Shown: positions 1 through 64,000 of the stretch, piece after piece
Layout of the letters: each line of letters begins with the position of its first letter
Position numbering within the stretch: position 1 is the first letter of the stretch
NCBI GenBank assembly: GCA_044229075.1
Contig: JBGATS010000003.1
Location: 12,372-76,371 of the forward strand
DNA length: 64,000 nt
Direction of reading: 5' to 3'
From: Minisyncoccia bacterium
Lineage (GTDB): Bacteria > Patescibacteriota > Minisyncoccia > Phycocordibacterales > UBA1006
Position numbers and translations under genes: made by a program
The notes under the pieces: generated by a model
What the model was told of the DNA's origin: nothing
Database searches by the model: none
Seen by the model: only the letters and a program-made list of their open reading frames with translations

Positions 1-28
1 ATTAAAAATAAAACTCCATCAGGAGTAA

Positions 29-286
29 TTATTTAATCACACCTTCTTTTTTCAGTAACGCTAATTTTGCCTCTGGACCGCCACGGTTGTAACAACCAAC
101 CTTGCCGTCCGTTCTGATAACTCGATGACACGGAATATCTGAATCATAATTATCATGCATAATATTCCCAACGGCACGTGCTGCGCCTGGACTGCCTGCC
201 ATTGCCGCAACCTGTCCATAGGTCATGGTTTTTCCTTTTGGAATCTTGCGAACAATATCACGTACACGGGTAGTAAAGTTTTTCAT
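29..286 (-). CDS. MGMT-family DNA-binding domain protein (methylated-DNA-protein-cysteine methyltransferase C-terminal domain-like, about 85 aa)
   Basis: The ORF translation contains TYGQVA...GSPGAARAVGNIM...IPCHRVIRTDGKVGCY, the conserved PCHR helix-turn-helix core of Ogt/MGMT. Start was moved to the internal ATG (RC of cat at 284-286) to avoid overlap with the upstream ORF. The track ORF extends to 424. Confidence 0.55.
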   Translation of the reverse strand: MKNFTTRVRDIVRKIPKGKTMTYGQVAAMAGSPGAARAVGNIMHDNYDSDIPCHRVIRTDGKVGCYNRGGPEAKLALLKKEGVIK

Positions 287-338
287 ATTAAGACTATAAT
301 AAAAGAGCCTTGAATAATCAAGGACTCTCGCTATACGT

Positions 339-725
339 TTATATCCAAAACCTTCTATTGAAATAATTTTTGGAATGGTTTTGTTTTGAAAATTGTTTTT
401 TAGCAACAGATATTGGGATTTCATCAGTTGCCTGATAATGCAAAATTTCTACTGTTATTCGTGCAGGGTTCATTTCTGGTCTTTCTATAACACCGAAAAT
501 TTTTCCAACCGATAGTAAAAATTGTTTTAATTTTTTTGGAAGAACATAATAGATAAAGTCGTATAATTCCTCCATGAGTTCATGAAATTCCAAAAGTTCT
601 TCTTCGTTTTGAAAACGAACATCTTTTGTTTCAATGACAACCTTTTTCCCATATTTTTTCTGGAAAACTGCTTTTTGTTCAGGTAACAATTTATGTCGTG
701 TCACCCAAAGGATTCTATGTGCCAT
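339..725 (-). CDS. hypothetical protein (128 aa)
   Basis: Intact ORF in the operon context. No recognisable motifs. Confidence 0.35.
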   Translation of the reverse strand: MAHRILWVTRHKLLPEQKAVFQKKYGKKVVIETKDVRFQNEEELLEFHELMEELYDFIYYVLPKKLKQFLLSVGKIFGVIERPEMNPARITVEILHYQATDEIPISVAKKQFSKQNHSKNYFNRRFWI

Positions 726-802
726 ATTTTTTGTTTTGGTTTATTTAAATTATACACCTTATTTATATTTTGTAAAGAAAAACCCTTTTGCAAGGGATTT
801 TT

Positions 803-3061
803 TTATTTTGCCACTTTCACTGCCTCTTCAAACTTGATGGAGAGTAATACTGACGCATCGTCAGAACCAAGTGTCACACCATACAAAATATTCGCTCGTG
901 ACATAGTTTCGCGATTATGCGTTACGACGATCAATTGAGTTTCCTGTGCAAGTGTTTCAATCATATCGCCATATTTTTTACTGTTCGCCTCGTCGAGCGC
1001 CGCATCAGTTTCATCTAATACCAAAAATGGTGGTGGATTTACCTGTGATAACGCAAAGAGTAATGCAATAGATGTTAATGATCGTTCACCACCAGATAAC
1101 ATTTCCAAATCTTTTACCTTTTTACGTGGAAGATTGATATCAATATCGACCCCTTGTTCTTTTGGTGTTTCGTCATCGATACCAACCATTTCTTCCTCAG
1201 AAAGATTTGTTTCATCGGTTTTTCGTTTTTTAGGGAGCACATCAACCACCTGCAGCCGGGCAGAACCTCCACCGAACATGGTAATGAAAAATTTCTCGAA
1301 TACATGATTAATTTGCGTAATCCCTTTTGAAAATTCTGCAGCCAATGAACCCTGAAGATCGGTGATAATCGTCTCGAGATCCTGTATCGTGACTTCGAGA
1401 TCTTGTAATTGATTTGCTAAATATCCATCACGAGCAACCGTCTCCTCGTACTCGCGCATGATATCACCTGCACCTCCGCCGCCCATATCTTCTAATCGAA
1501 CCTTTAATCGTTCGATGGTTGATTTTTTACTTGCGTGATCTGATTCATTAAATAAATCAATACTGTAATTCCCGCTTCCGCGCAATACTGCAACTGATTC
1601 GCCAACCAACTCTCCGGCAATACGATATTCATTTTCCAATACCTCGAATCGTGCAGAGAGCGCATGTCGATCACGATGAAGAATATCAACCTGATGTGTA
1701 CATTCTCGCAATTGTGTTTCCAGATGAAATCGTTGTTGATCACTCGTCCGTAATTGATCCTGAGTTGTTGCAATATCAGATTCAATAGCGATGATTTCTG
1801 TTGTAATAATCTGGGTTTCTTGGTGGATCACTGTTGATTGAGATTCGAGTTCACGTAATTGTTTTTCGAGTGTTTCGAGTTCTGATCCATGATCTGCTGT
1901 TGGTTGTTCTGATTCAGTGTGGTGAGCTGTATGAAACTGATGGAGCGAATCTTTCATTGATCGCAATGTTGCATGAATAGAGACAACTTCTGTTGTTTGC
2001 AATGCCTGATCAATATCTTGTGATAATCGAGAAAGGTATGCAACAACCTCTGCGCGGTTCATAGGGAGATCACTTCCCTTTTCTGGAACCATGCGGGAAA
2101 GTGCACTGACTGTACCTTCAATACGACCAATTGCCCGGGCAAGTTCTGACTCGGTAGATTCTAATTGTTTTTTGCGTGTATGTGTCTCCGAGAGTTTTAC
2201 TTGTAAATGATGCAGTGTATCCTCGTGTGGGTTTTTTTCGAGCGTATCTATAGTCTGTCGCAATTGTGCCTGTCGTGATTCCAGCTGATCAATTTCAAGG
2301 GCAACACGATTCATATGATGGGTCAGATAACTTTCCTCGTCTACCAAATACTGTTCATATAACGACCCCAGTTCATTACGCATGAATGCTGCCTGTTCTA
2401 CTCGTTCCACCTGTTTTTTCAAAAATTTCACCTGCGGCGCGAGTTCACGTCGTAATAACTCTACCTCACGCATGTGTTCACGCGTTTTCTCGAGTTTCCG
2501 TTGTGATTCGTGGATACGATAATGATATAACCGCAACCCCAACGCTTCTTCGAGGATTTCCCGACGTTCGGTGAGTTTTGCATTGAGTAACCGATCCGCC
2601 TCGCCCTGTGAAATAATATGGTGACCACTGGAACCAATATGGACCGACGCAATGAGTTCGTGGAGATCTTTTAACCGAACTGCAGAACCATTGATACGAT
2701 ATTCATTGGTACCATCAGCGAATACTTCACGAGTAATACTGATTTCATCAAAATCAAGCGAAAGAATCCCCGAGAGTGATGGGAGCTGAAACGAACGTTG
2801 TGTATTATCAAACACAATCGTCACCGATGCGCGGTTCATTTTTGGAATCATACGCGAACCCTTGAAAATCAGGTCAGCGCCTGATTTCGAACGGAGTGAT
2901 TTTGATGATTGTTCACCCAGTACGAATCGAATCGCCTCGACCACGTTTGATTTTCCTGATCCGTTCGGTCCAACCACTGCGGTTACGGGCGCCTCAAAAA
3001 CAAGGGTAGATTTTTTTGCAAATGATTTAAATCCATGAAGTTCTATTCTTTTCAAAGTCAT
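803..3061 (-). CDS. smc: SMC-family chromosome segregation ATPase (short form, 752 aa)
   Basis: The N-terminus IELHGFKSFAKKSTLVFEAPVTAVVGPNGSGKSNVVEAIRFVLGEQSSKSLR carries the Walker A. The C-terminus LSGGERSLTSIALLFALSQVNPPPFLVLDETDAALD carries the ABC signature and Walker B. Coiled-coil-rich heptads lie between them. Confidence 0.75.
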   Translation of the reverse strand: MTLKRIELHGFKSFAKKSTLVFEAPVTAVVGPNGSGKSNVVEAIRFVLGEQSSKSLRSKSGADLIFKGSRMIPKMNRASVTIVFDNTQRSFQLPSLSGILSLDFDEISITREVFADGTNEYRINGSAVRLKDLHELIASVHIGSSGHHIISQGEADRLLNAKLTERREILEEALGLRLYHYRIHESQRKLEKTREHMREVELLRRELAPQVKFLKKQVERVEQAAFMRNELGSLYEQYLVDEESYLTHHMNRVALEIDQLESRQAQLRQTIDTLEKNPHEDTLHHLQVKLSETHTRKKQLESTESELARAIGRIEGTVSALSRMVPEKGSDLPMNRAEVVAYLSRLSQDIDQALQTTEVVSIHATLRSMKDSLHQFHTAHHTESEQPTADHGSELETLEKQLRELESQSTVIHQETQIITTEIIAIESDIATTQDQLRTSDQQRFHLETQLRECTHQVDILHRDRHALSARFEVLENEYRIAGELVGESVAVLRGSGNYSIDLFNESDHASKKSTIERLKVRLEDMGGGGAGDIMREYEETVARDGYLANQLQDLEVTIQDLETIITDLQGSLAAEFSKGITQINHVFEKFFITMFGGGSARLQVVDVLPKKRKTDETNLSEEEMVGIDDETPKEQGVDIDINLPRKKVKDLEMLSGGERSLTSIALLFALSQVNPPPFLVLDETDAALDEANSKKYGDMIETLAQETQLIVVTHNRETMSRANILYGVTLGSDDASVLLSIKFEEAVKVAK

Positions 3062-3164
3062 ATAAACACCAGTATACCAAAAAAGAACACTTTTGACACT
3101 AGATTAGTTATCTATATGCTCTCATAAAACCCAACACAGATCTGTTCGAGGTTAGAAATGAATC

Positions 3165-3198
3165 ATAAAAAAACTCAAAGAATCTTTGAGTTTTTTTA
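3165..3198. terminator. rho-independent terminator hairpin (bidirectional) between ftsI and smc
   Basis: aaaaaactcaaaga-atc-tttgagttttttt, a perfect stem flanked by A-run and T-run. Confidence 0.6.
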
Positions 3199-4926
3199 TC
3201 GATCAGGTGGAATATTGTAATAATTGATGAGAAACTTGGTAAGGTTCAAGAAAGGATCAATCAATGTTTGTGATGAGAATCGCGCACCCTCTTTTGGATA
3301 TTCGTTCAAGAGGAATATGATGAATTTTGGATTGTATGCTGGAAAAAATCCGACAAAGGTATGGATATTTCGATCATCATAATACCCACCTGTCTGCCGA
3401 TTCGGGATTTGGGCAGTACCTGTTTTTCCTGCAATGGAATAGTCTTCGAGTTTTTTCGCGCCGTCAAAATAATTATCAAAAATATGCACCATCATCCGGG
3501 TAATTTCTGCCGAAGTTTCTGGCTTGATCACTTGGGTGATTTCTTGATGTGGAATCATTTTTCGTGACCCATCCAAATAATTAATTTCACTGATAACATG
3601 TGGTTGTATCACCTTTCCGCCATTTGCCAGTGCTGCCATTGCTCGTGTCATTCCGATAGGGGTCACCGCGATTCCTTGCCCAAAGGAAATGTTTGCCAGC
3701 TCTACCTCTCGTGCAGATTCCAGGTTCCCCGTGATCCCTTTTACCTCGCCCGGTAGATCGATACCTGTTTTTTCACCGAAACCGAATTTGGTAAATTGAC
3801 TCACAAAATTTTGTGGTTGCATTCGTTGCATCATGAATACCATACCGGTATTGAGCGACTGATCCAATACGGTCTGCATGGTTACGCCATTACCGCGTCC
3901 TCGTTTATCAAAGTTCCGAATAGTACGGTTCCGCACTTGTACAAACCCCGAGTCGTTATATCGTGTGTCTGCAGTGATTACTCCTTGGTCAAGTGCGGTC
4001 GCTGCAATAATTGGTTTCATAATTGATCCCATCTCGAACACACTCTCCACGGTTGGATTATTGAAAATTGATACGGACGATTCTTTTTTGTAATTATTGA
4101 TATCAAATCCTGGAGTCACTGCCATAGCCACAATTTGTCCTGTTACAGGATCCATAATGATTCCCATGGTACGATCTGATTTCCAACGGTCCCTGGTTAA
4201 TTCGAGTTCGTTTTGTAAAGATGCCTGAACTGATGGTTCGATGGTAGAAACAACATCTCCTTCGGTGGATGATCCCATATCCTCTGGTTGTGTAATATGG
4301 GTAAATACTTCTGCAAAGAAATTGCTATATCGCTGACTCTTTTGACGAGAGAGTATCTCGTTATATGATCGTTCGATACCATACCGACCAATCAGGTCAT
4401 TATCCTTGAACGATACAAACCCAATCACGTGTGGTGCCAAGGTTCCTGCGGGTGAAAATCGTGCATTCATACGATACAGGGAAACCCCAGGGAGTTTCAG
4501 TGCCTTGATCTGGGCGGCTTGATCTTCATTGATACGTGTAGCAACCTCTTCGTATGGGTCATCTATTTTTGCTGCTTGAGCAAGAAACTGTGTTTGATCA
4601 AGTGGAATAATTACAGAGATTTGTTCAAATGTCTTCTGAGGATCGGTGACAAGTTTCGGATTGATGGCCACGGTAAATCCGCGGAGCAAGCTTGCTGCGG
4701 ACACAGTCTCTCCGTTCTTTTTCTTGAAAAAGATACTTCCTCGATCGAACTGGGAACCTTCTGGAGTAATATATTGACGGTCAGCCTGAAGGAGGTAGTG
4801 CTCATTACGGAGAATCTGTAGATAAAATAATTTAGTACCAAAAACCACCACAATACAGAGGATAAAAAAAGAAACAAGTCGAATACGGAAACCAAACTTT
4901 TCTTGCATGATACACGAGTATACCAA
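3196..4926 (-). CDS. ftsI: peptidoglycan D,D-transpeptidase, FtsI/PBP2 family (class B PBP)
   Basis: N-terminal TM, SIMKP (SxxK-like), SGN-like and KTGTAQ (KTG) motifs. Position downstream of ftsL/rsmH/mraZ is consistent with the dcw cluster. Confidence 0.8.
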   Translation of the reverse strand: MVYSCIMQEKFGFRIRLVSFFILCIVVVFGTKLFYLQILRNEHYLLQADRQYITPEGSQFDRGSIFFKKKNGETVSAASLLRGFTVAINPKLVTDPQKTFEQISVIIPLDQTQFLAQAAKIDDPYEEVATRINEDQAAQIKALKLPGVSLYRMNARFSPAGTLAPHVIGFVSFKDNDLIGRYGIERSYNEILSRQKSQRYSNFFAEVFTHITQPEDMGSSTEGDVVSTIEPSVQASLQNELELTRDRWKSDRTMGIIMDPVTGQIVAMAVTPGFDINNYKKESSVSIFNNPTVESVFEMGSIMKPIIAATALDQGVITADTRYNDSGFVQVRNRTIRNFDKRGRGNGVTMQTVLDQSLNTGMVFMMQRMQPQNFVSQFTKFGFGEKTGIDLPGEVKGITGNLESAREVELANISFGQGIAVTPIGMTRAMAALANGGKVIQPHVISEINYLDGSRKMIPHQEITQVIKPETSAEITRMMVHIFDNYFDGAKKLEDYSIAGKTGTAQIPNRQTGGYYDDRNIHTFVGFFPAYNPKFIIFLLNEYPKEGARFSSQTLIDPFLNLTKFLINYYNIPPDR

Positions 4927-4976
4927 AAAACCTCTCGATTGAGAAGTTTTTTGGTGATATATTTTTTTGTTTTTTA

Positions 4977-5291
4977 TTATCGTAACGCAACTGTTCGATG
5001 CTCTGGTTGTGTATAGGCAAAATATGGGGTGGTAGTATGCGTAAACCCAAGGTTTTTTATTGTTTCTGTATCGATTGATTTTGCAAGTTCGAAATAACGA
5101 ATCTCGAGATCAGAAATAGCAACCTGGGAACTACGAATCGAAGCTTGTATATCTTTTCGTTCATTGATTAATGATATCGTCGAAACCATGAGTAGTGTAT
5201 ACCCCACCAAACACGCAGCAATTCCCACCGAGAAAAATCGTGAGAGAATCACGCGAATGGCGAATGATGATGATGGTCGATAGTTTTTCAT
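4977..5291 (-). CDS. ftsL: cell division protein FtsL-like (single TM plus coiled coil)
   Basis: Small bitopic protein between rsmH and ftsI. Start moved to the internal ATG (cat at 5289-5291) just after the rsmH stop. The assignment is from context only. Confidence 0.45.
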   Translation of the reverse strand: MKNYRPSSSFAIRVILSRFFSVGIAACLVGYTLLMVSTISLINERKDIQASIRSSQVAISDLEIRYFELAKSIDTETIKNLGFTHTTTPYFAYTQPEHRTVALR

Positions 5292-5301
5292 ATAATAACG
5301 A

Positions 5302-6213
5302 TTAACATTTTTCAATAACACGAAGCTTCGCACTTCGCGATCGTGGGTTAGCACGAATTTCTGATAATGATGGGGCAATTGGTTTTTTGTGGACGAGAAC
5401 ACCTTGTCCATGAGTGGCAAATTCTTTGAAGAGTTGTTTTACGATTCTATCCTCACCGCTGTGGAAGGTAATAACTGCCAACCTTCCTCTTGGTGCGAGA
5501 AGTTGAAACGATTGAGTGACTCCCTCGATAATCGTCTGATATTCATCGTTCACCACGATACGTAGCGCCTGAAAGACTTTTGTTGCTGGATGAATTTTGA
5601 AATGGGCTGGTCTTTTTTTTGTAAAGATCGCCTCGATAACGGTTTCTGCTAATTCATGAGTCGTCGCAATGGGTTGTTTTTTTCTCTTGGTAACAATATG
5701 ACGAGCAATCGTACGTGCCTTTGTCTCGTCACCATAGGCATAAAAGATATCCGCCAATGTTGTTTCCTCCCAATGGTTGATAATTTCGTAGGCAGTAAGT
5801 TGTTCATCCTGTGCGAGTCCTTTTGCAAGATTCATATCCAACGGTCCATCATGGACAAATGATAATCCTCGCGATGGGTCGGCGATTTGAAAACTGCTCC
5901 ACCCCAGATCAAGGAGTACTCCATGAATCTGTGAAATTCCAATCCGATCGACGATGGTTGCAATAGTTCTGAAATTATCGTGGACAAAATATTTTTTACA
6001 GGACAGATCATGTAATCGATCCTGTGCACGAATAATTGCATCATAATCAACATCGCAACCAATGAATGTCCCCTGGGGTGATAGTTGTGCTGCGATGGCA
6101 TAAGCATGCCCTGCACCGCCCAACGTCCCATCGACGTATACCTGGTCATCCTGTATCTGTAACGAATCAAGTGATTCCTGAAAAAGTACAGGAATATGGA
6201 GAGATGATTCCAT
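5302..6213 (-). CDS. rsmH: 16S rRNA (cytosine1402-N4)-methyltransferase RsmH (MraW)
   Basis: HIPVLFQESLDSL...VDGTLGGAGHA N-terminal SAM-binding motifs typical of RsmH. Follows mraZ. Confidence 0.9.
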   Translation of the reverse strand: MESSLHIPVLFQESLDSLQIQDDQVYVDGTLGGAGHAYAIAAQLSPQGTFIGCDVDYDAIIRAQDRLHDLSCKKYFVHDNFRTIATIVDRIGISQIHGVLLDLGWSSFQIADPSRGLSFVHDGPLDMNLAKGLAQDEQLTAYEIINHWEETTLADIFYAYGDETKARTIARHIVTKRKKQPIATTHELAETVIEAIFTKKRPAHFKIHPATKVFQALRIVVNDEYQTIIEGVTQSFQLLAPRGRLAVITFHSGEDRIVKQLFKEFATHGQGVLVHKKPIAPSLSEIRANPRSRSAKLRVIEKC

Positions 6214-6219
6214 AATTCA

Positions 6220-6654
6220 TTACAGTACCCCTAACTGGGTCAATCCTTCTGCTAATTGTTCAATGTTTTGTTCTACCTGTTGTGTATACGTATTCCATGA
6301 TTCCTCATTCCAAAGCTCCAAACGATTTTTCACCCCGGCAACAATTACTTTGCTCCCTAGGTTTCCATATTGTTTGAGAAAATCAGGAATAAGGATTCTC
6401 CCCGCGGAATCAACATCAGTTTCTGTTGCTCCCGACACCATGAATCGAGTAAACGCACGACTGTCTGACTGATTAAAAGATAACCCTGATAATCCATCAG
6501 AAAACTTTTTCCATTCTGCAAGTGAATACACACAAAGACAACGATCGAGACCTCGCGTAATGATTATTTTTTTCCCGAGTACCTTCCGTGCTTTTGCAGG
6601 GAGTGATAATCGGTTTTTATCGTCTAATGTATGTCGATATTCACCAAGCAGCAT
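6220..6654 (-). CDS. mraZ: transcriptional regulator MraZ
   Basis: MLLGEYRHTLDDKNRLSLPAKARK..., duplicated MraZ/SpoVT-AbrB fold signature. Start set at the internal ATG (cat at 6652-6654) matching the canonical MraZ N-terminus. The track ORF runs to 6780. Confidence 0.85.
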   Translation of the reverse strand: MLLGEYRHTLDDKNRLSLPAKARKVLGKKIIITRGLDRCLCVYSLAEWKKFSDGLSGLSFNQSDSRAFTRFMVSGATETDVDSAGRILIPDFLKQYGNLGSKVIVAGVKNRLELWNEESWNTYTQQVEQNIEQLAEGLTQLGVL

Positions 6655-6799
6655 ATAATAATTAGGAATAAGTGATTTTAGAAATTCCCCCACTTCATCC
6701 CACAAACATATTACTCCATCCCACCATGAAACACAATACCTATCCCCTTTTGTGAAACCATAAAACTGTGGATAACTCATTGATGCAACAAAAAACTCC

Positions 6800-7549
6800 C
6801 TATTCTGGGAGTTCTTTTGTTTCTTCGTTGTGTGAAATTTTTTCTACATGGTCCACTTTCTTTCCTGAAGTAATGTATATATATGCACACACACTTGCAA
6901 GATATACAACAGGAATGGCTACAATTAACCCTACTACTAATACAATAATACCGAGAAGAGTCACTAATAATTGCCAGAAAGCTAATTTGATCAACATCCA
7001 TACATTTCCCTGAGTCATTGCGAATGCTTTTTTCAACATGGCAACAATTCCTAGATCGCTATGATCGAGAGCAATAAAAACAAGAAAACTCATACGAATT
7101 GAAAACCAGATGAGTGCAGTGACTGCAATACAAGTAACTACTACTCCTGCTACCATAGCAATTCCAGATCCAGAGAATAATCCCAAGAGAACTACTGCCA
7201 TGATAATTCCAAAACATACCAGCATCACCAGACTCACTAATAATTGTGTGATGAAATATTTACCCCACAGTCGTGGTTGTGTTTTAAAATCAGACCAAGT
7301 AGATGAATTTCCTCGAACAATTCGTAGTAATACCTGTGCCCATCCTAAACTCAATGCAAGAGATAGTAACGTTCCTACAATATAATTGAGAACCAAGAAT
7401 CCCCATCCGCGATCAGTTGGAAAAACAACTTGAACAATAAGTGTCACGATAAGACTAGCAATACCTGCAGGAATAATAAACTTCCAATGTTTTTTAAACA
7501 ACCCCCATGCCTGAGCAATAAACGATCGTGTATGTAGAGAATTTTCCAT
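6800..7549 (-). CDS. polytopic membrane protein, unknown function
   Basis: Multiple hydrophobic helices (IIPAGIASLIVTLIV..., LLGLFSGSGIAMVAGVVV...). Confidence 0.5.
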   Translation of the reverse strand: MENSLHTRSFIAQAWGLFKKHWKFIIPAGIASLIVTLIVQVVFPTDRGWGFLVLNYIVGTLLSLALSLGWAQVLLRIVRGNSSTWSDFKTQPRLWGKYFITQLLVSLVMLVCFGIIMAVVLLGLFSGSGIAMVAGVVVTCIAVTALIWFSIRMSFLVFIALDHSDLGIVAMLKKAFAMTQGNVWMLIKLAFWQLLVTLLGIIVLVVGLIVAIPVVYLASVCAYIYITSGKKVDHVEKISHNEETKELPE

Positions 7550-7626
7550 AAAATGATAGATATATAATTATTTAAATAATAACCTATTCAGTATAATGAA
7601 AAACTCTGAAAAAGTAAAGATGTTTT

Positions 7627-7684
7627 TCAAAAAATACAAAACAAGGGGGGCGCCTACGGCGCCCCCCTTGTTTTGTATTTTTTG
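7627..7684. terminator. strong bidirectional rho-independent terminator
   Basis: A-run, then caaggggggcgcc-tacg-gcgccccccttg (13-bp GC-rich stem), then T-run. Lies downstream of tRNA-Ile (minus) and insulates the 6800-7549 gene. Confidence 0.75.
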
Positions 7685-7700
7685 AATTCCCTACCCGATG

Positions 7701-7774
7701 TGCGTGATCTAGGATTCGAACCTAGGACCTTTCGAGTATCAGTCGAATGCTCTAGCCAACTGAGCTAATCACGC
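7701..7774 (-). tRNA. tRNA-Ile (anticodon GAT)
   Basis: RC gives GCGTGAT-TA-GCTC-AGTTGGCTA-GAGC-A-TTCGA-CTGATAC-TCGAA-AGGTC-CTAGG-TTCGAAT-CCTAG-ATCACGC-A. Cloverleaf folded by hand, anticodon loop CTGATAC. No encoded CCA. Confidence 0.9.
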
Positions 7775-7920
7775 ATACAATGTTCCACAGAAAAATAGTA
7801 TACAGATTTTCAAGATTTTTGCAAATAAAAAACCCTGATTCCCACTCTAACTACAACAACACTGTTATTTCTCAGTGTATATTTTTAAAACAAAAAACCC
7901 TCTTTCTAGGATTTTTTTGT

Positions 7921-8313
7921 TTACACGATTTTGGTAATTTTAAACGTCATGAATGGTTGTCGGTGACCATTTTTCTTGTAGTAACGAGATTTTGCTTTGT
8001 ATTTTACAACTATAAGCTTTTTATCGCGACCTTCTTCAACGAATTCTGCAGTGACTACTGCACCAGAAACGGTAGGTGTTCCTACAGATACACTTGATCC
8101 ATTTGCAACCATGACCACTTGATCAAAATTAATTGCGGTTCCTGGAGTAAATGTCCCGTCCATTTTTTCAACAGAAATGAGGTCTCCGACACGAACAATG
8201 TATTGTTTACCGCCAGTCATAATTACTGCAAAATCAGCAGAGAGCTTTTCAGTATTTTTTGGGAATTTTTCTGCAATTTTTCGTGCAGGTTTTGTTTGAG
8301 TTGTTGTTGCCAT
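7921..8313 (-). CDS. rplU: 50S ribosomal protein L21 (with about 27-aa N-terminal extension)
   Basis: FAVIMTGGKQYIVRVGDLISVEKM matches the bL21 core. No rpmA downstream. Confidence 0.85.
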   Translation of the reverse strand: MATTTQTKPARKIAEKFPKNTEKLSADFAVIMTGGKQYIVRVGDLISVEKMDGTFTPGTAINFDQVVMVANGSSVSVGTPTVSGAVVTAEFVEEGRDKKLIVVKYKAKSRYYKKNGHRQPFMTFKITKIV

Positions 8314-8389
8314 AATGAGTTCCAGTATACATATTTCAGAAAAAATTGCAAACTTTTATAAAAGGGTGTCTCATGATATACTGTTGACC

Positions 8390-9295
8390 ATGATCACTCG
8401 ACACGATATTTATGGAATTCCCTGGATCGATCTCGCCAATCCAACCATGGATGAAATTCACACTATTATTAATGAATTTTCAATTGACGAGCGCTGTGCA
8501 GTTGAACTCGTCAAGCCTTCATTATTAGCAAAAGTAGAACGATTTGATAGTCACTTGTTTTTTGTACTTCACTTTCCTGATCACCCAGCAAAAAAAATCG
8601 GCAATAGTATTGAGATTGACTTCGTCGTTCATCATGATTTTATTATTACTACCCGATACACTGATATTGACAGTCTCATTGCTTTCGAGAAAAAACATAC
8701 CGCGATGAACCGATCTGCCGCTGGACTTGAAATTCACGGAGGAACAATCTTTGGAATTATGATTACCGATCTTTATAATGGACTTCTTGATGAACTTAAT
8801 TTTATCAAGTCTGATATTATAAAACTCGAAAATAATATGTTCGAGACAACGCAATTAAATATTTCCTTGGAACTATTAACCATCCACAGAAAACTCCTTG
8901 ATTGTAAAAGCGCGCTCCGACTCCATAACGATATTCTCCATTCGTTTGAACATGAATCACTCTCTTTGTTCAGTTCAGCCTATGGAACAACCATTCGTGA
9001 TATTATGAATAGTTATTACCGGATGACTGGCATGTTAGATTCTAATAAAGAAATTGTTTACGAATTACGTGAGAGTTATGACGCATTTATTGCCAACCAG
9101 ACAAACAACACTATGCGTACACTGACACTCATGTCGTTTATTACGTTCCCACTTTCATTAATTGCTATTATATTATTTGATCCGGCCTCACCACATATTT
9201 TCCACGGACCATATGGTTTTTGGATAATAGTAGGAATTCTAGGCGTTATTCTTGTTATTATGTTACTTTATTTCAAGAAAAAGAAATGGATGTAA
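8390..9295 (+). CDS. CorA-like divalent cation transporter family protein (divergent, no canonical GMN motif)
   Basis: The N-terminal domain resembles CorA (WIDLANPTMDEI...FFVLHFPD...). The C-terminus has two TM helices. The expected YGMNF is replaced by GPYGFW. Start set at ATG 8390, since the track start at 8315 would abut the rplU start. Confidence 0.45.
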   Translation: MITRHDIYGIPWIDLANPTMDEIHTIINEFSIDERCAVELVKPSLLAKVERFDSHLFFVLHFPDHPAKKIGNSIEIDFVVHHDFIITTRYTDIDSLIAFEKKHTAMNRSAAGLEIHGGTIFGIMITDLYNGLLDELNFIKSDIIKLENNMFETTQLNISLELLTIHRKLLDCKSALRLHNDILHSFEHESLSLFSSAYGTTIRDIMNSYYRMTGMLDSNKEIVYELRESYDAFIANQTNNTMRTLTLMSFITFPLSLIAIILFDPASPHIFHGPYGFWIIVGILGVILVIMLLYFKKKKWM

Positions 9296-9539
9296 GAAAA
9301 AAGGCATGGATGTATCACTACAACCCTGCCTTGCGCTTGCAATTATTTGCAGCACCTTCTGCAATTGTTGCCAATCCTCGTAGGATATGAGCAACCATAT
9401 TGCAGGTTAAAAATAATATTGCGTACCCACTCCATTTGGCGAGCGATGTGCATAAACTCCATATTTTTTCCATATTTATTATATTTTTGTTCTCTATAAT
9501 TTTATCACATATTATATTAAAAGTCAAGTTTTACTATCT

Positions 9540-10922
9540 ATGAAACCTATTTACCTCACAAACACCCTTTCCAAACAAAAAGAAACGTTCCAGTCAATTA
9601 TTTCTGGATCTGTTTCGATGTACCACTGCGGACCGACCGTTTATGGGTCTATTCATATTGGAAATCTGCGAGCATTTTTACTTGGCGATATTGTTCGTCG
9701 CGTATTTGAATATAATGGATACAAAACCAATCAAGTAATGAACATCACCGATATTGGACATTTGGTTTCTGATGGAGACGATGGTGATGATAAAATGACA
9801 AAAGGATTAAAACGTGAAGGAATGGAAGTCACCCTTGAAAACATGTTAAAACTGGCTCGAAAATATGAGGATATCTTTGTAAACGATATTACCGAAATGA
9901 ATATATTGCGTCCAAAGATTCTTCCACGAGCCAGCGAACATATTGATGAAGATATTGAAATCATTAAAAATCTTGAGGAAAAAGGATTCACATATAGTAT
10001 TTCTGACGGAGTCTATTTTGATACCGAAAAAATGCCAGACTATGGAAAACTGGGCGGTCTTTCAAATTCAAACGAATCGCGTATCGGTGAAATTTCTGAA
10101 AAGAAAAATCCACGTGACTTTGCATTATGGAAATTTGATGACACAAAAGGTTGGTCATCACCATGGGGGCAAGGCTTTCCTGGATGGCATATCGAATGTT
10201 CTGGAATGGGAATGAAATATTTAGGCGCACAATTTGATATTCACACTGGTGGACACGACCTTGCAAGTGTTCATCATAATAATGAAATCGCACAGTCAGA
10301 ATGCTCAACCGGACATACTCCATTTGTCAACTACTGGTTGCATAACGAATTTGTGAATATTGGAGATATGAAAATGGCAAAATCCGGTGATAATTCCATT
10401 ACCATGGATACTGTTCGCGAAAATGGGTATAATCCTCTTTCTTTGCGATATTTATATCTACAATCTCATTATCGATCACAAGTGTCGTTTTCATGGGATT
10501 CCTTATCGGCTTCAGAAACAGCACTTAAAAAACTGCAAGCTTATATCAGAAAAATTGAAGGAACTGGTGAAGTTTCAGAATCATACAAAACACTGTTCAC
10601 CGACATAGTGAATGATGATTTGAATACCGCAGGAGGTCTTGCAGTCGTGTGGGAACTAATCAAGAATCCGGACATTTTAGACGCAGACAAGAAAGCAACT
10701 ATTTTGGATTTTGATCGCGTACTCGGACTTAAATTAGACGAAATACCAACAGACGAAGAAGTATTCGAAATTCCTGAGCATGTTCAAAAATTATTAAAAG
10801 AACGAGAAATTGCCCGTGAAAAGCAAGACTGGCACACATCAGATCTGATCCGAAACGAAATCCAGGCCCTTGGATACGAATTGAAAGATACGGATGATGG
10901 ACAGAAAGTGAGGAAGGTGTAA
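9540..10922 (+). CDS. cysS: cysteine--tRNA ligase
   Basis: MYHCGPTVYGSIHIGNLRAF (HIGH motif) and KMAKSGDN (KMSKS motif), plus class I CysRS architecture. Confidence 0.9.
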   Translation: MKPIYLTNTLSKQKETFQSIISGSVSMYHCGPTVYGSIHIGNLRAFLLGDIVRRVFEYNGYKTNQVMNITDIGHLVSDGDDGDDKMTKGLKREGMEVTLENMLKLARKYEDIFVNDITEMNILRPKILPRASEHIDEDIEIIKNLEEKGFTYSISDGVYFDTEKMPDYGKLGGLSNSNESRIGEISEKKNPRDFALWKFDDTKGWSSPWGQGFPGWHIECSGMGMKYLGAQFDIHTGGHDLASVHHNNEIAQSECSTGHTPFVNYWLHNEFVNIGDMKMAKSGDNSITMDTVRENGYNPLSLRYLYLQSHYRSQVSFSWDSLSASETALKKLQAYIRKIEGTGEVSESYKTLFTDIVNDDLNTAGGLAVVWELIKNPDILDADKKATILDFDRVLGLKLDEIPTDEEVFEIPEHVQKLLKEREIAREKQDWHTSDLIRNEIQALGYELKDTDDGQKVRKV

Positions 10923-10956
10923 AAAAAAGACGATTCCAAAAGAATCGTCTTTTAAT
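10921..10956. terminator. bidirectional rho-independent terminator (cysS / GNAT convergent pair)
   Basis: aaagacgattc-caaaa-gaatcgtcttt flanked by A-run and T-run. Confidence 0.65.
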
Positions 10957-10957
10957 T

Positions 10958-11506
10958 TTACATAGAAAATTTATCATTTTCAAGAAAACTCCAAACTTCA
11001 CTACTTCTCCATTCATTGTCTAAAGTAATACTACTTTCTCGTTCAGTGCCTTCATAAATAAATCCCAATCTTTTTGGAATTGATTGACTTGGAATATTAC
11101 TTACGTCCATTTTAATAACTATTCTATGTTTTTTTAGATTTTTAATACCGTAGTCAGTGATTACTTTAACGCATTGAGTCATAATACCTAATCCATTATA
11201 ATCCTGATCAAGCCAGTAACCGATTTCAGCGTTACATTCTATAATTTTATGAAATCCAACACGTCCAATAAATTTGTTTTTATAGAAAATACCTAATTCT
11301 AGCGATTCACCTTTTTCAAAGTTTTCTCTGTCGAGTTTAATTTTATTCAATGTATCCTGAACAGTAATAACTTTATCAACCCAGTTTAAATATTCTCTAA
11401 GAAATTCTTTGTTTTTCTGTATTGTGTCAAATTGAATTTGTGCATCATCTTCAGTCATAAGGCGAAGGATGACGTCGTTTGAGACTTCTAATTTTAAATT
11501 ATCCAT
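10958..11506 (-). CDS. GNAT-family N-acetyltransferase (RimL-like)
   Basis: GNAT fold pattern, with acetyl-CoA binding motif region FIGRVGF...GYWLDQDYNGLGIMTQ. Confidence 0.65.
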   Translation of the reverse strand: MDNLKLEVSNDVILRLMTEDDAQIQFDTIQKNKEFLREYLNWVDKVITVQDTLNKIKLDRENFEKGESLELGIFYKNKFIGRVGFHKIIECNAEIGYWLDQDYNGLGIMTQCVKVITDYGIKNLKKHRIVIKMDVSNIPSQSIPKRLGFIYEGTERESSITLDNEWRSSEVWSFLENDKFSM

Positions 11507-11558
11507 AATTATTTATATTTTATTATTATAATATCATATACTATATTAAATGTCAAAT

Positions 11559-12470
11559 TTATAACAATTCATTTTTCAATTCCTCCACAATTTTCTTCGC
11601 ATCTTTGGACAATTTCTTCGGCATTTCAATATGCGTTCGGATCAAAAAATCTCCATTTCGCAAAAATCCTGCAGTGACACCCTTTCCTTTCAATTTGATC
11701 ACATGTCCCACCGGCATACATTCTGGAATTTCAATCATTTCTTTTCCGTCTAGTGTTTCAATTTCGATACTCTTTCCAAGTAATGCATCGACAAGTGACA
11801 CATGTAAATCCATTACCAAATTACTGCGTTCTTTACGAATGGTTGGATGTTTTTCTACAATCACGGTGATGATCAAATTCCCTGGGCGACCTTCACTTAC
11901 TACTTCTCCTGCACCGTCCATTTGTAATTGCTGTCCGTGTTCTACTCCAGCTGGAATAGTCACAGAAACTTTTTTCATTCCGTTTTGCTTACCATCACGA
12001 TAATCGGGAACATTAATTTCACGGGTAAATCCACGCACTGATTCTTTAAACGTCATATTCATCTGAACCTCGATGCTGCGACCTCTGCGGAATCGTCCAC
12101 CACCAAAACCGAATGCTGCACCGAACAAATCACCAAGATCAATATCTCCCATATCAAACTGCGCACCACCTCCCTGTTGTGCCTGTCGCATGATGTCTTC
12201 CCATGAAAAACCACCGAATCCGCCGCCGCCGAACGGATTTCCCTGTCCGCCGCCGAACTGTGGTCCACTTGATCCGAACTGGTCGTATTGTGCGCGTTTG
12301 TTTTTGTCAGAAAGTGTCTGGTAGGCTTCGTTGATTTCCTTAAATTTTTTGTCATCGCCTCCGTTTTTGTCTGGATGATGCTGATGTGCAAGTTTGCGAA
12401 AAGCAGCCTTGATTTCTGCTTCAGAGGCTTTTTTATCGACACCTAGGGTTTTGTAGTAGTCTTTGCTCAT
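11559..12470 (-). CDS. dnaJ: J-domain chaperone DnaJ/CbpA-type (J domain plus G/F-rich linker plus C-terminal substrate-binding domains; no CxxCxGxG zinc finger)
   Basis: YYKTLGVDKKASEAEIKAAFRKLAHQHHPDKN (HPD motif), a G/F-rich stretch, and only one Cys in the whole protein. Confidence 0.8.
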   Translation of the reverse strand: MSKDYYKTLGVDKKASEAEIKAAFRKLAHQHHPDKNGGDDKKFKEINEAYQTLSDKNKRAQYDQFGSSGPQFGGGQGNPFGGGGFGGFSWEDIMRQAQQGGGAQFDMGDIDLGDLFGAAFGFGGGRFRRGRSIEVQMNMTFKESVRGFTREINVPDYRDGKQNGMKKVSVTIPAGVEHGQQLQMDGAGEVVSEGRPGNLIITVIVEKHPTIRKERSNLVMDLHVSLVDALLGKSIEIETLDGKEMIEIPECMPVGHVIKLKGKGVTAGFLRNGDFLIRTHIEMPKKLSKDAKKIVEELKNELL

Positions 12471-12476
12471 AAAATT

Positions 12477-12582
12477 CAGTACTCCTCAGTCCTTCGGACA
12501 ACTCCTCTAAAAGAGGAGCCACTTCCAAACGTCGGGTGCTTTGCTCCTCTTGTAGAGGAGCTCCGCGAAGCGGTGAGGAGTA
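12477..12582. repeat. structured palindromic intergenic repeat element, copy A (about 106 nt, 3-prime terminus truncated by about 3 nt)
   Basis: cagtactcctcaGTCCttcgGGACaaCTCCTCTaaaAGAGGAGccacttccaaacgtcgggtgctttGCTCCTCTtgtAGAGGAGctCCGCgaaGCGGtgaggagta. Terminal inverted repeats GTACTCCTCA/TGAGGAGTAC and four internal hairpins. Sits between the DUF559 stop (3 nt away) and the dnaJ ATG (6 nt away). Confidence 0.85.
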
Positions 12583-12585
12583 AAT

Positions 12586-12939
12586 TTATCTTAAATATTC
12601 CTTAATCTTCATAATAACTCCATCAATCGATTGTAATACTTCATTATTTGAAAATCGAAGTACTGTATAATCCAAACTTTTCAAATAATTATCACGCACT
12701 GTATCATATTCCAATCCTTTTTCATAATAATGTTGTGATCCATCGAGTTCGATAATTAGTTTATATTTATGACAATAAAAATCTATAATATACGGACCGA
12801 TTCCAAACTGCCTGCGAAATATTACACCAAGTTGTTCATTTTTCAAGTATTTCCACAATAATCTTTCCTCTTTCGTACTTCTGTTACGAAGATCTTTTCT
12901 GCGATGTTTTAGAAGTGGATCATTGTGAATGAATTTCAT
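12586..12939 (-). CDS. DUF559-family protein (Vsr/restriction-endonuclease-like fold, 117 aa)
   Basis: IIDFYCHKYKLIIELDGSQH...DTVRDNYL...VLRFSNNEV matches the DUF559 / very-short-patch-repair endonuclease-like core. Confidence 0.7.
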   Translation of the reverse strand: MKFIHNDPLLKHRRKDLRNRSTKEERLLWKYLKNEQLGVIFRRQFGIGPYIIDFYCHKYKLIIELDGSQHYYEKGLEYDTVRDNYLKSLDYTVLRFSNNEVLQSIDGVIMKIKEYLR

Positions 12940-12984
12940 AAAGAATCTTGAATACAGTACTCCTAATTATTAAACAGTAGTATA

Positions 12985-13093
12985 CAGTACTCCTCAGTCC
13001 TTCGGACAGCTCCTCTAAGAGAGGAGCCACTTCCAAACGTCGAGTGCTTTGCTCCTCTCTTAGAGGAGCTCCGCGAAGCGGTGAGGAGTACTG
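12985..13093. repeat. structured palindromic intergenic repeat element, copy B (109 nt, complete)
   Basis: CAGTACTCCTCA...TGAGGAGTACTG, same internal hairpins as copy A (UUCG tetraloop hairpin, two GCTCCTCT-NNN-AGAGGAGC hairpins, CCGC-GAA-GCGG hairpin). A partial extra terminus tacagtactcct lies at 12953-12964. Confidence 0.85.
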
Positions 13094-13215
13094 AATTTGC
13101 TGAGGTTTCTCACCTCTCTACCAAACACGTCTTTCAACCTGTCCGGAAAGAAGATTGGACTTACTTGACAAGTATGATATTATTTGATATCATATTTTTA
13201 ATAAAATTAAATAAT

Positions 13216-13473
13216 ATGTCAAAATTTAAGTATTTTTTCTCGTTTTGTTTATGGATGATCTTTTGGTTTATTCTCATAAATAAGACAAGAGGGTCTATAG
13301 TGTATATGGACCAAGTTTATTTATTATTCTTTTTAATATGGGGTTTCTTAATTGGAGCCTTTGGAAATTGGTTTTACTTCTTTTTTGCTGACTTAATTAT
13401 GTTTGTTATTAGTCTAATAACAACATCAGGACGCGATCAACAACATATTAAATGGGCAGCTTGGAGAAAATAA
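13216..13473 (+). CDS. small hydrophobic protein (85 aa), hypothetical
   Basis: ATG at 13216 in frame with the track ORF 13081-13473. Two or three predicted TM helices. AT-rich. No homology recognised. Confidence 0.3.
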   Translation: MSKFKYFFSFCLWMIFWFILINKTRGSIVYMDQVYLLFFLIWGFLIGAFGNWFYFFFADLIMFVISLITTSGRDQQHIKWAAWRK

Positions 13474-13551
13474 TACTATTTTAAAAATTACTCAACCTCT
13501 TACCCCACCCAGAACTGCAATATGCGGTTCTGGACAGTAAAGAGGTTGTTT

Positions 13552-15438
13552 TTATTTCCCTTCCTCAGCTCCCTCTTCTTTTGTTTCCTCTGTTGCTGAC
13601 TCAGATGCTGCATTACCCGCAGCATTTTTTTCTTGCTCAGCTTTCTGAATGATTTCGTAAATCTTCATCATTTCATCTGAAAGTGCAGATGTTGCAGAAT
13701 CAATTGCCGCTGCATCGTCTTTATCTTTCACATCCTTCAAGGTTGTGATTTTTTCGTTGATAGCAGTTTTGGTTGCATCATCCAATTTGTCAGCGTATTC
13801 TTTCAAAGATTTTTCTGCTGCAAAGATTGATGTTTCAGCCGTGTTTCGCTTATCCACCAAATCCTTTTTCTTTTCATCTTCCTCTTTGAATTTTTCTGCA
13901 TCTTCCTGCATTTTCTTGATATCTGCATCTGACAATCCTCCTCCTGATTGGATCGTAATTGACGCTTCCTTGTTAGTTGCTTTATCAGTTGCTTTTACAT
14001 TTAGGATTCCGTTTGCGTCGATATCAAATGTTACCTCGATCTGTGGAATTCCGCGTGGAGCTGGTGCGATATCGCCAAGGATAAACCGTCCGAGTGATTT
14101 GTTATCAGTCACCATCGGTCGTTCACCTTGAACGATATGAATGTCCACTGATGTTTGGTTGTCTGATGCAGTACTGAATACTTGTGATTTTGATGTTGGA
14201 ATCGTTGTGTTTCGCTCGATTAATTTTGTCGCTACGCCACCCATTGTTTCAATTCCAAGTGATAATGGAATTACATCGAGGAGAAGTACATCCTTCACGT
14301 CACCTTGTAATACTCCGGCCTGAACTGCAGCACCAAGAGCTACTACTTCATCCGGGTTGATGGTTCGGTTTGGTTCTTTTCCGAACAACTTCTTTACTTC
14401 TTCGACAATTTTTGGCATTCGAGTCTGTCCTCCAACCATGATTACTTCATCGATTTCACTCATTTTGAATGGTGAAGCCTCTACTGCGCACTTTGTAATT
14501 TCAATTGATCGATCGATGAATTCTGCAGCCAATTCCTCCAATTTACTGCGAGACATTTTCATCATCAAGTGTTGTGGCACGCCATCATTCTGCGCGATGA
14601 ACGGAATATTGATTTCAGTTTCAGTTGTTGTTGAAAGTTCATGTTTTGCTTTTTCTGCAGCTTCTTTTAATCGCTGTAGTGCAAGTACATCTTTTGTAAC
14701 ATCCAGCCCTGATTCCTTTTTAAATTCATCCCCAATCCATGCAACGATTTTTCGGTCGATGTCTTCACCTCCCATGTGCGCGTCTCCATCAGTAGATTTT
14801 ACCTCTACCAAGTCTGCTCCAACCTCGAGTACTGAAATATCGAATGTTCCACCTCCGAAGTCGTACACGGCAATTTTCTGGTCTTTTTTGGAATTGAATC
14901 CGTATGCCAATGCCGCTGCTGTTGGTTCGTTAATGATTCGCTTTACATCAAGTCCTGCAATTTTACCTGCGTTCACTGTCGCCTGTCGCTGTGCATCGTC
15001 AAAGTATGCAGGAACTGTAATAACAGCCTCTGTGATTTTCTCGCCAAGTTTTGCTTCCACATCCGCTTTGATCTTTGAAAGGATCATCGCAGAAATTTCT
15101 TCAGGTGATTTGTCCTCGCCTCCGAATTTCACCATCACGCGATCATCTGTTCCTTTTGAAATTTTAAACGGTGAATGCGGAATGTCTTTTGTTACGACTT
15201 CGTCACTGAATTTGTGACCCATGTATCGTTTGATTCCGAAAATTGTATTTTCTGGATTGGTAACCGCCTGACGTTTGGCTAATGCTCCGACCATTCGGTC
15301 ACCATTTTTTGCCTGCGCAATGATAGAAGGCGTTGTTCGTGCACCTTCTGTGTTTTCAATAATTTTTGGTTGACCACCCTCGATGATTGCTACCGCCGAG
15401 TTTGTGGTTCCCAAGTCGATTCCAATGATTTTTGACAT
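13552..15438 (-). CDS. dnaK: molecular chaperone DnaK (Hsp70)
   Basis: [17 protein letters not shown]...DLGGGTFD..., full Hsp70 motif set, 628 aa. Confidence 0.95.
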
Positions 15439-15456
15439 ATGATTAATATAATAGAA

Positions 15457-15663
15457 TTATTTTTTAATAAAGTATTTTTCAATTTTTTCTAAAGAATTAT
15501 GAGTAAGACTACTCGTCTGTTCTATTTCAGTTTGTTTTTCACTTATCCAATTGACGTTATGTTGAATACTAGGAATAAATTTACTGATGTAATTTAATTC
15601 AAAGTATATTTTAAATAATATAATTGTTTGAATTATAACAATTATTGTAATAAGTATTTCCAT
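15457..15663 (-). CDS. small membrane protein (68 aa), hypothetical
   Basis: N-terminal hydrophobic helix ILITIIVIIQTIILF. Lies between the minus-strand promoter at about 15972-15999 and dnaK. Confidence 0.3.
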   Translation of the reverse strand: MEILITIIVIIQTIILFKIYFELNYISKFIPSIQHNVNWISEKQTEIEQTSSLTHNSLEKIEKYFIKK

Positions 15664-15668
15664 AAAAA

Positions 15669-15908
15669 TTAAAATGATATTTGCTCATTGATTAGTTCTG
15701 TTAGTAATAATTTAGCTAGACTTTCGGGATTTGAATTACCTAACTGGGTAACTTTTTTACCATACACAGAAAAAACATAAATTAAATCATCTACAACATG
15801 AAAAATACCAGAAAATTTATCGTCATTTTTTTCAATATAAATTTGATTCATAATTTTATAATTATAGTTAAATATTAATAATTCTCTAAAAGTTTTCGTG
15901 AATAACAA
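15669..15908 (-). CDS. hypothetical small protein (track start is TTG; an in-frame ATG would give about 60 aa)
   Basis: ORF only; AT-rich. Confidence 0.2.
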   Translation of the reverse strand: MLFTKTFRELLIFNYNYKIMNQIYIEKNDDKFSGIFHVVDDLIYVFSVYGKKVTQLGNSNPESLAKLLLTELINEQISF

Positions 15909-15940
15909 GTGCTTTTTTAAAATTCCAATTTGACAAGATG

Positions 15941-15954
15941 TTCGCGGTCGCGAA
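15941..15954. promoter_or_regulatory. perfect palindrome TTCGCGGTCGCGAA just downstream of the predicted dnaK-operon promoter (operator-like)
   Basis: Inverted repeat TTCGCG-GT-CGCGAA located about 10-25 nt downstream of the predicted -10, a typical repressor operator position. Confidence 0.3.
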
Positions 15955-15971
15955 ATACTTGTACAATTCCT

Positions 15972-15999
15972 AGTATAATGCTATTATTTTTTTAGTCAA
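15972..15999 (-). promoter_or_regulatory. sigma70-like promoter on minus strand (TTGACT, 16 nt spacer, TATACT) reading toward the small ORFs and dnaK
   Basis: RC of agtcaa (15994-15999) is TTGACT. The 16-nt spacer precedes RC of agtata (15972-15977), which is TATACT. Directly abuts repeat copy C. Confidence 0.5.
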
Positions 16000-16003
16000 G
16001 TAC

Positions 16004-16112
16004 CTGTACTCCTCAGTCCTTCGGACAGCTCCTCTATAAGAGGAGCCACTTCCAAACGTGTAGTGCCTTGCTCCTCTTGTAGAGGAGCTCCGCGAAGCGG
16101 TGAGGAGTACTG
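16004..16112. repeat. structured palindromic intergenic repeat element, copy C (109 nt)
   Basis: ctGTACTCCTCAgtccttcggac...gctcctcttgtagaggagctccgcgaagcggTGAGGAGTACTG. Hairpin loops differ from copies A and B (ata vs aag/aaa) while the stems are preserved. Confidence 0.85.
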
Positions 16113-16274
16113 TATTAAAATCTATGAAATCCAACGACTATTCCAAAAGATAAAAAAAGCTCCTTCCAATTAAGAAAGGAGCGAACGTCTCAAAGAGACG
16201 TCTACTTATCATACTTGTCATGCTTATTTATTTGTACCTCTAGTATAGCAGAATCAAAATATTTGTCAAGCTTT

Positions 16275-16823
16275 ATGTCTAAAAATAACGACTATTCCAA
16301 AAAAATATTGAAAATATTAGCCGAAAATAAAGCGGTTTCTTTCCCTGATCTGTCTGATAAGCTTATCAAGGACATGTCTGAAACCACCAAAAACGACCCA
16401 AAAAAGACACAATACGCCCTGAATCGGTCATTGCGCGGCTTGCATGAATCAGGACTTGTAGAGAGTCATTTTTCAGGTCAGAACGACTATGCCCGACTGA
16501 CCAAGGCCGGCAAACGAAAGGCCGTCAGCCTGCAATTAGAATCGGATTCTACCCTTGTTCCCAACTGGGATGGCCAGTGGCGAATCGTATTGCTCGACCT
16601 TCCGGAATCCCGAAAATCAGAACGCGAAGCATTGCGGTATCTTTTGAAAAAAGCAGGATTTGAGCTGTTGAAAAACTCGGCATGGATTTCCCCATTTCCC
16701 TATGAACATCTATTCATGAATATTAAAAAAGATTTGGGGCTGACGACCGAAATGATGGTCATGACGACCAATAGTCTGGATGCGGAAACAGAGGCAGAAT
16801 TGTTTAAGTTGTTTCAAAAATAA
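16275..16823 (+). CDS. PaaX-like transcriptional regulator (winged helix plus PaaX C-terminal-like domain)
   Basis: WDGQWRIVLLDLPESRKSEREALRYLLKKAGFELLKNSAWISPFP matches the PaaX_C signature (WxGxW..v.fd.pe..r..R..lr..L...GF..l..svwisP). Start taken at ATG 16275 (MSKNND...). Confidence 0.5.
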   Translation: MSKNNDYSKKILKILAENKAVSFPDLSDKLIKDMSETTKNDPKKTQYALNRSLRGLHESGLVESHFSGQNDYARLTKAGKRKAVSLQLESDSTLVPNWDGQWRIVLLDLPESRKSEREALRYLLKKAGFELLKNSAWISPFPYEHLFMNIKKDLGLTTEMMVMTTNSLDAETEAELFKLFQK

Positions 16824-16850
16824 AAAAAACGCGCAATGCGTTTTTTTTAT
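16822..16850. terminator. bidirectional rho-independent terminator
   Basis: aaaaaaaacgc-gcaat-gcgttttttttt between convergent genes. Confidence 0.6.
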
Positions 16851-17098
16851 TTGTTAATCTTCCACCGCGGAGCAAACTGAATCATCCATGTATAGAATTT
16901 TGCAGGCAAATATCCGATTCCCTTTTCCCGCATATTTTTGTAGGCAACTACCTGGAACTCTTTCAGGTCATTTCCCTCGTAGCACAGTTTTCCATCCTTG
17001 AAACAATAACTACAATATTGATCGCTTTCACGAATTCCTGGATCTTTTGAAAATGGCATCAGGCAACTTTCACATGTTGTGCAGTCTTTGTTTTGCAT
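16847..17098 (-). CDS. zinc-ribbon domain protein (83 aa)
   Basis: CTTCESC...CSYC...C spacing consistent with a Cys4 zinc ribbon. Confidence 0.45.
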   Translation of the reverse strand: MQNKDCTTCESCLMPFSKDPGIRESDQYCSYCFKDGKLCYEGNDLKEFQVVAYKNMREKGIGYLPAKFYTWMIQFAPRWKINK

Positions 17099-17136
17099 AT
17101 GTGGTAATTATTAGTGAAATAAATTAATTATAAATT

Positions 17137-17394
17137 TTATAATACATCATCTAATCCTCCCCTGTTTGCTACATTAGTAAATCCGGATTGTTCCATGATT
17201 TGTTGTGCAACCCCTGCGCGACCACCTGATCTGCAATACAAATTGATTTTTGTGTCTTTTGCAAGTTCTGGAAGTATTCCCTGCATGATTAGTTCCACGG
17301 GGTGATTGATTGCATCTGGATAATGTCCGGATGCAAATTCCTCTGGAGTACGTACATCAATATAGATCATATTATTTATGAAATATATTTCCAC
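17137..17394 (-). CDS. single-domain rhodanese-like sulfurtransferase
   Basis: YIDVRTPEEFASGHYPDAINHP...LYCRSGGRAGVA (active-site Cys loop CRSGxR). The true start may be the internal ATG (MIYIDVR). Confidence 0.7.
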   Translation of the reverse strand: MEIYFINNMIYIDVRTPEEFASGHYPDAINHPVELIMQGILPELAKDTKINLYCRSGGRAGVAQQIMEQSGFTNVANRGGLDDVL

Positions 17395-17972
17395 ACAACC
17401 ACTCGTGCTGGTCGAATAACTTTATCACCCATCTTGTACCCTTTTTGGATAATCTGTACAATCTTGTGATCTTTTTCTGAATCATCAGTTTCCTCTGTTT
17501 TCATCGGTTCGTGCAAATTCGGATCAAATTCTATGTTTACTGAATCAATTGCAGATACATTATGATTTTCAAGAGTTGTTTTCAATTGGTTATAAATATA
17601 TTCAACCCCTACGCGCCAATTGGTATCAACCGCATTCCATGCATCAGTATTACCCATTGCCATATCAAAACTATCGATCACCGGCAGAAAATCCATAATC
17701 ACACTTTCGGTAGTACGTTGTTTTACCGTAGTGCGAATTTCATCGTTTTCCTTTTTCAAGTTTACATAGTCTGCGCGCGAACGCTGAAGAGCCGTCAGGT
17801 GTTCACTGGCTTCTGCCTGAACCTTTTTAAGATCCTCGCGAAGTTGCTTAATTTTTGCCTTGTCTTTTAATTCATCACCCATAGCATCAGTTTCCACAAA
17901 TTCCAGGTCATCCCCGACTTCTTCTTTTTCAATAAATTCATCATATTCTGTCATATGATTATTATTATACAT
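17376..17972 (-). CDS. grpE: nucleotide exchange factor GrpE
   Basis: LTALQRSRADYVNLKKE...DSFDMAM...KGYKMGDKVIRPARVVV, canonical GrpE motifs. Confidence 0.9.
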   Translation of the reverse strand: MYNNNHMTEYDEFIEKEEVGDDLEFVETDAMGDELKDKAKIKQLREDLKKVQAEASEHLTALQRSRADYVNLKKENDEIRTTVKQRTTESVIMDFLPVIDSFDMAMGNTDAWNAVDTNWRVGVEYIYNQLKTTLENHNVSAIDSVNIEFDPNLHEPMKTEETDDSEKDHKIVQIIQKGYKMGDKVIRPARVVVWKYIS

Positions 17973-18022
17973 ATTTTTGGAAACAAAAAAAGCCTGCAGA
18001 ATTTAATCTACAAGCTTTATAA

Positions 18023-18328
18023 TTAATGAGCTAAAAACCAAATAAAACTTACAACGCTTATAATAAAAAGCAGTGTTACACCTAAGAGCAACGCTGTTTT
18101 TCTTATAATCCTCCTGTCTTCTCTTTTTGCCAAAATTTTAAAAAAAGATATTGAGCATAACCCAGAAATGAGCGGTAGTATGTTTAATTTATTTATCAAA
18201 CCATTACACACTATTCCTGTTGTTAAAATCGTTGGAGGAATTACTACCAACATAGTAAATAAGAATAACGCCATAAATTTAAACAATTCTGAAGTTTTTC
18301 GGTCTGTAAAAGCATTTGTTTTTTCCAT
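18023..18328 (-). CDS. small polytopic membrane protein, hypothetical
   Basis: Three hydrophobic helices. No hrcA between this ORF and grpE. Confidence 0.35.
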   Translation of the reverse strand: MEKTNAFTDRKTSELFKFMALFLFTMLVVIPPTILTTGIVCNGLINKLNILPLISGLCSISFFKILAKREDRRIIRKTALLLGVTLLFIISVVSFIWFLAH

Positions 18329-18435
18329 ATAAAAAATATTTAATTTAAATGAATTTGTTTACGGTAATGATAGCACATAAATAAATATAGGTCAATAGTA
18401 CCTTCTAAACAAAAAATCCCTTGCGGGATAATCTG

Positions 18436-18846
18436 TTATCGTTTTGACCATTGAGAACTCTTTCGAGCTTTCTTTAATCCGAATTTACGTCGTTCTTTTG
18501 CACGTGCATCACGTTTTAGAAATCCAGCCTTCTTCAAATCAGTTTTGAAATCTTCATTGATTTTTACTAACGCTCGTGAAATTCCATGACGAACAGATTC
18601 TGCTTGAGAATGAATACCTCCTCCAGAAACAACAACAGATACAGAATATTCTGCTACGTTTTCTGCTGTATGCAACGGAGCAAGTGCTGTTTTGTGAAGT
18701 TCAGAGGTTGGGAAATAATCATTCACTGGTCGATTATTGACTACCACTGATGTTTTTTCTGCAGGAATCAAACGCACCTGTGCAGTGGATGTTTTTCGAC
18801 GCCCAATGGCAACGGTGTATTTTGTTTGGTGAGTTGATGTTGACAT
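18436..18846 (-). CDS. rpsI: 30S ribosomal protein S9
   Basis: GGGIHSQAESVRHGISRAL...RDARAKERRKFGLKKARK...SKR, uS9 C-terminus. Confidence 0.9.
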   Translation of the reverse strand: MSTSTHQTKYTVAIGRRKTSTAQVRLIPAEKTSVVVNNRPVNDYFPTSELHKTALAPLHTAENVAEYSVSVVVSGGGIHSQAESVRHGISRALVKINEDFKTDLKKAGFLKRDARAKERRKFGLKKARKSSQWSKR

Positions 18847-18860
18847 AGTGATAATAATAA

Positions 18861-19199
18861 TTAATCAATAACGGTAAGTTTTTTCAAGATTTCTTCTCGT
18901 AATTTATTACGAGGAAGCATTCCTCGAACAGTTCGGTAGATAACCTCCCCCATTCCACGACGCTTGATGAGATTTCCTCGAGTTTCGTGTTTGAGACCTC
19001 CTGGGTATCCTGAATAGGTTTTGTACGTGTCATCCATTTTATCTAGTAAATCAATTTTTGAAGCATTGATAACCTCTACCTGATTCCCTGAAATTTTGTT
19101 AGGGGCAAAATCAGGAGAATTTTTTCCTCGCAAAATCATCGCAATTTCTGTTGCAAGTCTCCCTAGTTTTTTATTAGTTGCATCAAGTGTGTGTTTCAT
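18861..19199 (-). CDS. rplM: 50S ribosomal protein L13 (short, 112 aa)
   Basis: LGRLATEIAMILRGKNSPDFAPN...YSGYPGGLKHETRGNL..., uL13 core. The N-terminus is shorter than usual, with only 17 nt to the rplQ stop. Confidence 0.85.
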   Translation of the reverse strand: MKHTLDATNKKLGRLATEIAMILRGKNSPDFAPNKISGNQVEVINASKIDLLDKMDDTYKTYSGYPGGLKHETRGNLIKRRGMGEVIYRTVRGMLPRNKLREEILKKLTVID

Positions 19200-19216
19200 A
19201 AATAGCGGAAAGATGA

Positions 19217-19573
19217 TTAAACGAGTTCGATGAGCGCCATTGGCGCAGCATCACTGGCACGAGCTGGAAGTTTCATAATACGTGTATAGCCACCAGTACG
19301 GTCAGTATATTTTGGAGCGATATCGCGGATAATTTTTTGTGCTACGTCCAACTGTCCACCCATAGAAGCAGTGATAGTTCTGATAGTGGTAAGTGCTTGT
19401 CCATTTTTTGCACGTGTGATCATTTTTTCAACAAGTGGTCGGATCTCTTTTGCGCGCGCTTCTGTAGTCATGATACGACCCTCCATCACGAGCGCTCGAG
19501 TTAGTGACCGTAGAAAAGCACGGCGAACATTGGTCTTTCGTCCAAATTTTCGGTTTTTGTTATGGTGTCGCAT
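19217..19573 (-). CDS. rplQ: 50S ribosomal protein L17
   Basis: MRHHNKNRKFGRKTNVRRAFLRSL...TTEARAKEIRPLVEKMITRAK, bL17. Confidence 0.9.
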   Translation of the reverse strand: MRHHNKNRKFGRKTNVRRAFLRSLTRALVMEGRIMTTEARAKEIRPLVEKMITRAKNGQALTTIRTITASMGGQLDVAQKIIRDIAPKYTDRTGGYTRIMKLPARASDAAPMALIELV

Positions 19574-19620
19574 AATGGTTACAAAAGTGATTAATAAATA
19601 ATGGTAACAATACTACTGAT

Positions 19621-20631
19621 TTATTTTTTTAATGCAAGTCCGAAATCAGTGAGGACTTCTTTTAATTCTTTGAGTGCTTTTTCACCAAATCCAGCAAGTT
19701 CAAGAAGATCTTCCTCGGTTTTTTGGATTAACCCTCCTACTGTTCTAATTCCTGCATCAGATAATGCGTTGAGCGTTCTGGTAGAAAGCTGTATTGAATC
19801 AATACGAGTTTTCAACACATCAGTGAGATCAACTTTTTCTGCTGCATTGTCTTCATTAATACTATCATCAAGGTCGAGAGTGGTTGGTCGATGAGCAACT
19901 GGCTCTGGAATGATGAATTCCTTGAGATCGAGAATTGCTTTGAATTGATCAAGCATGATACGCATTGCAAGAGAAAGTATTTCTGATGGAGCTTGTGATC
20001 CGTCAGTATCGAGAATAACACGTAAACGGTTAAAATCTGTTCGATCCCCAACACGCATGTTTTCTACTTCATATGAAGCACGCACAATCGGGGTGAATAC
20101 TGCATCCATAATAATATGCCCAACTTCTGCTTTTTCCTTGATTAAAACTTCACGAGGAATCATTCCCAATCCTTTTGCAAGAGTAATATCAATTTCCAAA
20201 CGACCAGATTTATCAGTAATTTCTGCAATTGGTTGATCGGGGGTGAGTACTTCGGCAAGCCCTCCAGTTACAAATTCACCTGCAGTGATAATGCCTGGTT
20301 TTGTTGCTACCAGTGTAATCGTCACTGGTTCATCACCAATAACATGAAAACGAGCTCGTTTCAGGTTAAGGATAATATTCAACGTATCTTCACGCACACC
20401 GTTCAGTGTATCGAATTCGTGTGAAGCACCGTGGATTTTAAAAGAAATAATCCCAGTTCCAGGAATCGAAGAAAGAATAATTCTCCGTAATGAGTTTCCG
20501 AGGGTGTGTCCATATCCTGGAGCTAACCCCTCGATCTCATAAATGCCAGAAGTTTTTGATTCCGAAACCGTTTTAAATTTTGAAGGGAGAACAATTGAAG
20601 TAGAGTACATAGCGTTGTGAGGTGTCTCCAA
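19621..20631 (-). CDS. rpoA: DNA-directed RNA polymerase subunit alpha
   Basis: APGYGHTLGNSLRRIILSSIPG... N-terminal domain and C-terminal alpha-CTD (LSTRTLNALSDAGIRTVGGL). Confidence 0.95.
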   Translation of the reverse strand: METPHNAMYSTSIVLPSKFKTVSESKTSGIYEIEGLAPGYGHTLGNSLRRIILSSIPGTGIISFKIHGASHEFDTLNGVREDTLNIILNLKRARFHVIGDEPVTITLVATKPGIITAGEFVTGGLAEVLTPDQPIAEITDKSGRLEIDITLAKGLGMIPREVLIKEKAEVGHIIMDAVFTPIVRASYEVENMRVGDRTDFNRLRVILDTDGSQAPSEILSLAMRIMLDQFKAILDLKEFIIPEPVAHRPTTLDLDDSINEDNAAEKVDLTDVLKTRIDSIQLSTRTLNALSDAGIRTVGGLIQKTEEDLLELAGFGEKALKELKEVLTDFGLALKK

Positions 20632-20716
20632 AAGGAAACATTAGCATGCTAATGAAAAACTTGAAACGAATAGGTTCTAGAATATTCGATCCAAGGAAAC
20701 GCACCAATACTACAGA

Positions 20717-21316
20717 TTATCGACTGTAGAACTCGATCACTGCCTGAGGATTAAGAAACGGGTCAGTTTCTTTTGGAATTTCAGTAATTACTGCCTCGGT
20801 AAATTCGGGATTCCATTTCATCCAGTCAGGAGTTTTGTATCCTTTTAATTTTGCAGCGATTTCAGTAAAGAGTTTTGTTTTCTTACTTCCTTCACGGATT
20901 GTAATAACATCTCCTTTTTGAACCTGGTATGAAGGAATGTTCATTTTTTTCCCATTTACCAAGATATGACCGTGGGACACGATTTGTCGTGACAGTGCAC
21001 GTGATGATGCAAGTCCAAGTCGGTAGACAACATTGTCCAATCGTCGTTCCAAGAGTTGCGCGAGGAAACTTGCTGGTTTTACCGATTTACTGGTCATCGC
21101 AAGATTCACATAGTTTACGAATTGCTTTTCACGAACTCCATAAGAAAAACGAATTTTTTGTTTTTCAATAAACTGAAGGGCGTAATCAGAGCGTCGAACT
21201 CGTGTTTCTTTTTTCCCGGTTTTTTGACGAGCGAGGAATTTTTGGGTTTGACATTTTTCAAACATTCCTATCCCCAAACGACGACAGATTTTATATTTTT
21301 TAGTAGTTGCAGACAT
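20717..21316 (-). CDS. rpsD: 30S ribosomal protein S4
   Basis: LERRLDNVVYRLGLASSRALSRQIVSHGHILVNGKKMNIPSYQV, uS4 S4-domain. Confidence 0.9.
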   Translation of the reverse strand: MSATTKKYKICRRLGIGMFEKCQTQKFLARQKTGKKETRVRRSDYALQFIEKQKIRFSYGVREKQFVNYVNLAMTSKSVKPASFLAQLLERRLDNVVYRLGLASSRALSRQIVSHGHILVNGKKMNIPSYQVQKGDVITIREGSKKTKLFTEIAAKLKGYKTPDWMKWNPEFTEAVITEIPKETDPFLNPQAVIEFYSR

Positions 21317-21334
21317 AGAAATAATAACGAGAGA

Positions 21335-21769
21335 TTATACACGACGAGCCTTTTTTGGGCGCGGACCATTAAACGGTACAGGGGTTTTATCCTTGATTGA
21401 AATAATATCAATACCTCGAGCGATAAAAGATCGAATAGCTGATTCACGACCAGAACCAACACCTTTTACAACGATATCAACTTCTTTCAAACCGATCATT
21501 TGAGCTTTTTCTGCGAGAACTTCCCCAATTTTTGCAGCGGCAAAAGGTGTTGATTTTTTTGCTCCCTTGAAACCAAGAGATCCTGATGATGCTGACATGA
21601 TTGAGTTCCCGTCTTTGTCAGTTAATACCACCTTTGTGTTATTGTAGGTAGCCTGAACATGCAGGATTCCAGAAACCAGCTTTTTCTTTGGTACTCGTGA
21701 AAGTGCTCGATCTTTCAAGCTCTTATTAACACGTTGACCTTCTTGTTTTACAATTCGTTTTTTACCCAT
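21335..21769 (-). CDS. rpsK: 30S ribosomal protein S11
   Basis: GILHVQATYNNTKVVLTDKDGN...GFKGAKKSTPFAA...VKGVGSGRESAIR, uS11. Confidence 0.9.
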   Translation of the reverse strand: MGKKRIVKQEGQRVNKSLKDRALSRVPKKKLVSGILHVQATYNNTKVVLTDKDGNSIMSASSGSLGFKGAKKSTPFAAAKIGEVLAEKAQMIGLKEVDIVVKGVGSGRESAIRSFIARGIDIISIKDKTPVPFNGPRPKKARRV

Positions 21770-21813
21770 AGGAATACGGTTGAGAAATTAATAAATAATA
21801 GGAAAAATAAAAA

Positions 21814-22194
21814 CTATGTTTTACTTTCTTTACGACGACCAGACGACATAGTGGTTCGTTTGTTTCCGCGAACAGTTCGCGAGTTGGTTTTTGTTCGCTG
21901 ACCACGGGTTGGCAACCCTCGAGAGTGACGCATACCACGATATGAATCAATATCTTTTAACCGTTTTACATTTTGACTGACTTCTCGTTTTAAATTACCT
22001 TCCAATTTCATGTCTTCGGTAATTTTACGAACAGCAGCTTCTTCGTCAGAAGTGAGATCTTTTACTTTCTTTACAGGATCAACACCTGCTTGTGCTAAAA
22101 TATTATTTGCACGAGAAAGACCAATACCATAAATCGCGGTAAGTCCATATTGTGCTTGTTTATTGTCAGGGAGAGTAATACCTAAAATACGCAT
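21814..22194 (-). CDS. rpsM: 30S ribosomal protein S13
   Basis: MRILGITLPDNKQAQYGLTAIYGIGLSRAN...DSYRGMRHSRGLPTRGQRTKTN, uS13. Confidence 0.9.
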   Translation of the reverse strand: MRILGITLPDNKQAQYGLTAIYGIGLSRANNILAQAGVDPVKKVKDLTSDEEAAVRKITEDMKLEGNLKREVSQNVKRLKDIDSYRGMRHSRGLPTRGQRTKTNSRTVRGNKRTTMSSGRRKESKT

Positions 22195-22208
22195 AAGAAA
22201 ATGAAAAA

Positions 22209-22322
22209 TTATTGACGCGCTTTGTGGCGTGGATTTTTTTTGTTAATACGATACAGACGACCATTTCGACGAACAATAATGTCATCTGGACTAATTTTTT
22301 TAATGGATGATTGTACCTTCAT
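22209..22322 (-). CDS. rpmJ: 50S ribosomal protein L36 (Cys-less, non-zinc-ribbon variant; 37 aa, missed by the ORF track)
   Basis: Manual translation of the minus strand gives [37 protein letters not shown], with bL36 spacing and basic residues but no Cys/His zinc ligands. Located between infA and rpsM as in canonical operons. Confidence 0.75.
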
Positions 22323-22448
22323 GAAAAATAGCAGGCGTCATAACACACTCAAAACACAAAAAGTGTTATGAACGAGCAAGCCCAAGAAAACTTATTACTA
22401 ATAAAAAATATAAAACACGGTTATTGTGCAAAAAACAATCTAGCACAA

Positions 22449-22670
22449 TTACATTCTTTTGACAATACGTCCTTTCCCACCGTATGGGTCTAACAGCACA
22501 GAGACTTGATCACCTAATAATACTTTGATCCTATGGAGTTTCATCTTTCCAGAAAGATAGGCAACGATGATATCATCAGTGTCTTTTATCTTCACGCGAA
22601 ACATCGCGTTAGGAAGTGATTCAGTTACCGAAGCTAATACGATGTTATCGTCATTGTTGTGAGTACTCAT
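22449..22670 (-). CDS. infA: translation initiation factor IF-1
   Basis: NIVLASVTESLPNAMFRVKIKDTDDIIVAYLSGKMKLHRIKVLLGDQVSVLLDPYGGKGRIVKRM, canonical S1-like IF-1. Start placed at the second ATG (73 aa). Confidence 0.85.
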   Translation of the reverse strand: MSTHNNDDNIVLASVTESLPNAMFRVKIKDTDDIIVAYLSGKMKLHRIKVLLGDQVSVLLDPYGGKGRIVKRM

Positions 22671-22804
22671 AAATAAAGAATACATTCAATATAGCAAAAT
22701 ACAATAAAAAGTCAAGGAAAACAAATACTTTATTAGCAAATTCTTTTCTTGATGGGAATACTTTACTCAAAAAAGATACTTTGGGTATCTTTTTTGAGGA
22801 TTTT

Positions 22805-24175
22805 TTACACCTTTTTATAATCGATCGAGACGAGAATTCTCCGTGCCTGATCAGTTATCCGAGATATCCATAGTGGCCAGATACGAATTGATACCGTTTC
22901 TATTCCTGGAATTTCTCGAACCGTATTAATTGCATCTGTTTTTTTCTTTCGCGCAACGAGTGGTTTAATTGTTTCGTTATCCAGCTTTGCGCGTGCAGTG
23001 AATGAACCGGAAAGTATAATAGGAATTTGTTTTTCCTGATGAGTGCCAGTATATGACGGTGCCAATTGCATGGTCACGGTATTACTCTGGAAAACAGTCA
23101 TAAATGATTGTTCTGTTGCAGGAATACTCGTATTCAAGAGAAATGTATCCAGGTCATCACGCGCAATCATGTATCCAGTAATCGTACGTTCTGCAGTCAT
23201 TACCATCCCATGATCCGTTGCTATTACCGCATAAACAGGTTCAGACACACTGACTAATGATTCTGGAACACGGTAGGTTACCGGAATTTGATTTGCAAGA
23301 AATGATACAGGATGAGTAGTACTCATCATCGTTTGGAGTGTCGTTTTTGCACTTTCTGCGGCAGCCTCATTAATAACAGGCTTCCCTATTGTTGAACCTC
23401 CTGTTATTTCTGTGATTGACCGACCGATGAGACCGTTCCCCAATGTAAAATCATCACGTCCGACATTTCCTGTTTCTCCGGGAATAGTTGCTACAATAGC
23501 AACATCGATAGATCCTGGCGTAGTCGGTGTCCCTGCAGGTACCACAACTGGTTTTTCTGTAACAAACACTGTCTTATTCGTACTCACCACCTTTGTACCT
23601 ACAGGAAGATTCTGTGATTTTCCTTGAGAAAATATTCTGATGGTTCCCGATGCTTTTGTTTCCGATGTATCGGTACCTGTTACAGACTCTGGTGGGATCG
23701 AGACGGTTTGTCGATCAATTGCCTGAGCAAACTTGAATCCAAGATCGTTTTCACCAGGTTCCAGATAAACAGTTACTTCTTTTGAGACTGGATAGTCAAC
23801 CTCTCTGAGCTGTACTGCAACATGTGTTCGTGACAGTGACGACATACCAATAACAATTAATACTACTGCGGCTAGTGCTACGAGCCACCATAAAACACCT
23901 GCTCTTATTTTCTGGGTTGGACTATCATTTGATGAATCATCACGATACGAAGAATTTTTTTTCGGTGATACGTATTCATGTTCTCTGTAGTCGCGAGTTA
24001 TTTGTTGCGTTTTTTTTCTCGAGTCATGAAAAGTAGTGATAGGTTTTTCTTGTGAAGAAGTGCTCGATACTGGGACACTATGCATTTCACCATCGCGAAC
24101 TGCATAACGAGCAATAAGCCGGTTTTCCGGCGTACGTTTTTTAATAACCATGTCTTGTCCTACTTTTCTTGGCAT
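22805..24175 (-). CDS. membrane-anchored hypothetical protein (456 aa; one TM near residue 95-115, T/V-rich extracytoplasmic region)
   Basis: LWWLVALAAVVLIVIGM TM segment. No recognisable catalytic motifs. Co-oriented with the upstream 388-aa ORF. Confidence 0.4.
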   Translation of the reverse strand: MPRKVGQDMVIKKRTPENRLIARYAVRDGEMHSVPVSSTSSQEKPITTFHDSRKKTQQITRDYREHEYVSPKKNSSYRDDSSNDSPTQKIRAGVLWWLVALAAVVLIVIGMSSLSRTHVAVQLREVDYPVSKEVTVYLEPGENDLGFKFAQAIDRQTVSIPPESVTGTDTSETKASGTIRIFSQGKSQNLPVGTKVVSTNKTVFVTEKPVVVPAGTPTTPGSIDVAIVATIPGETGNVGRDDFTLGNGLIGRSITEITGGSTIGKPVINEAAAESAKTTLQTMMSTTHPVSFLANQIPVTYRVPESLVSVSEPVYAVIATDHGMVMTAERTITGYMIARDDLDTFLLNTSIPATEQSFMTVFQSNTVTMQLAPSYTGTHQEKQIPIILSGSFTARAKLDNETIKPLVARKKKTDAINTVREIPGIETVSIRIWPLWISRITDQARRILVSIDYKKV

Positions 24176-24192
24176 AAAAAATATATGGAAAA

Positions 24193-25359
24193 TTATTCTG
24201 AATGAAGCGTAGTGATAATCATGACATCTTCCGCAGGCAGATCATCCGGAACTCTCCAGGCAAAATCTGGTCTCTGATTGAGGATTGTTGTCATGCGGAC
24301 TTGGGTATTCCCGAATACTACCGCGAATGCACTGGTATCGTGTTGTACTTGATACATAAAAAACTGAAACAATGGATCCGCCTCGTCACCAACCCAAACA
24401 ACGGTATCAACAGTATCTCCGTGTATTACTGCATGATGACAATAGGTATGAAAATCTTTTTCCCAATTTCGATAAATTCTGTAAAGATGGGTTTCCAATC
24501 TCTTGGTGATTGCACCCGACAAAAGACCCTTGCTATACAGTGTGAGTAATGATTCAAGCTCTTTTGGAAATATTCCCAACATATCTGCGAGTTCTGCTCG
24601 AGCCTGTGATAATCCCGTAGGAAGTGTTCCCATCTGTTGAAGGTATCCTTTTTGAAAAATAAATAAATCAGTCGTATACCCCACAGGATGCATAATCAAA
24701 CAATTCTGAAACTCTCCATAGCGATGGTAATATTCAATACAATGTGCATGATAATGACGAACAGAAATACTCCGCAGTGGAATTTTCAGTGCCTCATGGA
24801 GAATCTTTTTACAAAGTGAAACAATCTGTGGATCAGTATATCCTACCAAATACTGTACTGATAGCGATTGTGTTGTACGTCCCCACGGATCACCAATATG
24901 ATACCCAGATAATGCAACCTCACGATAATGCACCTCTGGTCGTAATTCAGAAAATTCTGTAGGGAGTTGATATTCTCGTTCCATTTTTTTCATATCACGA
25001 GCAATTAATTCATCTATGAACTTCTCAGTAACCGTAAAGGGTGTCTTCCGTGAATAGCTAATCTGTCGATTAATACTCTGCGCCCATGGCTCAGAAATAA
25101 CAATATGACCGAACGAAGGTCGCGGCGCTCCCTGTTGTATCAATGTATTCACCATACGACGAATAATTAATTGTGCGTGATGTAACAGCTGATCATAATA
25201 ATGTCGATCATCGTGTAAAAATAATGAAAACGATTCGCGGATAGACGCAACAATTTTTCTGGTATTTTTTTCGATAATGAGCAGAGAAATTTCAGAACTA
25301 TCAACACGACAAATAATCCCGAAAATATCATCATGTTGTGACGGAAAAAGAAGTGACAT
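24193..25359 (-). CDS. hypothetical protein, possibly divergent actin-like ATPase (FtsA/PilM-like fold)
   Basis: N-terminus GIICRVDSSEISLLIIE resembles a degenerate phosphate-1 motif of ASKHA ATPases. This is a weak, inference-only call. Confidence 0.3.
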   Translation of the reverse strand: MSLLFPSQHDDIFGIICRVDSSEISLLIIEKNTRKIVASIRESFSLFLHDDRHYYDQLLHHAQLIIRRMVNTLIQQGAPRPSFGHIVISEPWAQSINRQISYSRKTPFTVTEKFIDELIARDMKKMEREYQLPTEFSELRPEVHYREVALSGYHIGDPWGRTTQSLSVQYLVGYTDPQIVSLCKKILHEALKIPLRSISVRHYHAHCIEYYHRYGEFQNCLIMHPVGYTTDLFIFQKGYLQQMGTLPTGLSQARAELADMLGIFPKELESLLTLYSKGLLSGAITKRLETHLYRIYRNWEKDFHTYCHHAVIHGDTVDTVVWVGDEADPLFQFFMYQVQHDTSAFAVVFGNTQVRMTTILNQRPDFAWRVPDDLPAEDVMIITTLHSE

Positions 25360-25390
25360 AGAATACGTTCATTGTATCATATTGCTACCC

Positions 25391-25423
25391 AAAAAACAAA
25401 AACACCCAGTTGGGGTGTTTTTG
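25391..25423. terminator. rho-independent terminator downstream of fusA
   Basis: aaaaacaccc-agtt-ggggtgttttt. No tuf follows fusA. Confidence 0.6.
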
Positions 25424-25431
25424 GAAATCTA

Positions 25432-27582
25432 TTATTTTCGAGATTTAATAACTTCATCAGCAACGTTCTGAGGAACAATATCATATCGTGCAGGTTCCAT
25501 GTTGAACGATCCACGACCTTCAGTCATTGATCGGAGTGTTGACATGTATCCAAACATTTCTGATAGAGGAATAATCGCCCGAACGACTTTCGCCATTCCC
25601 CGATCATCCACTGATTCAATCTGTCCACGTTTTGATGAAACGTTTCCAGTAATATCCCCAAGGAATTTTTCTGGAATAACGATTTCAACATTCATCATCG
25701 GCTCGAGAATCACTGGACGAGCTTTTTGAACAGCTTCTTGAACAGCTTGAGATGCTGCAATTTTGAAGGCAATTTCACTGGAGTCTACATCATGGTATGA
25801 ACCATCAAACAATTCAACAGAAAGGTCTACAATTGGATATCCTGCCAATACTCCTCGAGACATCGCCTCGCGAGCACCTTTTTCTACTGCAGGAATATAT
25901 TCTTGTGGAACAACGCCTCCTTTAATGTTGTTAATGAATTCCATTCCATCGACACGTTTTGCATTCTTTGGAAGGTCTTCAATTGCTACAGAGTAATCCA
26001 ACGGTTTTACTCGCAATTTCACATGTCCGTATTGTCCCTTACCTCCTGACTGTTTTACGTATTTGTTTTCTACTTCTGTTTCACCAGTAATAGTTTCTTT
26101 ATACGCTACCTGTGGACGTCCTGTATTTGCTTCAACATTGAATTCTCGCTTCATACGGTCAACAATAATATCCAAGTGGAGTTCTCCCATTCCCCAGATA
26201 ATAGTGTCTCCTGTCTCACTATCAGTCGTTACCCGAAATGTTGGATCCTCTCCAGTTAATCGTGACAACGCCATACCCATTTTTTCTTGGTCGGCTTTTG
26301 TTTTTGGTTCGATCTTGAGACTGATTACTGGTTCTGGGATTTTAATTTCTTCGAGGATGATTGGGTGTGCAGGATCACAGAGTGTGTCTGAGGTTTTTGT
26401 ATCCTTGAGTCCTACTGCAGCAGCAATATCTCCTGCAAATACTTTTTTCACCTCTTCACGTTCATTGGCATGCATACGCAAAATTCGTCCGATACGCTCT
26501 TTCTGTCCTGTATGTGTGTTGAGCACATAAGAACCAGCCTCCAATGTTCCAGAATATACACGGAAGAAGATAAGTTGTCCTACGAATGGGTCAGTTGCAA
26601 CCTTAAACGCAAGCGCTGCAAACGGTTCTGTATCTGATGCTTTACGAGTAAGTTCTGCACCAGTGTCAGGATGAACACCTTTTGGTGAAGCAATATCCGT
26701 TGGTGCTGGTAAATAATCAACCACGGCGTCCAATACTAATTGAACTCCTTTGTTTTTTAATGCAGTTCCCGTAAACACTGGAACGAGTTTGTTTGCAATT
26801 ACAGCTTTTCGAGCTGTGGCTTTTAATTTATCAAGTGGAAAATCAGTTTTTCCATCGAGAAATTCCATCATCATTTCTTCGTCATGTTCTACAATTTTTT
26901 CAACGAGAATAGCATGGTATTTTTCTGCATCAGCTTTTAGATTTTCTGGGATCTCTTTTTCAATAACATCTTTCCCCATTTCACCTTCAAAGTAGTACGC
27001 TTTCATGCGGAGTAGGTCAACGACTCCTTCTACTTGATCCTCTTCTCCGATAGGGATTTGGAATCGAACAGCGTTTTTAGTAAGTCGATCAAGAATCGAA
27101 GCAAATGATCGTTCGAACGATGCACCGGTTCGATCAAGCTTATTAATAAAACAAATTCGTGGAACGTTCCCTTCATCTGCGTATCGCCAGTTGGTTTCTG
27201 ATTGTGGTTCAACCCCAGCAACCCCGTCAAATACTACTACCGCACCGTCAAGTACACGCAACGATCGACGTACCTCAATGGTAAAGTCGATGTGTCCAGG
27301 GGTATCAATAACGTTGAAGCGAGTTTTTTGTGAAGCGTCTTTTTTGTCTGCTATATAGGTTGGTGTCCAAAAACAAGTTGTCGCAGCAGAGGTAATCGTG
27401 ATTCCTCGTTCTTTTTCCTGTTCCATCCAGTCCATCGTTGCTGCACCATCATGCACCTCACCAATTTTGTGAGACATACCGGTGTAGAACAAAATACGTT
27501 CTGAGGTGGTAGTTTTTCCGGCATCGATGTGGGCAATCACCCCAAAGTTTCTGGTTTTTTCAAGTGGATAATCTCGTTGCAT
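25432..27582 (-). CDS. fusA: translation elongation factor G
   Basis: [24 protein letters not shown]... and five-domain EF-G architecture, 716 aa. Confidence 0.95.
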
Positions 27583-27615
27583 AAATAAATAAAAGGATAA
27601 TGAATAATAAATATA

Positions 27616-28086
27616 TTACCAAGCAAAGTGTGCGAACGCTTTGTTTGCTTCTGCCATTTTATGGGTGTTGTCTCGTTTTGCAACAGCAGCACCCTCATTA
27701 TTGCTGGCAGCAATAATTTCTGCAGCCAATCGATCAGCCATTGGGGCAGCTTTCTTTGATCGAGCAGCGTCAATAATCCATCGAATCGCCAGGGCAAGTC
27801 GTCGTTCTGGACGAACCTCTCGGGGAACCTGATAGTTTGCACCTCCCACACGACGAGATCGAACCTCAGTCAATGGTCCTGTGTTTTTTAATGCAAGTTC
27901 GAACACTTCGAGAGGATTTTCATTTCCGGTTTTCTCGGTGATAATAGTAAAAGCACCGTACACAATTTTTCGTGCAACTTCTTTTTTTCCTTCCCACATA
28001 ACACAGTTAATAAATTTTTCAACTCGTGTTGAACCATATTTTACATCTGGTTTTGGAATATTTCTATTCGTGATTTTATATCGCAT
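27616..28086 (-). CDS. rpsG: 30S ribosomal protein S7
   Basis: Canonical uS7 sequence (…[20 protein letters not shown]…). Confidence 0.95.
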
Positions 28087-28108
28087 AGTATAAATGAAAA
28101 ATAACTAA

Positions 28109-28522
28109 TTAAGCTTTTGGCCGTTTTGCACCATAACGAGATCGACCATTTTTTCGGTTTGCAACACCTTGCGCATCGAGTACACCACGAACAACTGTAT
28201 AACGAACCCCGATGAGGTCTTTTACACGTCCTGATCGGAGCAACACCACAGAGTGTTCTTGGAGATTATGTTTAATACCTGGAATGTAAGCAGTAACTTC
28301 CATTCCATTAGAAAGTCGAACACGGCAGATTTTTCGAACCGCAGAGTTTGGTTTCTTTGGGGTGGTGGTAGTTACCTTGGTACACACCCCTCGTTTAAAC
28401 GGAGATGGATAAAATGTTGGACGATTTTCAAGAGAGTTAAACCCACGACGTAGTGCCATCGCTTTTGGTTTATACACAATCTTTTTTCGTCCCTTTTTTG
28501 AGAGTTGGTTAATAGTTGGCAT
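28109..28522 (-). CDS. rpsL: 30S ribosomal protein S12 (about 13-aa insertion near N-terminus)
   Basis: [40 protein letters not shown]...[18 protein letters not shown]. Extra segment [15 protein letters not shown] before the conserved PxKRGVC. Confidence 0.95.
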
Positions 28523-28880
28523 AGTGAATAAGCAACAAAAATAGATAAAAGGATAATAAACTTCCCTTGGAAAGTGATAACGTTTCCCAAGAGAACAAGC
28601 ATAATGTAAAAACCCGACATTATGAACAGGAGCTAAATTCGCAATAGGAATACCCTATTGTGTCCTACACAAGACATGTAAGCAATTATACAAAAAAACA
28701 ATAAAAAATCAAGTAGATTATTTTTTGCTAGATATCTCAAGAATTAATCATTAAAATTCATAAAAATATATGTAAGACTCCCCCAATGCTTTACGGAACA
28801 CACCAAGCAGTATACGAGTGTTTATATTATGTCGATTTCTTAAATGGTTTACCCTGTATCTATATTAACACAGAGTCGGA

Positions 28881-28905
28881 CCAATACAGAGCATCGAAGT
28901 ATTAA
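28881..28905 (+). other. recurrent intergenic hairpin motif, copy 1 (CCAATAC-AGAGCATCGAA-GTATT)
   Basis: 5-bp stem AAUAC/GUAUU around the conserved 11-nt loop AGAGCAYYGAR. Lies in the long leader between tRNA-Thr and rpsL. Confidence 0.4.
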
Positions 28906-28943
28906 AATCAAATGTTTTAAAACTTATTAGAAATTTCCGTATT

Positions 28944-29020
28944 TTTTATAAAACTGGAGCTGTTGCCCGGGATTGAACCGGGGACCTCTTCCTTACCATG
29001 GAAGTGCTCTACCAGCTGAG
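28944..29020 (-). tRNA. tRNA-Thr (anticodon GGT), CCA encoded
   Basis: RC gives GCTGTTG-TA-GCTC-AGCTGGTA-GAGC-A-CTTCC-ATGGTAA-GGAAG-AGGTC-CCCGG-TTCAATC-CCGGG-CAACAGC-T-CCA. Confidence 0.9.
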
Positions 29021-29199
29021 CTACAACAGCAAAAAATAAGACGGGTGAGCCGTTACGCACTCTTTAAATGATTTACTGCTTCCAAGTAAACATCCCCGCC
29101 CGATAATAAATTATCTACCTGTAAAAATAATCACGATTAGCAACTGAAAATCGTTGTGTTTATTTTCTTGAAAAGGTAATGAGATATTATCACAACCCC

Positions 29200-29227
29200 T
29201 TGAAAAATTCAAGAAATTGAGTATACT
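29200..29227 (+). promoter_or_regulatory. sigma70-like promoter for the tRNA-Met/tRNA-Asp cluster (TTGAAA, 16 nt spacer, TATACT)
   Basis: ttgaaa at 29200-29205, then a 16-nt spacer, then tatact at 29222-29227. The tRNA starts 22 nt later. Confidence 0.55.
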
Positions 29228-29248
29228 CCTACAAGTGTAATTTTTTTG

Positions 29249-29322
29249 TCGGGGTAGCTCAGCTGGTTAGAGCGTAGCATTCATAACGCTAAGGTCGTGG
29301 GTTCAAGTCCCACCCTCGACAC
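29249..29322 (+). tRNA. tRNA with CAT anticodon (elongator Met, or Ile2 if lysidine-modified)
   Basis: GTCGGGG-TA-GCTC-AGCTGGTTA-GAGC-G-TAGCA-TTCATAA-CGCTA-AGGTC-GTGGG-TTCAAGT-CCCAC-CCTCGAC-A. C11:G24 is elongator-type. There is one A:C mismatch at the bottom of the anticodon stem. Confidence 0.8.
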
Positions 29323-29408
29323 CTTGTTTTATACGTTCTCAGTGTATAAAGCGAAAAATGTTTTCAAAAGTTGAAATAAATTGAATATATGATAGTATTA
29401 CCATTATT

Positions 29409-29482
29409 GCAGTGGTAGCTCAGCTGGTTAGAGCATCCGCCTGTCACGCGGAAGGTCGAGGGTTCAAGTCCCTTTCACTGCG
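29409..29482 (+). tRNA. tRNA-Asp (anticodon GTC)
   Basis: GCAGTGG-TA-GCTC-AGCTGGTTA-GAGC-A-TCCGC-CTGTCAC-GCGGA-AGGTC-GAGGG-TTCAAGT-CCCTT-TCACTGC-G (G73 discriminator as expected for Asp). Confidence 0.9.
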
Positions 29483-29526
29483 CATAACAAAAAACCTCTT
29501 ATCACAAGAGGTTTTTTGTTATGCGC
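29480..29526. terminator. long perfect palindrome / bidirectional terminator
   Basis: gcgcataacaaaaaacctctt-atcac-aagaggttttttgttatgcgc, a 21-bp arm inverted repeat with a GC-rich core and A/T runs, shared by the tRNA operon (+) and the 503-aa gene (-). Confidence 0.7.
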
Positions 29527-29528
29527 TT

Positions 29529-31040
29529 TTAGCTTATTAGAACACCATTATCAAGTTTCATTTCCCCTTCATCGCAACCTACGATCTCGTTTGCGCGATT
29601 ACGTGAAGATTGGTACCACCATCCTGTTGGTGCTTCCAACCCCCATGGGTCCATAATCTCTGACCGTTCTTTTAGTTGGAACGCTTTTACTGCACGCTCT
29701 GTTGCACGGGTATATATCCCTGATACTAATAGGTGTGCGTTCATTTCCTTGTTGAGAAATTCTTGAATTTTTTTCACCTCAGAAATAGGGTTAAGTTTTC
29801 CGTATTTTACATAATGAGTAAAATGAGGACATGCTAGATCTACAGCATTATTTGTGTCGATTTTTGGAGGAGTGACTGGTATTGGATTTGTTGATAAGAA
29901 CCCAGTTGAGCCTCCTGTAGTTACATTAAAATCATTGTCGATAATAGTCACGTTAATTTTTTGTTCGATTTCATGGTAAAAACCATCACTTGACTCAGTA
30001 GTTATGGTAAGTATTCCATTATGTTCACCTTCTACAAGAGTATCATCAATTGCAGAAACAGTGATTAAATATGGTTGATTCCAGTCGTTACAAACATCTA
30101 TTTCTCCACTTTCAGATTTCGTTGCTTCTGCTTTTTTTATACCAAGGATAGATGTTGCTCGTGCTGATTTTTCTTCTGAAATGGAAGCTTCTTCTGCACT
30201 CTTCACCTCTTTCACTCCTCCACAACCAGCTTTTCCGCAACCTCCTCCTGTTTCAGTAGTAGGTTTAAAACATAATTGTTTTGGTCCTACATCTAACTGT
30301 CCATCTGGATCGATTGTTACATATACTTTATCAGTAGGATTTTCTGGAAGAGATATTCCAAAAGTATCAGTTTCACCAGACTCACTTACTTGATGAGTTG
30401 ACGAACTTATTACTAATGACCGTTTATCATTATCAATAATTGGTACTGCAAATTTTTGAGAACTGAATGTATACAAACTCTCATTTGATATAACTGTAGG
30501 AATAATTACTGTAGTATGAGCTCCTTCTATGTCATTATCATCAATTGCAGAAACCGGAATAATAAATGGATTATCCCAAGTATGGCATGTCGATGGATCA
30601 GGGAAAGTAGCCTGAGCGGAAACAGTTTTTACAAAATTAAATGCTGATTCAGCCTTTTTCTCGAGAGCAGGAGCTTCTAGAGCACTTTCGGAAGACTCTT
30701 TTACTTCTGGGATAAATGCTGCTTCATCAATTTTTACACTTGATTCTCCGGTAATCACTTTTTCTGTTACTTGTTTTGTTGTTTCTATCATCTCTCCACT
30801 ACTCTCCATAAATTCACCTTTAACAGCACCCTCTTTTGGATCAGTAGCTTCTGCTGGGTTGATAAAACAAACTGAAGACACTCCCAAGGTTGCCTGTGCA
30901 TCTGGAGTCAATTGTAATACCACCATAGGAACAGCTTCTGTAGATGTTCCTAATGCTTGACTTAATCGAATAGACACAGAGCCGACTGTACCTGATTCTG
31001 ATGCTTCTTGATTAATCGAAGTTATAATGTGGGGGGTCAA
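29529..31040 (-). CDS. secreted/cell-surface protein with two Calx-beta-like domains and a C-terminal peptidoglycan-binding-like domain (body of a gene whose signal/TM segment is in ORF 31012-31218)
   Basis: Repeats ...VSAIDDNDIEGAHTTVII... and ...VSAIDDTLVEGEHNGILTI...IIDND (Calx-beta-like). C-terminus CPHFTHYVKYG...VKKIQEFLN...GIYTRATERAVKAFQ...PWGLEAPTGWWY...ANEIVGC is shared with three neighbouring genes. TTG start directly after a G6 run. Confidence 0.6.
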   Translation of the reverse strand: MTPHIITSINQEASESGTVGSVSIRLSQALGTSTEAVPMVVLQLTPDAQATLGVSSVCFINPAEATDPKEGAVKGEFMESSGEMIETTKQVTEKVITGESSVKIDEAAFIPEVKESSESALEAPALEKKAESAFNFVKTVSAQATFPDPSTCHTWDNPFIIPVSAIDDNDIEGAHTTVIIPTVISNESLYTFSSQKFAVPIIDNDKRSLVISSSTHQVSESGETDTFGISLPENPTDKVYVTIDPDGQLDVGPKQLCFKPTTETGGGCGKAGCGGVKEVKSAEEASISEEKSARATSILGIKKAEATKSESGEIDVCNDWNQPYLITVSAIDDTLVEGEHNGILTITTESSDGFYHEIEQKINVTIIDNDFNVTTGGSTGFLSTNPIPVTPPKIDTNNAVDLACPHFTHYVKYGKLNPISEVKKIQEFLNKEMNAHLLVSGIYTRATERAVKAFQLKERSEIMDPWGLEAPTGWWYQSSRNRANEIVGCDEGEMKLDNGVLIS

Positions 31041-31218
31041 CTTCCTCTTTTCCTTTCCCTAAAATTGCATTTGGACTAAAGAAAATAGAGTAAAGCATTA
31101 TAAACAATAAACAAGCAGCAATAAATAATACGGGTGCATGTTTATGTAGTTGGATTGATTCACTGCCATGTTCACTATTTTTCATATATAGATAAAAATA
31201 TTTATAAACTAATAACAT
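31012..31218 (-). CDS. N-terminal signal/TM fragment (68 aa), probably the true 5-prime end of the 29529-31040 gene separated by a frameshift at a C6 (G6 on plus) homopolymer
   Basis: MKNSEHGSESIQLHKHAPVLFIAACLLFIMLYSIFFSPNAILGKG... (TM helix). It overlaps the next ORF by 29 nt. Removing one C from cccccc (31031-31036) gives an in-frame fusion ...EEVDPHIITSINQ. Confidence 0.5.
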   Translation of the reverse strand: MLLVYKYFYLYMKNSEHGSESIQLHKHAPVLFIAACLLFIMLYSIFFSPNAILGKGKEEVDPPHYNFD

Positions 31219-31302
31219 TCATAGTATACACTACAATAATAATTATTTGCAAGAAAAAAGAAATTATGATATCCTTCAAAGGTTGCTTTCGCAATATTTT
31301 AT

Positions 31303-31373
31303 AGCGGGATAGAGTAATGGTATCTCGTCAGGCTCATAACCTGAAGACCCCGGTTCGAATCCGGGTCCCGCAA
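31303..31373 (+). tRNA. initiator-like tRNA-fMet (anticodon CAT) with unpaired 1:72 (A1 opposite A72) and A11:U24
   Basis: A-GCGGGA-TA-GAGT-AATGGTA-TCTC-G-TCAGG-CTCATAA-CCTGA-AGAC-CCCGG-TTCGAAT-CCGGG-TCCCGC-A-A. Unpaired 1:72 and A11:U24 are bacterial initiator hallmarks. Anticodon stem base AGG:CCU. Only 71 nt with a 4-nt variable loop, and no CCA. Confidence 0.6.
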
Positions 31374-31387
31374 CATTAATGAAAAAT

Positions 31388-31414
31388 CCTCAATATAGAG
31401 CACTGAAGTATTTA
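31388..31414 (+). other. recurrent intergenic hairpin motif, copy 4 (AATAT-AGAGCACTGAA-GTATT)
   Basis: Same motif as 28881-28905 with a C-to-U change that keeps pairing as a G-U wobble. Lies between the initiator tRNA and a terminator. Confidence 0.4.
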
Positions 31415-31423
31415 TTTACAGAA

Positions 31424-31450
31424 TAAAAAACATCATACTGATGTTTTTTT
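31424..31450. terminator. bidirectional rho-independent terminator
   Basis: aaaaaacatca-tact-gatgttttttt. Confidence 0.6.
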
Positions 31451-31455
31451 GTAGT

Positions 31456-31977
31456 TTATTGAGCTTGTATCCCGTTTGTTTCTTGTGGTGATAATGAGGT
31501 ATTTCCAGGGGTAGATTTTGTTTGATCAAATGTTACCGGGCCAACATTTACAATCATTTTTCGTTCTGGACTGTAGATAATTGCCTTCCCCAATTGTGGG
31601 TATACTAATAATTTATCACCCTTTTGTGCGCCAGCAAAAAATGCTTGTTGATTGGTGAGTAGTACAGGATCTTGGATATCAAAAATTGCAGGGACATCAG
31701 ATTCTGGGAGCACCATAATCTTTTTTACTTCTTTTACTAATCGAACAGTTTCTGCTTGTACTCGTTTTTCTGATGCTTTTTTTGAAAGATTAAATTTGTA
31801 ATAGAATCCTGCCAAAACTACAATGATAATTCCAAGAATCGCAAGAATTGTTTTTTGTTTTGTAGAAAAAGAATTTTTTTTCTTACCCACAGACTGTTGA
31901 TTATCGAAACTGTTTTCATGAACAGCTGTGTTAGTAATTTCTTCGTTCATAAATTCGCTCATTTTTTTTGTAGTCAT
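31456..31977 (-). CDS. membrane-anchored hypothetical protein (173 aa)
   Basis: TM helix ILAILGIIIVVLAGFYY followed by a soluble domain. Confidence 0.4.
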   Translation of the reverse strand: MTTKKMSEFMNEEITNTAVHENSFDNQQSVGKKKNSFSTKQKTILAILGIIIVVLAGFYYKFNLSKKASEKRVQAETVRLVKEVKKIMVLPESDVPAIFDIQDPVLLTNQQAFFAGAQKGDKLLVYPQLGKAIIYSPERKMIVNVGPVTFDQTKSTPGNTSLSPQETNGIQAQ

Positions 31978-31999
31978 AAATAAATATAATAGACATTAA

Positions 32000-33367
32000 T
32001 TAATAATTTGGACACCCGACAATTTCATTTGCTTTACGTTTTGAATACGTTGCCCAGATACCTGTTACATTTGGTAATCCTGCAGCAGTAATGATGTCGG
32101 TATAATATTTTTGATGATACCGTTTTACAGTTCTCATAACAGCGGGTGTGTAGACAATCCCTTTTTTTAATTTTGCATCAGGGAACTCAGTATTTAAGAA
32201 ATTAATAATCCTGGAAACATCCCCGCCAATACTTCCTAATCGGTGATGTTTTGTAAATACCGGACATCGATTTGTAGTGGTTGGTTTTTCAATAACTACT
32301 TTTTCATAATAGGAAGGACACATGAAACTGTTAATTTTTGCAACGGTTGTTTTGTAGACATAACCTGTTGGACTACTTGTCCCCCATGGACCCAAAACAT
32401 CATTCATATACTTTGCCTGGAACCGTTTTACTGCGAGGTAATCAACTTTTTTATACCTTCCATCAATAACGAGTTTTTCTCCTTCGTGTTCCTTAAGGAA
32501 TTTTTGTAATTTACGAACCTCGACAGGATCATTTTTTGCACCTAATTTTATATATTTTAAAAGGTAGGGTCCACACTGATTATTGTTGATTATTGGTTGT
32601 GTTGGATTAACAGGTGTTGTAGTAGGTGCTACACAGAAACCGTTACTGTAGACAAGTGGGGCTATGCAACTACCTCCTCCGCCCCCAGAAGATCCACCAC
32701 CTCCACCACCTGAACTATTTACCTCATCAGTATCAAGAGAACTCGAACATCCAGGGTCCGACGGATAATCAATGAGTGCGTCTCCATCATTATCAATTCC
32801 GTCAGAACATGCATATATTGTACGGTACGGGATAGCTCGCCAATCTGTTTTTACACAAGTACCTGTTCCTGTACAATCAAATTTCATCCAACCACCATGC
32901 GCGCCGGATACCCATGCCCAACCTTGAAAATTACTACCAGCACCATTATCCACAAGTGTAACTCCGACAATTGCCCCTCCGGGTGCCGTAGTTGGTGAAA
33001 AGTTAATCCAGCTCCCTACATTTGCATATGCCTTTCCTGAAAGAGTGCCTGTTGTGGGATTTACTATCACACCAGCACCAGTTGGCGACATAGTAATCCA
33101 TCCAACTTCATTTCCCCATGCGTGCCCAGTAATTCCTGTATCAGTAATAGTCACCGCTGTGGCCCCTGGTGTATTACTATTTAATGTTGGTTTAAAGTTA
33201 ACCAAACCAAATACAGAACATGTGGTGTCCTTGCAAATTTTTGTTGTGGTATATCCTAGATCAATAGTACCAACTGTTACCGAAGCAACTGCTACACTAC
33301 TTAACGAGAATATACCCAGTGTAATACCGAAAAATAAATATATACTTTGAAGAAAAGATATTTTCAT
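32000..33367 (-). CDS. secreted cell-surface protein with two tandem C-terminal PG-binding-like domains and a Cys/Asp-rich Ca-binding-like segment
   Basis: Signal peptide MKISFLQSIYLFFGITLGIFSLSSVAVA. CSDGIDNDGDALIDYPSDPGC plus a Gly-rich linker. Two copies of the C..(F/Y)T.(Y/H)..G.....V..(I/L)Q.FL...PWG..(A/S)PTG.(W/Y)Y...ANEIVGC module. Confidence 0.55.
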   Translation of the reverse strand: MKISFLQSIYLFFGITLGIFSLSSVAVASVTVGTIDLGYTTTKICKDTTCSVFGLVNFKPTLNSNTPGATAVTITDTGITGHAWGNEVGWITMSPTGAGVIVNPTTGTLSGKAYANVGSWINFSPTTAPGGAIVGVTLVDNGAGSNFQGWAWVSGAHGGWMKFDCTGTGTCVKTDWRAIPYRTIYACSDGIDNDGDALIDYPSDPGCSSSLDTDEVNSSGGGGGGSSGGGGGSCIAPLVYSNGFCVAPTTTPVNPTQPIINNNQCGPYLLKYIKLGAKNDPVEVRKLQKFLKEHEGEKLVIDGRYKKVDYLAVKRFQAKYMNDVLGPWGTSSPTGYVYKTTVAKINSFMCPSYYEKVVIEKPTTTNRCPVFTKHHRLGSIGGDVSRIINFLNTEFPDAKLKKGIVYTPAVMRTVKRYHQKYYTDIITAAGLPNVTGIWATYSKRKANEIVGCPNY

Positions 33368-33434
33368 TACTTATAAGTATATCATAAAAACATTATTAGA
33401 AAATACTATTCTTGATAGAGGGAAAACAAGGCCG

Positions 33435-33463
33435 TAAAAAAAGCCACTGTCAAGTGGTTTTTT
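33435..33463. terminator. rho-independent terminator
   Basis: aaaaaaagccact-gtca-agtggtttttt. Confidence 0.6.
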
Positions 33464-33470
33464 ATAGTTT

Positions 33471-35765
33471 TTATTTACCGCAACTATTATTAATCAATGA
33501 TCGAGTAATAGGCCCTACGAGTCCATCTTGATCGGTACCAAGGAATTTTTGCATTCTCTTGATAGCCCCATCAGTAATGGGACCGAGAATACCATCAACT
33601 GGTCCGCTATTGAAACCAAGTCTGTTCATGTGTGTTTGGAGTATTTTTACTTCACGAAGAATTTCTTTATTCGCAATAGTTACTCGAGAATAATTATTAA
33701 TACGACCATTACGAGCACCCATTTTCATATTTTGGGTAATTAATAAATCACTTGAACACTGTCCTGGATTTCCAAGGATTGGTGTTGTACTTGTAATTAC
33801 AGGAGAAGAAGTTGTAGTATTTGGTCTCGGTGTACAGAATGTAGTAATTGTTGTAGAACAATACTGAACTCCACCTCCAGATGAAACAGAGGGTGCTATA
33901 TAATTAAAATTACCTGTTACTGACGGCGAAGCCCCTCCTGCATTTGTTTGAATTATTGTAATAACTGCAGGGTTTGCAGAAAGAGTAATCGGTGTTGTAT
34001 AGGTTCCACCTATAGCACAAACTACTGTAGTTGGGTTTGGCGTAAGAGCACTTGAAGTAAGGGTTACAGTTGCACCTGCTTCACATGTACCACTTGCGGT
34101 GCCAGCTGTTGCTGACGTTGGGGTAATTGTCACTGTTGGCACACTTGGGATAAATGTTACTGTTCGTGTAATAATATTTGAATTCGTATCTTGTCGATTT
34201 CCTATACTATCAATAACTCCTGTTGGCGAAATGCCAAATGGAATCGATACTGTAAGTGGTCCACTTGCTATTGGTGTAATATCAACAGTATACGGACCTG
34301 ACCCTGACCCAACAATATTTGAAGCGGTTCCATTCGTCACAGAAATATCTGAAAGAGTAAGTTCTGAAATTGATTCATTTGGAGTAATAGTAACGGTAAA
34401 TAATCCTGTCACTGTTGCTGGCGCTGTTGTTGAGAGTACAATTATTGGTGCTGTTGCGTCGATTGTAAACGACGAAAGCGTAAGGGTATTTGAAATATTA
34501 CCCGCAGCGTCTGTTACTGTGATAGTACATGCTACATAGGTACCGTTTGCAAGTGCATTTAATGTTATTGTATTGCTTCCCGCCGTTGCTGTTGTGGTAG
34601 CACTTGAGCAAGAACCTCCATAGGTAATAGTCCCTGCCTCGTTAGTAGTAAATGTATAGTTTGGGGTAGTATCGTTGGTAGGAGTTGTGACTGCAGTTAC
34701 TTCTGAGATGGTGGGTGTGGTAGTATCGTAGGTAACAGTATTATCAGTGCTTGTTGCTACTAGATTCGGATTTCCATTTACGTCGGTCACCATATTCGCT
34801 GCAAGTGATACGATAATCGTTCCATTTCCTGTAGTAGTAACAGGAATAGTCCACGTAATATTGTCAGTTGTTGTAGGTGTTCCTACGGTTCCAGCACCTG
34901 TTCCTGATAACACAATATCACTTGCAGTAAGTGTTGCAGGATTAATTGCTTCAGAAAAAATAGCTGTAAAGCTTAGCGCGCTGTTATTAGTTGGATCTGC
35001 TTGCCCACCTGATTGGTTGATAGTTACTGTTGGCTGTGTTACATCAAAAGTACATGCACTTGCCCCATAAGGAGTAGTATTATTTACCCAGTTACTACTG
35101 TTTGCAAGCGACCCAAGAAGTGTACTTGAAAAAAATCCCGCTTCTATACAACTATACTGAAAATTATCAGGAGAACCCAGAGATATTGCCGTTGTTCCAA
35201 GTGAAAGCGGTGATGGGACCCACGAATTGTTCGATGATGGTGGAACACTTGAAGTCCATGTCGTAGCACCTGCCCATCCAACACCATAAATAAACAAAGG
35301 TACCGCGGCTGTCCCTTGAAAAACAAGAAGGTTGTCTCCACTTGTTGCAAAATCCATAGTATTGGAACCGCTTGCAACACCCAAGGCTCCTGTTGCACCA
35401 TCAATCGAAAACATGTCCCATGTTCCTGGAGCGCCTGCAATTAAAGAGTCATCAAAATGGACAATGGTTCCTGCAGTAATTGCGGACGGTGCCGTAAAAC
35501 GAACAACTCCCTCGGAAAGTCCTGACCGCCAAAAAGGAACCCCCAGTGAACCATCCCAACCTTTATCAGTAAAATAAATTACTGTACCTGCATCAATATC
35601 AACCCGAGATACGAAATCAAATCCATTTGTTGATGGGTAAGTACCTGTGGCATTTGCAGTGATAATAACAAGATCACCTGGTAATAATACTGTTGCAGCA
35701 AAACTAATACGCGGAAGTATTACCAACGCAAGAACTGCAAAAAATGTAATTAATATTTTTTTCAT
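33471..35765 (-). CDS. secreted T/S-rich Ig-like-repeat surface protein with canonical C-terminal peptidoglycan-binding domain (PG_binding_1-like)
   Basis: Signal peptide MKKILITFFAVLALVILPRISFA. Long T/S/V-rich beta-repeat region. C-terminus VKILQTHMNRLGFNSGPVDGILGPITDGAIKRMQKFLGTDQDGLVGPITRSLI matches PG_binding_1. Confidence 0.6.
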   Translation of the reverse strand: MKKILITFFAVLALVILPRISFAATVLLPGDLVIITANATGTYPSTNGFDFVSRVDIDAGTVIYFTDKGWDGSLGVPFWRSGLSEGVVRFTAPSAITAGTIVHFDDSLIAGAPGTWDMFSIDGATGALGVASGSNTMDFATSGDNLLVFQGTAAVPLFIYGVGWAGATTWTSSVPPSSNNSWVPSPLSLGTTAISLGSPDNFQYSCIEAGFFSSTLLGSLANSSNWVNNTTPYGASACTFDVTQPTVTINQSGGQADPTNNSALSFTAIFSEAINPATLTASDIVLSGTGAGTVGTPTTTDNITWTIPVTTTGNGTIIVSLAANMVTDVNGNPNLVATSTDNTVTYDTTTPTISEVTAVTTPTNDTTPNYTFTTNEAGTITYGGSCSSATTTATAGSNTITLNALANGTYVACTITVTDAAGNISNTLTLSSFTIDATAPIIVLSTTAPATVTGLFTVTITPNESISELTLSDISVTNGTASNIVGSGSGPYTVDITPIASGPLTVSIPFGISPTGVIDSIGNRQDTNSNIITRTVTFIPSVPTVTITPTSATAGTASGTCEAGATVTLTSSALTPNPTTVVCAIGGTYTTPITLSANPAVITIIQTNAGGASPSVTGNFNYIAPSVSSGGGVQYCSTTITTFCTPRPNTTTSSPVITSTTPILGNPGQCSSDLLITQNMKMGARNGRINNYSRVTIANKEILREVKILQTHMNRLGFNSGPVDGILGPITDGAIKRMQKFLGTDQDGLVGPITRSLINNSCGK

Positions 35766-35824
35766 AGTATATAAATTATATCATAATAATAAAAAACACC
35801 TAACAGTGTTTTTTATTCATCTAT

Positions 35825-38467
35825 TTAATTTTTTACTACATTTCCATTATCAAGCTTCGTCTCACCTTCACTACATCCAGCATGGTAGTTTGCAAGATTT
35901 CGCGTAGATTGATACCAGTGTCCTGTTGGTTTTGAAAGTTTCCAAGGAATTAATACCTTATCAGCATATTTATTTTGATATTGCTCTACTGCCTTCTTTG
36001 TTTGTGGACCAAAAACTCCTGAAATTGGTAATTTTATTCCTAAGTGTTCATTGAGAAATTCTTGCATCTTTTTAACCTCAAAAATTCCATTTTTTCCATC
36101 ACGATCACCATACCGCATATATTGAGTAAAATATGGACATGATTTTTGGTCTTTTATTAATTCTGCAGCATTAGAATTTAACGTGGATGAATTTACTATA
36201 TTCCAACCCAGTACTGCTATCATTCCTCCACCAGAACCTGATGTTATGGTTGGAAGAGAGTAATTAATAGTGAGTGCATTGGAAGCTGTTGCATTTGTAT
36301 TACTTGCTCCATCAGTCACACTCCCTGCAAGAATTTGTACCGTTATTGCTCCTGGGGCTATAGGTGTAATGGTAACCGCATAGTTACCAGACCCATCAGG
36401 TCCGACGAGGTTTGATGCCGTGCCGTTGGTTACCATTAAATCAGAAAGCGTAAGTCCGGTAATTGATTCACTTGGGGTAATGGTTACGGTGAATGGAGCT
36501 GATACTGAGGCTGATGAAGTTGCAAGAGTAATAGTCGGCGCAGTTGTATCAGATGGTACTGATGCAATAACCAACACACTTGTCCCGTCTCCTGTTTGAT
36601 TTTCTGTCGTACCAATATTACCAGCGGCGTCATGCGGAATGATTTCAATATTGGTAAGCGCTTGGCCATATATCATTCCTATGGTAAGCGATGCGGCTAG
36701 TACCGTACATGTATACGGATCAGTAACGACTGACGGAGCGGTACATATTGCTGCAACACCGCCAACAGTAATTGTCGATGTGGCAAGGTCAAGAATCTCA
36801 TCAGAAATAAATGAGAGGGTTACACTATCAGAACCTGAAGTTGCTTCAAAGCTTGGACTTGTCCCTGAAGGTCCTGAGATACTCACACCACTGATTACTG
36901 GGGCCGTTGTATCGCCGGCATCTGCAATAATAGTAGTAAGATTTGCAGGAAGTGAGAGACTTGAGTAATTTGTATCTGGTGAAGTAATTGCAATAAATTC
37001 TACGACACCTGTATGAGTACCTTCTGGTACCCCATCAACAACTGGAGTCACTGTAATTTCTTGTCCGAGATTCCAAGTATTACATGGCTCAAACGGTGAA
37101 ATACCAGGTGTTATTGACATGCTTGCAGGTACAAAACAAACTCCAGATACTGGATTACCATCTTTAGTTAACTCCAACTGTCCATCAGTATTCGTAAATG
37201 CTATTTCTACAATATCTGTTGGTTCATTTGATAAACCCATTTGAAATGTTGTAGCGACTGGTCCGGTTTCATTTATATTTGCAAGGTTTGGTGTTGGTGA
37301 AACCCATACCCCAGCAGTTTGTGGAAGTGTAGCCGTGAGGAAGATACTCAGCGTATTTCCATGATTTACCGCTGCAGCATCAGGAAGACTATCTCCATCA
37401 AAATCATTTACAGCAATTCCAAGAGGACTAAAATTCACCGTATAAGGAACTGGTGCATCAAATGTTAGATCACCATTACCCAGGGCAACCTGCACTCCTC
37501 CTGTTGATGTAGCCGAAGCATCTGACCATAAAACATCTAAATTTCCATCACCATCAAAATCCACTATCTTTGAATAATATGCTGAGCCTGGATATGTTTG
37601 ATGAATAATTGATCCATCCAAAGAAACAATACTCATTCCATCATTAGGAGAAGTGACTACTAATTCATAAATACCATCATTGTTAAAATCAGCAGTATTT
37701 ACACCGTACGGATTAGTTGATGCAAAGCTATAATCAAAATCAAAATTTCCAGATCCATCGTTTCGATATGCTTGAATTTGACTTTGGTTTTCATCTGCAA
37801 TAATGATATCTTTCCATCCATCACCTGTGTAATCAAATGCAGTCATTGCTTTACCTCCATGACCAGAACCGGTACCTCCTGCTGTCGCATAAGAAAATAC
37901 TCCTGACCCATTGTTCGTATACACCTCGAACGCGCTTACATTTTCTGTGCCGATAATAACATCGTTATCTCCGTCATTATCCATATCAGCAAGAGTTAAA
38001 TCTCCTTGACGAGTTCCATCTGTGTTACTTAATGCAACTACATCAAAAGCACCTGTAAACCGTACTCCTGCTCCTGTATTTTTATATATTTGGAGTTGTC
38101 TCAAATTACTATTCCCCACAACAATATCAACATCTCCATCGCTATCGATATCACCAACAGCAAGCCCCCATTCATAGGAAGCACCGTCGCCAAGAATTAA
38201 CGGTGCCTGAAAGGTTCCGTTTCCGTTTCCATATAAAATTCCGATTCCTGCCATACTTTTTCCATCGGTTACTACAAGATCGTTTTTTCCATCTGCATTA
38301 AAATCTGCAGATTCTACGAGGTGCATATCGCCGCCTAGAATAGTTGGAGTTTGTGGATTAAATGGATATGCGGACACAGTATGGTATCCAAACAGAGCAA
38401 TAACAATTACTCCTGCACATAGCCCTGCCAGCTGATAATATAATTTTTTTATATTTGGATTACCCAT
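35825..38467 (-). CDS. secreted FG-GAP/VCBS-repeat (beta-propeller) surface protein with Ig-like domains and C-terminal PG-binding-like domain
   Basis: Repeated FNADGKNDLVVTDG, VGDIDSDGDVDIVVGNSN, DMDNDGDNDVIIGTEN, DFDGDGNLDVLWSD (FG-GAP Ca-binding repeats). C-terminus CPYFTQYMRYG...VKKMQEFLNEHLG...PQTKKAVEQYQ...PWKLSKPTGHWY...AGC. Confidence 0.6.
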   Translation of the reverse strand: MGNPNIKKLYYQLAGLCAGVIVIALFGYHTVSAYPFNPQTPTILGGDMHLVESADFNADGKNDLVVTDGKSMAGIGILYGNGNGTFQAPLILGDGASYEWGLAVGDIDSDGDVDIVVGNSNLRQLQIYKNTGAGVRFTGAFDVVALSNTDGTRQGDLTLADMDNDGDNDVIIGTENVSAFEVYTNNGSGVFSYATAGGTGSGHGGKAMTAFDYTGDGWKDIIIADENQSQIQAYRNDGSGNFDFDYSFASTNPYGVNTADFNNDGIYELVVTSPNDGMSIVSLDGSIIHQTYPGSAYYSKIVDFDGDGNLDVLWSDASATSTGGVQVALGNGDLTFDAPVPYTVNFSPLGIAVNDFDGDSLPDAAAVNHGNTLSIFLTATLPQTAGVWVSPTPNLANINETGPVATTFQMGLSNEPTDIVEIAFTNTDGQLELTKDGNPVSGVCFVPASMSITPGISPFEPCNTWNLGQEITVTPVVDGVPEGTHTGVVEFIAITSPDTNYSSLSLPANLTTIIADAGDTTAPVISGVSISGPSGTSPSFEATSGSDSVTLSFISDEILDLATSTITVGGVAAICTAPSVVTDPYTCTVLAASLTIGMIYGQALTNIEIIPHDAAGNIGTTENQTGDGTSVLVIASVPSDTTAPTITLATSSASVSAPFTVTITPSESITGLTLSDLMVTNGTASNLVGPDGSGNYAVTITPIAPGAITVQILAGSVTDGASNTNATASNALTINYSLPTITSGSGGGMIAVLGWNIVNSSTLNSNAAELIKDQKSCPYFTQYMRYGDRDGKNGIFEVKKMQEFLNEHLGIKLPISGVFGPQTKKAVEQYQNKYADKVLIPWKLSKPTGHWYQSTRNLANYHAGCSEGETKLDNGNVVKN

Positions 38468-38526
38468 AGACTTGAAAAGTGTTATACTTATTAATATATT
38501 ATTATAATAACATAATACTACTTATT

Positions 38527-38721
38527 ATGCACAAACTTTTCAAACAAATACCAACACAACTCATCCTTGCAATTATTCCTATGGTTGCACTGTTTATCGG
38601 CGTAGGCATTGGCTATACCATAAATAAACTTGAGGTGAAAAAACTAAAAACTGAACTTGCTCAAAAACAAAAAGTTATTTTTGATCTAGAAAAAAATTGT
38701 CATGGTCATGAAGATTATTAA
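38527..38721 (+). CDS. small membrane protein (64 aa), hypothetical
   Basis: ATG 38527 (MHKLFKQIPTQLILAIIPMVALFIGVGIGY...), one TM helix plus a coiled-coil tail. The only plus-strand ORF in this block. Confidence 0.25.
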   Translation: MHKLFKQIPTQLILAIIPMVALFIGVGIGYTINKLEVKKLKTELAQKQKVIFDLEKNCHGHEDY

Positions 38722-38726
38722 ATAGA

Positions 38727-38759
38727 TAAAAAAATCACTCATATATGAGTGATTTTTTT
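38727..38759. terminator. bidirectional rho-independent terminator after the giant gene
   Basis: aaaaaatcactcatat-atgagtgattttttt. Confidence 0.65.
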
Positions 38760-38762
38760 ATC

Positions 38763-41700
38763 TTATTCAGTAGGAGTATCCCCTGATCCACCAGAACCAG
38801 TGTTAGTCGGGGGAGGTGTTGTACCCCCTGATCCCGAATCTCCTGTTCCTGAAGTACTACTTGTCGGATCTGTAATATCTCCACCAGACGTGTCGCCAGT
38901 ACCAGTATCACCAGAAGGCGTAGAATCGCCATCTGTTCCAGTTCCTGTTGATGAAGTATCCCCACCACTAGGGGTAGATGATCCACCAGAAACAACTGTT
39001 CCTTGTCCATTCATCATTGATTCCAATTGGTCACCATTTACACAGTATTCAGATCCATCTGCTTTTTTCAAACAAATTTGTTCTGAACGAACCTTTTTCG
39101 CAAAGAGTTCATTAATTCCGTTTGTTGCACTCGCGAGCCAGTCACGGAGCTTGGTAACAAATGTTGAATCAGTTCCATCTGTGTTAAATTCAAAGTTCTC
39201 AATCTGATTAATATTTAGATCAAGCTCTTTGATTGCCGCGATAACAAATGGGATTGATGATGATTCATTAATAGCTAAATACCCGTCAGGATTAGTTACA
39301 ACACCTGCTGGAATTAATTGTTGAAATTCCTGTGCAAGGAAACCATCGTAATGAGTTCCTGTTCCATCCCCGATGAAATTATAATTCACCGGACGAAGTC
39401 CTGTAATTTTTGCAAGTGCATCTGCAGTATTGATATCCACTACATTTTCCTTGAGTCGTGCATCAGACGTACATGCCCAGTTTGCACCAGCACCAGGATT
39501 GAATGTACACACTCCGGCTGCAGTATTGTCATCAACTGTGATCAGATTCCCGTTTGGAGTCGTAGCAGAACCGATCGATACTAATGCTGATGTTGCTGCA
39601 CTATCAACTGTCAGTAATCCGCTTGTTGTTGTTGTGCCAATACCTAATCGTCCTGCAGCATCCAGTCGCATACGCTCTACACCTGCGGTACTGAATCCAA
39701 CAATATCAGCGCCCGGACTAAATATTCCTGTATTAGTATCTGCAGTCCAACTATACGCAGGTACAGCAGCAGTCCCAAGTCCTGTTAATTGAACACCACC
39801 TGTAGACGTTTCTTGAAGAAGTTTCACCCAAGATGTCCAAACTCCTCCATTTCGTCCACGCATAAAGATACCATTATTAACATTATTTGAATATGGAATA
39901 CCTAATTGGGTAGTATTACCAGTTCCATCTTTACTACTATATTCAAAGTTAAACGGATGATAGTAACTTCCTGATCCAGGACCATTTGTTGCGGTACCTA
40001 GAAGTAAGGTGTATCCCTGACCTGATCGTGAATTAGTAACATCATTCCAATCAACAACACCTGCTGTAGTTACCGCCCCAAAACCTCCTTGAATAATTCC
40101 ATTCACTTCAAGTTTTTGTGTTGGTGCTGCAAATCCTAATCCAAGATTTCCTGCTGCAGTAAGTGTCATTCGAGTCGCGCCTGATGTTTCAAAATTGAGA
40201 TTTTGAACATCATTCGTACCAAGTGTTGCTGCTGCTCCAAAACTATTTCCATTTTGGATAAACATACCAGTCGTTCCATTGATATCAAATTTACGAAGAT
40301 CACCATTTGCGTCTGAATAAACTAATCCATTCGTACCACCGAGAGCAAGTCCTGAAATTGATGTTCCTCCGAGTGAATTAAATCGAATGTTTGCAGTCCC
40401 TGCAGTACCTGCAACATGGAATAATTGTGATGGTGTTGTAGCACCAAGACCAATACCGACATTACCGCCATTTGGGTTAAACATCATTGGGTAATTAACC
40501 GCAAGTGTCCCCTGATTCGTTACCTGCATCCATGCACCATTAGCGCCATTGATACCCGTATCAATAACTACACCTGAAGCATCGCCAAATCGTGATACAT
40601 GTCCAGCACCTTGTACAGTTCCAGAAGTTGCGGCAAAACTTGAGCCGCTATCGTTTACAAATAATCGTGCAGTTGTAAGAGGTGTCGCACCAATACCAAA
40701 ATTACCAATAGTATCAAATGTTGCACGGGTCACACCAGCTGTTTCAAATCCAAGATTAAACAAGTCATTCGTACCGAGGGTTGCTGTTGTTCCAAAACTA
40801 TTTCCGTTTTGGATAAAGTCACCATTCGTAATACTTGCCATTGATCGTTTATACAATTCGCCGTTTGTATCTACAAACAATATTCCGTCATTTGCTCCCA
40901 TGGTATAGGCCGTAGTTATTGCCGGACCAGAAAGATGGGTAATACGTACATTTGGTGTTCCGGCTGCCGCTGTCTGAGCAACACCATTTACATGAAATTG
41001 ACGTGTAGGAGCAGTTGTACCGATACCTACATTCCCACCGTTAGGGTTAAGCATAAGTGGATATGTCAAAGACAAATCTCCAGTATTAGTTGCTTGAAGC
41101 CAGGTACCTGATCCTCCATTACCACCAATATCAAGTGTTGCGCTTGTCGCTGCGCGAAGTCGTGTAATAAATCCTGCAGATTGAGCAGTTCCTGAAGTAC
41201 TTGGGAATGCGTTTCCAGTTCCTACTACTTCTAGTTTTGCCTGTGGGATTGTGGTATTAATACCAAAATTACCACCTGCATCCAGTCGCATACGTTCTGT
41301 ACCATTAGTTGACCATGCTTGAATATCTGCGCCTGGACTCCACCAACCGTTGTTAGTATCCCCAACAAAACTATGTGATGGAGTACCAGCAATACCCAGT
41401 GCGGTAAACATACGTCCTGTAGTATCTATTTGGAATAAGTCACCGTTTCCTACGGTAAAGAGTGAAGCAGGTGTTGTATCACCAATACCTACAAACCCAC
41501 CAGCAGTAACACGCATACGTTCGGTGTTACTTGTTCGTGTGACAAAATCAACTGCATCAGTGGTACCAATAAAATTGGTTGTTGCAAGTGTTCCTGCATT
41601 TCCTGTTATCATCCAACCGTTATTAGCATTTGCCAGAGCAACCCAACCAGTGTTCGTTCCAAGACCTGAAGCCTTGTAATACATAATTCCATTAGTAATA

Positions 41701-44700
41701 TCATTTGCAATATCACCCACTGATCCAGTTACAAAAGCATTGGGGCTACTATTGGTAATAAATGTTTGATAATCACCCCCTTGGTTTGCAAGTGTTTCAA
41801 TTGGGATATTCATTGTAAGTCCACTATTTACATGTAATTTTGTAGCAGGGGTATTTGTTCCAATTCCTAAACGACTATTGGTATTATCCCAGAAGTATTG
41901 CGCATTGTTTTGTGAAAGTAGTCCTCCTGCACCTGCAAAGAATACTGATCCTGGGGTCATCGTCGCAAAAGTTGTATTTCCATTAAATGTCGCTGCACCT
42001 GCAAAGGTTTTTGCTCCAGCAAAGGTTTGTGTTCCTGTTGAGACGAGTCCTGGGAATGTTGCGTCCGCAGTCTGCATAAAGAGGTTTGTTCCAGAGATTG
42101 CAGCACCATTTGCAGATTTTGTAGTTCCATCAAGTGTTCCAATAGTACTCACTCCTGCTGTGATTGCAACTGATCCTGCAGCGGTAAGGCGCCCCTGCGC
42201 ATCTACCGTAAATGTTGGTATGTTAGTTGCAGATCCATATGAACCTGGAGTAACCGCAGTGTTTGCAAGACCTACGGTTGCCGTTGCATTTTCAGCGCCG
42301 GTACCTGTTACGGTAAGGCCTGTCCCAGAAAGAATGGTCGCAACATAGTTTCCGGTGGTGTCAGTACCCAAGGCTACTGCATCAGGCTGTACTACGGTTG
42401 CACCAAGCGTACCTCCGATATCACCCGCAAGGGTAAGTCCAGAGATAGGAGTACTTGAAGCAATTCCATTGACTGTTGAGGTAAGATTACCCGCAGCAAA
42501 AGAAAGAGTATTACTGTTAACAATAGGAGCCGTTACTGAAATACCGTTTACGACGGAGGTCAACGTGTTTGCCGATGACCCAAGAGTATGAGTCATTGCT
42601 ATTGATCCAGCTGCAGTGAGACGTCCTTTACTATCTACGGTAAATGTTGGAATACTCGTAGCTGATCCATATACTCCAGCAGTTACTGGTGTGTTTGAAA
42701 GAGTAAGTGATGTACCTGTTCCCAATACTGCACCGGTTCCACCTGTTATAGAAATATCAGAGGTGGTTGAGGTAAGGTTTCCACCAGCAAGTGATGAAAG
42801 AGCTATAGATCCTGCACCTGTTAATCGTCCTTGTGCATCTACTGTAAAGGTAGGAATAGATGATGTTGAACCATAAGATCCAGCAACTACTCCTGTGTTG
42901 GTAAGAGAGATGGTTCGATCTGCTGAAAGATTTCCTCCCCCTGTGAGACCAGTTCCTGTGAGTATTTGTCGAGTACTATCTACTTTTGCATTAAAGGTTG
43001 CCCAATCAGTAGGTGTAAGAAGACCTCGATTTACAGCCGTAGCAGAAGGAAGATTTAAAGTATGTACCCCTGCTGCAGTTGTAATATTTGCATTGGTTCC
43101 TAGAGATCCAATAACAATACTTTGGTTTGGATTAGTATCACCATTAATAGAGGTAATAACTCCTAATGATGAAAGCGGTTGCCATGAATCAGTTCCTCCA
43201 GCACCACCAGAAACCAAGACCATACCTGATGATCCACGTGATCCTGATGGGGCAAGTCCTCCGGTACCATTCATACCATAATACATATCACCATTACTAT
43301 CGATGATATATTTGTTCGCATCGTTAGTTCCTAGGATTACAGCATTACCCCAATCACCAACAAGGTTTGAACCAATCGTAATTGCCCCGTTTTTAACAAG
43401 ATTATTTCCAAAACCAAATGCTGCTGTACCTGACACACCTGATCCTGAATTATTAAGACCAATCATTACAGAGGTATCAGAATTATCAATTCCATTACCA
43501 TATCCAAATTGGTATATTAATTTACCATTATCCTTACTTCCATTATCCATACCAATTTGTGTTTGGTATGAAGATCCTCCAGAAATACTGTTTCCTTGCC
43601 CAAATTGTTGCGTATTTTGTCCATCAGTACTATTTAATTCACCTACTTGATAAGTACTTGTTCCTGATGAACTGTTGTTGTCACCAAAAATCATATTCAA
43701 CGAACCTGACATTGATGTACCTGTACCAAACGCAAGATTCTGTCCTGCAGTATCTACAATCGTTGGTTGGTTAAGTGTTCCTCCAAGGATAATTTCTGTT
43801 CCTGTATTGGTAAGTCCATTATTCACTGCAACTAATCCAGTAACATCAGACCATGTAGGTGAATTACCTGCTCCATTAGAAACAAGTATCTGTCCACTGT
43901 TTCCTGCTGTTCCACTTGCAATAAGATCATTTAAAAGAATGACTGAATCATTGAATGATTTATCACCACCAAATGTTTGAGCACTTGTCGTAACAAGACC
44001 TCGCGCAAGAGTTGAAGCGTTAGGAATATTAAGAGTTAGAGTTCCTCCAAGAGATGCAGGAGATCCAGAAACATTCACATCAGTTCCCGTTGTTCCTGTT
44101 GCAAGACCAATCGTCCCTAATCCAGAAAGAGGCGTGGTTGCTGCAACTCCGTTAATAGTAGAAACAAGGTTCCCACCTGCAATAGCAAGCGTATTCGCAT
44201 TAATAATAGGAGCTGATGTAGAAACACCATCAACAACCGATGTCATAGTATTTACTAATGAACCCAATGTATTCGTAAGAGTACGATTCCCAGCAAGGGT
44301 AAGTCGTCCTTGGGCATCAACGGTAAAGCTCGCAATAGACCCAGGAGCTCCATACGAACCAGCAGTAACGCCCGTGTTATTCAATCCTACAGTAATATCA
44401 CCAAGTCCTACCAAGCGGTTAGTAAGTGCTCCTCCAAGTGTCATTCCTGTTCCTTGGATAATTGATCCAGCTGATCCAGTCGTTGCACAGGTAGGGCATG
44501 AAATTTCACCGGTTGTGTTGTTGTACGCAATAGGTGCAAGTCCTGAGAGTGCTGCACGCGCTCGTGCATTGGTGAAATAGAGATTTCCGTTTTCAGGAAC
44601 AACTGAAGTGTCAAGTGTCTGCCAAGTTTTATCACCACGCCAGTATTGCGCCGTAGTTCCTGCAACAATTGCAGGTTCTTTGCTATTGAAATTAATCCAA

Positions 44701-47700
44701 TCCGCAGGTGAAAGAGCTCCACGATTTATGTTTGAAGCGGTTGGAATATTAATCGTATGAGTTGATCCAGATGAAGCAATATTTACATCAGTTCCAGATG
44801 TTCCTGCTGCGAGAGTTTGTGCAGTTGCAGTAAGTCCGTTCAGTGATGTAATCGCAAGTGATGAAATAGGAGTCTGCCCTGCAAGCGTAAGACGTCCCTG
44901 AGCATCAACGGTGAAGGTTGGAATATTTCCTGTAGTTCCATATGACCCAGCTGTCACACCTGTAGTCGTAAGGTCAAAATTATTTGCGGTACGAGCAATA
45001 CCACCACTGGCAGTCATAATGTCAGTTACCGTATTTCCTGTACGTGAAAGTCCACCGGTAAAGGTAAGTACATTTTCCTTGTTATTAAATGTCGTCCAAT
45101 CTGTACTTGTTAAGAGTCCGTTTTGAGCATTAGTTGCATTTTGAATATCGAGCGTTGTCCCTGCACCAAGTACTGCCCCTGATCCTCCACTGATAGTGAT
45201 CGCACTATTTGGAGTTGTAAAGTTTGATCCAGACATCGCTGAAAGTGCTGTTGACCCTGCTGCAGTGAGACGACCTTTTGCATCCACAGTAAAATTAGGA
45301 ATCGCTGTAGTCGTTCCATATGATCCAGGGGTTACTGTAGTGTTCGAGAGTGTAAGCGTTGCACCAGAACCAAGCACGGCACCTGTTCCGCCAGTTACTG
45401 CAATATCAGCTGTTGTTGATGCAAGATTTGATCCAGACATCGCTGAAAGTGCTGTTGATGATGCAAGTGTAACACGACCATCTTGGTCGACAGTAAATTG
45501 TGGGATTGATGACGCACCACCATACACACCTGCAGTAACCCCAGAACTTGTAAGTTCGGCAGGCCCTACTACGTCATTATTGAGTTGGATATTTCCAAGA
45601 TTTCCAGAAACATCACCTGCTACAGCAATAGTGTTTGTTGAAACAGTTCCAGCAGCGGTAAGACGCCCTTGTGCATCTACAGTAATAAGTGGGATACTTG
45701 TTGCAGATCCGTATGAACCAGCAGTAACGCCCGTGTTATTCAATCCTACAGTAATATCACCAAGTCCTACCAAGCGGTTAGTAAGTGCTCCTCCAAGTGT
45801 CATACCTGTTCCCTGGATAATTGATCCAGCTGATCCAGTCGTTGCACAGGTAGGACATGAAATTTCACCTGTTGTTGAGTTATATGAAATTGGAGTAATT
45901 GCAGAAAGAGCTGCGCGTGCGCGAGCGTTGGTAAAGTAGAGATTTACTGTTCCTTCTGTAAGGTCATCCGTTGTTTTTGTAGCTAATGCTGCGTCGAAAC
46001 GAACTGGTGTCCAATACAAATTAGTTCCTTCGGGCACTACGGTTGTATTGAGAGTTTGCCATGTTTTATCGCCACGCCAGTATTGTGCAGTAGTTCCTGG
46101 TACAATTGCGTTTTCCTTGTTATTAAAGGTATTCCAATCAGTTGCGAGAAGAAGTCCGTTCTGGGTTGGTCCTGCAGATTGAATATCAATCGTTGCACCT
46201 GATCCAAGTACTGCACCTGCTCCCCCGGTGATAGTAACTGCAGTGTTAGGTGAAGTAAGGTTTGATCCAGTAAGTGAAGAAAGTGGTGTTGAACCAGCAT
46301 TGGTTAATCGTCCCTGAGCATCCACAGTGAAGAGTGGGATTGAAGAGGTTGAGCCATATGTTCCAGCAGTGACACCTGTAGAAGCCAAGTCAATAGTGGT
46401 TGCAGCATTTTCTATCCCAGAACCAGTCACGATCAACGCACCACTTGCAGGGGCAAGGGTTGCAATATAGTTTCCAGTCGTGTCAGTAGCAAGTGCTACC
46501 GCATCAGTTCCAATGACGGTTGCACCAAGGGTTCCAGTTACATCACCTGCAAGTGCCATTGATGAAGTGCTTGACCATGCAGGAATACCTGTTGGACTTA
46601 CACTTAATACTTGTCCAGTAGTTCCAATAGGAAGTGCAGAGAGCGTGTTTGCACCTGAAGCAAAGAGGATATCACCGAGGGTATATGAAGAAAGTCCCGT
46701 TCCCCCCTTTGTTTCATCGAGTACTCCTGAAATATTATTGAGTGAAAGTGCTGACTCATTAACGTCAACAGAAAATGGTTGTAATACCGCACCAATTGGT
46801 GTACCGCTGAGGATGACCTTACTTGATCCAGCAGTTACATCATATGTTCCATTTGCTGCCATAATTGCAGCAGCATCAAAACGAGTCCAGTCGGTAGAGG
46901 TAAGTAAACCATTTTGAGTAGCAGTTGCGTTTTGTATATTGATAGTTACTCCACTACCAAGTACTGCACCTGATCCGCCGGTGATAGAAATAGCACTATT
47001 CGGAGTAGTGATATTTGATCCTGACATTGCAGTAAGTGCCACTGATCCAGCAAGACCTAGTCGTCCTTTCGCATCAACTGTAAATGTTGGGATGGATGTA
47101 TTTGATCCATATGAACCTGCGGTTACGCCAGTACTTGAAAGAGTGACCGCTGTTCCTGTTGGGTTGAGTACCGCTCCTGCCCCACCTATTACCAAAATAT
47201 CTGAAGTAGTAGAAGTAAACGATCCACCCGATCCAGATGTCACACATGATGGACAAGAAATTTCACCTGTCGCATTACTGTAAACAATCGGACTGGTTGA
47301 GTAGAGTGCATTACGTGCACGAGTATTTGTGAAATACAAATTAGATCCTTCAGGTACTACTGAAGTATCAAGGTTTTGCCAAGTTTTATCACCGCGCAAA
47401 TATTGCGCTGTTGTTCCTCCTGAAAGCGCATTATCCAACGCATCAAATCGCTGCCAATCGAGTGCAGTAAGGAGTCCGCGATTAGCTGATGAAGCTGATG
47501 GGATATTAAACGTGTGCACACCTGCAACTGTAGACACGTTAAAATCGGTACCTGTAGTACCGGTTGTAAATGTTTGGATTGATGCCGTATCACCATTGAG
47601 TGAGGTGATACCTCCACCAGCAGCCCCAGGAATGGTTACGGTAACCGTCCCACCCACGTTGGTTGCGGTAACCCCTGCTCCGACAAATTGCAGTTTCAAT

Positions 47701-47927
47701 GTGTTGGTGGTGAGCGATGTTGTTTCATCGATCGTCTCCAGGATTGCTGGAAAACAATTGGTGTCGAGTGGGCCGCAGGGTTCAACCGATTCTGCGCCTG
47801 GATCGATGGTTTGACCAACGGTAAATGGATTGGTTCTTGTAACCGCAAATGTTGCAACAGGTACACTCACAATACCAATGATTGCTACAAGTGATACGTA
47901 TCGCATCACGGAAATTATTTTTTTCAT
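38763..47927 (-). CDS. giant (3054 aa) repetitive cell-surface fibre protein, tail-fibre-like, with C-terminal Peptidase_S74 intramolecular chaperone domain and Gly/Thr/Ser/Asp-rich tail
   Basis: N-terminal signal/[30 protein letters not shown]. About a dozen copies of [24 protein letters not shown]. Four copies of TTAQY(L/W)RGDKTWQ(N/T)[19 protein letters not shown]. Near the C-terminus, [63 protein letters not shown] matches the S74 chaperone-of-endosialidase domain. Confidence 0.8.
44350..44577. repeat. near-identical internal DNA repeat within the giant gene (copy 1 of an about 1.36-kb-period duplication)
   Basis: An about 200-nt stretch ccatacgaaccagcagtaacgcccgtgttattcaatcctacagtaatatcaccaagtcctaccaagcggttagtaagtgctcctccaag... 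is repeated almost exactly at 45709-45936. It encodes ...[52 protein letters not shown]. Confidence 0.8.
45709..45936. repeat. near-identical internal DNA repeat within the giant gene (copy 2)
   Basis: Same sequence as 44350-44577 with a few substitutions. The plus-strand shadow ORFs 44134-44580 and 45196-45939 share a 51-aa identical stretch because of it. Confidence 0.8.
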
Positions 47928-48044
47928 AATGTGCTAATAAAAAATTAAACTTGGCTAATAATAAACATTATTATAAATGATAATAAAAAAACATACAATG
48001 AACCTGTGGATAACTTATAAGAAAAAAACCACTGATGCGGTTTT

Positions 48045-48317
48045 TTATTCTTGATCAATACTATAATCCTGTTCAATTCCTTGCTCTTCTTCAATCTCAC
48101 GCAATTGTTTAGTAAAATTCCGAAGCGTTCTCCATATTTCTGCTTTTTGTGAATCATCCTTGGGGAGATTTTTTAATTCTGATAATCGATCTAATGCATT
48201 ATTAATACTTTCTTTTATGTGAAATAATCGATCTTCTGGTTGTTGATCAAAAGATTCTTCTAATTTATCAACACTTTTATTGTTCTCTACTTTTTTACTA
48301 ATGGTATTTTCAAACAT
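48045..48317 (-). CDS. hypothetical acidic coiled-coil protein (90 aa)
   Basis: ORF only. Overlaps another small ORF. AT-rich. Confidence 0.25.
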   Translation of the reverse strand: MFENTISKKVENNKSVDKLEESFDQQPEDRLFHIKESINNALDRLSELKNLPKDDSQKAEIWRTLRNFTKQLREIEEEQGIEQDYSIDQE

Positions 48318-48333
48318 GTATTTTAAAAAATTA

Positions 48334-49389
48334 TTAATTAATAGTCTTCCCTGTCTTCACCACATGCTCGACAAGCGTGTGCGTATATCCCCATTCATTA
48401 TCATACCATGCCAGTACCTTTACCAAGTTTCCGCCAACAACGCGCGTCATTTCCAAATCCGCAATAGATGCATGTGTATTACCAAGAATATCTGACGACA
48501 CTAATGGTTCATCGGTAACTGCAAACACTCCTGACCATCGTGGATCTGCTGCAGCTTTTTTCAAAATCTCATTTACCTCATTTGCATCAGTCGTTCGCTT
48601 TGCAATAAAGGTTACATCCACAATTGATCCAGCCGGAACAGGAACACGTAGTGAAATTCCATCAAACAATCCGTCCAATTTTGGATATGCCTTTGCAACG
48701 GCAATAGCTGCACCTGTTGAACTTGGCACAATATTCTGTGCTGCTGCGCGACCTTCACGTAGATCTTTTTTACTTGGACCATCGACCAATGCTTGTGACG
48801 CGGTGTATCCGTGAGTTGTCGAAAGGATTGCTTTTTCAATTCCAATCGCTTCGTCCAAGATTCCGATCAATGGCGATGATGCGTTGGTGGTACATGACGC
48901 ATTACTCGTTACATCGCATGTTCCAAATTTTTCCTCATTAACACCCATTAAAATAGTTGCACCTGCTTCGTCTCCGCCTTTTGCAGGAGCTGAGATTACA
49001 ACTTTTTTTGCACCTGCGGTAATATGTGCTGCAGCCTTTGTATAATCCGTAAATAACCCGGTTGATTCAACCACGACATCTGTCGCGACACTTGCCCATG
49101 GAATCTGTGCTGGATCCTTTACTGCAAACACGGGAACTTTTTTATCATTAATAATCAAGTATCCGTTTTCTTTTACCGTTCCATCCTCATTCATGATCGG
49201 ATCGATTTTTGAAACACTATGGTTCCAGTTTCGATACACAGTGTCGTATTTTAATAAATACGCGAGCGAGTCGAGTGACCCAAGATCATTAATTCCCACG
49301 ATTTCAATATCGCCGCGATCCCATGCTTGCTTTAAAAATGCACGCCCAATGCGTCCAAATCCGTTAATTCCTGTTTTGATTGTTTTCAT
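48334..49389 (-). CDS. gap: glyceraldehyde-3-phosphate dehydrogenase, type I
   Basis: KTGINGFGRIGR (NAD-binding), SNASCTTNASSPLIGIL (catalytic ASCTTN), WYDNEWGY C-terminal motif. Start set at MKTIKTG (cat at 49387-49389) so that the upstream terminator hairpin is not inside the CDS. Confidence 0.9.
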   Translation of the reverse strand: MKTIKTGINGFGRIGRAFLKQAWDRGDIEIVGINDLGSLDSLAYLLKYDTVYRNWNHSVSKIDPIMNEDGTVKENGYLIINDKKVPVFAVKDPAQIPWASVATDVVVESTGLFTDYTKAAAHITAGAKKVVISAPAKGGDEAGATILMGVNEEKFGTCDVTSNASCTTNASSPLIGILDEAIGIEKAILSTTHGYTASQALVDGPSKKDLREGRAAAQNIVPSSTGAAIAVAKAYPKLDGLFDGISLRVPVPAGSIVDVTFIAKRTTDANEVNEILKKAAADPRWSGVFAVTDEPLVSSDILGNTHASIADLEMTRVVGGNLVKVLAWYDNEWGYTHTLVEHVVKTGKTIN

Positions 49390-49423
49390 ATAAATAGAGT
49401 ATATCAGAAATATATGAAATACA

Positions 49424-49460
49424 AAAAGCGGGAAAATGCTTCGCATTTTCCCGCTTTTTC
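49424..49460. terminator. rho-independent terminator hairpin
   Basis: aaaaagcgggaaaatgc-ttcg-cattttcccgcttttt. Confidence 0.6.
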
Positions 49461-49475
49461 ATTACTCTACATCCA

Positions 49476-49865
49476 CTATCTCACCAATTTTAAAACCCAA
49501 TACGCAATCATCGCAATCAATCCTCCACTGACGGTTCCCCATGCCATATCTACCAGTGCGAATTTCAACGGCCATCCGGTAATAATCGCCAAGTTCGTCA
49601 TGTCATACACACCGTAAACAATTAATCCTAAAAATGCTCCGTACAGTGCTGCCGTTCCTAAGCTTGTAATTTTAGGAAATACAAATAATATAGTACCCAG
49701 CGCGAGTAATACATACACAACAACCGCAGGCCACAATTTAAAATCTCCTGTCATCCATGGCGACAGCATTTTAGTATTAAAGGGTTTCATAATAATCCCG
49801 AGCCAGATGAAATCGAGGATAATAACAGAAATAAATGATGTGATGAAAATGATGAGGGTGTTCAT
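49476..49865 (-). CDS. integral membrane protein (DUF2177-like), 129 aa
   Basis: Four hydrophobic helices. Start taken at MNTLIIF (cat at 49863-49865). Confidence 0.4.
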   Translation of the reverse strand: MNTLIIFITSFISVIILDFIWLGIIMKPFNTKMLSPWMTGDFKLWPAVVVYVLLALGTILFVFPKITSLGTAALYGAFLGLIVYGVYDMTNLAIITGWPLKFALVDMAWGTVSGGLIAMIAYWVLKLVR

Positions 49866-49972
49866 GGTGTTAGTATAGCATAATTTAGTTTTTTGTTTTT
49901 TGAAAAAACTTGACAATATTTTTGATTTGTGTATAATTTAGGTAAATATTGTAAACAAAAAAATAATTTAAA

Positions 49973-50470
49973 ATGAAAAAGAAACAAAAATTATCAGGAA
50001 AGAAAAAAGATTTAATTATTAACAAGTTACATATACTAACTCAACTTCTTAATGAGAGAGAAATTAATCTCATGCACATAATTATGCAAAATGAAGAAGA
50101 GGTATTAAAAACTATTAAATTATGTAAATCTAAAAAAATTTCAGTTAATGATTTAGTATACAGATGGGAACTTGTAGATGATAAACCTATTTTTGACGAA
50201 ACAGAAGATTTTTCATCTTTTATGAAATTTACATTAACTGGGAAAATTAGTCTTCCAGGAGAGCACGAATTACAAAAAATATACTTTGATTTTTGTCATG
50301 ATGAGGATGGAAAAATATGCGTATTTTTTCAGGACTACTTTAGTACATGGTTTTCACAAAATGCATTAGGATGTTTTTATTTAGAAAATATTTATTTAAA
50401 AAATGGTATGAAAGAATTAAATAAACTTATTTTATTTCAAGAAAAACTTGTAAATTTCTTAAAATCCTAA
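49973..50470 (+). CDS. hypothetical protein (165 aa), AT-rich orphan
   Basis: Isolated plus-strand ORF in an AT-rich patch, convergent with the helicase-nuclease gene. No motifs recognised. Confidence 0.35.
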   Translation: MKKKQKLSGKKKDLIINKLHILTQLLNEREINLMHIIMQNEEEVLKTIKLCKSKKISVNDLVYRWELVDDKPIFDETEDFSSFMKFTLTGKISLPGEHELQKIYFDFCHDEDGKICVFFQDYFSTWFSQNALGCFYLENIYLKNGMKELNKLILFQEKLVNFLKS

Positions 50471-50488
50471 AATTTCTTTATGGGAAAC

Positions 50489-50528
50489 AAAAAGCGAACC
50501 AATCTCCCAGAGTTGTTTCGCTTTTTTT
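50489..50528. terminator. bidirectional rho-independent terminator
   Basis: aaaaagcgaacc-aatctcccagag-ttgtttcgcttttttt (one mismatch in the stem). The T-run overlaps the helicase stop codon. Confidence 0.5.
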
Positions 50529-53500
50529 ATTTCCCCAAAATCTTATTCATCCTCGCACAATACTCACATTCTGTACTTTTGCCAAACGGTTTTGAATTAC
50601 ACGGTCGATCTACCCATTCACCTGACATTAACAAATTTTGATAATCTGCGATGTCGCGAATCAATAATTCAATTTGTTCTCCGTTTACATGCGTTCGATA
50701 GAGCGCATTTTTTTGTTTCAAGTCTTCTTCCAGGAAAAGTAATCGCGATTCAGTTACATCGTTCCCTTCTGATCCACGAATTAGGTACGAATACATCGCA
50801 AGCTGTCGCATCATTCCGGACAATCGATTTTCATCATCCAACTTTTCAATCACACCAGTTGTCTTGCTTGATCCGGTCTTGAAATCCGTCACAATAATTG
50901 TGCCGCCTGTCCCGCTAATGGCGGGATCAGGAAATCGCTCGGTAAGATCAATCTTTCCATACATGGTCAGGTTTGGAAATTGTTTGTCGCGATAGGTCAG
51001 TGACCGTTCCGCCACGCGATCTTTTGCCAGATTCGCATAGTATCCTGTTATCCATGAATTCACTGCAGCCAGTGCGTCATGCGCAAGTCGTGTGTGTTCA
51101 TTTTTATCCGTGATTCCCTCGTCATGAAGTTCCTTGTCTATGTATACTTTAATATCCGATTCATTCGGAAGTGTGCTTGATTTCAAGATATATTCAATCG
51201 TACTGTGAACCGCAGAACCCAGCGCAAGCGATACAGACTTCAGTTCTGGCAGTTTCAGGAAATTTCTGAAATACCATTTCCATGGACATTCATAAAAATT
51301 ATTGAGCATCGATACGGAAATCTTTGTTTCAGTAAATCGTTCTGTTACAAACTGTTTAATATCTTCAATGAGCACGTCTGAAGCTCCTCCCTCTCCTAGT
51401 GTAGGAGAGGGCCGGGGTGAGGTCGTTGCATAATTGCGCGGATCATTTTGAATGATAGACGCTTCGTTTTCGTCGGCACTGAGCTTTACAAAGTACTCGT
51501 CCGACAAATCCTCAATAATATGCGCAAGTGTAAGCACTGCACCGTCATCGCGCTTTGCGGCATAACTGATCGTGCAGAATTGCTTTGCACGAGTGATTGC
51601 AACATATAATTCTCGTTTTGCCGTCAGTATGTCACGTTCTGCAATTTTTTCTTTGACTGATTCTGGAAGTGTGAACGCACTTGCCTTTTCACTCATTAAA
51701 ATTTCCTCGTTCATATGACCAATCCAAACATGATCGTATTCCAATCCTTTTGATTTGTGCAAGGTCATTACTCGAATTCCCGATCTGTTTCCAAGTCGTG
51801 CGATTTCCACCGTGTTTCCGTAATTGTTCAACCGCTTGAAATAATCCAAAAAGTTTGAAAGATTTCCCGTCGGGTTTTTCTCTGTCCATGCGGTCGATGC
51901 GTGAATGAAACTGCGAACAATCTCAATTGATTTCAATAGCTCATCATGACTGTTTGATTGATCAATCAATGATTCATTTCCAACGAAACTGACTGTGTGC
52001 ATTACATCGGTGTGCGACAATAATTCTATCCATGACTGTAATTTCTTTCCAAACACTGCAATAGCGTGTTCGCCTGCAAACAATCCATCATCGGCTCCAT
52101 AATGTACTAAATCATCAATCGAAAGATTGTCCATTTTTTTAATACTTTTCAAAAACTTGTGGGCCTGCATTGGTGGCACAAGACTTGTTTTATCAAGTAA
52201 TGCTTCTGCAAGTAATACATTATTAAAAGGATTTGCAATGATGCCAAGTATACGAAGCAAACTCTGAGTTTCTGCTGTATCGAGGAGTGAAACATTTTGT
52301 TCTGAAATAACAGGAAGTCCAAGAGATCGAAGTGCAGCGGCAGCTGCTTTTGCGTGGCGATTCTTTGGAACCAGTAATGCGCACTCATCAGCGGATCCTC
52401 CGTTTGCAATAACAGATTTGAAATATAAACCTGCGCCGATAATTTCGTCGCGATTGTAATGAAATTCTGAAAGTTTCACTAAATCATTTCCGTCTTTATT
52501 ACTATTCAATACCTCATTCGTAACCGAACTTTTTAGCAATTCATCTGCAAGGTTTAAAATTGGCGCAGTTGATCGGTAATTTTCTGTCAGTGTGATCATT
52601 TTTGCATTTCCAAAAGCCGTTTTGAAATCTGTAAAGTAACCAATGTTTGCACCAGAGAATCCATAAATCAACTGGCGATCATCACCTACTACGAACAAAT
52701 CTGGACGTTCAACATCTGACCAAACTGCTTTTAAAAATTGGTTCTGCACACCACTTGAGTCTTGGTGTTCATCAACCAACACATACTGATGATTTTCTCG
52801 TAGGTCGGCACGAACATCTTCGAATTGCTCTGCAAGTTGCACCGCAAATTCCAAAACATCATCATAATCCATAAATCCGCGATCGTGCTTCAAACTTTCA
52901 TACTGTTCGTAAAATGCAACCACTTCGCGTGTTCGATTTAAACTCTCAATTTTCTTCTCGACTTCTTTTTTTAATTGACCTTTTGATTCACCACGCGTGG
53001 AAATACTTATGGGATCATCTTGTAGGGATTTGATATCTTTTTCAACTTCACCCAGAAACTGCTGCGGTGACATACGTTCACGTTTCAAGATCGAAATTAA
53101 CCCGCGCAAATCATGAAAATATTTTGATGGATCAGTTCGTGGTCGCAAATAATCCCAAGTTCCATTTTGAAGAAGTTCATCCACAAGAACAATTGCTTCG
53201 GCATCATCAAGCAGTTTTGGAGAACTAATAAAATCAAGCAGATTATAATATTTCTCGATAAGTCCAATAGCAAAACTGTGGAATGTTGTGATTCGCACAT
53301 CGCGTGCACGCGTTCCAATATATCCTTCCAAACGCTGTCGCATCGCCGAAACACCTGAACGTGTAAATGTGAGACATAAAATACCTGATGGCGGAATATC
53401 CGTTTTGACCAGAATATTCGCAATACGCAGTGTTAATACTTGAGTCTTTCCTGTTCCTGGACCTGCTACTACCATGACTGGACCGTCGATAGTGTCTACT

Positions 53501-53565
53501 GCGAGTTGTTGTGCAGTATTGAGCATACGATATGCAGATTGAAATTGATTCCATTCTAAATTCAT
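50527..53565 (-). CDS. UvrD/PcrA-family SF1 helicase fused to a C-terminal RecB/Cas4-like PD-(D/E)xK nuclease domain with Cys cluster (AddA-like helicase-nuclease)
   Basis: AGPGTGKTQVLTLRIANIL (Walker A, motif I). YVLVDEHQDSSGVQ (DExQ, motif II). The C-terminal domain has an N-terminal Cys (YECPWKWY), then ...DFKTG...YSYL... (PD-(D/E)xK-like), then a terminal C...CEYCA. The four Cys are typical of AddB/Cas4 Fe-S nucleases. Confidence 0.8.
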   Translation of the reverse strand: MNLEWNQFQSAYRMLNTAQQLAVDTIDGPVMVVAGPGTGKTQVLTLRIANILVKTDIPPSGILCLTFTRSGVSAMRQRLEGYIGTRARDVRITTFHSFAIGLIEKYYNLLDFISSPKLLDDAEAIVLVDELLQNGTWDYLRPRTDPSKYFHDLRGLISILKRERMSPQQFLGEVEKDIKSLQDDPISISTRGESKGQLKKEVEKKIESLNRTREVVAFYEQYESLKHDRGFMDYDDVLEFAVQLAEQFEDVRADLRENHQYVLVDEHQDSSGVQNQFLKAVWSDVERPDLFVVGDDRQLIYGFSGANIGYFTDFKTAFGNAKMITLTENYRSTAPILNLADELLKSSVTNEVLNSNKDGNDLVKLSEFHYNRDEIIGAGLYFKSVIANGGSADECALLVPKNRHAKAAAAALRSLGLPVISEQNVSLLDTAETQSLLRILGIIANPFNNVLLAEALLDKTSLVPPMQAHKFLKSIKKMDNLSIDDLVHYGADDGLFAGEHAIAVFGKKLQSWIELLSHTDVMHTVSFVGNESLIDQSNSHDELLKSIEIVRSFIHASTAWTEKNPTGNLSNFLDYFKRLNNYGNTVEIARLGNRSGIRVMTLHKSKGLEYDHVWIGHMNEEILMSEKASAFTLPESVKEKIAERDILTAKRELYVAITRAKQFCTISYAAKRDDGAVLTLAHIIEDLSDEYFVKLSADENEASIIQNDPRNYATTSPRPSPTLGEGGASDVLIEDIKQFVTERFTETKISVSMLNNFYECPWKWYFRNFLKLPELKSVSLALGSAVHSTIEYILKSSTLPNESDIKVYIDKELHDEGITDKNEHTRLAHDALAAVNSWITGYYANLAKDRVAERSLTYRDKQFPNLTMYGKIDLTERFPDPAISGTGGTIIVTDFKTGSSKTTGVIEKLDDENRLSGMMRQLAMYSYLIRGSEGNDVTESRLLFLEEDLKQKNALYRTHVNGEQIELLIRDIADYQNLLMSGEWVDRPCNSKPFGKSTECEYCARMNKILGK

Positions 53566-53610
53566 ACTATAAGTATATCATAGGATATGTATTTCCTAAA
53601 TGAGTCACCC

Positions 53611-53633
53611 CCGATACAGAGCGCCAAGCTATC
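53611..53633 (+). other. recurrent intergenic hairpin motif, copy 2 (GATAC-AGAGCGCCAAG-CTATC)
   Basis: Stem with an outer G:C replacing A:U (covariation) and one C:C mismatch. Lies in the 190-nt leader upstream of the helicase-nuclease gene. Confidence 0.3.
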
Positions 53634-53755
53634 AACTTGAACCAAGTGCTAGTGTATCAGTGTAAAAAGCGCTCAGGTATTTATAAGGTATTAAGAAATA
53701 TTTTAGCCAGAACACTAAACCACTAGAGACGACTATTCTGGAATTTTATTAAAAA

Positions 53756-54313
53756 TTATATCACCATGAGTTTCTTAAATATTTCAAAAGTTGCCCGAAT
53801 ATCAGCAAGTGCGGTATGCGCTTTCTCGTTCTTGATCCCAAGACGTTCACATAATTCCCGCAGAGTAAAACTCGTCATCGTAGCGTCTTTCCGGAATCGC
53901 ATATACGCCAAGGAGATCGTATCGAGCTTTGCGTAATAAAAAGGATCTTTAATCCCTTTTTGACCAAACGCATACGATAAAAATGAATAGTCAAAACTGA
54001 TGTTTTGCCCTACCAAAATACATCCATCACATTTTTGGGAAAGTGTTTTCAATGCTTCCTCGAGTGTATGGGCGAACATCCATGCAGACTCATCGTATCT
54101 ATTAACCCGTAATGCCTCTGACTCTGCGGTTTCGATATGTTCTGGTTGTACCTTGAATTCGAACTCGTCAGTAGCAACCCATTCTCCGGCATCATTCTGT
54201 TTTGCGATGAGACATCCAATTTCAATAATTTCATGTTTATACGGATTGAGTCCTGTGGTTTCAATATCAACAAATGCGAGTTTTTTACCTTTCATAGTAA
54301 TTAAGTATACCAA
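53756..54313 (-). CDS. DEDDh 3-prime-5-prime exonuclease (DnaQ/PolIII epsilon-like)
   Basis: LAFVDIETTGLNP (Exo I), ...FDYSFL... (Exo II), AHTALADIRATFEIF (Exo III with His, DEDDh). Confidence 0.8.
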   Translation of the reverse strand: MVYLITMKGKKLAFVDIETTGLNPYKHEIIEIGCLIAKQNDAGEWVATDEFEFKVQPEHIETAESEALRVNRYDESAWMFAHTLEEALKTLSQKCDGCILVGQNISFDYSFLSYAFGQKGIKDPFYYAKLDTISLAYMRFRKDATMTSFTLRELCERLGIKNEKAHTALADIRATFEIFKKLMVI

Positions 54314-54344
54314 AAATTAAAAAATAGTGAAGTTTCTTATTAAA

Positions 54345-54695
54345 TTAATTTTTATTCTGTTTTCCGGTATTTTCATAGCTATTTACAATAAATTCTGATG
54401 CATTACTTACATTTCCTGAAATATTAAAAAGTCCATCCGTTGGATTTGGATAGACATTAAAATCTTCAAATATTGAGCTATTGTTTTCTATTGCTGTTGG
54501 TGTATTAATTACATTAACCTGACTTGTTCTATTGCCTACTTTGTCATAAAAATACGTTTCACTATTTCCATTTGGAAATGTGGCTGTTTTGATACGATTT
54601 TTGGAGTCGTAGGTGTATTTAATTGATTGTGCTTTAATTATTATAGTAAAAAACAAACTAAATAAAAGTACAATTAACAATTTTAAATTATTCAT
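54345..54695 (-). CDS. signal-peptide YD/RHS-repeat fragment with truncated T9SS C-terminal sorting-domain-like tail (orphan fragment)
   Basis: MNNLKLLIVLLFSLFFTIIIKAQS (signal). YTYDSKNRIKTATFPNGNSETYFYDKVGNRT (YD repeats). VYPNPTDGLFNISG resembles the start of a Por/T9SS CTD, cut short by the stop. Very AT-rich. Confidence 0.4.
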   Translation of the reverse strand: MNNLKLLIVLLFSLFFTIIIKAQSIKYTYDSKNRIKTATFPNGNSETYFYDKVGNRTSQVNVINTPTAIENNSSIFEDFNVYPNPTDGLFNISGNVSNASEFIVNSYENTGKQNKN

Positions 54696-54698
54696 AAT

Positions 54699-55136
54699 TT
54701 AATTAAGATTTAAATAATTTTTAGCTTCTAAGGTTGTTGTAAATAATAATTCGGGATAAATATTCAAAAATTCATTGATGCTATTTTCTAGAACAAACTC
54801 AATTAATAATTCATAATTAGTCTTTATATAATTTATTAATAGCTTTTCATTAAGTTCTAAATCTAACGGTAAAAAATCATACTCGTTATTATTTATTTTA
54901 AATGTGAACCTAGTTCTTATATCTCCATCTGAGTCCTTAGGGTATTCTAATGTAGGATGCAAAGCTTTAAAAACATAGCCCAAATTAAAATAATATGCAC
55001 TAGAATATGCTGATCTTTGTATTCCTACTACACATATTATTTCACTATTTTGTTTATAATAAAAATTACCTTTTTTTATAAAGCCTAATAATTTAAAGTA
55101 ATTTAATATTTGTTTTTTTAATTCTTTTATGTCCAT
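54699..55136 (-). CDS. putative immunity protein for the adjacent RHS toxin (145 aa)
   Basis: Immediately downstream (2-nt gap) of the toxin module, same strand, AT-rich. The assignment is from context only. Confidence 0.35.
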   Translation of the reverse strand: MDIKELKKQILNYFKLLGFIKKGNFYYKQNSEIICVVGIQRSAYSSAYYFNLGYVFKALHPTLEYPKDSDGDIRTRFTFKINNNEYDFLPLDLELNEKLLINYIKTNYELLIEFVLENSINEFLNIYPELLFTTTLEAKNYLNLN

Positions 55137-55137
55137 A

Positions 55138-55899
55138 TTAGTATAAATCTAAAACTGTTTTCCAACCTTTTCCATATAATTTCTCAACTTCTATTAAATA
55201 CATTTGTAGTTGTTTTTTACCTTCTTTGATTTGTCTTGGATTATTTGGTTTTAACTCATAAATTATCTTATTTTCAAAATCTATAAAATCAATTCTTAAT
55301 CCGCTAGGCAATCTAAATTCTTTACATCTTATACACTTAATCCCTTTTTTTAAAACATCATTAGCTTTATATAATCTATGCATTTCTTGACCAATTTTAA
55401 AACTTGATTTAGTGTAGTTAACCCCTTTTATTGAGGCTCTACCCACAGTTCCACCACCTGCCACACCTGGCAATGCTGTAGTTACAACATCTAATGCTAA
55501 AAATACAAAATTACCCAAAGTTGGATTGTTTCTATATTCATTTAAATCATAAGCAAATGATGCAACATCAGCAGCTGTTTCCACATATTCCCCATTCGGA
55601 TCAACATTCATTATCGGATTATTATCCGCATACGGAAATAAATTGGTACTCCATACAGGATCTTCTGAATAGAATCTCCCATAGTAGGGATTATAGCATC
55701 TATTCCGCATATAGTAAAGGTTTTGGAGGTCGTACTGAACGCCATATTTTCCTACATATTTAAAGGGTTGTTCAAATTGTTGTGTTTGGTTGGTTACATC
55801 ACCAAATGTGCCGTAGCGGTAGGTATGCGTAACGGTACGGTTTCTATCCAATATCATAGTGGTAGAACCTCTGGGGTTATAATTAAAAAAAACACCCAT
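55138..55899 (-). CDS. orphan RHS-repeat-associated core C-terminal fragment with polymorphic toxin domain (probable PD-(D/E)xK-type nuclease toxin)
   Basis: YYMRNRCYNPYYGRFYSEDPVWSTNLFPYADNNPIMNVDPNGEY matches the RHS core terminus (RYYDP..GRF.S.DP...NLY.Y..NNP....DP.G). The following about 150 aa include RIDFIDFENKIIYELKP (D...E.K nuclease-like). Confidence 0.6.
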   Translation of the reverse strand: MGVFFNYNPRGSTTMILDRNRTVTHTYRYGTFGDVTNQTQQFEQPFKYVGKYGVQYDLQNLYYMRNRCYNPYYGRFYSEDPVWSTNLFPYADNNPIMNVDPNGEYVETAADVASFAYDLNEYRNNPTLGNFVFLALDVVTTALPGVAGGGTVGRASIKGVNYTKSSFKIGQEMHRLYKANDVLKKGIKCIRCKEFRLPSGLRIDFIDFENKIIYELKPNNPRQIKEGKKQLQMYLIEVEKLYGKGWKTVLDLY

Positions 55900-55910
55900 A
55901 AAAATCGGTG

Positions 55911-56996
55911 TTATTTCAAATATTTCTCCTTGTTTTTTAGATGTTCTTGATACATTTCTGCGTAATGAATAGTTCCCTGATCATCATGAAGATAATACCA
56001 ATACGGTGAATCAACAGGGTTGAGTGCGGCACTGATCATCATTTTTCCTGGATTACCGATAGGACCTGCGGGGAGCCCTGTTCGTGTGTAGGTGTTATAG
56101 GCAGAATCTTTTTGTAAATCGTTCATAGTGAGTTCGCTACTAGTTTTTCCTAATGTATATTTAAACGTTGCATCCACCTGCAGCGGCAATCCTTTTTCCA
56201 TTCGTTTCCATAAAATTCCGGCAACTACCCTTGCCTCTTCTGCATTATTTGCCTCCCGTTCCAATATTGATGCCATGGTTATAATCTCTGCTGCAGTGCG
56301 CACTTTCCCACCATAGGAAACAATGGTTGTTGCATCTTTTGGGTTTTCTGAGGTTTGAAACATATCTTGAAAACTTCTCATTACCATATTCCATTGATCC
56401 TGTAATTTGGTAATAATCTGGTCAACTGATTGAGTTCGGAAAAAATAATACGTATCAGGGAAAAGGTATCCTTCCTGGGAAACAGTTTCCTGGAGAAAAA
56501 CATCTCGACGAAATTCAGGTATTTTTTGGGAGAGGATGTCTGCCATCTCGTACCGAGTAATTCCCTCGGGGAATGTTATCTTGATACGACTATTTCCGTA
56601 TGACCCACGAACAAATCGTCTGGCAATAGAAAAAACATGTTCTGGTTTTTCCAGTAGATAATCCCCGGTAACAATTGGTTTTCCTTTCCACCGGGAAGAC
56701 ATAATTACACGGAACCATAATGATGATCGGATGAGTTGGTTATTCTGTGCAACTGACGCAAGTTCCCGAATCGTCATTCCAGAATATACGGTAATCATGG
56801 TGCCTGGTTTGAAATGTTTTGGTGGTAATGAAATAATAAAAATCCATACAATAATACCTACCAGTAATCCTATACAAAACAACATTACATACCAAAAAAC
56901 TCCTCGCTTTTTCTGTGCGTGAGTTTCTGTGGGAGAGACCGGAATATCCGCGGCTACTTCTGCCAAGAGAGATTGATAGTCAGGATGTATATCCAT
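55911..56996 (-). CDS. mltG: endolytic murein transglycosylase MltG (YceG family)
   Basis: N-terminal TM, then KITFPEGITRYEMADILSQ..., then the YceG-like domain to the C-terminus. Confidence 0.8.
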   Translation of the reverse strand: MDIHPDYQSLLAEVAADIPVSPTETHAQKKRGVFWYVMLFCIGLLVGIIVWIFIISLPPKHFKPGTMITVYSGMTIRELASVAQNNQLIRSSLWFRVIMSSRWKGKPIVTGDYLLEKPEHVFSIARRFVRGSYGNSRIKITFPEGITRYEMADILSQKIPEFRRDVFLQETVSQEGYLFPDTYYFFRTQSVDQIITKLQDQWNMVMRSFQDMFQTSENPKDATTIVSYGGKVRTAAEIITMASILEREANNAEEARVVAGILWKRMEKGLPLQVDATFKYTLGKTSSELTMNDLQKDSAYNTYTRTGLPAGPIGNPGKMMISAALNPVDSPYWYYLHDDQGTIHYAEMYQEHLKNKEKYLK

Positions 56997-57002
56997 AAAA
57001 AA

Positions 57003-58247
57003 TTAAATAGGGAGATTCGCTGGCGGTTCTGCTTTTTGTGCAGCAACACGTTCGAATGATCCTGTGGTAGCAACACGTCCAGGAAAATGGAAAATAGTTG
57101 CGAGTTCTTCTGCATTCAAGGTGAATATTTTTTTCTTGGTGAGTAATCCTTCATAGAAAAACGCACGATTGATGTATAGCTTGAAGAGTTTTTTCAAGTT
57201 ATCGTTTTTTCTCATATCATCCCAATCTTGCCATGGATATTTATACCCGGCACCATCAGATTTGAATGCGTTAAGGTATGGAGAACTGAATTGTTTGATA
57301 GCAGTTTTCAATGGACCCATACGTTTTCCATCGTTTTCTTTTTTTGCAAGGTAAATGGCGCGCATACCAACATCAAATCCAGTTTTCTGAATACTGCGTT
57401 CAACTGCATCAACCAGATTCTGATTTGCAGGAGAAAGGTTTTTATACCCACCCACCTTTTTTGCTTTTTCTCCTTCACCGATCACTGTATTACTATGTTC
57501 CTCAATAAGGTTATCAACAAACTCACGACCCTGTTTTACCCATTCCAGGTCTTCACCTTTTTTGTTTTTATATCGTTTTGTTGCCTGTCGAACGACAATC
57601 TGAATCCAGACTTGCTCTGTTTTTTTCAACGCTCCCATCACCTCGATGAGTGGTGTGATTGGATCTATTTTTTGTTCTTCTTCGAGGGAAAGTGATTTAT
57701 TATCAAGTCCATAATCAACATATGTCTTGATCGGGATTGGATCTTCTTTGGACAGATAAAATTCTGCCGCGTCAATCACCCATCCGTTTCCTGGTTTCCA
57801 TTCGGGAACATATCGCGTGTAATCATCTACCACAGAAATTTCTGCTCCGGGATATTGTGAATAGATGAGCGATTCGAATGTTGCGCGATTTTTCTTTTGT
57901 GTTCTGATAAAGAAATACACATTACCCTCGATCGATACCAATTCGAGCGAAGAAAACGCCGCCACAAATTCACCCTTCCACCACTTTTTATACCAATCAT
58001 CCTCTGGGGTTCCCTGTTCCAATCCAGAAAAAATAATTTCCATCGCCTGGGGAGTTTTATGCACATCCTTGGGAACTTTAATTTCGAGCATAATCCAATC
58101 CATTTTCAAGAGTGCCTCCTTTTCCATCATTTCCAGCCATATCTTTTTCCCCACAATAAAACATACTACGGGAATCCACAGTACGGCAGTCTTGAGCGCA
58201 AGTGGAATCACTGCCTCGGTAATGATGTATAACAGAAAATCGATCAT
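57003..58247 (-). CDS. hypothetical protein with N-terminal TM helices (414 aa)
   Basis: LLYIITEAVIPLALKTAVLWIPVVCFIVG TM region. Conserved-looking C-terminus ...FTLNAEELATIFHFPG. No family recognised. Confidence 0.4.
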   Translation of the reverse strand: MIDFLLYIITEAVIPLALKTAVLWIPVVCFIVGKKIWLEMMEKEALLKMDWIMLEIKVPKDVHKTPQAMEIIFSGLEQGTPEDDWYKKWWKGEFVAAFSSLELVSIEGNVYFFIRTQKKNRATFESLIYSQYPGAEISVVDDYTRYVPEWKPGNGWVIDAAEFYLSKEDPIPIKTYVDYGLDNKSLSLEEEQKIDPITPLIEVMGALKKTEQVWIQIVVRQATKRYKNKKGEDLEWVKQGREFVDNLIEEHSNTVIGEGEKAKKVGGYKNLSPANQNLVDAVERSIQKTGFDVGMRAIYLAKKENDGKRMGPLKTAIKQFSSPYLNAFKSDGAGYKYPWQDWDDMRKNDNLKKLFKLYINRAFFYEGLLTKKKIFTLNAEELATIFHFPGRVATTGSFERVAAQKAEPPANLPI

Positions 58248-58279
58248 ACTGATAAATAGTATATCATAATTACTAAAAA

Positions 58280-58308
58280 CAAAAAACCACCTGTTGGGGT
58301 GATTTTTT
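58280..58308. terminator. rho-independent terminator (same CCACC..GGGGTG hairpin family as 25391-25423 and 62164-62192)
   Basis: aaaaaaccacc-tgtt-ggggtgatttttt. Confidence 0.5.
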
Positions 58309-58338
58309 GAAATATAAAAATTGAAGAATTTTGTTTAT

Positions 58339-59379
58339 TTACGCAACAATGTAAAGTCCTTCTTTATTTTTCTTGAAATATTTTGGATTTTGGAGATTAA
58401 CGAGGATGGTATTTTTCTTGAGATAGCGTTCTTTCATTACTTTTTCTACAATGTCCTCCTTACTCATGGGACCTTCGGCTTTTAGGATGTCTGCAATCAC
58501 TTCGCGGACAACACCAGTTTTATACCCCCATTCTCTTAATGCATATACACCTCGTCCTACCAATACGAATCGATCATCCTTGATCAATTCATTGTGCGTA
58601 GTTGCAACATGAACATTTTTACCAAATGTTTTGTTGATAGCAGCGGCAACTTCTCGGAAATGCATTGGTGAGCCATGTCGACGCATCACCAAGTATGAAT
58701 AATCTTTCACCCCACGGGTTTTAATATTTGGAGAACTTGCTCGCCCCCACTCACCTAATTTATTAGATGAAAGTGATTTTGATAACGATAACCATCGGTC
58801 TACCATAGCTGCATCAACAGTATGTGTTGTAATTTCACAAACACCATCATGACACATGATACGATCTACGATTTCATTTTTAGAGATGAGATCCCCTTCT
58901 GATAATCCTGCATGGATGTCAGCAAGAGCCTTGTGAACACGATCAGCAACATGTTGATCGACAACCCAACGTTTTTTGAAAGAATGATCTTCCTTTTCAC
59001 CAAGAAAGTCATCTCCGAGAGTGAGGTACAGGCCTACGTGATTCTGGGTAACTTTATCATGAGAAATCATTGGCATGAGGTCATCTTCTGCAATAACACC
59101 TCCCAGGTCATGGATGATTTTTTTGAGTTCAGTAAAAATTTCTTCTGCCTCATAAAAACTGTCTGATTTTTTAATTGCATTGAGTGCAAAATTCTCGATC
59201 TGACGAACTCGTTCACGGGTGATGCCATATTTTTGCCCAATCGCCTCGAGAGTCATTTGTTCTCCCGTATCACCTAGTCCAAAACGGTTAATAACCACCT
59301 GTTGTGCACGATCCTGGAGGTGCTTCAAGAGTTTTTTTGTTGTTTGTTTTGGTTTAAAATTTACAGATACTTTTCCCAT
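58339..59379 (-). CDS. DNA-binding protein with N-terminal sigma-70 region-4-like HTH and C-terminal HARE-HTH-like winged helix
   Basis: LGDTGEQMTLEAIGQKYGITRERVRQIENFALNAIKK (sigma70 r4 pattern). C-terminus RRHGSPMHFREVAAAINKTF...DDRFVLVGRGVYALREWGY (HARE-HTH pattern as in the RNAP delta N-terminal domain). Confidence 0.5.
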   Translation of the reverse strand: MGKVSVNFKPKQTTKKLLKHLQDRAQQVVINRFGLGDTGEQMTLEAIGQKYGITRERVRQIENFALNAIKKSDSFYEAEEIFTELKKIIHDLGGVIAEDDLMPMISHDKVTQNHVGLYLTLGDDFLGEKEDHSFKKRWVVDQHVADRVHKALADIHAGLSEGDLISKNEIVDRIMCHDGVCEITTHTVDAAMVDRWLSLSKSLSSNKLGEWGRASSPNIKTRGVKDYSYLVMRRHGSPMHFREVAAAINKTFGKNVHVATTHNELIKDDRFVLVGRGVYALREWGYKTGVVREVIADILKAEGPMSKEDIVEKVMKERYLKKNTILVNLQNPKYFKKNKEGLYIVA

Positions 59380-59596
59380 AGTTTTATTATAAGTAAAAAA
59401 TTAATAAACGGATAAAGAGTACAATAAAACAGAAAGGGGCTCTCAAGACAATGATGCGTATTCCTTTTGTTATGTATTCATAGTATCACAAGGCAAAATA
59501 AAAGTCAAATAGTTACCTGTTTTTATTTATCAACGTCTTTTGCTTTTTGTAAAGGACATAGTGATTAATATAATGTCCTTTACCAAGAATAAAAAA

Positions 59597-59624
59597 CCCC
59601 GATGCAGAGCATTGAGGTATTGGG
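59597..59624 (+). other. recurrent intergenic hairpin motif, copy 3 (CCGATGC-AGAGCATTGAG-GTATTGG)
   Basis: A 7-bp stem including two G-U wobble pairs around the same AGAGCAYYGAR loop. Lies in the leader upstream of the sigma-r4/HARE-HTH gene. Confidence 0.4.
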
Positions 59625-59645
59625 AATTAAGTCTCAATTATTTGT

Positions 59646-61538
59646 TCATCTCACTACTCTCCCATCACTTCCAATCTTTGATGTATCGTTCGGAATTCTG
59701 GTGGTCATGAATCGTTTTTCTCCGGCGATTTCTGTCTTGGTAACCGTATCAAATCCAGAAAACGTAATGTTACTCGTCAGGTTTGGTACGGTACCAATTT
59801 GTGATTTTGATGGAGTAATTCCCACCGTGAACGCAACCGTTTTTGCATCAGCCAGGGCAGGTACATCGCCTGCTTTCCAGGTTACCTGGCGGGTAACCGT
59901 GTTATAGGTCAGTGACGGTTTCAGGTCTGCAGGTGCGACAATTCCTTTCCAGACAATTCCTGTCGGTAGTGTCGCAGAAACAATCGCGTTACTAACTGGG
60001 TTCGGCTGATTCGATAATTGCCAGACAATAGTATAGGTGGTTTCCTTTCCAGATTCTATAGGAATCGGCCCGGTATTTTTCAATAATCCAGAATGGTAAA
60101 GTGTCTTTGGGATGAGGTCAAAATTCGTCCCGATGGCAATTTTCCCAGTTGTTGCATTAACTAATTCACGAGGTTCACCACCTGATAACACTCCTGATAC
60201 GCTGACCGCAACGTCTACTGTGGCACTGGCTTGTAATCCTTTTTTTGGATCAATACCAACAGTGAGTAATCCTTTTTCACCCGGATCAAGTGTTTTCAAT
60301 TCTTCAAGTTCGTTCCCTGTCCAGGTCACCGTATTATCCGCGGAATTAAAATATCCTAACGAAGCAGATACTGTATCTGGATCATACGCATCACCTGATA
60401 ACGCAAGCTTGATCTGTGCATTGGTAATTGGTGTATCGGTAGTATTTTCATATTCAATCTGAATATCACTGGAACGATTTTGTGCAATTGCAATACCGTC
60501 TGTATATGGTTTCCCATTAATGCCCAGTCTGGTGGTGAGAAACGGTTGACTGGTGGTAATTGCATGTGCAGTACTGGTGTATACCGTCGTAATCAATCGG
60601 TCGTTTCCAGGATCTTTTGATCCAGCAACTGCGGTAATCGTTTGCCCCGAGTTGAGCAATGTTGCACACTGCATGGTGAGTTGCACAACCACAGGATTTC
60701 CTGGTAGGAGGTTTCCTATATACCAATAATTTGAATCAGTTGTTGGTGTTGGATCTGATCGTACCAATCGACAATCGTCCGGGTAACTAACTGACAATAA
60801 TGTATCTTGTACTGACTGAGTACTGTTTCCCGTTAATGTTATAATCACGGGAAACTCTTGCCCCGAGACAACAGTTTCATCTGCACGAATAGTGAGTGTT
60901 GCTGTACCAGATCGCAGTGTTAATCGAGTTTCCCCTGTGTTTTCAAAAATTGCCTGCGCATCCCCCAATCGATATTCCACCTGCGCAGAGAATAATTTCT
61001 CGACACCCTGTTCACCGAACACTTGCACCCGGATCGTTTCGGTAAACAATTCACCGGGACCCAGCGAGCCTATCTGTTTCACAATTTCTTTCTTTGCGCC
61101 AGGATCTTTTGCAGTCCCCAGTGGGTAGGTGATGACTAATTTTGCCAGTTCCATAGGAACGGTATTTCTGTTGGTAACCGTAACGTTTACCGATACTTCT
61201 TCACCACTATCCGCAAACGGGCTGGTACTGACTGCAACATCAACCAGGTCTCCTGTCAGTCTGGCTTTCCCAGTATACAATGAATACCCAAAGACCCCTG
61301 CAGCGATAACAAGAAAAACACAGGATGCAATGAACATTCTCTTGAACCAAGATTTTTGTCGGGCACGACGTAGTGCCAATTGCGTATCTCTATCTTGATC
61401 GGGTTCTGGCATTTCCCAGTGGTCAGGGATCGGGGGTACCTTCTCTCTATGGAGAATTCCTCGATGATCATCAGTAACCACGTTCCCTGTCGCCAGATCC
61501 GTATCTAATTTTTTCAAAAAGCTTTCATCGGAATTCAT
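59646..61538 (-). CDS. membrane-anchored secreted beta-rich protein (about 630 aa), hypothetical
   Basis: TM MFIASCVFLVIAAGVFGYSLY followed by repeated beta-sandwich-like segments. Start set at MNSDES (cat at 61536-61538) to avoid overlap with the lipoprotein gene. Confidence 0.45.
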   Translation of the reverse strand: MNSDESFLKKLDTDLATGNVVTDDHRGILHREKVPPIPDHWEMPEPDQDRDTQLALRRARQKSWFKRMFIASCVFLVIAAGVFGYSLYTGKARLTGDLVDVAVSTSPFADSGEEVSVNVTVTNRNTVPMELAKLVITYPLGTAKDPGAKKEIVKQIGSLGPGELFTETIRVQVFGEQGVEKLFSAQVEYRLGDAQAIFENTGETRLTLRSGTATLTIRADETVVSGQEFPVIITLTGNSTQSVQDTLLSVSYPDDCRLVRSDPTPTTDSNYWYIGNLLPGNPVVVQLTMQCATLLNSGQTITAVAGSKDPGNDRLITTVYTSTAHAITTSQPFLTTRLGINGKPYTDGIAIAQNRSSDIQIEYENTTDTPITNAQIKLALSGDAYDPDTVSASLGYFNSADNTVTWTGNELEELKTLDPGEKGLLTVGIDPKKGLQASATVDVAVSVSGVLSGGEPRELVNATTGKIAIGTNFDLIPKTLYHSGLLKNTGPIPIESGKETTYTIVWQLSNQPNPVSNAIVSATLPTGIVWKGIVAPADLKPSLTYNTVTRQVTWKAGDVPALADAKTVAFTVGITPSKSQIGTVPNLTSNITFSGFDTVTKTEIAGEKRFMTTRIPNDTSKIGSDGRVVR

Positions 61539-61632
61539 ATCATTGATTATAGCATAAACATGTGGGAAATAAAAAATCCGATATCTTGCTATATAAATTT
61601 GCAAAATATCGGATATAAGAGTAAAAGAAAAA

Positions 61633-62103
61633 TTATGGGTGCCAAACATATTCTGATTTGAATTCTTCAGAGAATTTATATATTCTTGGAAAATTATTTT
61701 CAGAATATGAAATTTCTTTTAAAATAAACCCTGAATTATATTCATTGTAAACTGTTTCGATAGCTTCAATATAGATCTTTTCTGTTTCATTTTTCTTTAA
61801 GAAAATTTCACCATCAATCTTATTAAGATTAGAATTACCAATCCAAATTGAATTGAAACTGCAGTTTATCGAATCGATTTTCAAACTTTTAAAATCAACA
61901 ATAATATCTGTACCTATTGCTTTTATTTCAAAAGTCATCGTAGCTTTTGAGATAAGGTTTGGAACTCGATCAAACACTTGTTCAGTATTGATAAGTCTTG
62001 CTTCTAAGACCCCAGTTTCTTTTACAATTGTAATTTCTGATTTTTTACAAGAACTTAATAATACTATTAATCCTAATAATACTAGCGCGATGTTTTTTTT
62101 CAT
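61633..62103 (-). CDS. putative lipoprotein (156 aa)
   Basis: MKKNIALVLLGLIVLLSSC, a lipobox-like LSSC. Very AT-rich. Confidence 0.45.
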   Translation of the reverse strand: MKKNIALVLLGLIVLLSSCKKSEITIVKETGVLEARLINTEQVFDRVPNLISKATMTFEIKAIGTDIIVDFKSLKIDSINCSFNSIWIGNSNLNKIDGEIFLKKNETEKIYIEAIETVYNEYNSGFILKEISYSENNFPRIYKFSEEFKSEYVWHP

Positions 62104-62163
62104 TATTTTTTTATTTTATTAAATATAATATATCATATTTGTATATAAAAGTCAAGTATCCAC

Positions 62164-62192
62164 AAAAAACCACCCTTTTAGGTGATTTTTTA
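62164..62192. terminator. rho-independent terminator immediately downstream of rplB
   Basis: aaaaaaccaccc-tttta-ggtgattttttatt. Confidence 0.5.
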
Positions 62193-63044
62193 TTAACTCG
62201 GATTTCGTTTTGTCTTTCGACGGGTAACAATCGCGTAGTTTGAATATTTCTTTGGAGTACGTGTGCGAACACCGTATGCCTGTTTTCCGTATCGAGTTTT
62301 TGGTCCTCGACGGAGTCCGATTCCCTGTTTTCCTTCTCCACCTCCGTGTGGGTGGTCTACCGGGTTCATAGCAGAACCACGAACGGTAGGTCGAATACCT
62401 TTCCATCGTGATCGTCCTGCTTTCCCCAGATTTACCAGGTGGTAATCAGGGTTAGAAACAGATCCAATCGATGCATGACAGGTAGCTGGTACGGTTCGAA
62501 TTTCTCCAGACGGCATTTTCAATTGGGTTCGCCCATCATTATGTGCGTTCACCTGTGCGAATGACCCAGCTGATCGTACCATTTTTGCACCATTTCCTGG
62601 TTTGATTTCGATGTTATACACAAATGTTCCTACAGGAATATTTACCAATGGTAAACGATTCCCTGGTGACAATGGTGCTTCTGCAGAAACAATCAATGTT
62701 GTTCCAACGGTAACTCCCTGTGGGAGCACCATATAACGTCGTTCACCATCTCGATAACATACCAATCCGATAAATGCGGTTCGGTTTGGATCGTATTCTA
62801 CGGTTTCAACTTTTGCAGGGATATTGATTTTGTTCATTTTGAAATCAATTTCTCGATACAATCGTTTGTGTCCACCACCCTTGTGCGGTGCGGTAATACG
62901 TCCATTATTATTACGTCCTACGTGTCGTTTACGACCAGTAGTGAGTGCTTTGTGCGGTTTTGACGCGGTCAAGACTTCTCGGTAATTGATACCGGTCATA
63001 TTTCGTCGTGACGGCGATGTTGGTTTATAGGTTTTAATAGCCAT
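62193..63044 (-). CDS. rplB: 50S ribosomal protein L2
   Basis: Canonical uL2 motifs: …VRSAGSFAQVNAHNDG…, …GSAMNPVDHPHGGGEGK…. Confidence 0.95.
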   Translation of the reverse strand: MAIKTYKPTSPSRRNMTGINYREVLTASKPHKALTTGRKRHVGRNNNGRITAPHKGGGHKRLYREIDFKMNKINIPAKVETVEYDPNRTAFIGLVCYRDGERRYMVLPQGVTVGTTLIVSAEAPLSPGNRLPLVNIPVGTFVYNIEIKPGNGAKMVRSAGSFAQVNAHNDGRTQLKMPSGEIRTVPATCHASIGSVSNPDYHLVNLGKAGRSRWKGIRPTVRGSAMNPVDHPHGGGEGKQGIGLRRGPKTRYGKQAYGVRTRTPKKYSNYAIVTRRKTKRNPS

Positions 63045-63150
63045 GGTTAGGAATAAAGAACTAAAATAATTATTTCGGTTCTGTAGAGTATCAATAAGGC
63101 TTTCTGATACTCGTTACGAATAAAATTCTTGCCTAAGGAAACATCAAGAT

Positions 63151-63474
63151 TTATGCAATCTCGATTTTTTGTCCTGGTGGGAGGATAACGGTTGCTTTTT
63201 TATACGCTTTGCTGGTTCCTCGTGTTCCTCGGACAAATGTAGCTACTGCTTTGTTCACTGCGGTAGTTACCTTGATCGGTTCAACGTTATAGAGTGTCTT
63301 GATTGCTTTTGCGATCTGGATTTTATTGGCACGCATTGCTACGTTGAAAACGTATGCATTTTTCTCTGCTTGATACGCAGCTTTTTCAGTAATCCGTGGA
63401 CCAATGATGATTCCCTGTAATTCTTTTTCAAGTTTTGTTGCATCAGGGAGCGCAACGAGTGATTTTTTTGCCAT
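63151..63474 (-). CDS. rplW: 50S ribosomal protein L23
   Basis: VFNVAMRANKIQIAKAIKTLYNVEPIKVTT..., uL23. Confidence 0.9.
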   Translation of the reverse strand: MAKKSLVALPDATKLEKELQGIIIGPRITEKAAYQAEKNAYVFNVAMRANKIQIAKAIKTLYNVEPIKVTTAVNKAVATFVRGTRGTSKAYKKATVILPPGQKIEIA

Positions 63475-63478
63475 ACCA

Positions 63479-64000
63479 TTATACAGATTTCTTTACTGCG
63501 CCTCTCTTTGAAAGCCACAATGCCGATGCATCTGTCGGATTACTGATAATCATGTAACGATAATTCATTACGTCGACCGGATTAATGTTTCGTGCCTCTA
63601 TCACGGTTACATGTGAAAGGTTACGGAAACTATTGCGGAGTACGTCTGAAACAACTGGGAGTACTAACAAAATATTATTTCTCTTTTGTGTATTCAATGT
63701 TTCAAATCCTGAAATAGATTCAAGTCCTTTCAAGATTTTTTCTGCGTCTTTTGTTTTTGCAGCAGAAAGATTCAATGATTCAGTAAAGATGATTTTTCCT
63801 TTGCGGAGTTTTTCTGAAAGTGTGGTGAATAATGCTGCTGTTTTTTGTTTCTTGTTAATTTTTACCGAGTAATCTTTTTCATTACGTGGGCCGTGCGCAA
63901 CACCTCCTCCTACCCAGATTGGTGATCGGCGAGAACCATGACGAGCTTGTCCTGTTCCCTTTTGTTGCCAGGGTTTTTTTCCTGTACCAGAAACTTCTCC
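63479..64000 (-). CDS. rplD: 50S ribosomal protein L4 (5-prime end beyond window edge)
   Basis: The minus-strand frame translates without a stop from position 64000: GEVSGTGKKPWQQKGTGQARHGSRRSPIWVGGGVAHGPRNEKDYS... (uL4 signature) ...IIFTESLNLSAAKTKD.... The track ORF starts only at an internal TTG. Confidence 0.85.
   Translation of the reverse strand, partial: GEVSGTGKKPWQQKGTGQARHGSRRSPIWVGGGVAHGPRNEKDYSVKINKKQKTAALFTTLSEKLRKGKIIFTESLNLSAAKTKDAEKILKGLESISGFETLNTQKRNNILLVLPVVSDVLRNSFRNLSHVTVIEARNINPVDVMNYRYMIISNPTDASALWLSKRGAVKKSV

What the first reader, a model, noticed from the sequence alone, without database searches (positions are those of the whole stretch)
31012..31040. G6/C6 homopolymer at the frame junction of a surface-protein gene: phase-variation switch or frameshift error
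The 503-aa Calx-beta/PG-binding protein lacks a signal peptide and starts at a TTG right after gggggg (31031-31036). A 68-aa ORF encoding an N-terminal TM/signal segment ends 29 nt inside it in another frame. Deleting a single C/G from the run fuses them in frame (...EEVDPHIITSINQ...), restoring the signal-plus-body architecture seen in the three paralogs. Slipped-strand mispairing at such tracts is a classic ON/OFF phase-variation mechanism for surface adhesins. It may also be a homopolymer sequencing error.
Basis: seen in the sequence. Interest (0 to 1): 0.6.

Follow-up and report, generated by a model that had tools for sequence, protein, structure and literature searches.

The report
Frameshift-split surface protein gene
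One extra base in a run of six C's has cut a cell-surface protein gene of an uncultured Patescibacteria bacterium off from its membrane-targeting start, while a 98.9%-identical strain keeps the gene whole; this is an ordinary strain-level gene knockout and shows no sign of being a dedicated on/off switch.

Summary
G6 lies at 31031-31036 (C6 on the coding minus strand), exactly where a 57/68-aa ORF encoding a transmembrane helix overlaps a 503-aa ORF by 29 nt in another frame. Removing one C fuses them.

New evidence settles that this is one gene. A 98.9%-identical strain (Logan contig from SRR30545106) carries a single 546-aa ORF with GGCCCCC (C5) in place of GACCCCCC. The body shows dN/dS of about 0.1 between the two strains, so it was functional until recently.

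C6 is reproduced with 100% identity in a separately built contig from SRR28480391, and the window's long ORFs (up to 3054 aa) are intact. A sequencing error is therefore unlikely.

A dedicated phase-variation switch is not supported:
- The tract (6; the intact allele has 5) is below the usual cut-off of 7 or more G/C.
- G/C runs of 6 or more are not enriched in the window (4 observed, about 9.5 expected).
- The length change comes with an adjacent A/G substitution.

Programmed frameshifting is not supported, because the relative needs no shift and no stimulator is present.

Verdict: a recent, genuine frameshift allele at a short, mildly slippage-prone homopolymer. It is a known kind of event and of low interest.

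The parts
29529..31185 (-). The whole disrupted gene: one membrane-anchored or secreted surface protein (551 aa if repaired), now split into two ORFs.
   Evidence: Fusion by deleting 1 nt. The intact 546-aa orthologue P0002 in L002 is collinear over its whole length.
31031..31036 (-). C6 run (G6 on the + strand), the site of the +1-nt lesion. The sister strain has C5 preceded by G instead of A (window position 31037).
   Evidence: window GTTGACCCCCCACATT against L002 GTTGG-CCCCCACATT.
31012..31185 (-). 5' fragment: a 57-aa ORF from the ATG at 31185 (ORF listing extends it to the ATG at 31218, giving 68 aa). It encodes a short basic tail, a TM helix, and an out-of-frame tail PPHYNFD* after the run.
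   Evidence: P0003 is the 57-aa protein as held in the NCBI-sourced collection.
31075..31137 (-). Transmembrane / signal-anchor helix APVLFIAACLLFIMLYSIFF(S).
   Evidence: Kyte-Doolittle 19-residue mean of 2.2-2.6 at residues 16-20 onward. The amino-acid sequence is identical in L002.
29529..31040 (-). 3' fragment: a 503-aa ORF (mechanical TTG start) holding the extracellular body. It has an acidic Ser/Glu-rich region, two ~100-aa repeat domains of Calx-beta-like type, and a C-terminal PG_binding_1-like module.
   Evidence: PG_binding_1, 22.2 bits; repeat domains at query residues 199-309 and 366-449 hit giant multi-repeat proteins; homologue P0010 reaches Calx-beta at 46.7 bits; C-terminal module shared with the 455-, 764- and 880-aa neighbours.
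31223..31252 (-). Promoter-like site TTGCAA-18-TATACT upstream of the gene. This is a consensus match only.
29480..29526 (.). Hairpin with a 20-bp stem directly after the stop codon. Its tails fit a bidirectional terminator shared with the convergent tRNA-Asp.
31145..31146 (-). Second indel between the strains: L002 has an extra T (CAT-TAA against CAT-AAA). This moves the usable start from the ATG at 31185 (MKNSEHGSESIQLHK...) to the ATG equivalent to 31168 (MAVNQSNYIK...). It does not disrupt the gene.

Best explanation
This is a single gene for an N-terminally membrane-anchored (or signal-cleaved), probably cell-wall-associated surface protein of a Patescibacteria (Paceibacteria/Nomurabacteria-like) bacterium. 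In this strain it carries a genuine, recent 1-nt insertion in a short C run (C5 to C6, together with an adjacent G/A change). The lesion uncouples the TM/signal segment (57 aa, then 7 out-of-frame codons and a stop) from the 500-aa extracellular body. The body therefore has no export signal, and the gene is most likely OFF in this population. A short G/C homopolymer is a mild hot spot for polymerase slippage, which explains why the break sits there. Reversion is possible in principle. Nothing indicates that the tract has evolved as a high-frequency switch. Shown: the split, the exact lesion, the intact allele in a sister strain, and purifying selection on the body. Inferred: loss of function, the direction of the mutation, and slippage as the cause.
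For: (1) An intact allele exists. P0002 (546 aa; Logan contig from SRR30545106; L002) reads ...GKGKEEVGPHIITSINQ... in one frame. The DNA alignment shows C5 there against C6 here.
(2) The two strains are 98.9% identical over 2379 bp. In the 1500-nt body there are 12 synonymous and 4 non-synonymous differences, giving dN/dS = 0.096 (binomial p = 1.4e-5 against neutrality). The gene was therefore under selection for most of the divergence, and the break is recent.
(3) C6 is reproduced with 100% identity over 3888 bp in a separate assembly (L001, SRR28480391). The window carries unbroken ORFs of 3054, 1012, 880, 764 and 752 aa, so the assembly is not riddled with homopolymer indels.
(4) The architecture expected of the family is signal plus body. 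P0145 (544 aa) has a classical signal peptide, two repeat domains and the same C-terminal module. The three neighbouring proteins that share the module all have hydrophobic N-termini.
(5) It is a monocistronic unit, with a promoter-like site upstream and a strong terminator downstream.
Against: No reads could be inspected, so within-population heterogeneity (C5/C6 mixtures) is untested. The NCBI assembly and the Logan contig may derive from the same run, so C6 rests on one sample. Only two alleles are known and there is no outgroup, so the direction of change is inferred from function, not phylogeny. The adjacent A/G difference means the event was either two mutations or one complex G-to-AC replacement, which is not textbook slippage. 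Three indels cluster in 163 nt at the 5' end, with none in the other 2216 nt. This hints that the 5' end is unusually indel-prone, which a plain one-off mutation does not explain.
Confidence: 0.62

Rival explanations
1. Low-rate, reversible phase variation: the C5/C6 tract serves as an ON/OFF switch for a surface protein through slipped-strand mispairing, and the two strains are caught in different phases.
For: The tract lies in the 5' part of a surface-protein gene, where a length change toggles expression. Two near-identical strains differ in tract length, one ON and one OFF. Low dN/dS shows the OFF allele has not decayed. [quoted passage not shown]
Against: The tract is only 6 (5 in the ON state). 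The cut-offs used for phase-variable G/C tracts are 7 or more, with experimental switching shown for 8 or more in C. jejuni (PMC6321876). G/C runs of 6 or more are not enriched in the window (4 against 9.5 +/- 3.1). Two of the four are the arms of a terminator hairpin. No other surface-protein gene in the cluster carries such a tract. The length change is coupled to an adjacent substitution. No further alleles were found.
Confidence: 0.2
2. Sequencing or assembly artefact: the true sequence is C5 and the gene is intact in this organism.
For: Homopolymers are the commonest site of consensus indel errors. The break is exactly one base in a run, and the rest of the gene looks perfectly functional.
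Against: The same C6 appears in a Logan contig that is 100% identical over 3888 bp, and a second contig from the same run is 100% identical over 1946 bp. This implies accurate reads. A 9.2-kb ORF and several 2-3-kb ORFs are unbroken. A 6-base run is short for a consensus error.
Confidence: 0.1
3. Recoding: the full-length protein is still made from the C6 allele, either by +1 ribosomal frameshifting (tRNA-Pro slipping on CCC-CCA) or by transcriptional slippage on the run.
For: CCC-C is a known +1-prone P-site context (established knowledge, not tested here). The two frames overlap by about 47 nt, so a shift anywhere in that stretch would give a fusion.
Against: The shift is not conserved, since the sister strain is in frame. 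There is no stop or obviously slow codon in the A site; the 0-frame stop lies 5 codons after CCA. The purine-rich GAGG element lies 8 nt upstream of the CCC P-site codon, not the ~3 nt seen in prfB-type sites. The surrounding RNA is less structured than shuffled controls (z = +2.1), and Rfam finds only the flanking tRNA genes above its thresholds. Six C's is short for RNA-polymerase slippage.
Confidence: 0.04
4. Two real, separately functional genes: a 57-aa membrane peptide and a cytoplasmic 503-aa (or 482-aa) protein, as called in the public collections.
For: The source collections call them as separate proteins: P0003 (57 aa) and P0001 (482 aa). A purine-rich stretch precedes the TTG.
Against: The relative has them fused. 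The purine-rich stretch is coding sequence (GKGKEE) in the fused gene. The body consists of extracellular-type modules (Calx-beta-like repeats and a PG-binding-like module) that in every relative examined follow a signal peptide.
Confidence: 0.03

Closest known systems
Homopolymer-associated frameshift alleles of surface-protein genes, e.g. the 5' poly(A) tract of Listeria monocytogenes inlA (Orsi et al. 2010, PMC2831843)
   Same: A short homopolymer near the 5' end of a gene for a wall-associated surface protein. A 1-nt change truncates the product to a short N-terminal peptide. Both intact and frameshifted alleles exist among close strains. Reversion is possible in principle.
   Different: Here the tract is C5/C6, not poly(A). 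No mutation rate has been measured. Only two alleles are known, and the indel is coupled to an adjacent substitution. The organism is an uncultured Patescibacteria bacterium, not a pathogen.
Simple-sequence-repeat contingency loci (poly-G/C phase-variable genes of Campylobacter, Neisseria and Haemophilus; PhasomeIt criteria, PMC6321876)
   Same: An intragenic G/C tract whose length sets the reading frame of a surface-exposed protein.
   Different: The tract is below the 7-or-more cut-off. Such tracts are not enriched in the genome segment. There is no evidence of within-population length heterogeneity.
Programmed +1 ribosomal frameshifting (prfB type)
   Same: Two overlapping frames that need a +1 shift, with a slippery run and an upstream purine-rich stretch.
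   Different: The frameshift is absent from the orthologue. There is no A-site stop codon, the spacing of the SD-like element is wrong, and nothing is conserved.
Patescibacteria (CPR) secreted surface proteins with Calx-beta-like repeats and a C-terminal PG_binding_1-like module (e.g. P0145 and the window's 455-, 764- and 880-aa neighbours)
   Same: Same modular plan: N-terminal signal or TM segment, beta-sandwich-type repeats, and a ~100-aa C-terminal module ending ...ANE(I/V)VGC(D/P)....
   Different: No full-length orthologue other than the sister-strain allele was found among 1.84 billion representatives. The N-terminal 190 residues are lineage-specific.

Membership tests
Frameshift-disrupted gene (split ORF / incipient pseudogene) | Two adjacent same-strand ORFs in different frames that together are collinear with one protein in a relative | tested here: met
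   P0002 (546 aa) covers both ORFs. tblastn aligns residues 1-546 to L001/the window.
Frameshift-disrupted gene (split ORF / incipient pseudogene) | An identifiable lesion at the junction | tested here: met
   C6 against C5, plus an A/G change at 31037.
Frameshift-disrupted gene (split ORF / incipient pseudogene) | The lesion is real and not a consensus error | tested here: inconclusive
   The sequence is identical in a second assembly, but probably from the same sample.
SSR-mediated phase-variable (contingency) locus | A repeat tract placed so that unit gain or loss switches translation or transcription on and off | tested here: met
   C5 gives a fused ORF and C6 gives a split ORF.
SSR-mediated phase-variable (contingency) locus | Tract length in the hypermutable range (7 or more G/C by PhasomeIt; 8 or more shown experimentally in C. 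jejuni) | tested here: not met
   The length is 6 (5 in the ON allele). Cut-offs are from PMC6321876.
SSR-mediated phase-variable (contingency) locus | Pure tract-length variation among close relatives or within a population | tested here: inconclusive
   Two alleles differ in length but also in the adjacent base. No further alleles were found. Reads were not available.
SSR-mediated phase-variable (contingency) locus | Over-representation of such tracts in the genome, especially in surface-protein genes | tested here: not met
   4 runs of 6 or more against 9.5 +/- 3.1 expected and none of 7 or more; two of the four are terminator arms.
SSR-mediated phase-variable (contingency) locus | High-frequency, reversible switching | not testable with these tools
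   This needs read-level or culture data.
Programmed +1 ribosomal frameshift | The frameshift requirement is conserved in orthologues | tested here: not met
   The L002 orthologue is in frame.
Programmed +1 ribosomal frameshift | A slippery codon followed by a stop or slow A-site codon, with a stimulatory element at defined spacing | tested here: not met
   The site is CCC-CCA-CAT, with the stop 5 codons after CCA. GAGG lies 8 nt upstream. There is no local structure (z = +2.1).
Pfam Calx-beta (PF03160) | Score at or above the gathering threshold (27 bits) | tested here: not met
   There is no Calx-beta hit for the 503-aa or the 546-aa protein even at E up to 1. Homologue P0010 of the repeat domain scores 46.7 bits, so the relationship is indirect.
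Pfam PG_binding_1 (PF01471) | Score at or above the gathering threshold (23 bits) | tested here: inconclusive
   The score is 22.2 bits at residues 420-457, just under the cut-off. Proteins sharing the same module pass: the 764-aa neighbour at 49.4 bits and P0088 at 69 bits.

The most novel reading that the evidence does not exclude
The short C5/C6 tract, together with the indel-prone 5' end (three indels in 163 nt, including one that swaps between two overlapping start codons), could be a genuine low-threshold ON/OFF switch for a surface protein in a Patescibacteria episymbiont. That would be the first contingency-type locus described in this radiation, possibly favoured by reduced mismatch repair. 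I found no paper linking phase variation to Patescibacteria in the listed results of one literature search, but that is weak evidence of absence.
Probability: 0.12. Interest if true: 0.5.

Novelty: new member of a known kind. Interest (0 to 1): 0.2.

Why it matters
The practical value is mainly annotation. The 57-aa and 482/503-aa proteins held in public collections are two halves of one surface-protein gene, and should be labelled as a frameshifted gene. Biologically, it shows strain-level presence or absence of one surface protein in an uncultured Patescibacteria lineage, within a variable, tRNA-flanked cluster of surface-protein genes. That fits the idea that cell-surface repertoires of these probable episymbionts turn over quickly. 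It does not reveal a new mechanism.

Tried and rejected
- Word-indexed homologue search with the repaired protein found only its own cluster.
- An exhaustive HMMER search of 1.84 billion representatives gave no full-length orthologue, only domain-level hits to giant repeat proteins and to C-terminal modules.
- Scans of genome contigs and metagenome contigs with the intact protein found nothing. An exact DNA pattern across the junction also found nothing in metagenome contigs.
- Exact-protein look-ups of the 173-aa neighbour and the 57-aa fragment returned only the same SRR28480391 contig.
- The S12 look-up and EF-G-based loci gave relatives whose S12-upstream context is different and which lack the gene. 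They could not serve as an outgroup.
- The sequence search of solved structures was uninformative.
- The programmed-frameshift idea was rejected for lack of conservation, of A-site pausing and of structure.
- Structure prediction was not run. It would not bear on the frameshift question, and the useful alignment members were not eligible.

Full report
**Observation.** On the + strand the window reads ...agttataatg tGGGGGGtca acttcctc..., with G6 at 31031-31036. On the coding (minus) strand, a 68-aa ORF (31012..31218; 57 aa from the ATG at 31185) ends ...GAA GTT GAC CCC CCA CAT TAT AAC TTC GAT TAA. A 503-aa ORF (29529..31040) begins TTG ACC CCC CAC ATT... in another frame, and the two overlap by 29 nt. 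Deleting one base of the run gives a continuous ORF reading ...GKGKEEVDPHIITSINQ.... The small ORF encodes a strongly hydrophobic helix, with a Kyte-Doolittle 19-residue mean up to 2.59. The description is therefore accurate.

**Is the run itself unusual?** It is not. The window (39% G+C) has four G/C runs of 6 and none longer. First-order Markov simulations give 9.5 +/- 3.1 such runs. Two of the four are the arms of a perfect terminator hairpin at 7645/7662.

**What the protein is.**
- Pfam finds only a sub-threshold PG_binding_1 match at the C-terminus (22.2 bits against a cut-off of 23). There is no Calx-beta hit even at E up to 1.
- An exhaustive HMMER search of 1.84 billion representatives shows two ~100-aa repeat domains (residues 199-309 and 366-449 of the repaired protein). 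These recur many times in giant proteins. One such protein, P0010, does reach Pfam Calx-beta at 46.7 bits.
- A ~100-aa C-terminal module is shared with many small secreted proteins and with the neighbouring 455-, 764- and 880-aa proteins. In the 764-aa neighbour and in P0088 this module passes PG_binding_1 clearly.
- All three neighbours, and the similarly built P0145 (544 aa), start with a signal-type hydrophobic segment.
- The gene therefore encodes an exported, probably wall-associated surface protein. Without the N-terminal segment the body has no route out of the cell. That last step is an inference.
- The organism is a Patescibacteria bacterium of the Paceibacteria/Nomurabacteria type. 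Its EF-G is at most 87% identical to any GTDB species representative.

**The decisive evidence.** The 90%-identity cluster of the body holds a second member, P0002, of 546 aa, from a Logan assembly of a different run, SRR30545106. Its contig (L002) is 98.9% identical to window 28998..31375, with 24 substitutions and 3 indels. There the TM segment and the body form one ORF reading ...GKGKEEVGPHIITSINQ... At the junction L002 reads GTTGG-CCCCCACATT, against GTTGACCCCCCACATT in the window. The outcome is that relatives do not carry two separate genes, and the split is a lesion in this strain.

**Age of the lesion.** Across the 1500-nt body the two alleles differ by 12 synonymous and 4 non-synonymous changes. 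This gives dS = 0.036, dN = 0.0035 and dN/dS = 0.096, with p = 1.4e-5 against neutral expectation. The gene was under purifying selection for most of the time separating the strains. The frameshift is therefore recent, or reversible, or not real.

**Is it real?**
- A Logan contig from SRR28480391 (L001) is 100% identical to window 29426..33313, including C6.
- Another contig from that run (L009) is 100% identical over 1946 bp.
- That run is probably the source sample, so this is agreement between assemblers, not between samples. It does imply accurate reads.
- The window carries unbroken ORFs of 3054, 1012, 880, 764 and 752 aa, which does not fit an assembly riddled with homopolymer errors.
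- I put the artefact reading at about 10%. Only a read pile-up can close it.

**Is it a phase-variation switch?**
- For: the position is right, in the 5' part of a surface-protein gene. Two near-identical strains sit in ON and OFF states. [quoted passage not shown]
- Against: the tract is 6 in the OFF state and 5 in the ON state, below the cut-off of 7 or more used for G/C contingency tracts. It is also below the 8 or more for which switching has been shown in C. jejuni. The same paper notes that even its cut-offs include tracts whose mutability may be too low for efficient switching (PMC6321876).
- Against: G/C tracts are, if anything, depleted here, and none of the other surface-protein genes has one.
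- Against: the length change is coupled to an adjacent A/G substitution (31037). At 1% divergence that adjacency is unlikely by chance, roughly 2% by my estimate. It suggests one complex event (G to AC, or the reverse) or two hits, not a clean repeat-unit slip.
- I rate a functional switch at about 20%.

**Is it recoding?** The orthologue needs no shift. The site, CCC-CCA-CAT, has no A-site stop. The SD-like GAGG is 8 nt upstream. The local RNA is less structured than shuffled controls (z = +2.1). Rfam finds only the flanking tRNA genes above its thresholds. I rate this at about 4%.

**Anatomy of the unit.** The parts, in order along the minus strand:
- a promoter-like TTGCAA-18-TATACT at 31252-31223;
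- the ATG at 31185 and the TM helix at 31137-31075;
- the lesion at 31036-31031;
- the body down to the stop at 29529;
- a 20-bp-stem hairpin at 29526-29480 that fits a bidirectional terminator.

The gene is flanked by convergent or divergent tRNA genes: tRNA-Met at 31303-31374, and tRNA-Asp and tRNA-Met at 29409-29483 and 29248-29323.

**Side observations.**
- All three indels between the strains lie within 31036-31198, with none in the other ~2200 nt.
- The indel at 31145 (an extra T in L002) puts a TAA into the MKNSEH... frame and moves the start to a second, overlapping ATG. The N-terminal tail becomes MAVNQSNYIK... while the TM helix is kept.
- The T and C indels are of opposite sign. The distance from that second ATG to the body is therefore the same in both strains, which is why tblastn aligned P0002 to L001 in a single frame at 93% identity.
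- Homology between the strains stops exactly at the 3' end of tRNA-Met (31375). L002 continues with what looks like the 3' end of another tRNA and a hairpin, in place of the 173-aa gene.
- Contigs 96-98% identical across S12-S7-EF-G lose homology at 28718 and carry type IV pilus genes there.
- The surface-protein region is thus structurally variable between close relatives.

**Conclusion.** This is a single surface-protein gene, knocked out in this strain by a recent 1-nt frameshift in a short C run, and intact in a sister strain. Its phase-variation reading is possible only in a weak, low-rate sense, and its sequencing-error reading is unlikely. It is a known kind of event in a new place. Its main consequence is that the two public protein entries should be merged and annotated as one frameshifted gene.

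Noticed in passing
window 31145-31185 (minus strand); L002 327-360: A 1-nt T indel between the two strains swaps the start codon between two overlapping ATGs in different frames. The N-terminal tail is MKNSEHGSESIQLHK... here and MAVNQSNYIK... in L002, while the TM helix is kept. All three indels between the strains fall within 163 nt at the 5' end, and none in the remaining ~2200 nt.
   Followed up: partly
window 31375 onward; L002 1-121: Homology between the window and the sister-strain contig stops exactly at the 3' end of tRNA-Met (31303-31374). L002 continues with what looks like the 3' end of another tRNA and a hairpin, in place of the 173-aa gene and the surface-protein cluster. This suggests a strain-variable region bounded by a tRNA.
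   Followed up: partly
window 28718; L003, L005, L006, L008: Contigs from other runs (SRR1493258x) are 96-98% identical over S12-S7-EF-G. They lose homology just upstream of S12 and carry type IV pilus genes (T2SSE/T2SSF, prepilin peptidase, N_methyl pilins) instead of the tRNAs and the surface-protein gene.
   Followed up: partly
window 31456-47927 (minus strand): A run of five same-strand genes for a TM protein and exported proteins of 173, 455, 764, 880 and 3054 aa. Three of them (455, 764 and 880 aa) share a ~100-aa C-terminal PG_binding_1-like module with the split gene. The 880-aa protein also has FG-GAP and Big_12 domains, and the 764-aa protein has Big_12.
   Followed up: partly
window 7637-7676: G6 (7645) and C6 (7662) are the two arms of a perfect 17-bp hairpin (AAAACAAGGGGGGCGCC-TACG-GGCGCCCCCCTTGTTTT) with T-rich and A-rich tails. 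It is probably a bidirectional terminator next to tRNA-Ile.
   Followed up: yes
window 29480-29526: A hairpin with a 20-bp stem sits between the 3' end of tRNA-Asp (29483) and the stop codon of the surface-protein gene (29529). It fits a shared bidirectional terminator for the convergent units.
   Followed up: no
whole window: G/C homopolymers of 6 or more appear depleted (4 observed against 9.5 +/- 3.1 in first-order Markov simulations), and none reaches 7. A/T runs reach 8.
   Followed up: yes

What the first reader, a model, noticed from the sequence alone, without database searches (positions are those of the whole stretch)
38763..47927. Giant 3054-aa tail-fibre-like surface protein with C-terminal Peptidase_S74 intramolecular chaperone domain
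A single 9.2-kb ORF has an N-terminal signal/TM. It carries many [24 protein letters not shown] beta-repeats and four copies of TTAQY(L/W)RGDKTWQ.L(D/N)TSVVPE..NLYFTN.RAR.AL, a motif reminiscent of phage tail-fibre repeats. Near the C-terminus (about 39210-39470) is a clear match to the S74 chaperone-of-endosialidase domain (...GLRPVNYNF...[19 protein letters not shown]...[23 protein letters not shown]), followed by a ~150-aa G/T/S/D low-complexity tail. S74 domains autocleave after folding trimeric phage fibres, so this protein probably forms a trimeric, self-processed cell-surface fibre. It could be a host-cell adhesin or a domesticated phage fibre.
Basis: partly seen in the sequence, partly recalled or inferred. 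Interest (0 to 1): 0.7.

Follow-up and report, generated by a model that had tools for sequence, protein, structure and literature searches.

The report
Giant phage-like surface fibre in CPR
A tiny, probably host-dependent CPR bacterium encodes on its own chromosome a 3,054-residue secreted fibre built from phage tail-fibre parts and ending in a self-cleaving folding domain, which resembles the fibres Bdellovibrio uses to recognise prey and so may be how this bacterium recognises its host cell.

Summary
ORF 38763-47927 (-) encodes 3,054 aa with a Sec-type signal peptide, repeats, a genuine Peptidase_S74 domain (45.3 bits, cutoff 22; SDARLK dyad at S2821/K2826) and a low-complexity tail. Two corrections: the TTAQY module has 3 copies, not 4, and the tail is ~86 aa, not ~150.

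The context is a Paceibacterota (CPR) chromosome with no phage genes, and the locus is syntenic in two relatives.

The distal 800 aa carry eight capping-loop units homologous to Bdellovibrio MAT prey-recognition fibres and phage tail fibres. The 1,800-aa stalk uses modules shared with real phage fibres.

It is not a strict MAT member. It lacks the MAT N-domain and instead has a CPR-specific motif (PGETLDPxCxPGxxNC) at the mature N-terminus. That motif defines at least 1,778 protein clusters, and 61% of the long sampled members end in S74. Copies from CPR also carry a conserved post-S74 extension and tail.

A ~95-aa aromatic-rich cassette near the tip is swapped between orthologues (33% identity where flanks are 80-93%).

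Most likely it is a Sec-exported, S74-matured trimeric adhesin roughly 0.2 µm long. Trimerisation, cleavage and target are inferred, not shown. It is a new variant of a known kind.

The parts
47970..48046 (-). Upstream control region. A hairpin plus T-tract (AAAAAACC-GCATCAGT-GGTTTTTT, ~48022-48046) ends a small upstream ORF. An AT-rich stretch with TATAAT at 47970-47975 follows, ~43 nt before the ATG. No obvious Shine-Dalgarno sequence.
   Evidence: Read directly from the sequence. Inference only.
47844..47927 (-). Sec-type signal peptide, aa 1-28 (MKK / hydrophobic core / ATFA|V).
   Evidence: Hydropathy maximum at aa 4-30 and no other TM segment. Aligns with the signal peptides of relatives.
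47754..47828 (-). CPR-type N-terminal Cys-loop motif at the mature N-terminus, aa 34-58 ([25 protein letters not shown]). Family consensus: Y.PGETL(D/E)P.C.PG..NC.
   Evidence: G38, T40, P43, C51, P53 and C58 are invariant in 23 sequences. The motif is found only in loci labelled as CPR or unclassified, among 160 loci. A profile of it finds 1,778 representative clusters, nearly always at the protein's N-terminus among the 150 listed.
42156..47615 (-). Stalk, aa 105-1924. It holds 17 copies of a ~65-aa unit. Copies end either in NGLL..DW..F or in [12 protein letters not shown].FTVDAxGRL (10 copies). The run is interrupted by 3 B modules and by the mid-region.
   Evidence: Iterative HMM map. Modules are shared with phage and cellular fibres. 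Foldseek matches S74-bearing proteins of uncultured Caudovirales.
47232..47426 (-). B module copy 1, aa 168-232 ([14 protein letters not shown]...NLYFTN...GEISCPSC).
45834..46106 (-). B module copy 2, aa 608-698, with an internal partial duplication (NLYWT then NLYFT).
44475..44669 (-). B module copy 3, aa 1087-1151.
43164..43955 (-). Unique G/N/S-rich mid-region, aa ~1325-1588. Its repeat pattern looks like a YadA head, but no match is significant.
   Evidence: No internal repeat partners. Best PDB match is 9gh4 at E = 3.1, not significant. No Pfam hit.
39591..41918 (-). Distal beta-helix region, aa 2004-2779, with 8 capping-loop units ([LVF]G[IL]G.T.P...L) and two ~190-aa tandem repeats.
   Evidence: Direct PDB hits to Bd3182 and Bd2133. 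Profile hits to Bd2133 (7.8e-14), Bd1334, Bd3182, Bd2439 and phage fibres 8jov and 6f45.
39813..40091 (-). Variable aromatic-rich cassette, aa 2613-2705. Candidate specificity determinant.
   Evidence: 33% identity to the L161 orthologue and 32% to L001, against 80-93% in the flanks. L161 and L001 carry an extra beta-helix repeat at this position. P0002 shares the cassette at 85% but has a 31%-identical S74. Aromatic content is 14% against 6% for the whole protein.
39468..39590 (-). Pre-cleavage segment, aa 2780-2820, with C2807 and C2819. It would form the mature C-terminal tip.
   Evidence: Position relative to the dyad. Low monomer pLDDT, as expected for a part that folds only in the trimer. 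Inference.
39450..39467 (-). Autoproteolysis motif SDARLK: S2821 (nucleophile and P1' of the predicted cleavage site) and K2826.
   Evidence: S, D and K are at least 90% conserved in 66 sequences. The motif aligns on ADLRAK of MyRF ICA 7dc3. It fits the SDxxxK motif of S74-type MATs.
39195..39467 (-). Peptidase_S74 intramolecular chaperone core, aa 2821-2911.
   Evidence: Pfam PF13884, 45.3 bits, cutoff 22. PHROGs 7841, 1210 and 33119. AF2 pLDDT 88-95 in this region. Foldseek to 7dc3 at probability 1.0 and to 3gw6 at E = 0.02.
39024..39194 (-). Post-S74 extension, aa 2912-2968: a helix plus a C2952-C2962 hairpin ([18 protein letters not shown]). It is the most conserved part of the protein.
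   Evidence: 93-96% identity to orthologues and 81% to P0002. Predicted helix and hairpin. At least 96 residues follow S74 in 8 of 10 CPR copies, against a median of 5 in 48 viral copies.
38766..39023 (-). G/T/S/D-rich low-complexity tail, aa 2969-3054.
   Evidence: Translation. Similar acidic or P/T/S tails end most members of the N-motif family.

Best explanation
The gene encodes a chromosomally encoded, Sec-exported giant fibre of a Paceibacterota (CPR/Patescibacteria) bacterium. The proposed sequence of events is as follows.

1. The signal peptide (aa 1-28) directs export and is removed. This exposes a Cys-loop motif that is conserved and specific to CPR, at the new N-terminus. That end is proposed to be cell-proximal and to dock the fibre on a surface element of the cell. 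This step is inferred.
2. The C-terminal S74 intramolecular chaperone (aa 2821-~2950) brings three chains together. It templates folding of the upstream triple beta-helix, with its eight capping-loop units, and then of the long stalk. This is inferred by homology.
3. The Ser2821/Lys2826 dyad then cuts the chain before S2821. That releases the chaperone, the extension and the low-complexity tail, about 234 aa in all. This is also inferred by homology.
4. The mature fibre is aa 29-2820. Scaling from the Bd3182 model puts its length at roughly 0.2 µm, comparable to the size of a CPR cell.
5. Its distal end carries a swappable aromatic-rich cassette (aa 2613-2705). The fibre is proposed to bind a surface structure of the bacterium on which this episymbiont lives. 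That would make it the counterpart of a phage receptor-binding protein or a Bdellovibrio MAT fibre.

What is shown here: the domain identities, the conserved catalytic residues, the cellular context, the family distribution and the tip mosaicism.
For: - The ORF is intact over 9.2 kb.
- S74 scores above Pfam's cutoff. The dyad is conserved and the fold matches ICA/ICD structures.
- The distal region is homologous to Bdellovibrio MAT fibres Bd3182, Bd2133, Bd1334 and Bd2439 and to phage tail fibres 8jov and 6f45.
- For MAT fibres, trimerisation and S782 autocleavage were shown experimentally, surface or vesicle localisation was shown for some members, and a prey-handling role was proposed (PMC10769870).
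- A signal peptide is present here and in all CPR relatives examined, but not in the three giant phage fibres examined.
- The whole window is housekeeping, with no phage genes.
- The host is CPR: the GAPDH 90% cluster is named Paceibacterota.
- Synteny (GAPDH - fibre - FG-GAP/Big_12) holds in two related contigs.
- The N-motif family is large and mostly carries S74 and capping loops: 1,778 clusters, 51 of 83 with S74 and 49 of 83 with capping loops. Named members are almost all CPR.
- Relatives are concentrated in Patescibacteria and Bdellovibrionota, besides Bacteroidota and phages. The known lifestyles of those first two groups are episymbiotic and predatory.
- The tip cassette is swapped between orthologues while the flanks stay conserved.
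Against: - No trimer was modelled or observed. Monomer models are poor outside the S74 core and one stalk unit.
- Cleavage is not demonstrated.
- Nothing shows how, or whether, the fibre stays attached to the cell. There is no LPXTG signal, lipobox, second TM segment or known wall-binding domain in the protein.
- The part predicted to be discarded, the post-S74 extension, is the most conserved segment at 93-96%. The simple 'chaperone is thrown away' model does not explain this.
- The orthologues in two related assemblies are interrupted by many frameshifts, so the fibre may be dispensable.
- 23 of 79 genomic relatives are in Bacteroidota, which are not known episymbionts. The modules therefore do not by themselves signal a predatory or episymbiotic lifestyle.
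- The target is unknown.
Confidence: 0.6

Rival explanations
1. It is a phage tail fibre: part of a prophage, a cryptic phage remnant or a tailocin, not a cellular surface protein.
For: - S74 and the stalk modules are typical of phage fibres.
- PHROG hits include a PblB-type receptor-binding protein and a long tail fibre distal subunit.
- More than 370 relatives lie on IMG/VR contigs, including a 2,851-aa fibre next to terminase and portal genes.
- BFVD matches exist.
Against: - The 64-kb window has no phage structural, lysis, integrase or tail genes.
- The neighbours are GAPDH, DUF2177 and an AddA-like helicase. The same synteny occurs in two related genomes, one of them a 627-kb contig.
- The protein has a Sec signal peptide and a CPR-specific N-motif that the three giant phage fibres examined lack, and no viral locus carries the N-motif.
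- The post-S74 extension is absent from all 48 viral S74 copies.
Confidence: 0.04
2. It is a surface fibre, but not for host recognition. It could be a structural coat or spacer, a self-aggregation or biofilm adhesin, or a decoy or shield against phages. Its variability would then reflect immune or phage pressure rather than host range.
For: - It has the same export and maturation features as the main explanation.
- It lies next to three other secreted proteins with PG_binding_1, Big_12 or FG-GAP domains, which suggests a general envelope locus.
- The orthologues are frameshifted in two relatives, so it is not essential.
- Relatives occur in free-living Bacteroidota.
- Giant CPR surface proteins are linked to a 'fibrous' cell surface only in general terms (PMC8080830).
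Against: - The closest characterised homologues, MAT fibres and phage receptor-binding proteins, bind other cells' surfaces.
- The cassette swap sits exactly at the distal tip next to the S74 cleavage site. That is the pattern of receptor-binding proteins.
- No evidence for self-binding was found.
Confidence: 0.25
3. The topology is reversed or no cleavage occurs. The S74-like domain would act only as a permanent trimerisation module. The conserved extension and low-complexity tail would be the wall-spanning, cell-proximal anchor, and the N-terminal Cys-loop motif would be the distal tip.
For: - The extension is the most conserved segment at 93-96%.
- Long P/T/S/acidic C-terminal tails are typical wall-spanning regions of monoderm surface proteins (general knowledge).
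- Copies from CPR consistently keep this tail, unlike phage copies.
Against: - The Ser-x4-Lys dyad is intact here and retained in all 10 CPR copies inspected.
- There is no sortase signal or TM segment at the C-terminus.
- In every characterised S74 protein the chaperone is removed (PMC10769870).
- An invariant N-terminus with a variable region near the C-terminus fits the N-terminus being the constant, cell-proximal end.
Confidence: 0.1

Closest known systems
Bdellovibrio bacteriovorus MAT (mosaic adhesive trimer) fibres, S74 subgroup, e.g. Bd3182 (PDB 8ojn/8onb/8onc; Caulton et al. 2024, PMC10769870)
   Same: - Chromosomally encoded in a bacterium that lives at the expense of other bacteria.
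- A signal peptide.
- A long fibre with beta-helix capping-loop units (V-G-G/N-pi-x-x-P-x-x-x-L here as [LVF]G[IL]G.T.P...L, 8 copies).
- C-terminal S74 with SDxxxK.
- Mosaic, swappable tips.
- Direct sequence and profile hits.
   Different: - It lacks the conserved ~130-aa MAT N-domain. The motif taken here as its marker (LTYQGRI..DGTPLEY) is found only in Bdellovibrionota loci. It has a ~25-aa CPR Cys-loop motif instead.
- It is three times longer: 3,054 aa against ~1,000.
- About 1,800 aa of its stalk use modules (unit65, B) that are rare even in its own family (3 of 83 each).
- It has an extra conserved helix, a Cys hairpin and a low-complexity tail after S74.
- The host is a monoderm-like CPR bacterium, not a diderm.
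Phage tail fibres and tailspikes matured by a C-terminal intramolecular chaperone (K1F endosialidase ICD 3gw6; T5 L-shaped fibre pb1 4uw8; S16 gp37 6f45; 8jov)
   Same: - S74 domain with a Ser/Lys dyad at the C-terminus of a long repetitive fibre.
- The stalk modules are shared with fibres on bona fide phage contigs, some of them also giant at 2,553-2,851 aa.
   Different: - No phage context.
- It has a Sec signal peptide instead of a virion-attachment N-terminus.
- Viral copies end a median of 5 residues after the S74 envelope, while this protein continues for ~143 residues.
MyRF (myelin regulatory factor) ICA domain, 7dc3
   Same: Best structural and sequence match for the S74 core. The catalytic motif is aligned.
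   Different: MyRF is a eukaryotic membrane-bound transcription factor. Only the self-cleaving trimerisation domain is shared.
Trimeric autotransporter adhesins (YadA family); JGI gives this name to family member P0225
   Same: Long trimeric surface fibres used for adhesion. The G/N/S-rich mid-region has a superficially YadA-head-like repeat pattern (not significant).
   Different: - No YadA-type C-terminal membrane anchor and no Hep_Hag, HIM or YadA Pfam hits.
- The export logic differs: Sec plus an S74 chaperone, not type Vc secretion.

Membership tests
Peptidase_S74 / intramolecular chaperone auto-processing domain (PF13884) | Sequence match to the family model above the curated threshold | tested here: met
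   45.3 bits against a cutoff of 22, E = 1.1e-11, aa 2821-2876 covering profile positions 1-57 of 58.
Peptidase_S74 / intramolecular chaperone auto-processing domain (PF13884) | Catalytic Ser-Lys dyad in an S-D-x-x-x-K motif at the start of the domain | tested here: met
   SDARLK at 2821-2826. S, D and K are at least 90% conserved in a 66-sequence alignment. The motif aligns to the catalytic motif position of MyRF 7dc3.
Peptidase_S74 / intramolecular chaperone auto-processing domain (PF13884) | ICD/ICA fold | tested here: met
   AF2 model with pLDDT 88-95 over the core. Foldseek: 7dc3 at probability 1.00 and E = 1.6e-5; 3gw6 at E = 0.02.
Peptidase_S74 / intramolecular chaperone auto-processing domain (PF13884) | Trimerisation and autoproteolytic release of the domain | not testable with these tools
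   No multimer prediction or experiment is available. Inferred from homology only.
Bdellovibrio MAT fibre family (Caulton et al. 2024) | N-terminal signal peptide | tested here: met
   Hydrophobic aa 4-30 with an A-x-A-like site.
Bdellovibrio MAT fibre family (Caulton et al. 2024) | Conserved ~130-aa beta-rich N-terminal domain directly after the signal peptide, present in all 21 MATs | tested here: not met
   The N-terminal motif shared by Bdellovibrionota fibres (L[TS]Y[QH]GRI...) is taken here as the MAT N-domain. It is absent from this protein and from all CPR loci. The protein has a different ~25-aa Cys-loop motif. HD100 MAT N-domain sequences were not at hand, so the comparison used fibres from Bdellovibrio loci L048, L058, L072, L029 and L026.
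Bdellovibrio MAT fibre family (Caulton et al. 2024) | Beta-helix fibre with V-G-G/N-pi-x-x-P-x-x-x-L capping loops | tested here: met
   8 units at aa 2004-2779. Direct and profile hits to Bd3182, Bd2133, Bd1334 and Bd2439 structures.
Bdellovibrio MAT fibre family (Caulton et al. 2024) | C-terminal S74 with SDxxxK (S74 subgroup) or an alternative adhesive tip | tested here: met
Bdellovibrio MAT fibre family (Caulton et al. 2024) | Surface display and a role in recognising or handling another bacterium | not testable with these tools
   Inference from the known lifestyle of CPR and from homology.
Phage tail fibre (virion component) | Encoded in a phage structural gene module | tested here: not met
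   No phage genes in 64 kb. Housekeeping synteny is conserved in L001 and L161.
Phage tail fibre (virion component) | Cytoplasmic assembly, with no signal peptide and an N-terminus that attaches to the virion | tested here: not met
   A signal peptide is present here. It is absent in phage fibres L098, L101 and L106.
Trimeric autotransporter adhesin (type Vc) | C-terminal YadA-like beta-barrel anchor and Hep_Hag/HIM repeats | tested here: not met
   No such Pfam or NCBIfam hits at E <= 0.1. The mid-region resemblance is not significant.
   aa 34-58, with all six invariant residues present. The protein carries a 6-residue insertion before the first Cys, shared with P0004, P0147 and P0165.
   Present here. 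Among 83 family representatives of at least 400 aa, 51 have S74 and 49 have capping loops, and most end in a low-complexity tail.

The most novel reading that the evidence does not exclude
Patescibacteria (CPR) possess a family of Sec-exported, S74-matured trimeric fibres that is widespread in the phylum and largely restricted to it. The family is marked by its own N-terminal Cys-loop docking motif and a conserved post-S74 extension. These fibres would be the host-recognition organelles of episymbiosis. They would evolve like phage receptor-binding proteins, exchanging stalk and tip cassettes with phages and with the MAT fibres of predatory bacteria, so that the tip cassette encodes host range. 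The conserved extension that is cleaved off may have a second function, such as assembly or tethering in a monoderm envelope, that phage and Bdellovibrio versions do not need.
Probability: 0.35. Interest if true: 0.8.

Novelty: new variant of a known kind. Interest (0 to 1): 0.6.

Why it matters
How ultrasmall CPR bacteria find and hold on to their specific host cells is largely unknown. In the papers retrieved here, only type IV pili have experimental support (abstracts).

This gene shows that a Paceibacterota genome of well under 1 Mb spends 9.2 kb on a fibre built on the same principles as phage receptor-binding proteins and Bdellovibrio prey-recognition fibres. The gene belongs to a family of at least 1,778 sequence clusters with a signature specific to CPR.

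If the fibre tips determine host range, several things follow:
- Host range could be read from metagenomes by comparing tip cassettes.
- It could be tested by cassette swaps in the genetically tractable Saccharibacteria.
- It could be linked to gene flow between phages, predators and episymbionts.

The finding also extends the reach of S74 intramolecular chaperones to secreted proteins of monoderm-like bacteria. No paper in the searchable library connects CPR with S74 or MAT fibres. Databases label these proteins only as 'tail fiber domain-containing protein'.

Tried and rejected
- The full-length homologue search timed out.
- The search for homologous proteins appears to return only proteins of about the query's length. 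It therefore gave fragments and could not show full architectures. I worked around this with genome and viral locus scans and the exhaustive representative search.
- Prophage or tailocin origin: rejected, since there are no phage genes in the window.
- Trimeric autotransporter: rejected, since there is no anchor and there are no such repeats.
- Strict MAT membership: rejected on the N-domain.
- The downstream PG_binding_1/FG-GAP/Big_12 genes as conserved fibre partners: they are conserved only in the close relatives L001 and L161, not in other CPR fibre loci.
- A PDB profile search with the stalk modules gave no hits.
- Pfam at E <= 10 on the stalk, the mid-region, the tip and the extension gave only a sub-threshold BppL_N hit.
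- Monomer AF2 of the stalk was confident for only one ~55-aa unit.
- Long-read homopolymer errors as the cause of the frameshifts in the L161 orthologue: not supported, since 0 of 36 indels lie in homopolymers.
- The downstream terminator scan found none.
- My first dyad regex wrongly suggested that Saccharibacteria copies had lost the dyad. Inspection shows Ser-x4-Lys is retained in all of them.


Full report

Yes. A single ATG-initiated ORF runs from 47927 down to 38763 on the minus strand and encodes 3,054 aa.

- The protein is rich in T (15.5%), G (14.7%), A, S and N. It has 12 cysteines arranged in six local pairs.
- The only strongly hydrophobic segment is aa ~4-30. It has the layout of a Sec signal peptide: MKK, a hydrophobic core, then ATFA|V.
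- Pfam places Peptidase_S74 at aa 2821-2876, with E = 1.1e-11 and 45.3 bits against a cutoff of 22. PHROG families for a PblB-type receptor-binding protein and a long tail fibre distal subunit cover aa 2820-2911.
- The [11 protein letters not shown].FTVDAxGRL repeat occurs 10 times.
- The TTAQY[LW]RGDKTWQ module occurs 3 times, not 4. The second copy contains an internal partial duplication, which gives a fourth NLY[FW]T.
- The C-terminal low-complexity tail is ~86 aa, not ~150. The ~90 residues between the Pfam match and the tail are predicted to be structured.
- The internal DNA repeats are only 60-88% identical, so the long ORF is not a repeat-collapse artefact.

**2. Anatomy**

An iterative HMM map, gives this layout:

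| Residues | Feature |
|---|---|
| 1-28 | Signal peptide |
| 34-58 | Cys-loop motif |
| 105-1924 | Stalk: 17 copies of a ~65-aa unit ending in NGLL..DW..F or in the TGVTAGSYG...FTVDAxGRL motif, interrupted by three ~65-aa B modules with a CxxC |
| ~1325-1588 | Unique G/N/S-rich region within the stalk |
| 2004-2779 | Beta-helix region with eight capping-loop units ([LVF]G[IL]G.T.P...L), including two ~190-aa tandem repeats |
| 2821-2826 | SDARLK |
| 2821-2911 | S74 core |
| 2912-2968 | Additional helix and a C2952-C2962 hairpin |
| 2969-3054 | Low-complexity tail |

**3. Context and organism**

The window is ordinary chromosome. It carries SMC, PBP2, MraW, CorA, CysRS, DnaJ/DnaK, RpoA, S4, EF-G, S7, L2, five tRNAs, GAPDH directly upstream, and an AddA-like helicase-nuclease. 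No ORF matches a phage structural family.

Exact-sequence look-up shows that the housekeeping proteins come from a 109,372-bp NCBI contig. The GAPDH cluster at 90% identity includes a protein named Candidatus Paceibacterota bacterium. The host is therefore a CPR/Patescibacteria bacterium.

Downstream on the same strand are three secreted proteins with FG-GAP, Big_12 and PG_binding_1 domains.

The arrangement GAPDH - fibre - FG-GAP/Big_12 recurs in two related metagenome contigs:
- L001 is a 69.9-kb contig.
- L161 is a 627-kb contig, about the size of a CPR genome.

The gene appears to have its own AT-rich promoter region after a terminator-like hairpin (read by eye).

**4. What it is related to**

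A sequence search of the PDB with the whole protein returns only two entries. Both are Bdellovibrio fibres: Bd3182 (8ojn, E = 8.5e-4) and Bd2133 (8ond).

A 66-sequence profile of the C-terminal 281 aa hits the following:
- Bd2133 (7.8e-14), and also Bd1334, Bd3182 and Bd2439
- a phage tail fibre, 8jov (1.1e-13)
- MyRF ICA, 7dc3 (6.7e-11)
- phage S16 gp37, 6f45 (1.9e-10)

Caulton et al. 2024 (PMC10769870) define these Bdellovibrio proteins as MAT, mosaic adhesive trimer fibres. Their features are:
- a signal peptide
- an invariant ~130-aa N-domain
- a trimeric beta-helix with V-G-G/N-pi-x-x-P-x-x-x-L capping loops
- in 13 of 21 cases, a C-terminal S74 with SDxxxK

For Bd3182 they showed self-cleavage at S782, abolished by S782A, and they localised some members to the predator surface.

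In my protein S2821, D2822 and K2826 occupy the motif. They are at least 90% conserved in the family alignment and align to the catalytic motif of MyRF. The AF2 model of aa 2690-2970 has a mean pLDDT of 76.7, with 88-95 over the S74 core. It matches the MyRF ICA domain at Foldseek probability 1.00 and then the endosialidase chaperone 3gw6.

**5. Distribution**

A scan of one genome per species found 295 confirmed relatives. Of the best 79 loci, 27 are CPR, 23 are Bacteroidota (mainly Chitinophagaceae), 19 are Bdellovibrionota and 10 are other or unknown. The CPR loci include Saccharibacteria, Gracilibacteria, Paceibacterota, Taylor-, Nomura- and Peribacteria, and WWE3.

A scan of IMG/VR found more than 370 confirmed relatives.

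Module scanning shows free shuffling of the stalk units, B modules, capping-loop units and S74 across these proteins. Some other members are also giant:
- Bdellovibrionales: 4,996 aa
- Saccharibacteria: 3,980 aa
- viral: 2,553-2,851 aa

One such viral fibre (L101) lies next to terminase, portal and virion protein genes, so it is a real phage fibre.

The AF2 model of stalk aa 100-365 is confident for only one unit. It still matches large proteins of uncultured Caudovirales at 29-41% identity, several of them annotated as S74/ICD proteins. No solved structure matches the stalk by sequence.

**6. What separates the CPR version**

*(a) The N-terminus.*
- The three giant phage fibres examined (L098, L101, L106) have no signal peptide.
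- Bdellovibrionota fibres share an N-terminal domain beginning L[TS]Y[QH]GRI..DGTPLEY, which I take to be the MAT N-domain.
- CPR fibres instead have a ~25-aa motif, Y.PGETL(D/E)P.C.PG..NC, a few residues after the predicted signal-peptidase site. G, T, P, C, P and C are invariant in 23 sequences.
- Among 160 loci the motif occurs only in loci labelled as CPR or unclassified.

A profile of the signal peptide plus motif, searched exhaustively against 1.84 billion representatives, finds 1,778 clusters at E <= 1e-3 and 501 at E <= 1e-10. Among the 150 listed, the match lies at or near the protein's N-terminus, starting within the first ~30 residues in nearly all, and lengths reach 2,526 aa.

Of 83 representatives of at least 400 aa:
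- 51 carry S74
- 49 carry capping-loop units
- only 3 carry unit65 and only 3 carry B modules
- most end in an acidic or P/T/S-rich tail

Named members are almost all CPR: Paceibacterota, Campbellbacteria, Minisyncoccia and 'Patescibacteria group'. NCBI calls them 'tail fiber domain-containing protein'. One non-S74 member is named a 'choice-of-anchor ... GloVer' protein.

So the window protein is the longest member seen of a large CPR family, longer than any of the 150 listed. It is unusual in having acquired ~1,800 aa of phage-type stalk.

*(b) The C-terminus.* The number of residues after the S74 envelope differs by group:

| Group | Copies | Median residues after S74 |
|---|---|---|
| Viral | 48 | 5 (none >= 100) |
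| Bdellovibrionota | 11 | ~43 |
| CPR | 10 | ~125 (8 of 10 >= 96) |

The CPR extension usually includes an LC.KK.DGSE.CV.GDQL-type hairpin. The Ser-x4-Lys spacing is retained in all CPR copies inspected.

**7. Tip mosaicism**

Identity to the L161 orthologue varies sharply by region:

| Region | Identity to L161 |
|---|---|
| Stalk | 75-88% |
| Beta-helix | 63% |
| aa 2613-2705 | 33% |
| Pre-cleavage segment | 85% |
| S74 | 80% |
| Post-S74 extension | 93% |
| Tail | 57% |

The alignment shows that L161 and L001 carry an extra beta-helix repeat where my copy has an aromatic-rich ~95-aa domain (...[20 protein letters not shown]...[17 protein letters not shown]...[19 protein letters not shown]).

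P0002, from another sample, shows the opposite pattern. It shares this cassette at 85% but is only 31-32% identical in the pre-cleavage segment and S74, and 81% in the extension.

The distal cassette and the chaperone therefore have different histories. That is the pattern expected of a swappable specificity determinant.

**8. Mechanism**

The most likely sequence of events is Sec export, removal of the signal peptide, C-terminal trimer nucleation by S74, folding of the beta-helix and stalk, then autocleavage before S2821.

The mature fibre would be aa 29-2820. Its constant N-terminal motif would sit at the cell and the variable cassette near the far end. Scaling from the ~550-Å model of the ~760-aa mature Bd3182 gives roughly 0.2 µm, which is a rough inference.

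Given the episymbiotic lifestyle known for cultivated CPR and the MAT precedent, the likely target is the surface of the host bacterium.

What is shown:
- domain identities
- conserved catalytic residues
- the cellular context
- the family and its distribution
- the mosaicism

What is inferred:
- trimerisation
- cleavage
- anchoring
- the target

**9. What does not fit**

- The segment predicted to be discarded is the most conserved part of the protein.
- No known wall- or membrane-anchoring signal is present.
- The orthologues in L001 and L161 change reading frame many times while their neighbours are intact. The indels are not in homopolymers. This could be pseudogenisation or strain-mixture consensus error, and it remains unresolved.
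- Many relatives are in Bacteroidota, so the modules alone do not mark a predatory or episymbiotic lifestyle.

**10. Novelty**

Searches of the paper library found nothing linking CPR with S74, endosialidase chaperones or MAT fibres.

The MAT paper's supplementary list of relatives names Bdellovibrio, Micavibrio, Ca. Uabimicrobium, Omnitrophica and Dokdonia, but no CPR.

Giant CPR surface proteins have been proposed as attachment factors only in general terms (PMC8080830).

I rate this a new variant of a known kind. It is an S74-matured mosaic fibre like MAT and phage fibres, but with a CPR-specific N-terminal motif, a conserved post-S74 extension and exceptional length.

Noticed in passing
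L161:10001-18580 and L001:1-8126: The orthologous fibre genes in two related JGI metagenome contigs are collinear with the window gene but switch reading frame many times, at least 10 times in L161. The flanking helicase, GAPDH and FG-GAP genes are intact. None of 36 indels not divisible by 3 lies in a homopolymer. The cause is either real pseudogenisation or consensus errors in a strain-variable gene.
   Followed up: partly
window 39024-39194 (aa 2912-2968): The helix and Cys hairpin after S74, which should be released with the chaperone, form the most conserved segment of the protein: 93-96% identity between orthologues, and 81% even in P0002, whose S74 is only 31% identical. Its function is unknown.
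   Followed up: partly
window 29529-38467 (-): Directly downstream of the fibre gene is a run of secreted proteins. They are an 880-aa FG-GAP + Big_12 + PG_binding_1 protein, a 764-aa Big_12 + PG_binding_1 protein, a 455-aa protein with an acidic double-disulfide repeat, and a 503-aa protein with a sub-threshold PG_binding_1 match (22.2 bits, cutoff 23). The run is conserved in close relatives only.
   Followed up: partly
window 54699-55899 (-): A 253-aa protein with a C-terminal Tox-REase-9 restriction-endonuclease-fold toxin domain (E = 3.7e-37). A 145-aa ORF with no family hit follows immediately and could be its immunity protein.
   Followed up: no
window 44001-48000: The 5' half of the fibre gene has a higher GC content (0.44-0.45) than the surrounding genome (~0.38-0.40). 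This may simply reflect the Gly/Thr/Ala-rich composition, or it may indicate foreign, phage-derived stalk modules.
   Followed up: no
window 48046-48317 (-): A small, acidic, helix-prone ORF of ~90 aa lies between GAPDH and the fibre gene. It ends at a hairpin plus T-tract. It is not annotated by any library.
   Followed up: no
window 17376-17972 (-) and 16215-16823 (+): A 198-aa protein matches phrog_12942 (unknown function, E = 4.6e-24). It is the only PHROG hit among the ten unannotated window ORFs scanned against PHROGs. Nearby is a 202-aa protein with a PaaX central Cas2-like domain.
   Followed up: no
L161:4894-6132: In the 627-kb relative, a Transposase_20 gene sits between the helicase and DUF2177 genes, just upstream of the fibre locus. 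The window has no such gene.
   Followed up: no
L030, L063, L020, L078 (Saccharibacteria and Patescibacteria loci): The S74 motif in these CPR fibres is S-S-x-R-[FY]-K or S-L-L-K-Y-K rather than S-D-x-x-x-K. The Ser and Lys are kept but the Asp is lost. Whether these variants still cleave is unknown.
   Followed up: no
L019, L021, L024, L037-L039, L041, L044, L052, L061 and other Bacteroidota loci: 23 of the 79 best genomic relatives are in Bacteroidota, mostly Chitinophagaceae, Sediminibacterium and Ferruginibacter. Their proteins are large and carry unit65 or B modules, and only 2 S74 copies were detected in these loci. Whether they are prophage-borne or cellular (e.g. T9SS cargo) was not examined.
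   Followed up: no
tool behaviour: the search for homologous proteins returned only proteins up to roughly twice the query length. Giant relatives were therefore invisible to it, and many hits were contig-end fragments. The exact 3,054-aa sequence is also absent from the protein collection, although its neighbours are present.
   Followed up: partly

Follow-up and report, generated by a model that had tools for sequence, protein, structure and literature searches.

How does a fragment of an Rhs polymorphic-toxin locus come to lie between two housekeeping genes of a CPR bacterium, where does it originate and what could it do in such a cell? We addressed these questions in a 64-kb window (the whole stretch of DNA that was analysed), whose GAPDH clusters at 90% identity with a protein named 'Candidatus Paceibacterota bacterium', in agreement with the reduced host that the sequence-only reading had envisaged. 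The islet and all elements noted in that reading are present, with three ORFs on the minus strand: an Rhs tip with a toxin (ORF1), an immunity-type gene (ORF2) and a truncated YD/T9SS gene (ORF3) (Table 1). The islet is a known kind of element, an orphan Rhs toxin/immunity cassette, in an unusual host. We consider it probable that a Paceibacteria-type genome has received, by horizontal transfer, part of a Bacteroidota-type rhs polymorphic-toxin locus in the region between mltG and rnt, that such cassettes are imported and exchanged via the conserved segments that bracket them, and that the unit serves, if at all, in immunity or addiction. Beyond the first reading, the analysis adds that the start codon of ORF1 is fortuitous, the recognition of ORF3 as a neighbour gene in source loci, and the likely exchange of cassettes by recombination.

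Table 1. Features of the islet and its flanks (window coordinates)
Feature	Coordinates	Strand	Remarks
mltG (YceG), native flank	55911..56996	-	PF02618; ~96-97% identical in L002, L007, L008 and L009
Native mltG terminator-like hairpin, AACACC-loop-GGTGTT + T8 run	55885..55912	-	Read from the sequence; the listed ORF1 start falls inside
Left copy of 10-nt direct repeat AATTAAAAAA (+ strand)	55881..55890	.	In the mltG terminator T-run
Inserted foreign segment, fragment of an rhs locus	54325..55880	-	~1,556 nt, 28% GC; from empty-site alignments and junction reading
ORF1, orphan Rhs C-terminal tip and toxin	55899..55138	-	253 aa as listed
Rhs core tip, ORF1 aa ~7-103	55591..55880	-	Ends ...YYMRNRCYNPYYGRFYSEDP...NVDPNG, the DPxG boundary motif of Rhs proteins
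5' conserved bracket	55598..55712	-	92-100% identical among cassettes with different toxins (blastn against L002-L006)
Linker/pre-toxin segment, ORF1 aa 104-161	55417..55590	-	EYVETAADVASFAYDLNEYRNNP...GGGTVGRASIKG; common to the L011 and L015 Rhs proteins
Tox-REase-9 nuclease domain, ORF1 aa 162-253	55141..55416	-	PF15650
ORF2, DUF4304, presumed cognate immunity protein	54699..55136	-	145 aa; PF14137
ORF3, truncated copy of a ~155-aa gene	54345..54695	-	116 aa; signal peptide, two YD repeats, start of a T9SS type A CTD
3' conserved bracket, mature part of ORF3	54349..54624	-	~90-92% identical among cassettes with different toxins
Right copy of 10-nt direct repeat AATTAAAAAA	54315..54324	.
RNase T/DEDDh exonuclease gene, native flank	53756..54313	-	PF00929

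An insertion between mltG and the RNase T gene

Two close relatives with flanks ~96% identical to those of the window (L007 and L008) carry an empty site, at which mltG is followed directly by the RNase T gene. In L007, positions 1-2673 align with window 58555-55885 and positions 2664-3245 with window 54324-53747, and 51 nt separate the two genes. Because mltG stands directly before the RNase T gene in these relatives, the islet is an insertion of ~1,556 nt at the T-run that terminates mltG. Its GC content is 28.1%, compared with 39.4% in the rest of the window, and it is both the longest and the lowest in GC of the window's AT-rich islets, so that the AT content is indeed above that of the surroundings, as first noted. 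The empty sites and the 11-point difference in GC bear out the proposed horizontal acquisition, and the genes of the islet are not conserved native genes of the lineage. An Rfam search of the islet gave no match, and no recombinase or mobile-element genes lie within or beside it.

The islet is flanked by two copies of a 10-nt repeat, the only ones that an exact search found within 54000-56200, and the empty sites hold a single AAATAAAAAA. As the sequence is of low complexity, the repeat is weak evidence for target duplication or microhomology. The hairpin in the mltG terminator, on which a simple terminator scan made no call, is found at the same place in the empty-site strains, where it is stronger. 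Codons 1-6 of ORF1 (MGVFF..) are native sequence of this terminator T-run, and foreign DNA begins from ~55880. The listed ATG at 55899, which is in frame only because the window strain has 8 T where L002 has 7, is fortuitous, and alternative starts are M15 (55857, called in L002) and M64 (55710), with which the copies at two other loci begin. At the other end, homology in ORF3 stops after ...NTGK (~54360) in an alignment with its full-length homologues (P0088-P0091), the final four codons and the stop being junction sequence. The true start of the RNase T/DEDDh exonuclease gene is likely the ATG at 54295.

The sharp change in composition and the cross-phylum similarity are also what one would expect of an assembly or binning chimera, i.e. 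an AT-rich segment from another organism joined by the assembler. However, a single contig contains both junctions and has CPR genes on each side, an identical contig including the islet structure (L001) was assembled independently from another read set, and L002, from another sample, has an identical left junction followed by a different cassette. We therefore regard a chimera as extremely improbable.

An orphan Rhs tip, an immunity-type gene and a truncated neighbour

ORF1 had been read as the last ~70 aa of an RHS core followed by a toxin domain of ~150 aa. The core tip is present, with TIGR03696 (Rhs_assc_core) matching aa 29-103 (E=4.7e-14, 52.7 bits against a cutoff of 32.5), but about 100 aa of it are retained rather than ~70. 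The toxin is likewise supported by PF15650, although the nuclease domain itself measures 92 aa and follows a linker of ~58 aa. ORF1 has the order of a Rhs-associated core ending in DPxG (...NVDPNGEY), a linker and a Tox-REase-9 DNase domain. The core tip is 70% identical to aa 1234-1347 of the 1,483-aa L010 Rhs protein and 62% identical to aa 868-1065 of the L011 Rhs protein, and solved Rhs/TccC shells (TccC3, YenC2 and Rhs) align with ORF1 aa ~10-116 only, which corresponds to the C-terminal end of the shell. A Pfam profile search found neither an RHS_repeat nor a TEN_YD-shell match in ORF1. Of the core, ORF1 retains just the final ~100 aa, with no long RHS/YD shell array, and it begins inside the core with no N-terminal domain for trafficking or secretion, such as a signal peptide or PAAR. 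The linker, which matches no Pfam family, is also found in some full-length Rhs proteins with other toxins, and the proteins P0105-P0110 are ~52% identical over the tip and linker together.

The PF15650 match (E=3.7e-37, 126.9 bits against a gathering score of 27.3) covers 88 of 88 profile positions. The signature of the Tox-REase-9 family is given as GxxxH, E, D, ELKP and YxxE (Zhang et al. 2012, PMC3482391, Table 2), and all of these residues are intact in ORF1, as GQEMH, KEF, IDF, YELKP and YLIE; the islet toxin resembles the family both in this and in its full-length match. Members are typically fused to RHS repeats and found in Bacteroidetes (PMC3482391).

The orphan status of this tip holds throughout the 64 kb, in which no shell, N-terminal trafficking domain or full-length rhs is present. 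A tblastn search with two full-length Rhs proteins matched the window only at 55321-55902, and no rhs continues upstream, where mltG ends at 55911. A 3,054-aa ORF at 38763-47927 was considered as the missing Rhs shell and rejected, as it contains only a Peptidase_S74 domain and shows no tblastn similarity to Rhs. What remains is a 5'-truncated rhs with a core fragment and an immunity gene immediately downstream, the arrangement of an orphan module.

The small gene after the toxin, earlier proposed to encode an immunity protein, belongs to DUF4304 (PF14137, E=3e-20, 72.8 bits against a gathering score of 23.2). It starts 1 nt past the stop of ORF1 and is the only immunity gene of the islet, which holds no array of them. 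A DUF4304 gene accompanies the REase-9 toxin at two loci, and the ORF2 protein is identical to that of L003, with 3 synonymous nucleotide differences. No solved structural relative of ORF2 was found, and a literature search on DUF4304 found no mention of it.

ORF3 agrees with its initial description, in which a signal peptide and YD repeats precede a truncated sorting signal. Its N-terminus is signal-peptide-like, RHS_repeat scores 23.8 bits against a GA of 22, and Por_Secre_tail scores 17.6 bits, under the GA of 27. Because only positions 1-32 of the 75 in the Por_Secre_tail profile match, the T9SS sorting domain is truncated, and ORF3 lacks a complete T9SS type A sorting domain (TIGR04183/PF18962). 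Its full-length homologues are complete, with 41-53 bits for PF18962 and 40-49 bits for TIGR04183 (cutoff 23); of the third gene in source-type loci, ORF3 retains the first ~112 codons. The window itself has no similarity to GldJ, PorU or an outer-membrane protein by tblastn.

Source-type loci and the probable exchange of cassettes

The full-length relatives consist of a 1,330-1,480-aa Rhs protein, then an immunity gene and then a complete third gene of ~155 aa, on contigs of 31-36% GC. A 1,483-aa Rhs protein is followed by gene 3 in L010, an Rhs protein of >1,127 aa by an LRR immunity gene and gene 3 in L011, and a 1,477-aa Rhs protein by Imm8 and gene 3 in L017. In L015, two small genes and a 458-aa YD/CTD protein follow a 1,332-aa Rhs protein. 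L015 and L017 were found via the Rhs tip, independently of gene 3. The foreign segment in the window spans from inside the Rhs core to inside the downstream YD/T9SS-CTD gene of such a locus. As a refinement of the first description, ORF3 corresponds to the conserved 3' neighbour in source-type loci and probably serves as a 3' homology arm.

One source-type host encodes the T9SS proteins GldJ (E=7.7e-121) and PorU (E=8.4e-102). In this host the Rhs locus rides on an element integrated in comM, and a strain that is 100% identical apart from its intact comM lacks the element. One of the source-type loci sits on a wastewater-metagenome contig. The Bacteroidota-type origin proposed earlier is upheld by the complete locus, with its 155-aa protein passing TIGR04183 (40-49 bits), and by the host with GldJ and PorU, the assignment of the source-type contigs as Bacteroidota-type resting on their T9SS genes. 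We also considered that the full-length loci might themselves be CPR, prompted by the coupling protein of L010, which matches Gram-positive/archaeal DUF87 proteins at ~23% (tblastn, plasmids). This was rejected because the adjacent chromosome encodes GldJ, PorU, an outer-membrane β-barrel protein and a C25 peptidase. The source-type loci point to T9SS-bearing bacteria as physical neighbours or possible hosts of the CPR lineage.

An exhaustive tip search, with one representative per 50%-identity cluster, returned Rhs proteins of 1,300-1,600 aa as the nearest non-orphan relatives. The closest full-length tips are only 62-72% identical, and a direct source of the REase-9/DUF4304 cassette of the window was not found. 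Two word-index searches miss known relatives; the one for proteins with the tip plus linker gave 10 matches and missed the L010 Rhs protein although it is in the collection, and is therefore weak as a negative. Alignment scans with gene 3 yielded one weak YD-repeat match each in genome contigs and metagenome contigs, and tblastn of ORF1 against plasmids yielded distant Rhs tips only.

In CPR-like genomes, fragments of the islet's kind occupy three chromosomal sites and carry at least four different toxin/immunity pairs; the recipient lineages have 29% and ~39% GC. The mltG site is occupied in the window and in L002, the rpsP site in L003-L006 (flanks 95% identical to each other) and the dnaN site in L014, which has a short 234-aa YidC. 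Every copy recovered has an intact toxin ORF with its catalytic motifs preserved and an in-frame ATG, a uniformity that is biased, since copies were found via intact protein calls and decayed ones are missed.

Different toxin/immunity pairs lie between the same two brackets despite flanks that are ~95-97% identical. Between the window and L002, identity is 92-100%, is lost between ~55600 and ~54620, and returns to 92% thereafter. Compared with L003, the REase domain is 100% identical in DNA and the immunity gene 99.3%, the tip 93.5% and gene 3 89.6%; in these two copies a toxin/immunity core of 99-100% identity is set between brackets of only 90-96%. The differences in the brackets of the CPR copies are mostly synonymous (dN/dS 0.05-0.17, dS 0.2-0.55). 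As the truncated gene 3 is unable to function in CPR cells, this divergence points to the source genomes and to several separate imports. From these patterns we infer that cassettes are exchanged by recombination. The first copy may have entered by illegitimate or microhomology-mediated integration at the AT-rich terminator, and later changes would arise when incoming DNA recombines homologously through the two brackets, as in orphan-cassette switching at Rhs and CDI loci. The sequence-only reading had seen in the islet a remnant of interbacterial antagonism acquired horizontally. The acquisition stands, given the empty sites; a remnant of the lineage's own antagonism gives way to cassettes that are rather repeatedly imported and exchanged. 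One slice of a Bacteroidota-type mobile locus at three sites, swapped among near-identical strains, indicates that DNA continues to flow across phyla and that cassettes are replaced by homologous recombination in CPR genomes.

Some of this would also fit neutral debris, i.e. random environmental DNA that integrated, has no function and will decay: the islet is present or absent among near-identical strains, ORF3 is truncated, the listed start of ORF1 is accidental and the islet has no recombinase. Random uptake is an unlikely source, because it would not keep sampling the same segment of an rhs locus. The same segment of one locus type is seen at all three sites, in lineages of both GC contents and with at least four pairs, its ORFs intact, although the search favours intact copies. 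Debris is on these grounds rather unlikely.

Exchange through a core tip is also known from the enterobacterial orphan rhs-CT/rhsI modules (Poole 2011, PMC3150448; Koskiniemi 2014, PMC3967940), which share with the islet a 5'-truncated rhs, a core end with DPxG, a variable toxin and an immunity gene, as well as homologous recombination in the conserved core segment. The islet differs from them in that no resident full-length rhs lies upstream in the 64-kb window, in belonging to another phylum than the complete loci, in a second arm, the YD/T9SS-CTD gene, that brackets the variable part, and in its site, a terminator between housekeeping genes. The likeness raises the alternative of a classical reservoir, with a full-length deliverable Rhs (e.g. 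Sec-dependent and WapA-like) elsewhere in the genome and the islet as its silent spare tip. Orphan modules preserve precisely such a core tip for recombination (PMC3967940), the cassettes clearly recombine through this segment, and the genome portion covered is 64 kb. On the other hand, a Rhs shell is absent from the window and from all five recovered CPR-context loci, and at >72% tip identity the searches gave nothing but short orphans, with the word-index searches missing relatives and the exhaustive tip search listing one representative per cluster, as described. Moreover, the 3' bracket is a T9SS cargo gene, useless in a cell without an outer membrane. We find such a reservoir improbable.

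Possible roles in a CPR cell

The recipient is noteworthy in being a Paceibacteria-type CPR bacterium without the means to use a Rhs tip or a T9SS cargo gene. Since the toxin cannot be delivered in a CPR cell, the unit would act, if at all, through its immunity protein, and we infer a function in acquired immunity, as an addiction pair, or both. In the former case, the immunity protein would neutralise a REase-9 nuclease from neighbouring or host Bacteroidota. In the latter, it would neutralise nuclease that the cell itself makes at a low level from the linked toxin gene, and the two would form an addiction-like pair that keeps the islet in place. Should the immunity gene prove protective, ultrasmall epibionts would join the bacteria with acquired interbacterial defence.

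The islet can be compared with AID and orphan immunity islets of Bacteroidales and other bacteria (Ross 2019, bioRxiv 10.1101/471110; PMC10470768), in which strain-variable immunity genes are likewise horizontal and the matching toxin is not deployed, and in which remnants of toxin genes are often present. It holds a horizontally acquired immunity gene with no deliverable cognate toxin, as they do. Unlike AID systems, it is a single cassette with neither a recombinase or other mobile element nor an array of immunity genes, it keeps a complete toxin domain, its recipient is a CPR bacterium and its protection is putative. A broader proposal, that Paceibacteria repeatedly import cassettes from one family of T9SS-Bacteroidota mobile Rhs loci as acquired immunity against the Rhs weapon of co-resident bacteria, is in our view doubtful. 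Were the acquired-immunity reading true, the islet would be the first AID-like defence described in CPR and a pointer to the hosts or neighbours of this Paceibacteria lineage.

A purely selfish pair offers another account, in which toxin translated at a low level from M15 or M64 is neutralised by the immunity protein and loss of the islet is penalised, with no interbacterial role. In Salmonella, internal promoters drive orphan Rhs-CT/RhsI pairs, which act like type II TA modules (Starsta 2020, PMC7043789); like the islet, they combine a Rhs tip without delivery and an adjacent immunity gene, and internal expression is possible in both. The uniformly intact toxin ORFs, the 1-nt spacing between the toxin and immunity genes and a promoter-like element within the conserved tip (TTTACT-17-TGCTATAAT) are consistent with this account. 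However, close relatives without the islet show no obvious cost, and a promoter/terminator scan of the region gave no more promoter-like sites than shuffling the sequence would produce. A transcript from this element would not encode active toxin, because its −10 is downstream of M64. The islet in this respect differs from the Rhs-CT/RhsI TA modules, its best promoter-like element giving no translatable active toxin. A purely selfish pair seems unlikely; the account overlaps with the preferred reading of an imported and exchanged cassette and does not exclude it. As for the partner of the toxin, Tox-REase-9 is paired with Imm54 in PMC3482391 and with Pfam DUF4304 at the islet, and a 'GF ... 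Q' signature is seen by eye in the DUF4304 partner.

The islet and its insertion site

The islet consists of three head-to-tail ORFs on the minus strand (table) and is the most extreme low-GC islet of the 64-kb window (28% GC versus 39% in the remainder). The sequence-only reading had described it as an Rhs core end fused to a toxin in a 253-aa ORF, followed by a small putative immunity gene and a signal-peptide/YD ORF with a truncated sorting signal, all of AT content far above the surroundings and with MltG upstream; this description is correct. ORF1 matches the Rhs-associated core TIGR03696 over aa 29-103 (52.7 bits, cutoff 32.5), and its aa 162-253 cover the whole Pfam Tox-REase-9 model (E=3.7e-37). 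The sole part aligning with solved Rhs, TccC and YenC structures is aa ~10-116, the very end of the shell. The Tox-REase-9 signature of GxxxH, E, D, ELKP and YxxE (Zhang et al. 2012; PMC3482391) appears in ORF1 as GQEMH, KEF, IDF, YELKP and YLIE, and the toxin domain is a member of this family. ORF2 starts 1 nt past the ORF1 stop and is a member of DUF4304. The T9SS sorting domain in ORF3 covers the first 32 of 75 profile positions and scores below threshold, so that ORF3 falls outside T9SS cargo owing to its truncation.

The mltG gene ends 11 nt upstream of the islet ORFs, and an RNase T-like gene is next in order on the other side. The window belongs to a CPR bacterium of Paceibacteria type; its GAPDH falls in a cluster of at least 90% identity with a 'Candidatus Paceibacterota bacterium' protein. 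Two contigs from other samples (L007 and L008) carry an empty site, where flanks ~96% identical to the window comprise mltG, 51 nt and then the RNase T gene. Alignments with these empty sites stop at window 55885 and 54324, and the islet is bounded by a 10-nt direct repeat, AATTAAAAAA, which is absent as a pair from the empty sites and replaced there by a single AAATAAAAAA. The alignment breaks and the flanking repeat therefore delimit a foreign segment, placed in the T-run of the mltG terminator. The ORF1 ATG at 55899 and the next codons, GGT GTT TTT TTT, are mltG terminator sequence; in L002, a second occupied contig, the run is one T shorter, the ATG is out of frame and the gene is called from the alternative start M15. 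The listed ORF1 start codon is thus accidental. That the islet is an assembly chimera is very unlikely, because an identical contig (L001) was assembled independently. Separately, synteny is lost immediately beyond the RNase T gene, where the window encodes a 1,012-aa UvrD/PD-(D/E)XK helicase and L007, ~96% identical, encodes KhpA, a B12-binding-domain protein and an aminotransferase.

Features of the window and of related contigs
Sequence	Feature	Coordinates	Strand	Content
Window	ORF1	55899..55138	-	253 aa; TIGR03696, Tox-REase-9
Window	ORF2	55136..54699	-	145 aa; DUF4304, E=3e-20
Window	ORF3	54695..54345	-	116 aa; signal-peptide-like N-terminus, RHS repeat, partial T9SS sorting domain
Window	10-nt direct repeat	55881-55890, 54315-54324		
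Window	Foreign segment	~54325-55880		
Window	Best promoter-like site	55718-55690	-	within codons LYYMRNRCYN
Window / L007	Synteny break	53565-53756 / 3236-3354		
L003 / L004	Upstream of rpsP cassette	2100-2207 / 9890-10000		
L002	Alternative toxin, immunity gene	9065-10198		
L004	Alternative toxin, immunity gene	10001-10989		
L014	Alternative toxin, immunity gene	7598-8505		
L010	Complete locus	5457-10468		Rhs 1,483 aa; no called gene between; gene 3, 155 aa
L011	Complete locus	3-4736		Rhs >1,127 aa (contig end); 291-aa LRR immunity gene; gene 3, 156 aa
L017	Complete locus	981-6107		Rhs 1,477 aa; Imm8; gene 3 partial (contig end)
L015/L016	Complete locus	10001-16419 (L015)		Rhs 1,332 aa; 88-aa gene, Macro-domain gene; larger YD/CTD protein, 458 aa
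L018 / L019	comM with / without element	1-9358 / 8309-9844		
Window	~80-nt hairpin element	12506-12582, 13014-13092, 16033-16111		
L004	~80-nt hairpin element	11925-12003, 17680-17759		
Window	Low-GC islet	49973-50470	+	one ORF, 165 aa
Window	Low-GC islet	61633-62103	-	one ORF, 156 aa
Window	Giant surface-protein-like cluster	38763-47927, 35825-38467, 33471-35765	-	

Related cassettes at three chromosomal sites

Related copies, recovered through intact ORFs, show that the same type of fragment (Rhs tip, toxin, immunity gene and the 5' part of gene 3, the YD/T9SS-CTD gene) occurs at three chromosomal sites in CPR-like contexts. At mltG, L002 shares the left junction of the window, with flanks 97% identical; its toxin protein (236 aa) and immunity gene (139 aa) both differ from those of the window. 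The two sequences match at 92-100% down to ~55600, are unrelated from there to ~54620 and match again at 92% within gene 3. At rpsP, L003 shares its REase-9/DUF4304 pair with the window and L004-L006 have a third pair; the flanks of L003 and of L004-L006 are 95% identical to each other, and their junctions coincide. A fourth pair lies at dnaN in L014, whose genome has 29% GC and encodes a short YidC of the monoderm type. None of the alternative toxin domains and immunity genes between the conserved flanking segments (brackets) matches a Pfam family; the L004 toxin motif ELHHINGRE...H suggests an HNH-type nuclease.

The 5' truncation leaves 58, 0 and 84 codons ahead of a conserved Met at mltG, rpsP and dnaN, respectively, and the 3' truncation point likewise varies; the window and rpsP copies therefore cannot have given rise to one another. 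Identity between the window and L003 forms a mosaic: 100% in the REase-9 domain, 99.3% in the immunity gene (protein identical), 96.0% in the linker, 93.5% in the core tip and 89.6% in gene 3. Cassette replacement by homologous recombination via conserved flanks would produce this pattern. Where the brackets of CPR copies differ, most changes are synonymous (dN/dS 0.05-0.17, dS 0.2-0.55). Since a truncated T9SS cargo gene could not be under this constraint in a CPR cell, the divergence would have arisen in genomes where the genes work, implying several separate imports; the small counts, such as 19 synonymous versus 11 non-synonymous changes, make this step suggestive rather than conclusive.

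Promoter-like sites are not enriched in the islet region. The best one, TTTACT-17-TGCTATAAT, is kept in nearly every copy (L002-L006, L010, L011 and L014), including full-length rhs genes; L017 has TATTATAAT at the same codons, with the TG missing. Transcription from this site would start past the in-frame start M64, yielding an immunity gene mRNA with no translatable active toxin. The site resembles the internal P2 promoter of Salmonella rhs (PMC7043789) and is inseparable from coding constraint. At rpsP, the junction creates TTGAAA-16-TGCTATAAT. Upstream of the rpsP cassette, a promoter-like sequence precedes a stretch of ~70 nt, closed by a GGAGATG...CATCTCC hairpin and a T8 run, which may represent a small RNA gene; as at mltG, the insertion point of the cassette lies directly behind the T-run.

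Complete loci and proposed origin

By tblastn and an exhaustive phmmer search, the ORF1 tip belongs to the ordinary Rhs family (41,034 matches), and its nearest non-orphan relatives are 1,300-1,600-aa proteins matched at their C-terminal ends. No direct source of the REase-9/DUF4304 cassette was found. The ORF3 family is very small. Its full-length members (~155 aa) pass Pfam Por_Secre_tail and NCBIfam TIGR04183 (T9SS type A sorting domain) and lie directly downstream of a full-length, signal-peptide-bearing Rhs and immunity gene. This association is no search artefact, because L015 and L017 were found via the Rhs tip alone. The stretch of ORF1 that aligns with these Rhs proteins runs from '...YDSRGSTT' through the DPxG boundary, and its linker is common to the L011 and L015 Rhs. 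In complete loci the Rhs has a Sec signal peptide, and its C-terminus is occupied by the toxin, so that it is unable to carry a T9SS sorting domain itself. The small signal peptide/YD/T9SS type A CTD protein always follows the immunity gene (directly after Rhs in L010) and could be an adaptor linking Rhs export to T9SS.

The chromosome beside the L010 element encodes a GldJ lipoprotein (E=7.7e-121), a PorU T9SS sortase (E=8.4e-102, partial protein), an outer-membrane β-barrel protein and a C25 peptidase, and the L010 host is therefore a T9SS-bearing, Bacteroidota-type diderm. Its Rhs locus is carried, together with ArdC-like, coupling-protein, nSTAND and HTH genes, by an element integrated into comM. 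This element is missing from L019, a contig of a wastewater metagenome with 100% identity over 11.5 kb (11,467 nt), in which the 511-aa comM is intact.

The islet thus combines a delivery-less Rhs tip, an intact nuclease domain and an adjoining immunity-type gene between two conserved homology arms; it is inserted at a terminator, polymorphic among strains and related to complete loci of T9SS-bearing bacteria. By its defining traits it is an orphan Rhs-CT/immunity module, save a known resident full-length rhs, and is not new in kind. What stands out is the kind of recipient, the repeated capture of one slice of the locus across phyla, the presence of a second homology arm on the 3' side and the hint, for ecology, at neighbours that bear a T9SS.

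The lack of a recombinase, the AT-rich junctions and the 10-nt repeat suggest that the first integration was illegitimate or microhomology-mediated. Later cassette turnover may have proceeded via homologous recombination of incoming DNA, CPR bacteria being considered naturally competent. As the toxin is presumably not exportable, any selective value would lie in the immunity protein. This protein may protect the cell from a REase-9 Rhs toxin made by Bacteroidota that are its neighbours or hosts, an acquired defence for which the AID systems of gut Bacteroidales are a precedent (bioRxiv 10.1101/471110); the islet fits the AID definition only in part. The immunity protein may also neutralise toxin expressed inside the cell, the behaviour demonstrated for orphan Rhs modules of Salmonella (PMC7043789).

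Other features of the window

The window has two more islets of low GC (about 28-29%), with a single ORF apiece; neither ORF has a Pfam or NCBIfam family, and both may be other imported genes. A 3,054-aa ORF is not an Rhs: its only domain is a Peptidase_S74 (endosialidase chaperone) near the C-terminus, and tblastn gives no similarity to Rhs. With the FG-GAP/Big_12/PG_binding proteins that follow it, it looks like a giant surface-protein cluster. Around dnaJ/dnaK/grpE, a ~80-nt element with two GCTCCTCT..AGAGGAGC hairpins occurs in three copies, for which Rfam returned sub-threshold miRNA-hairpin noise only. Its recurrence in the rpsP-locus contig L004 at 85-88% identity suggests a lineage-specific intergenic repeat.
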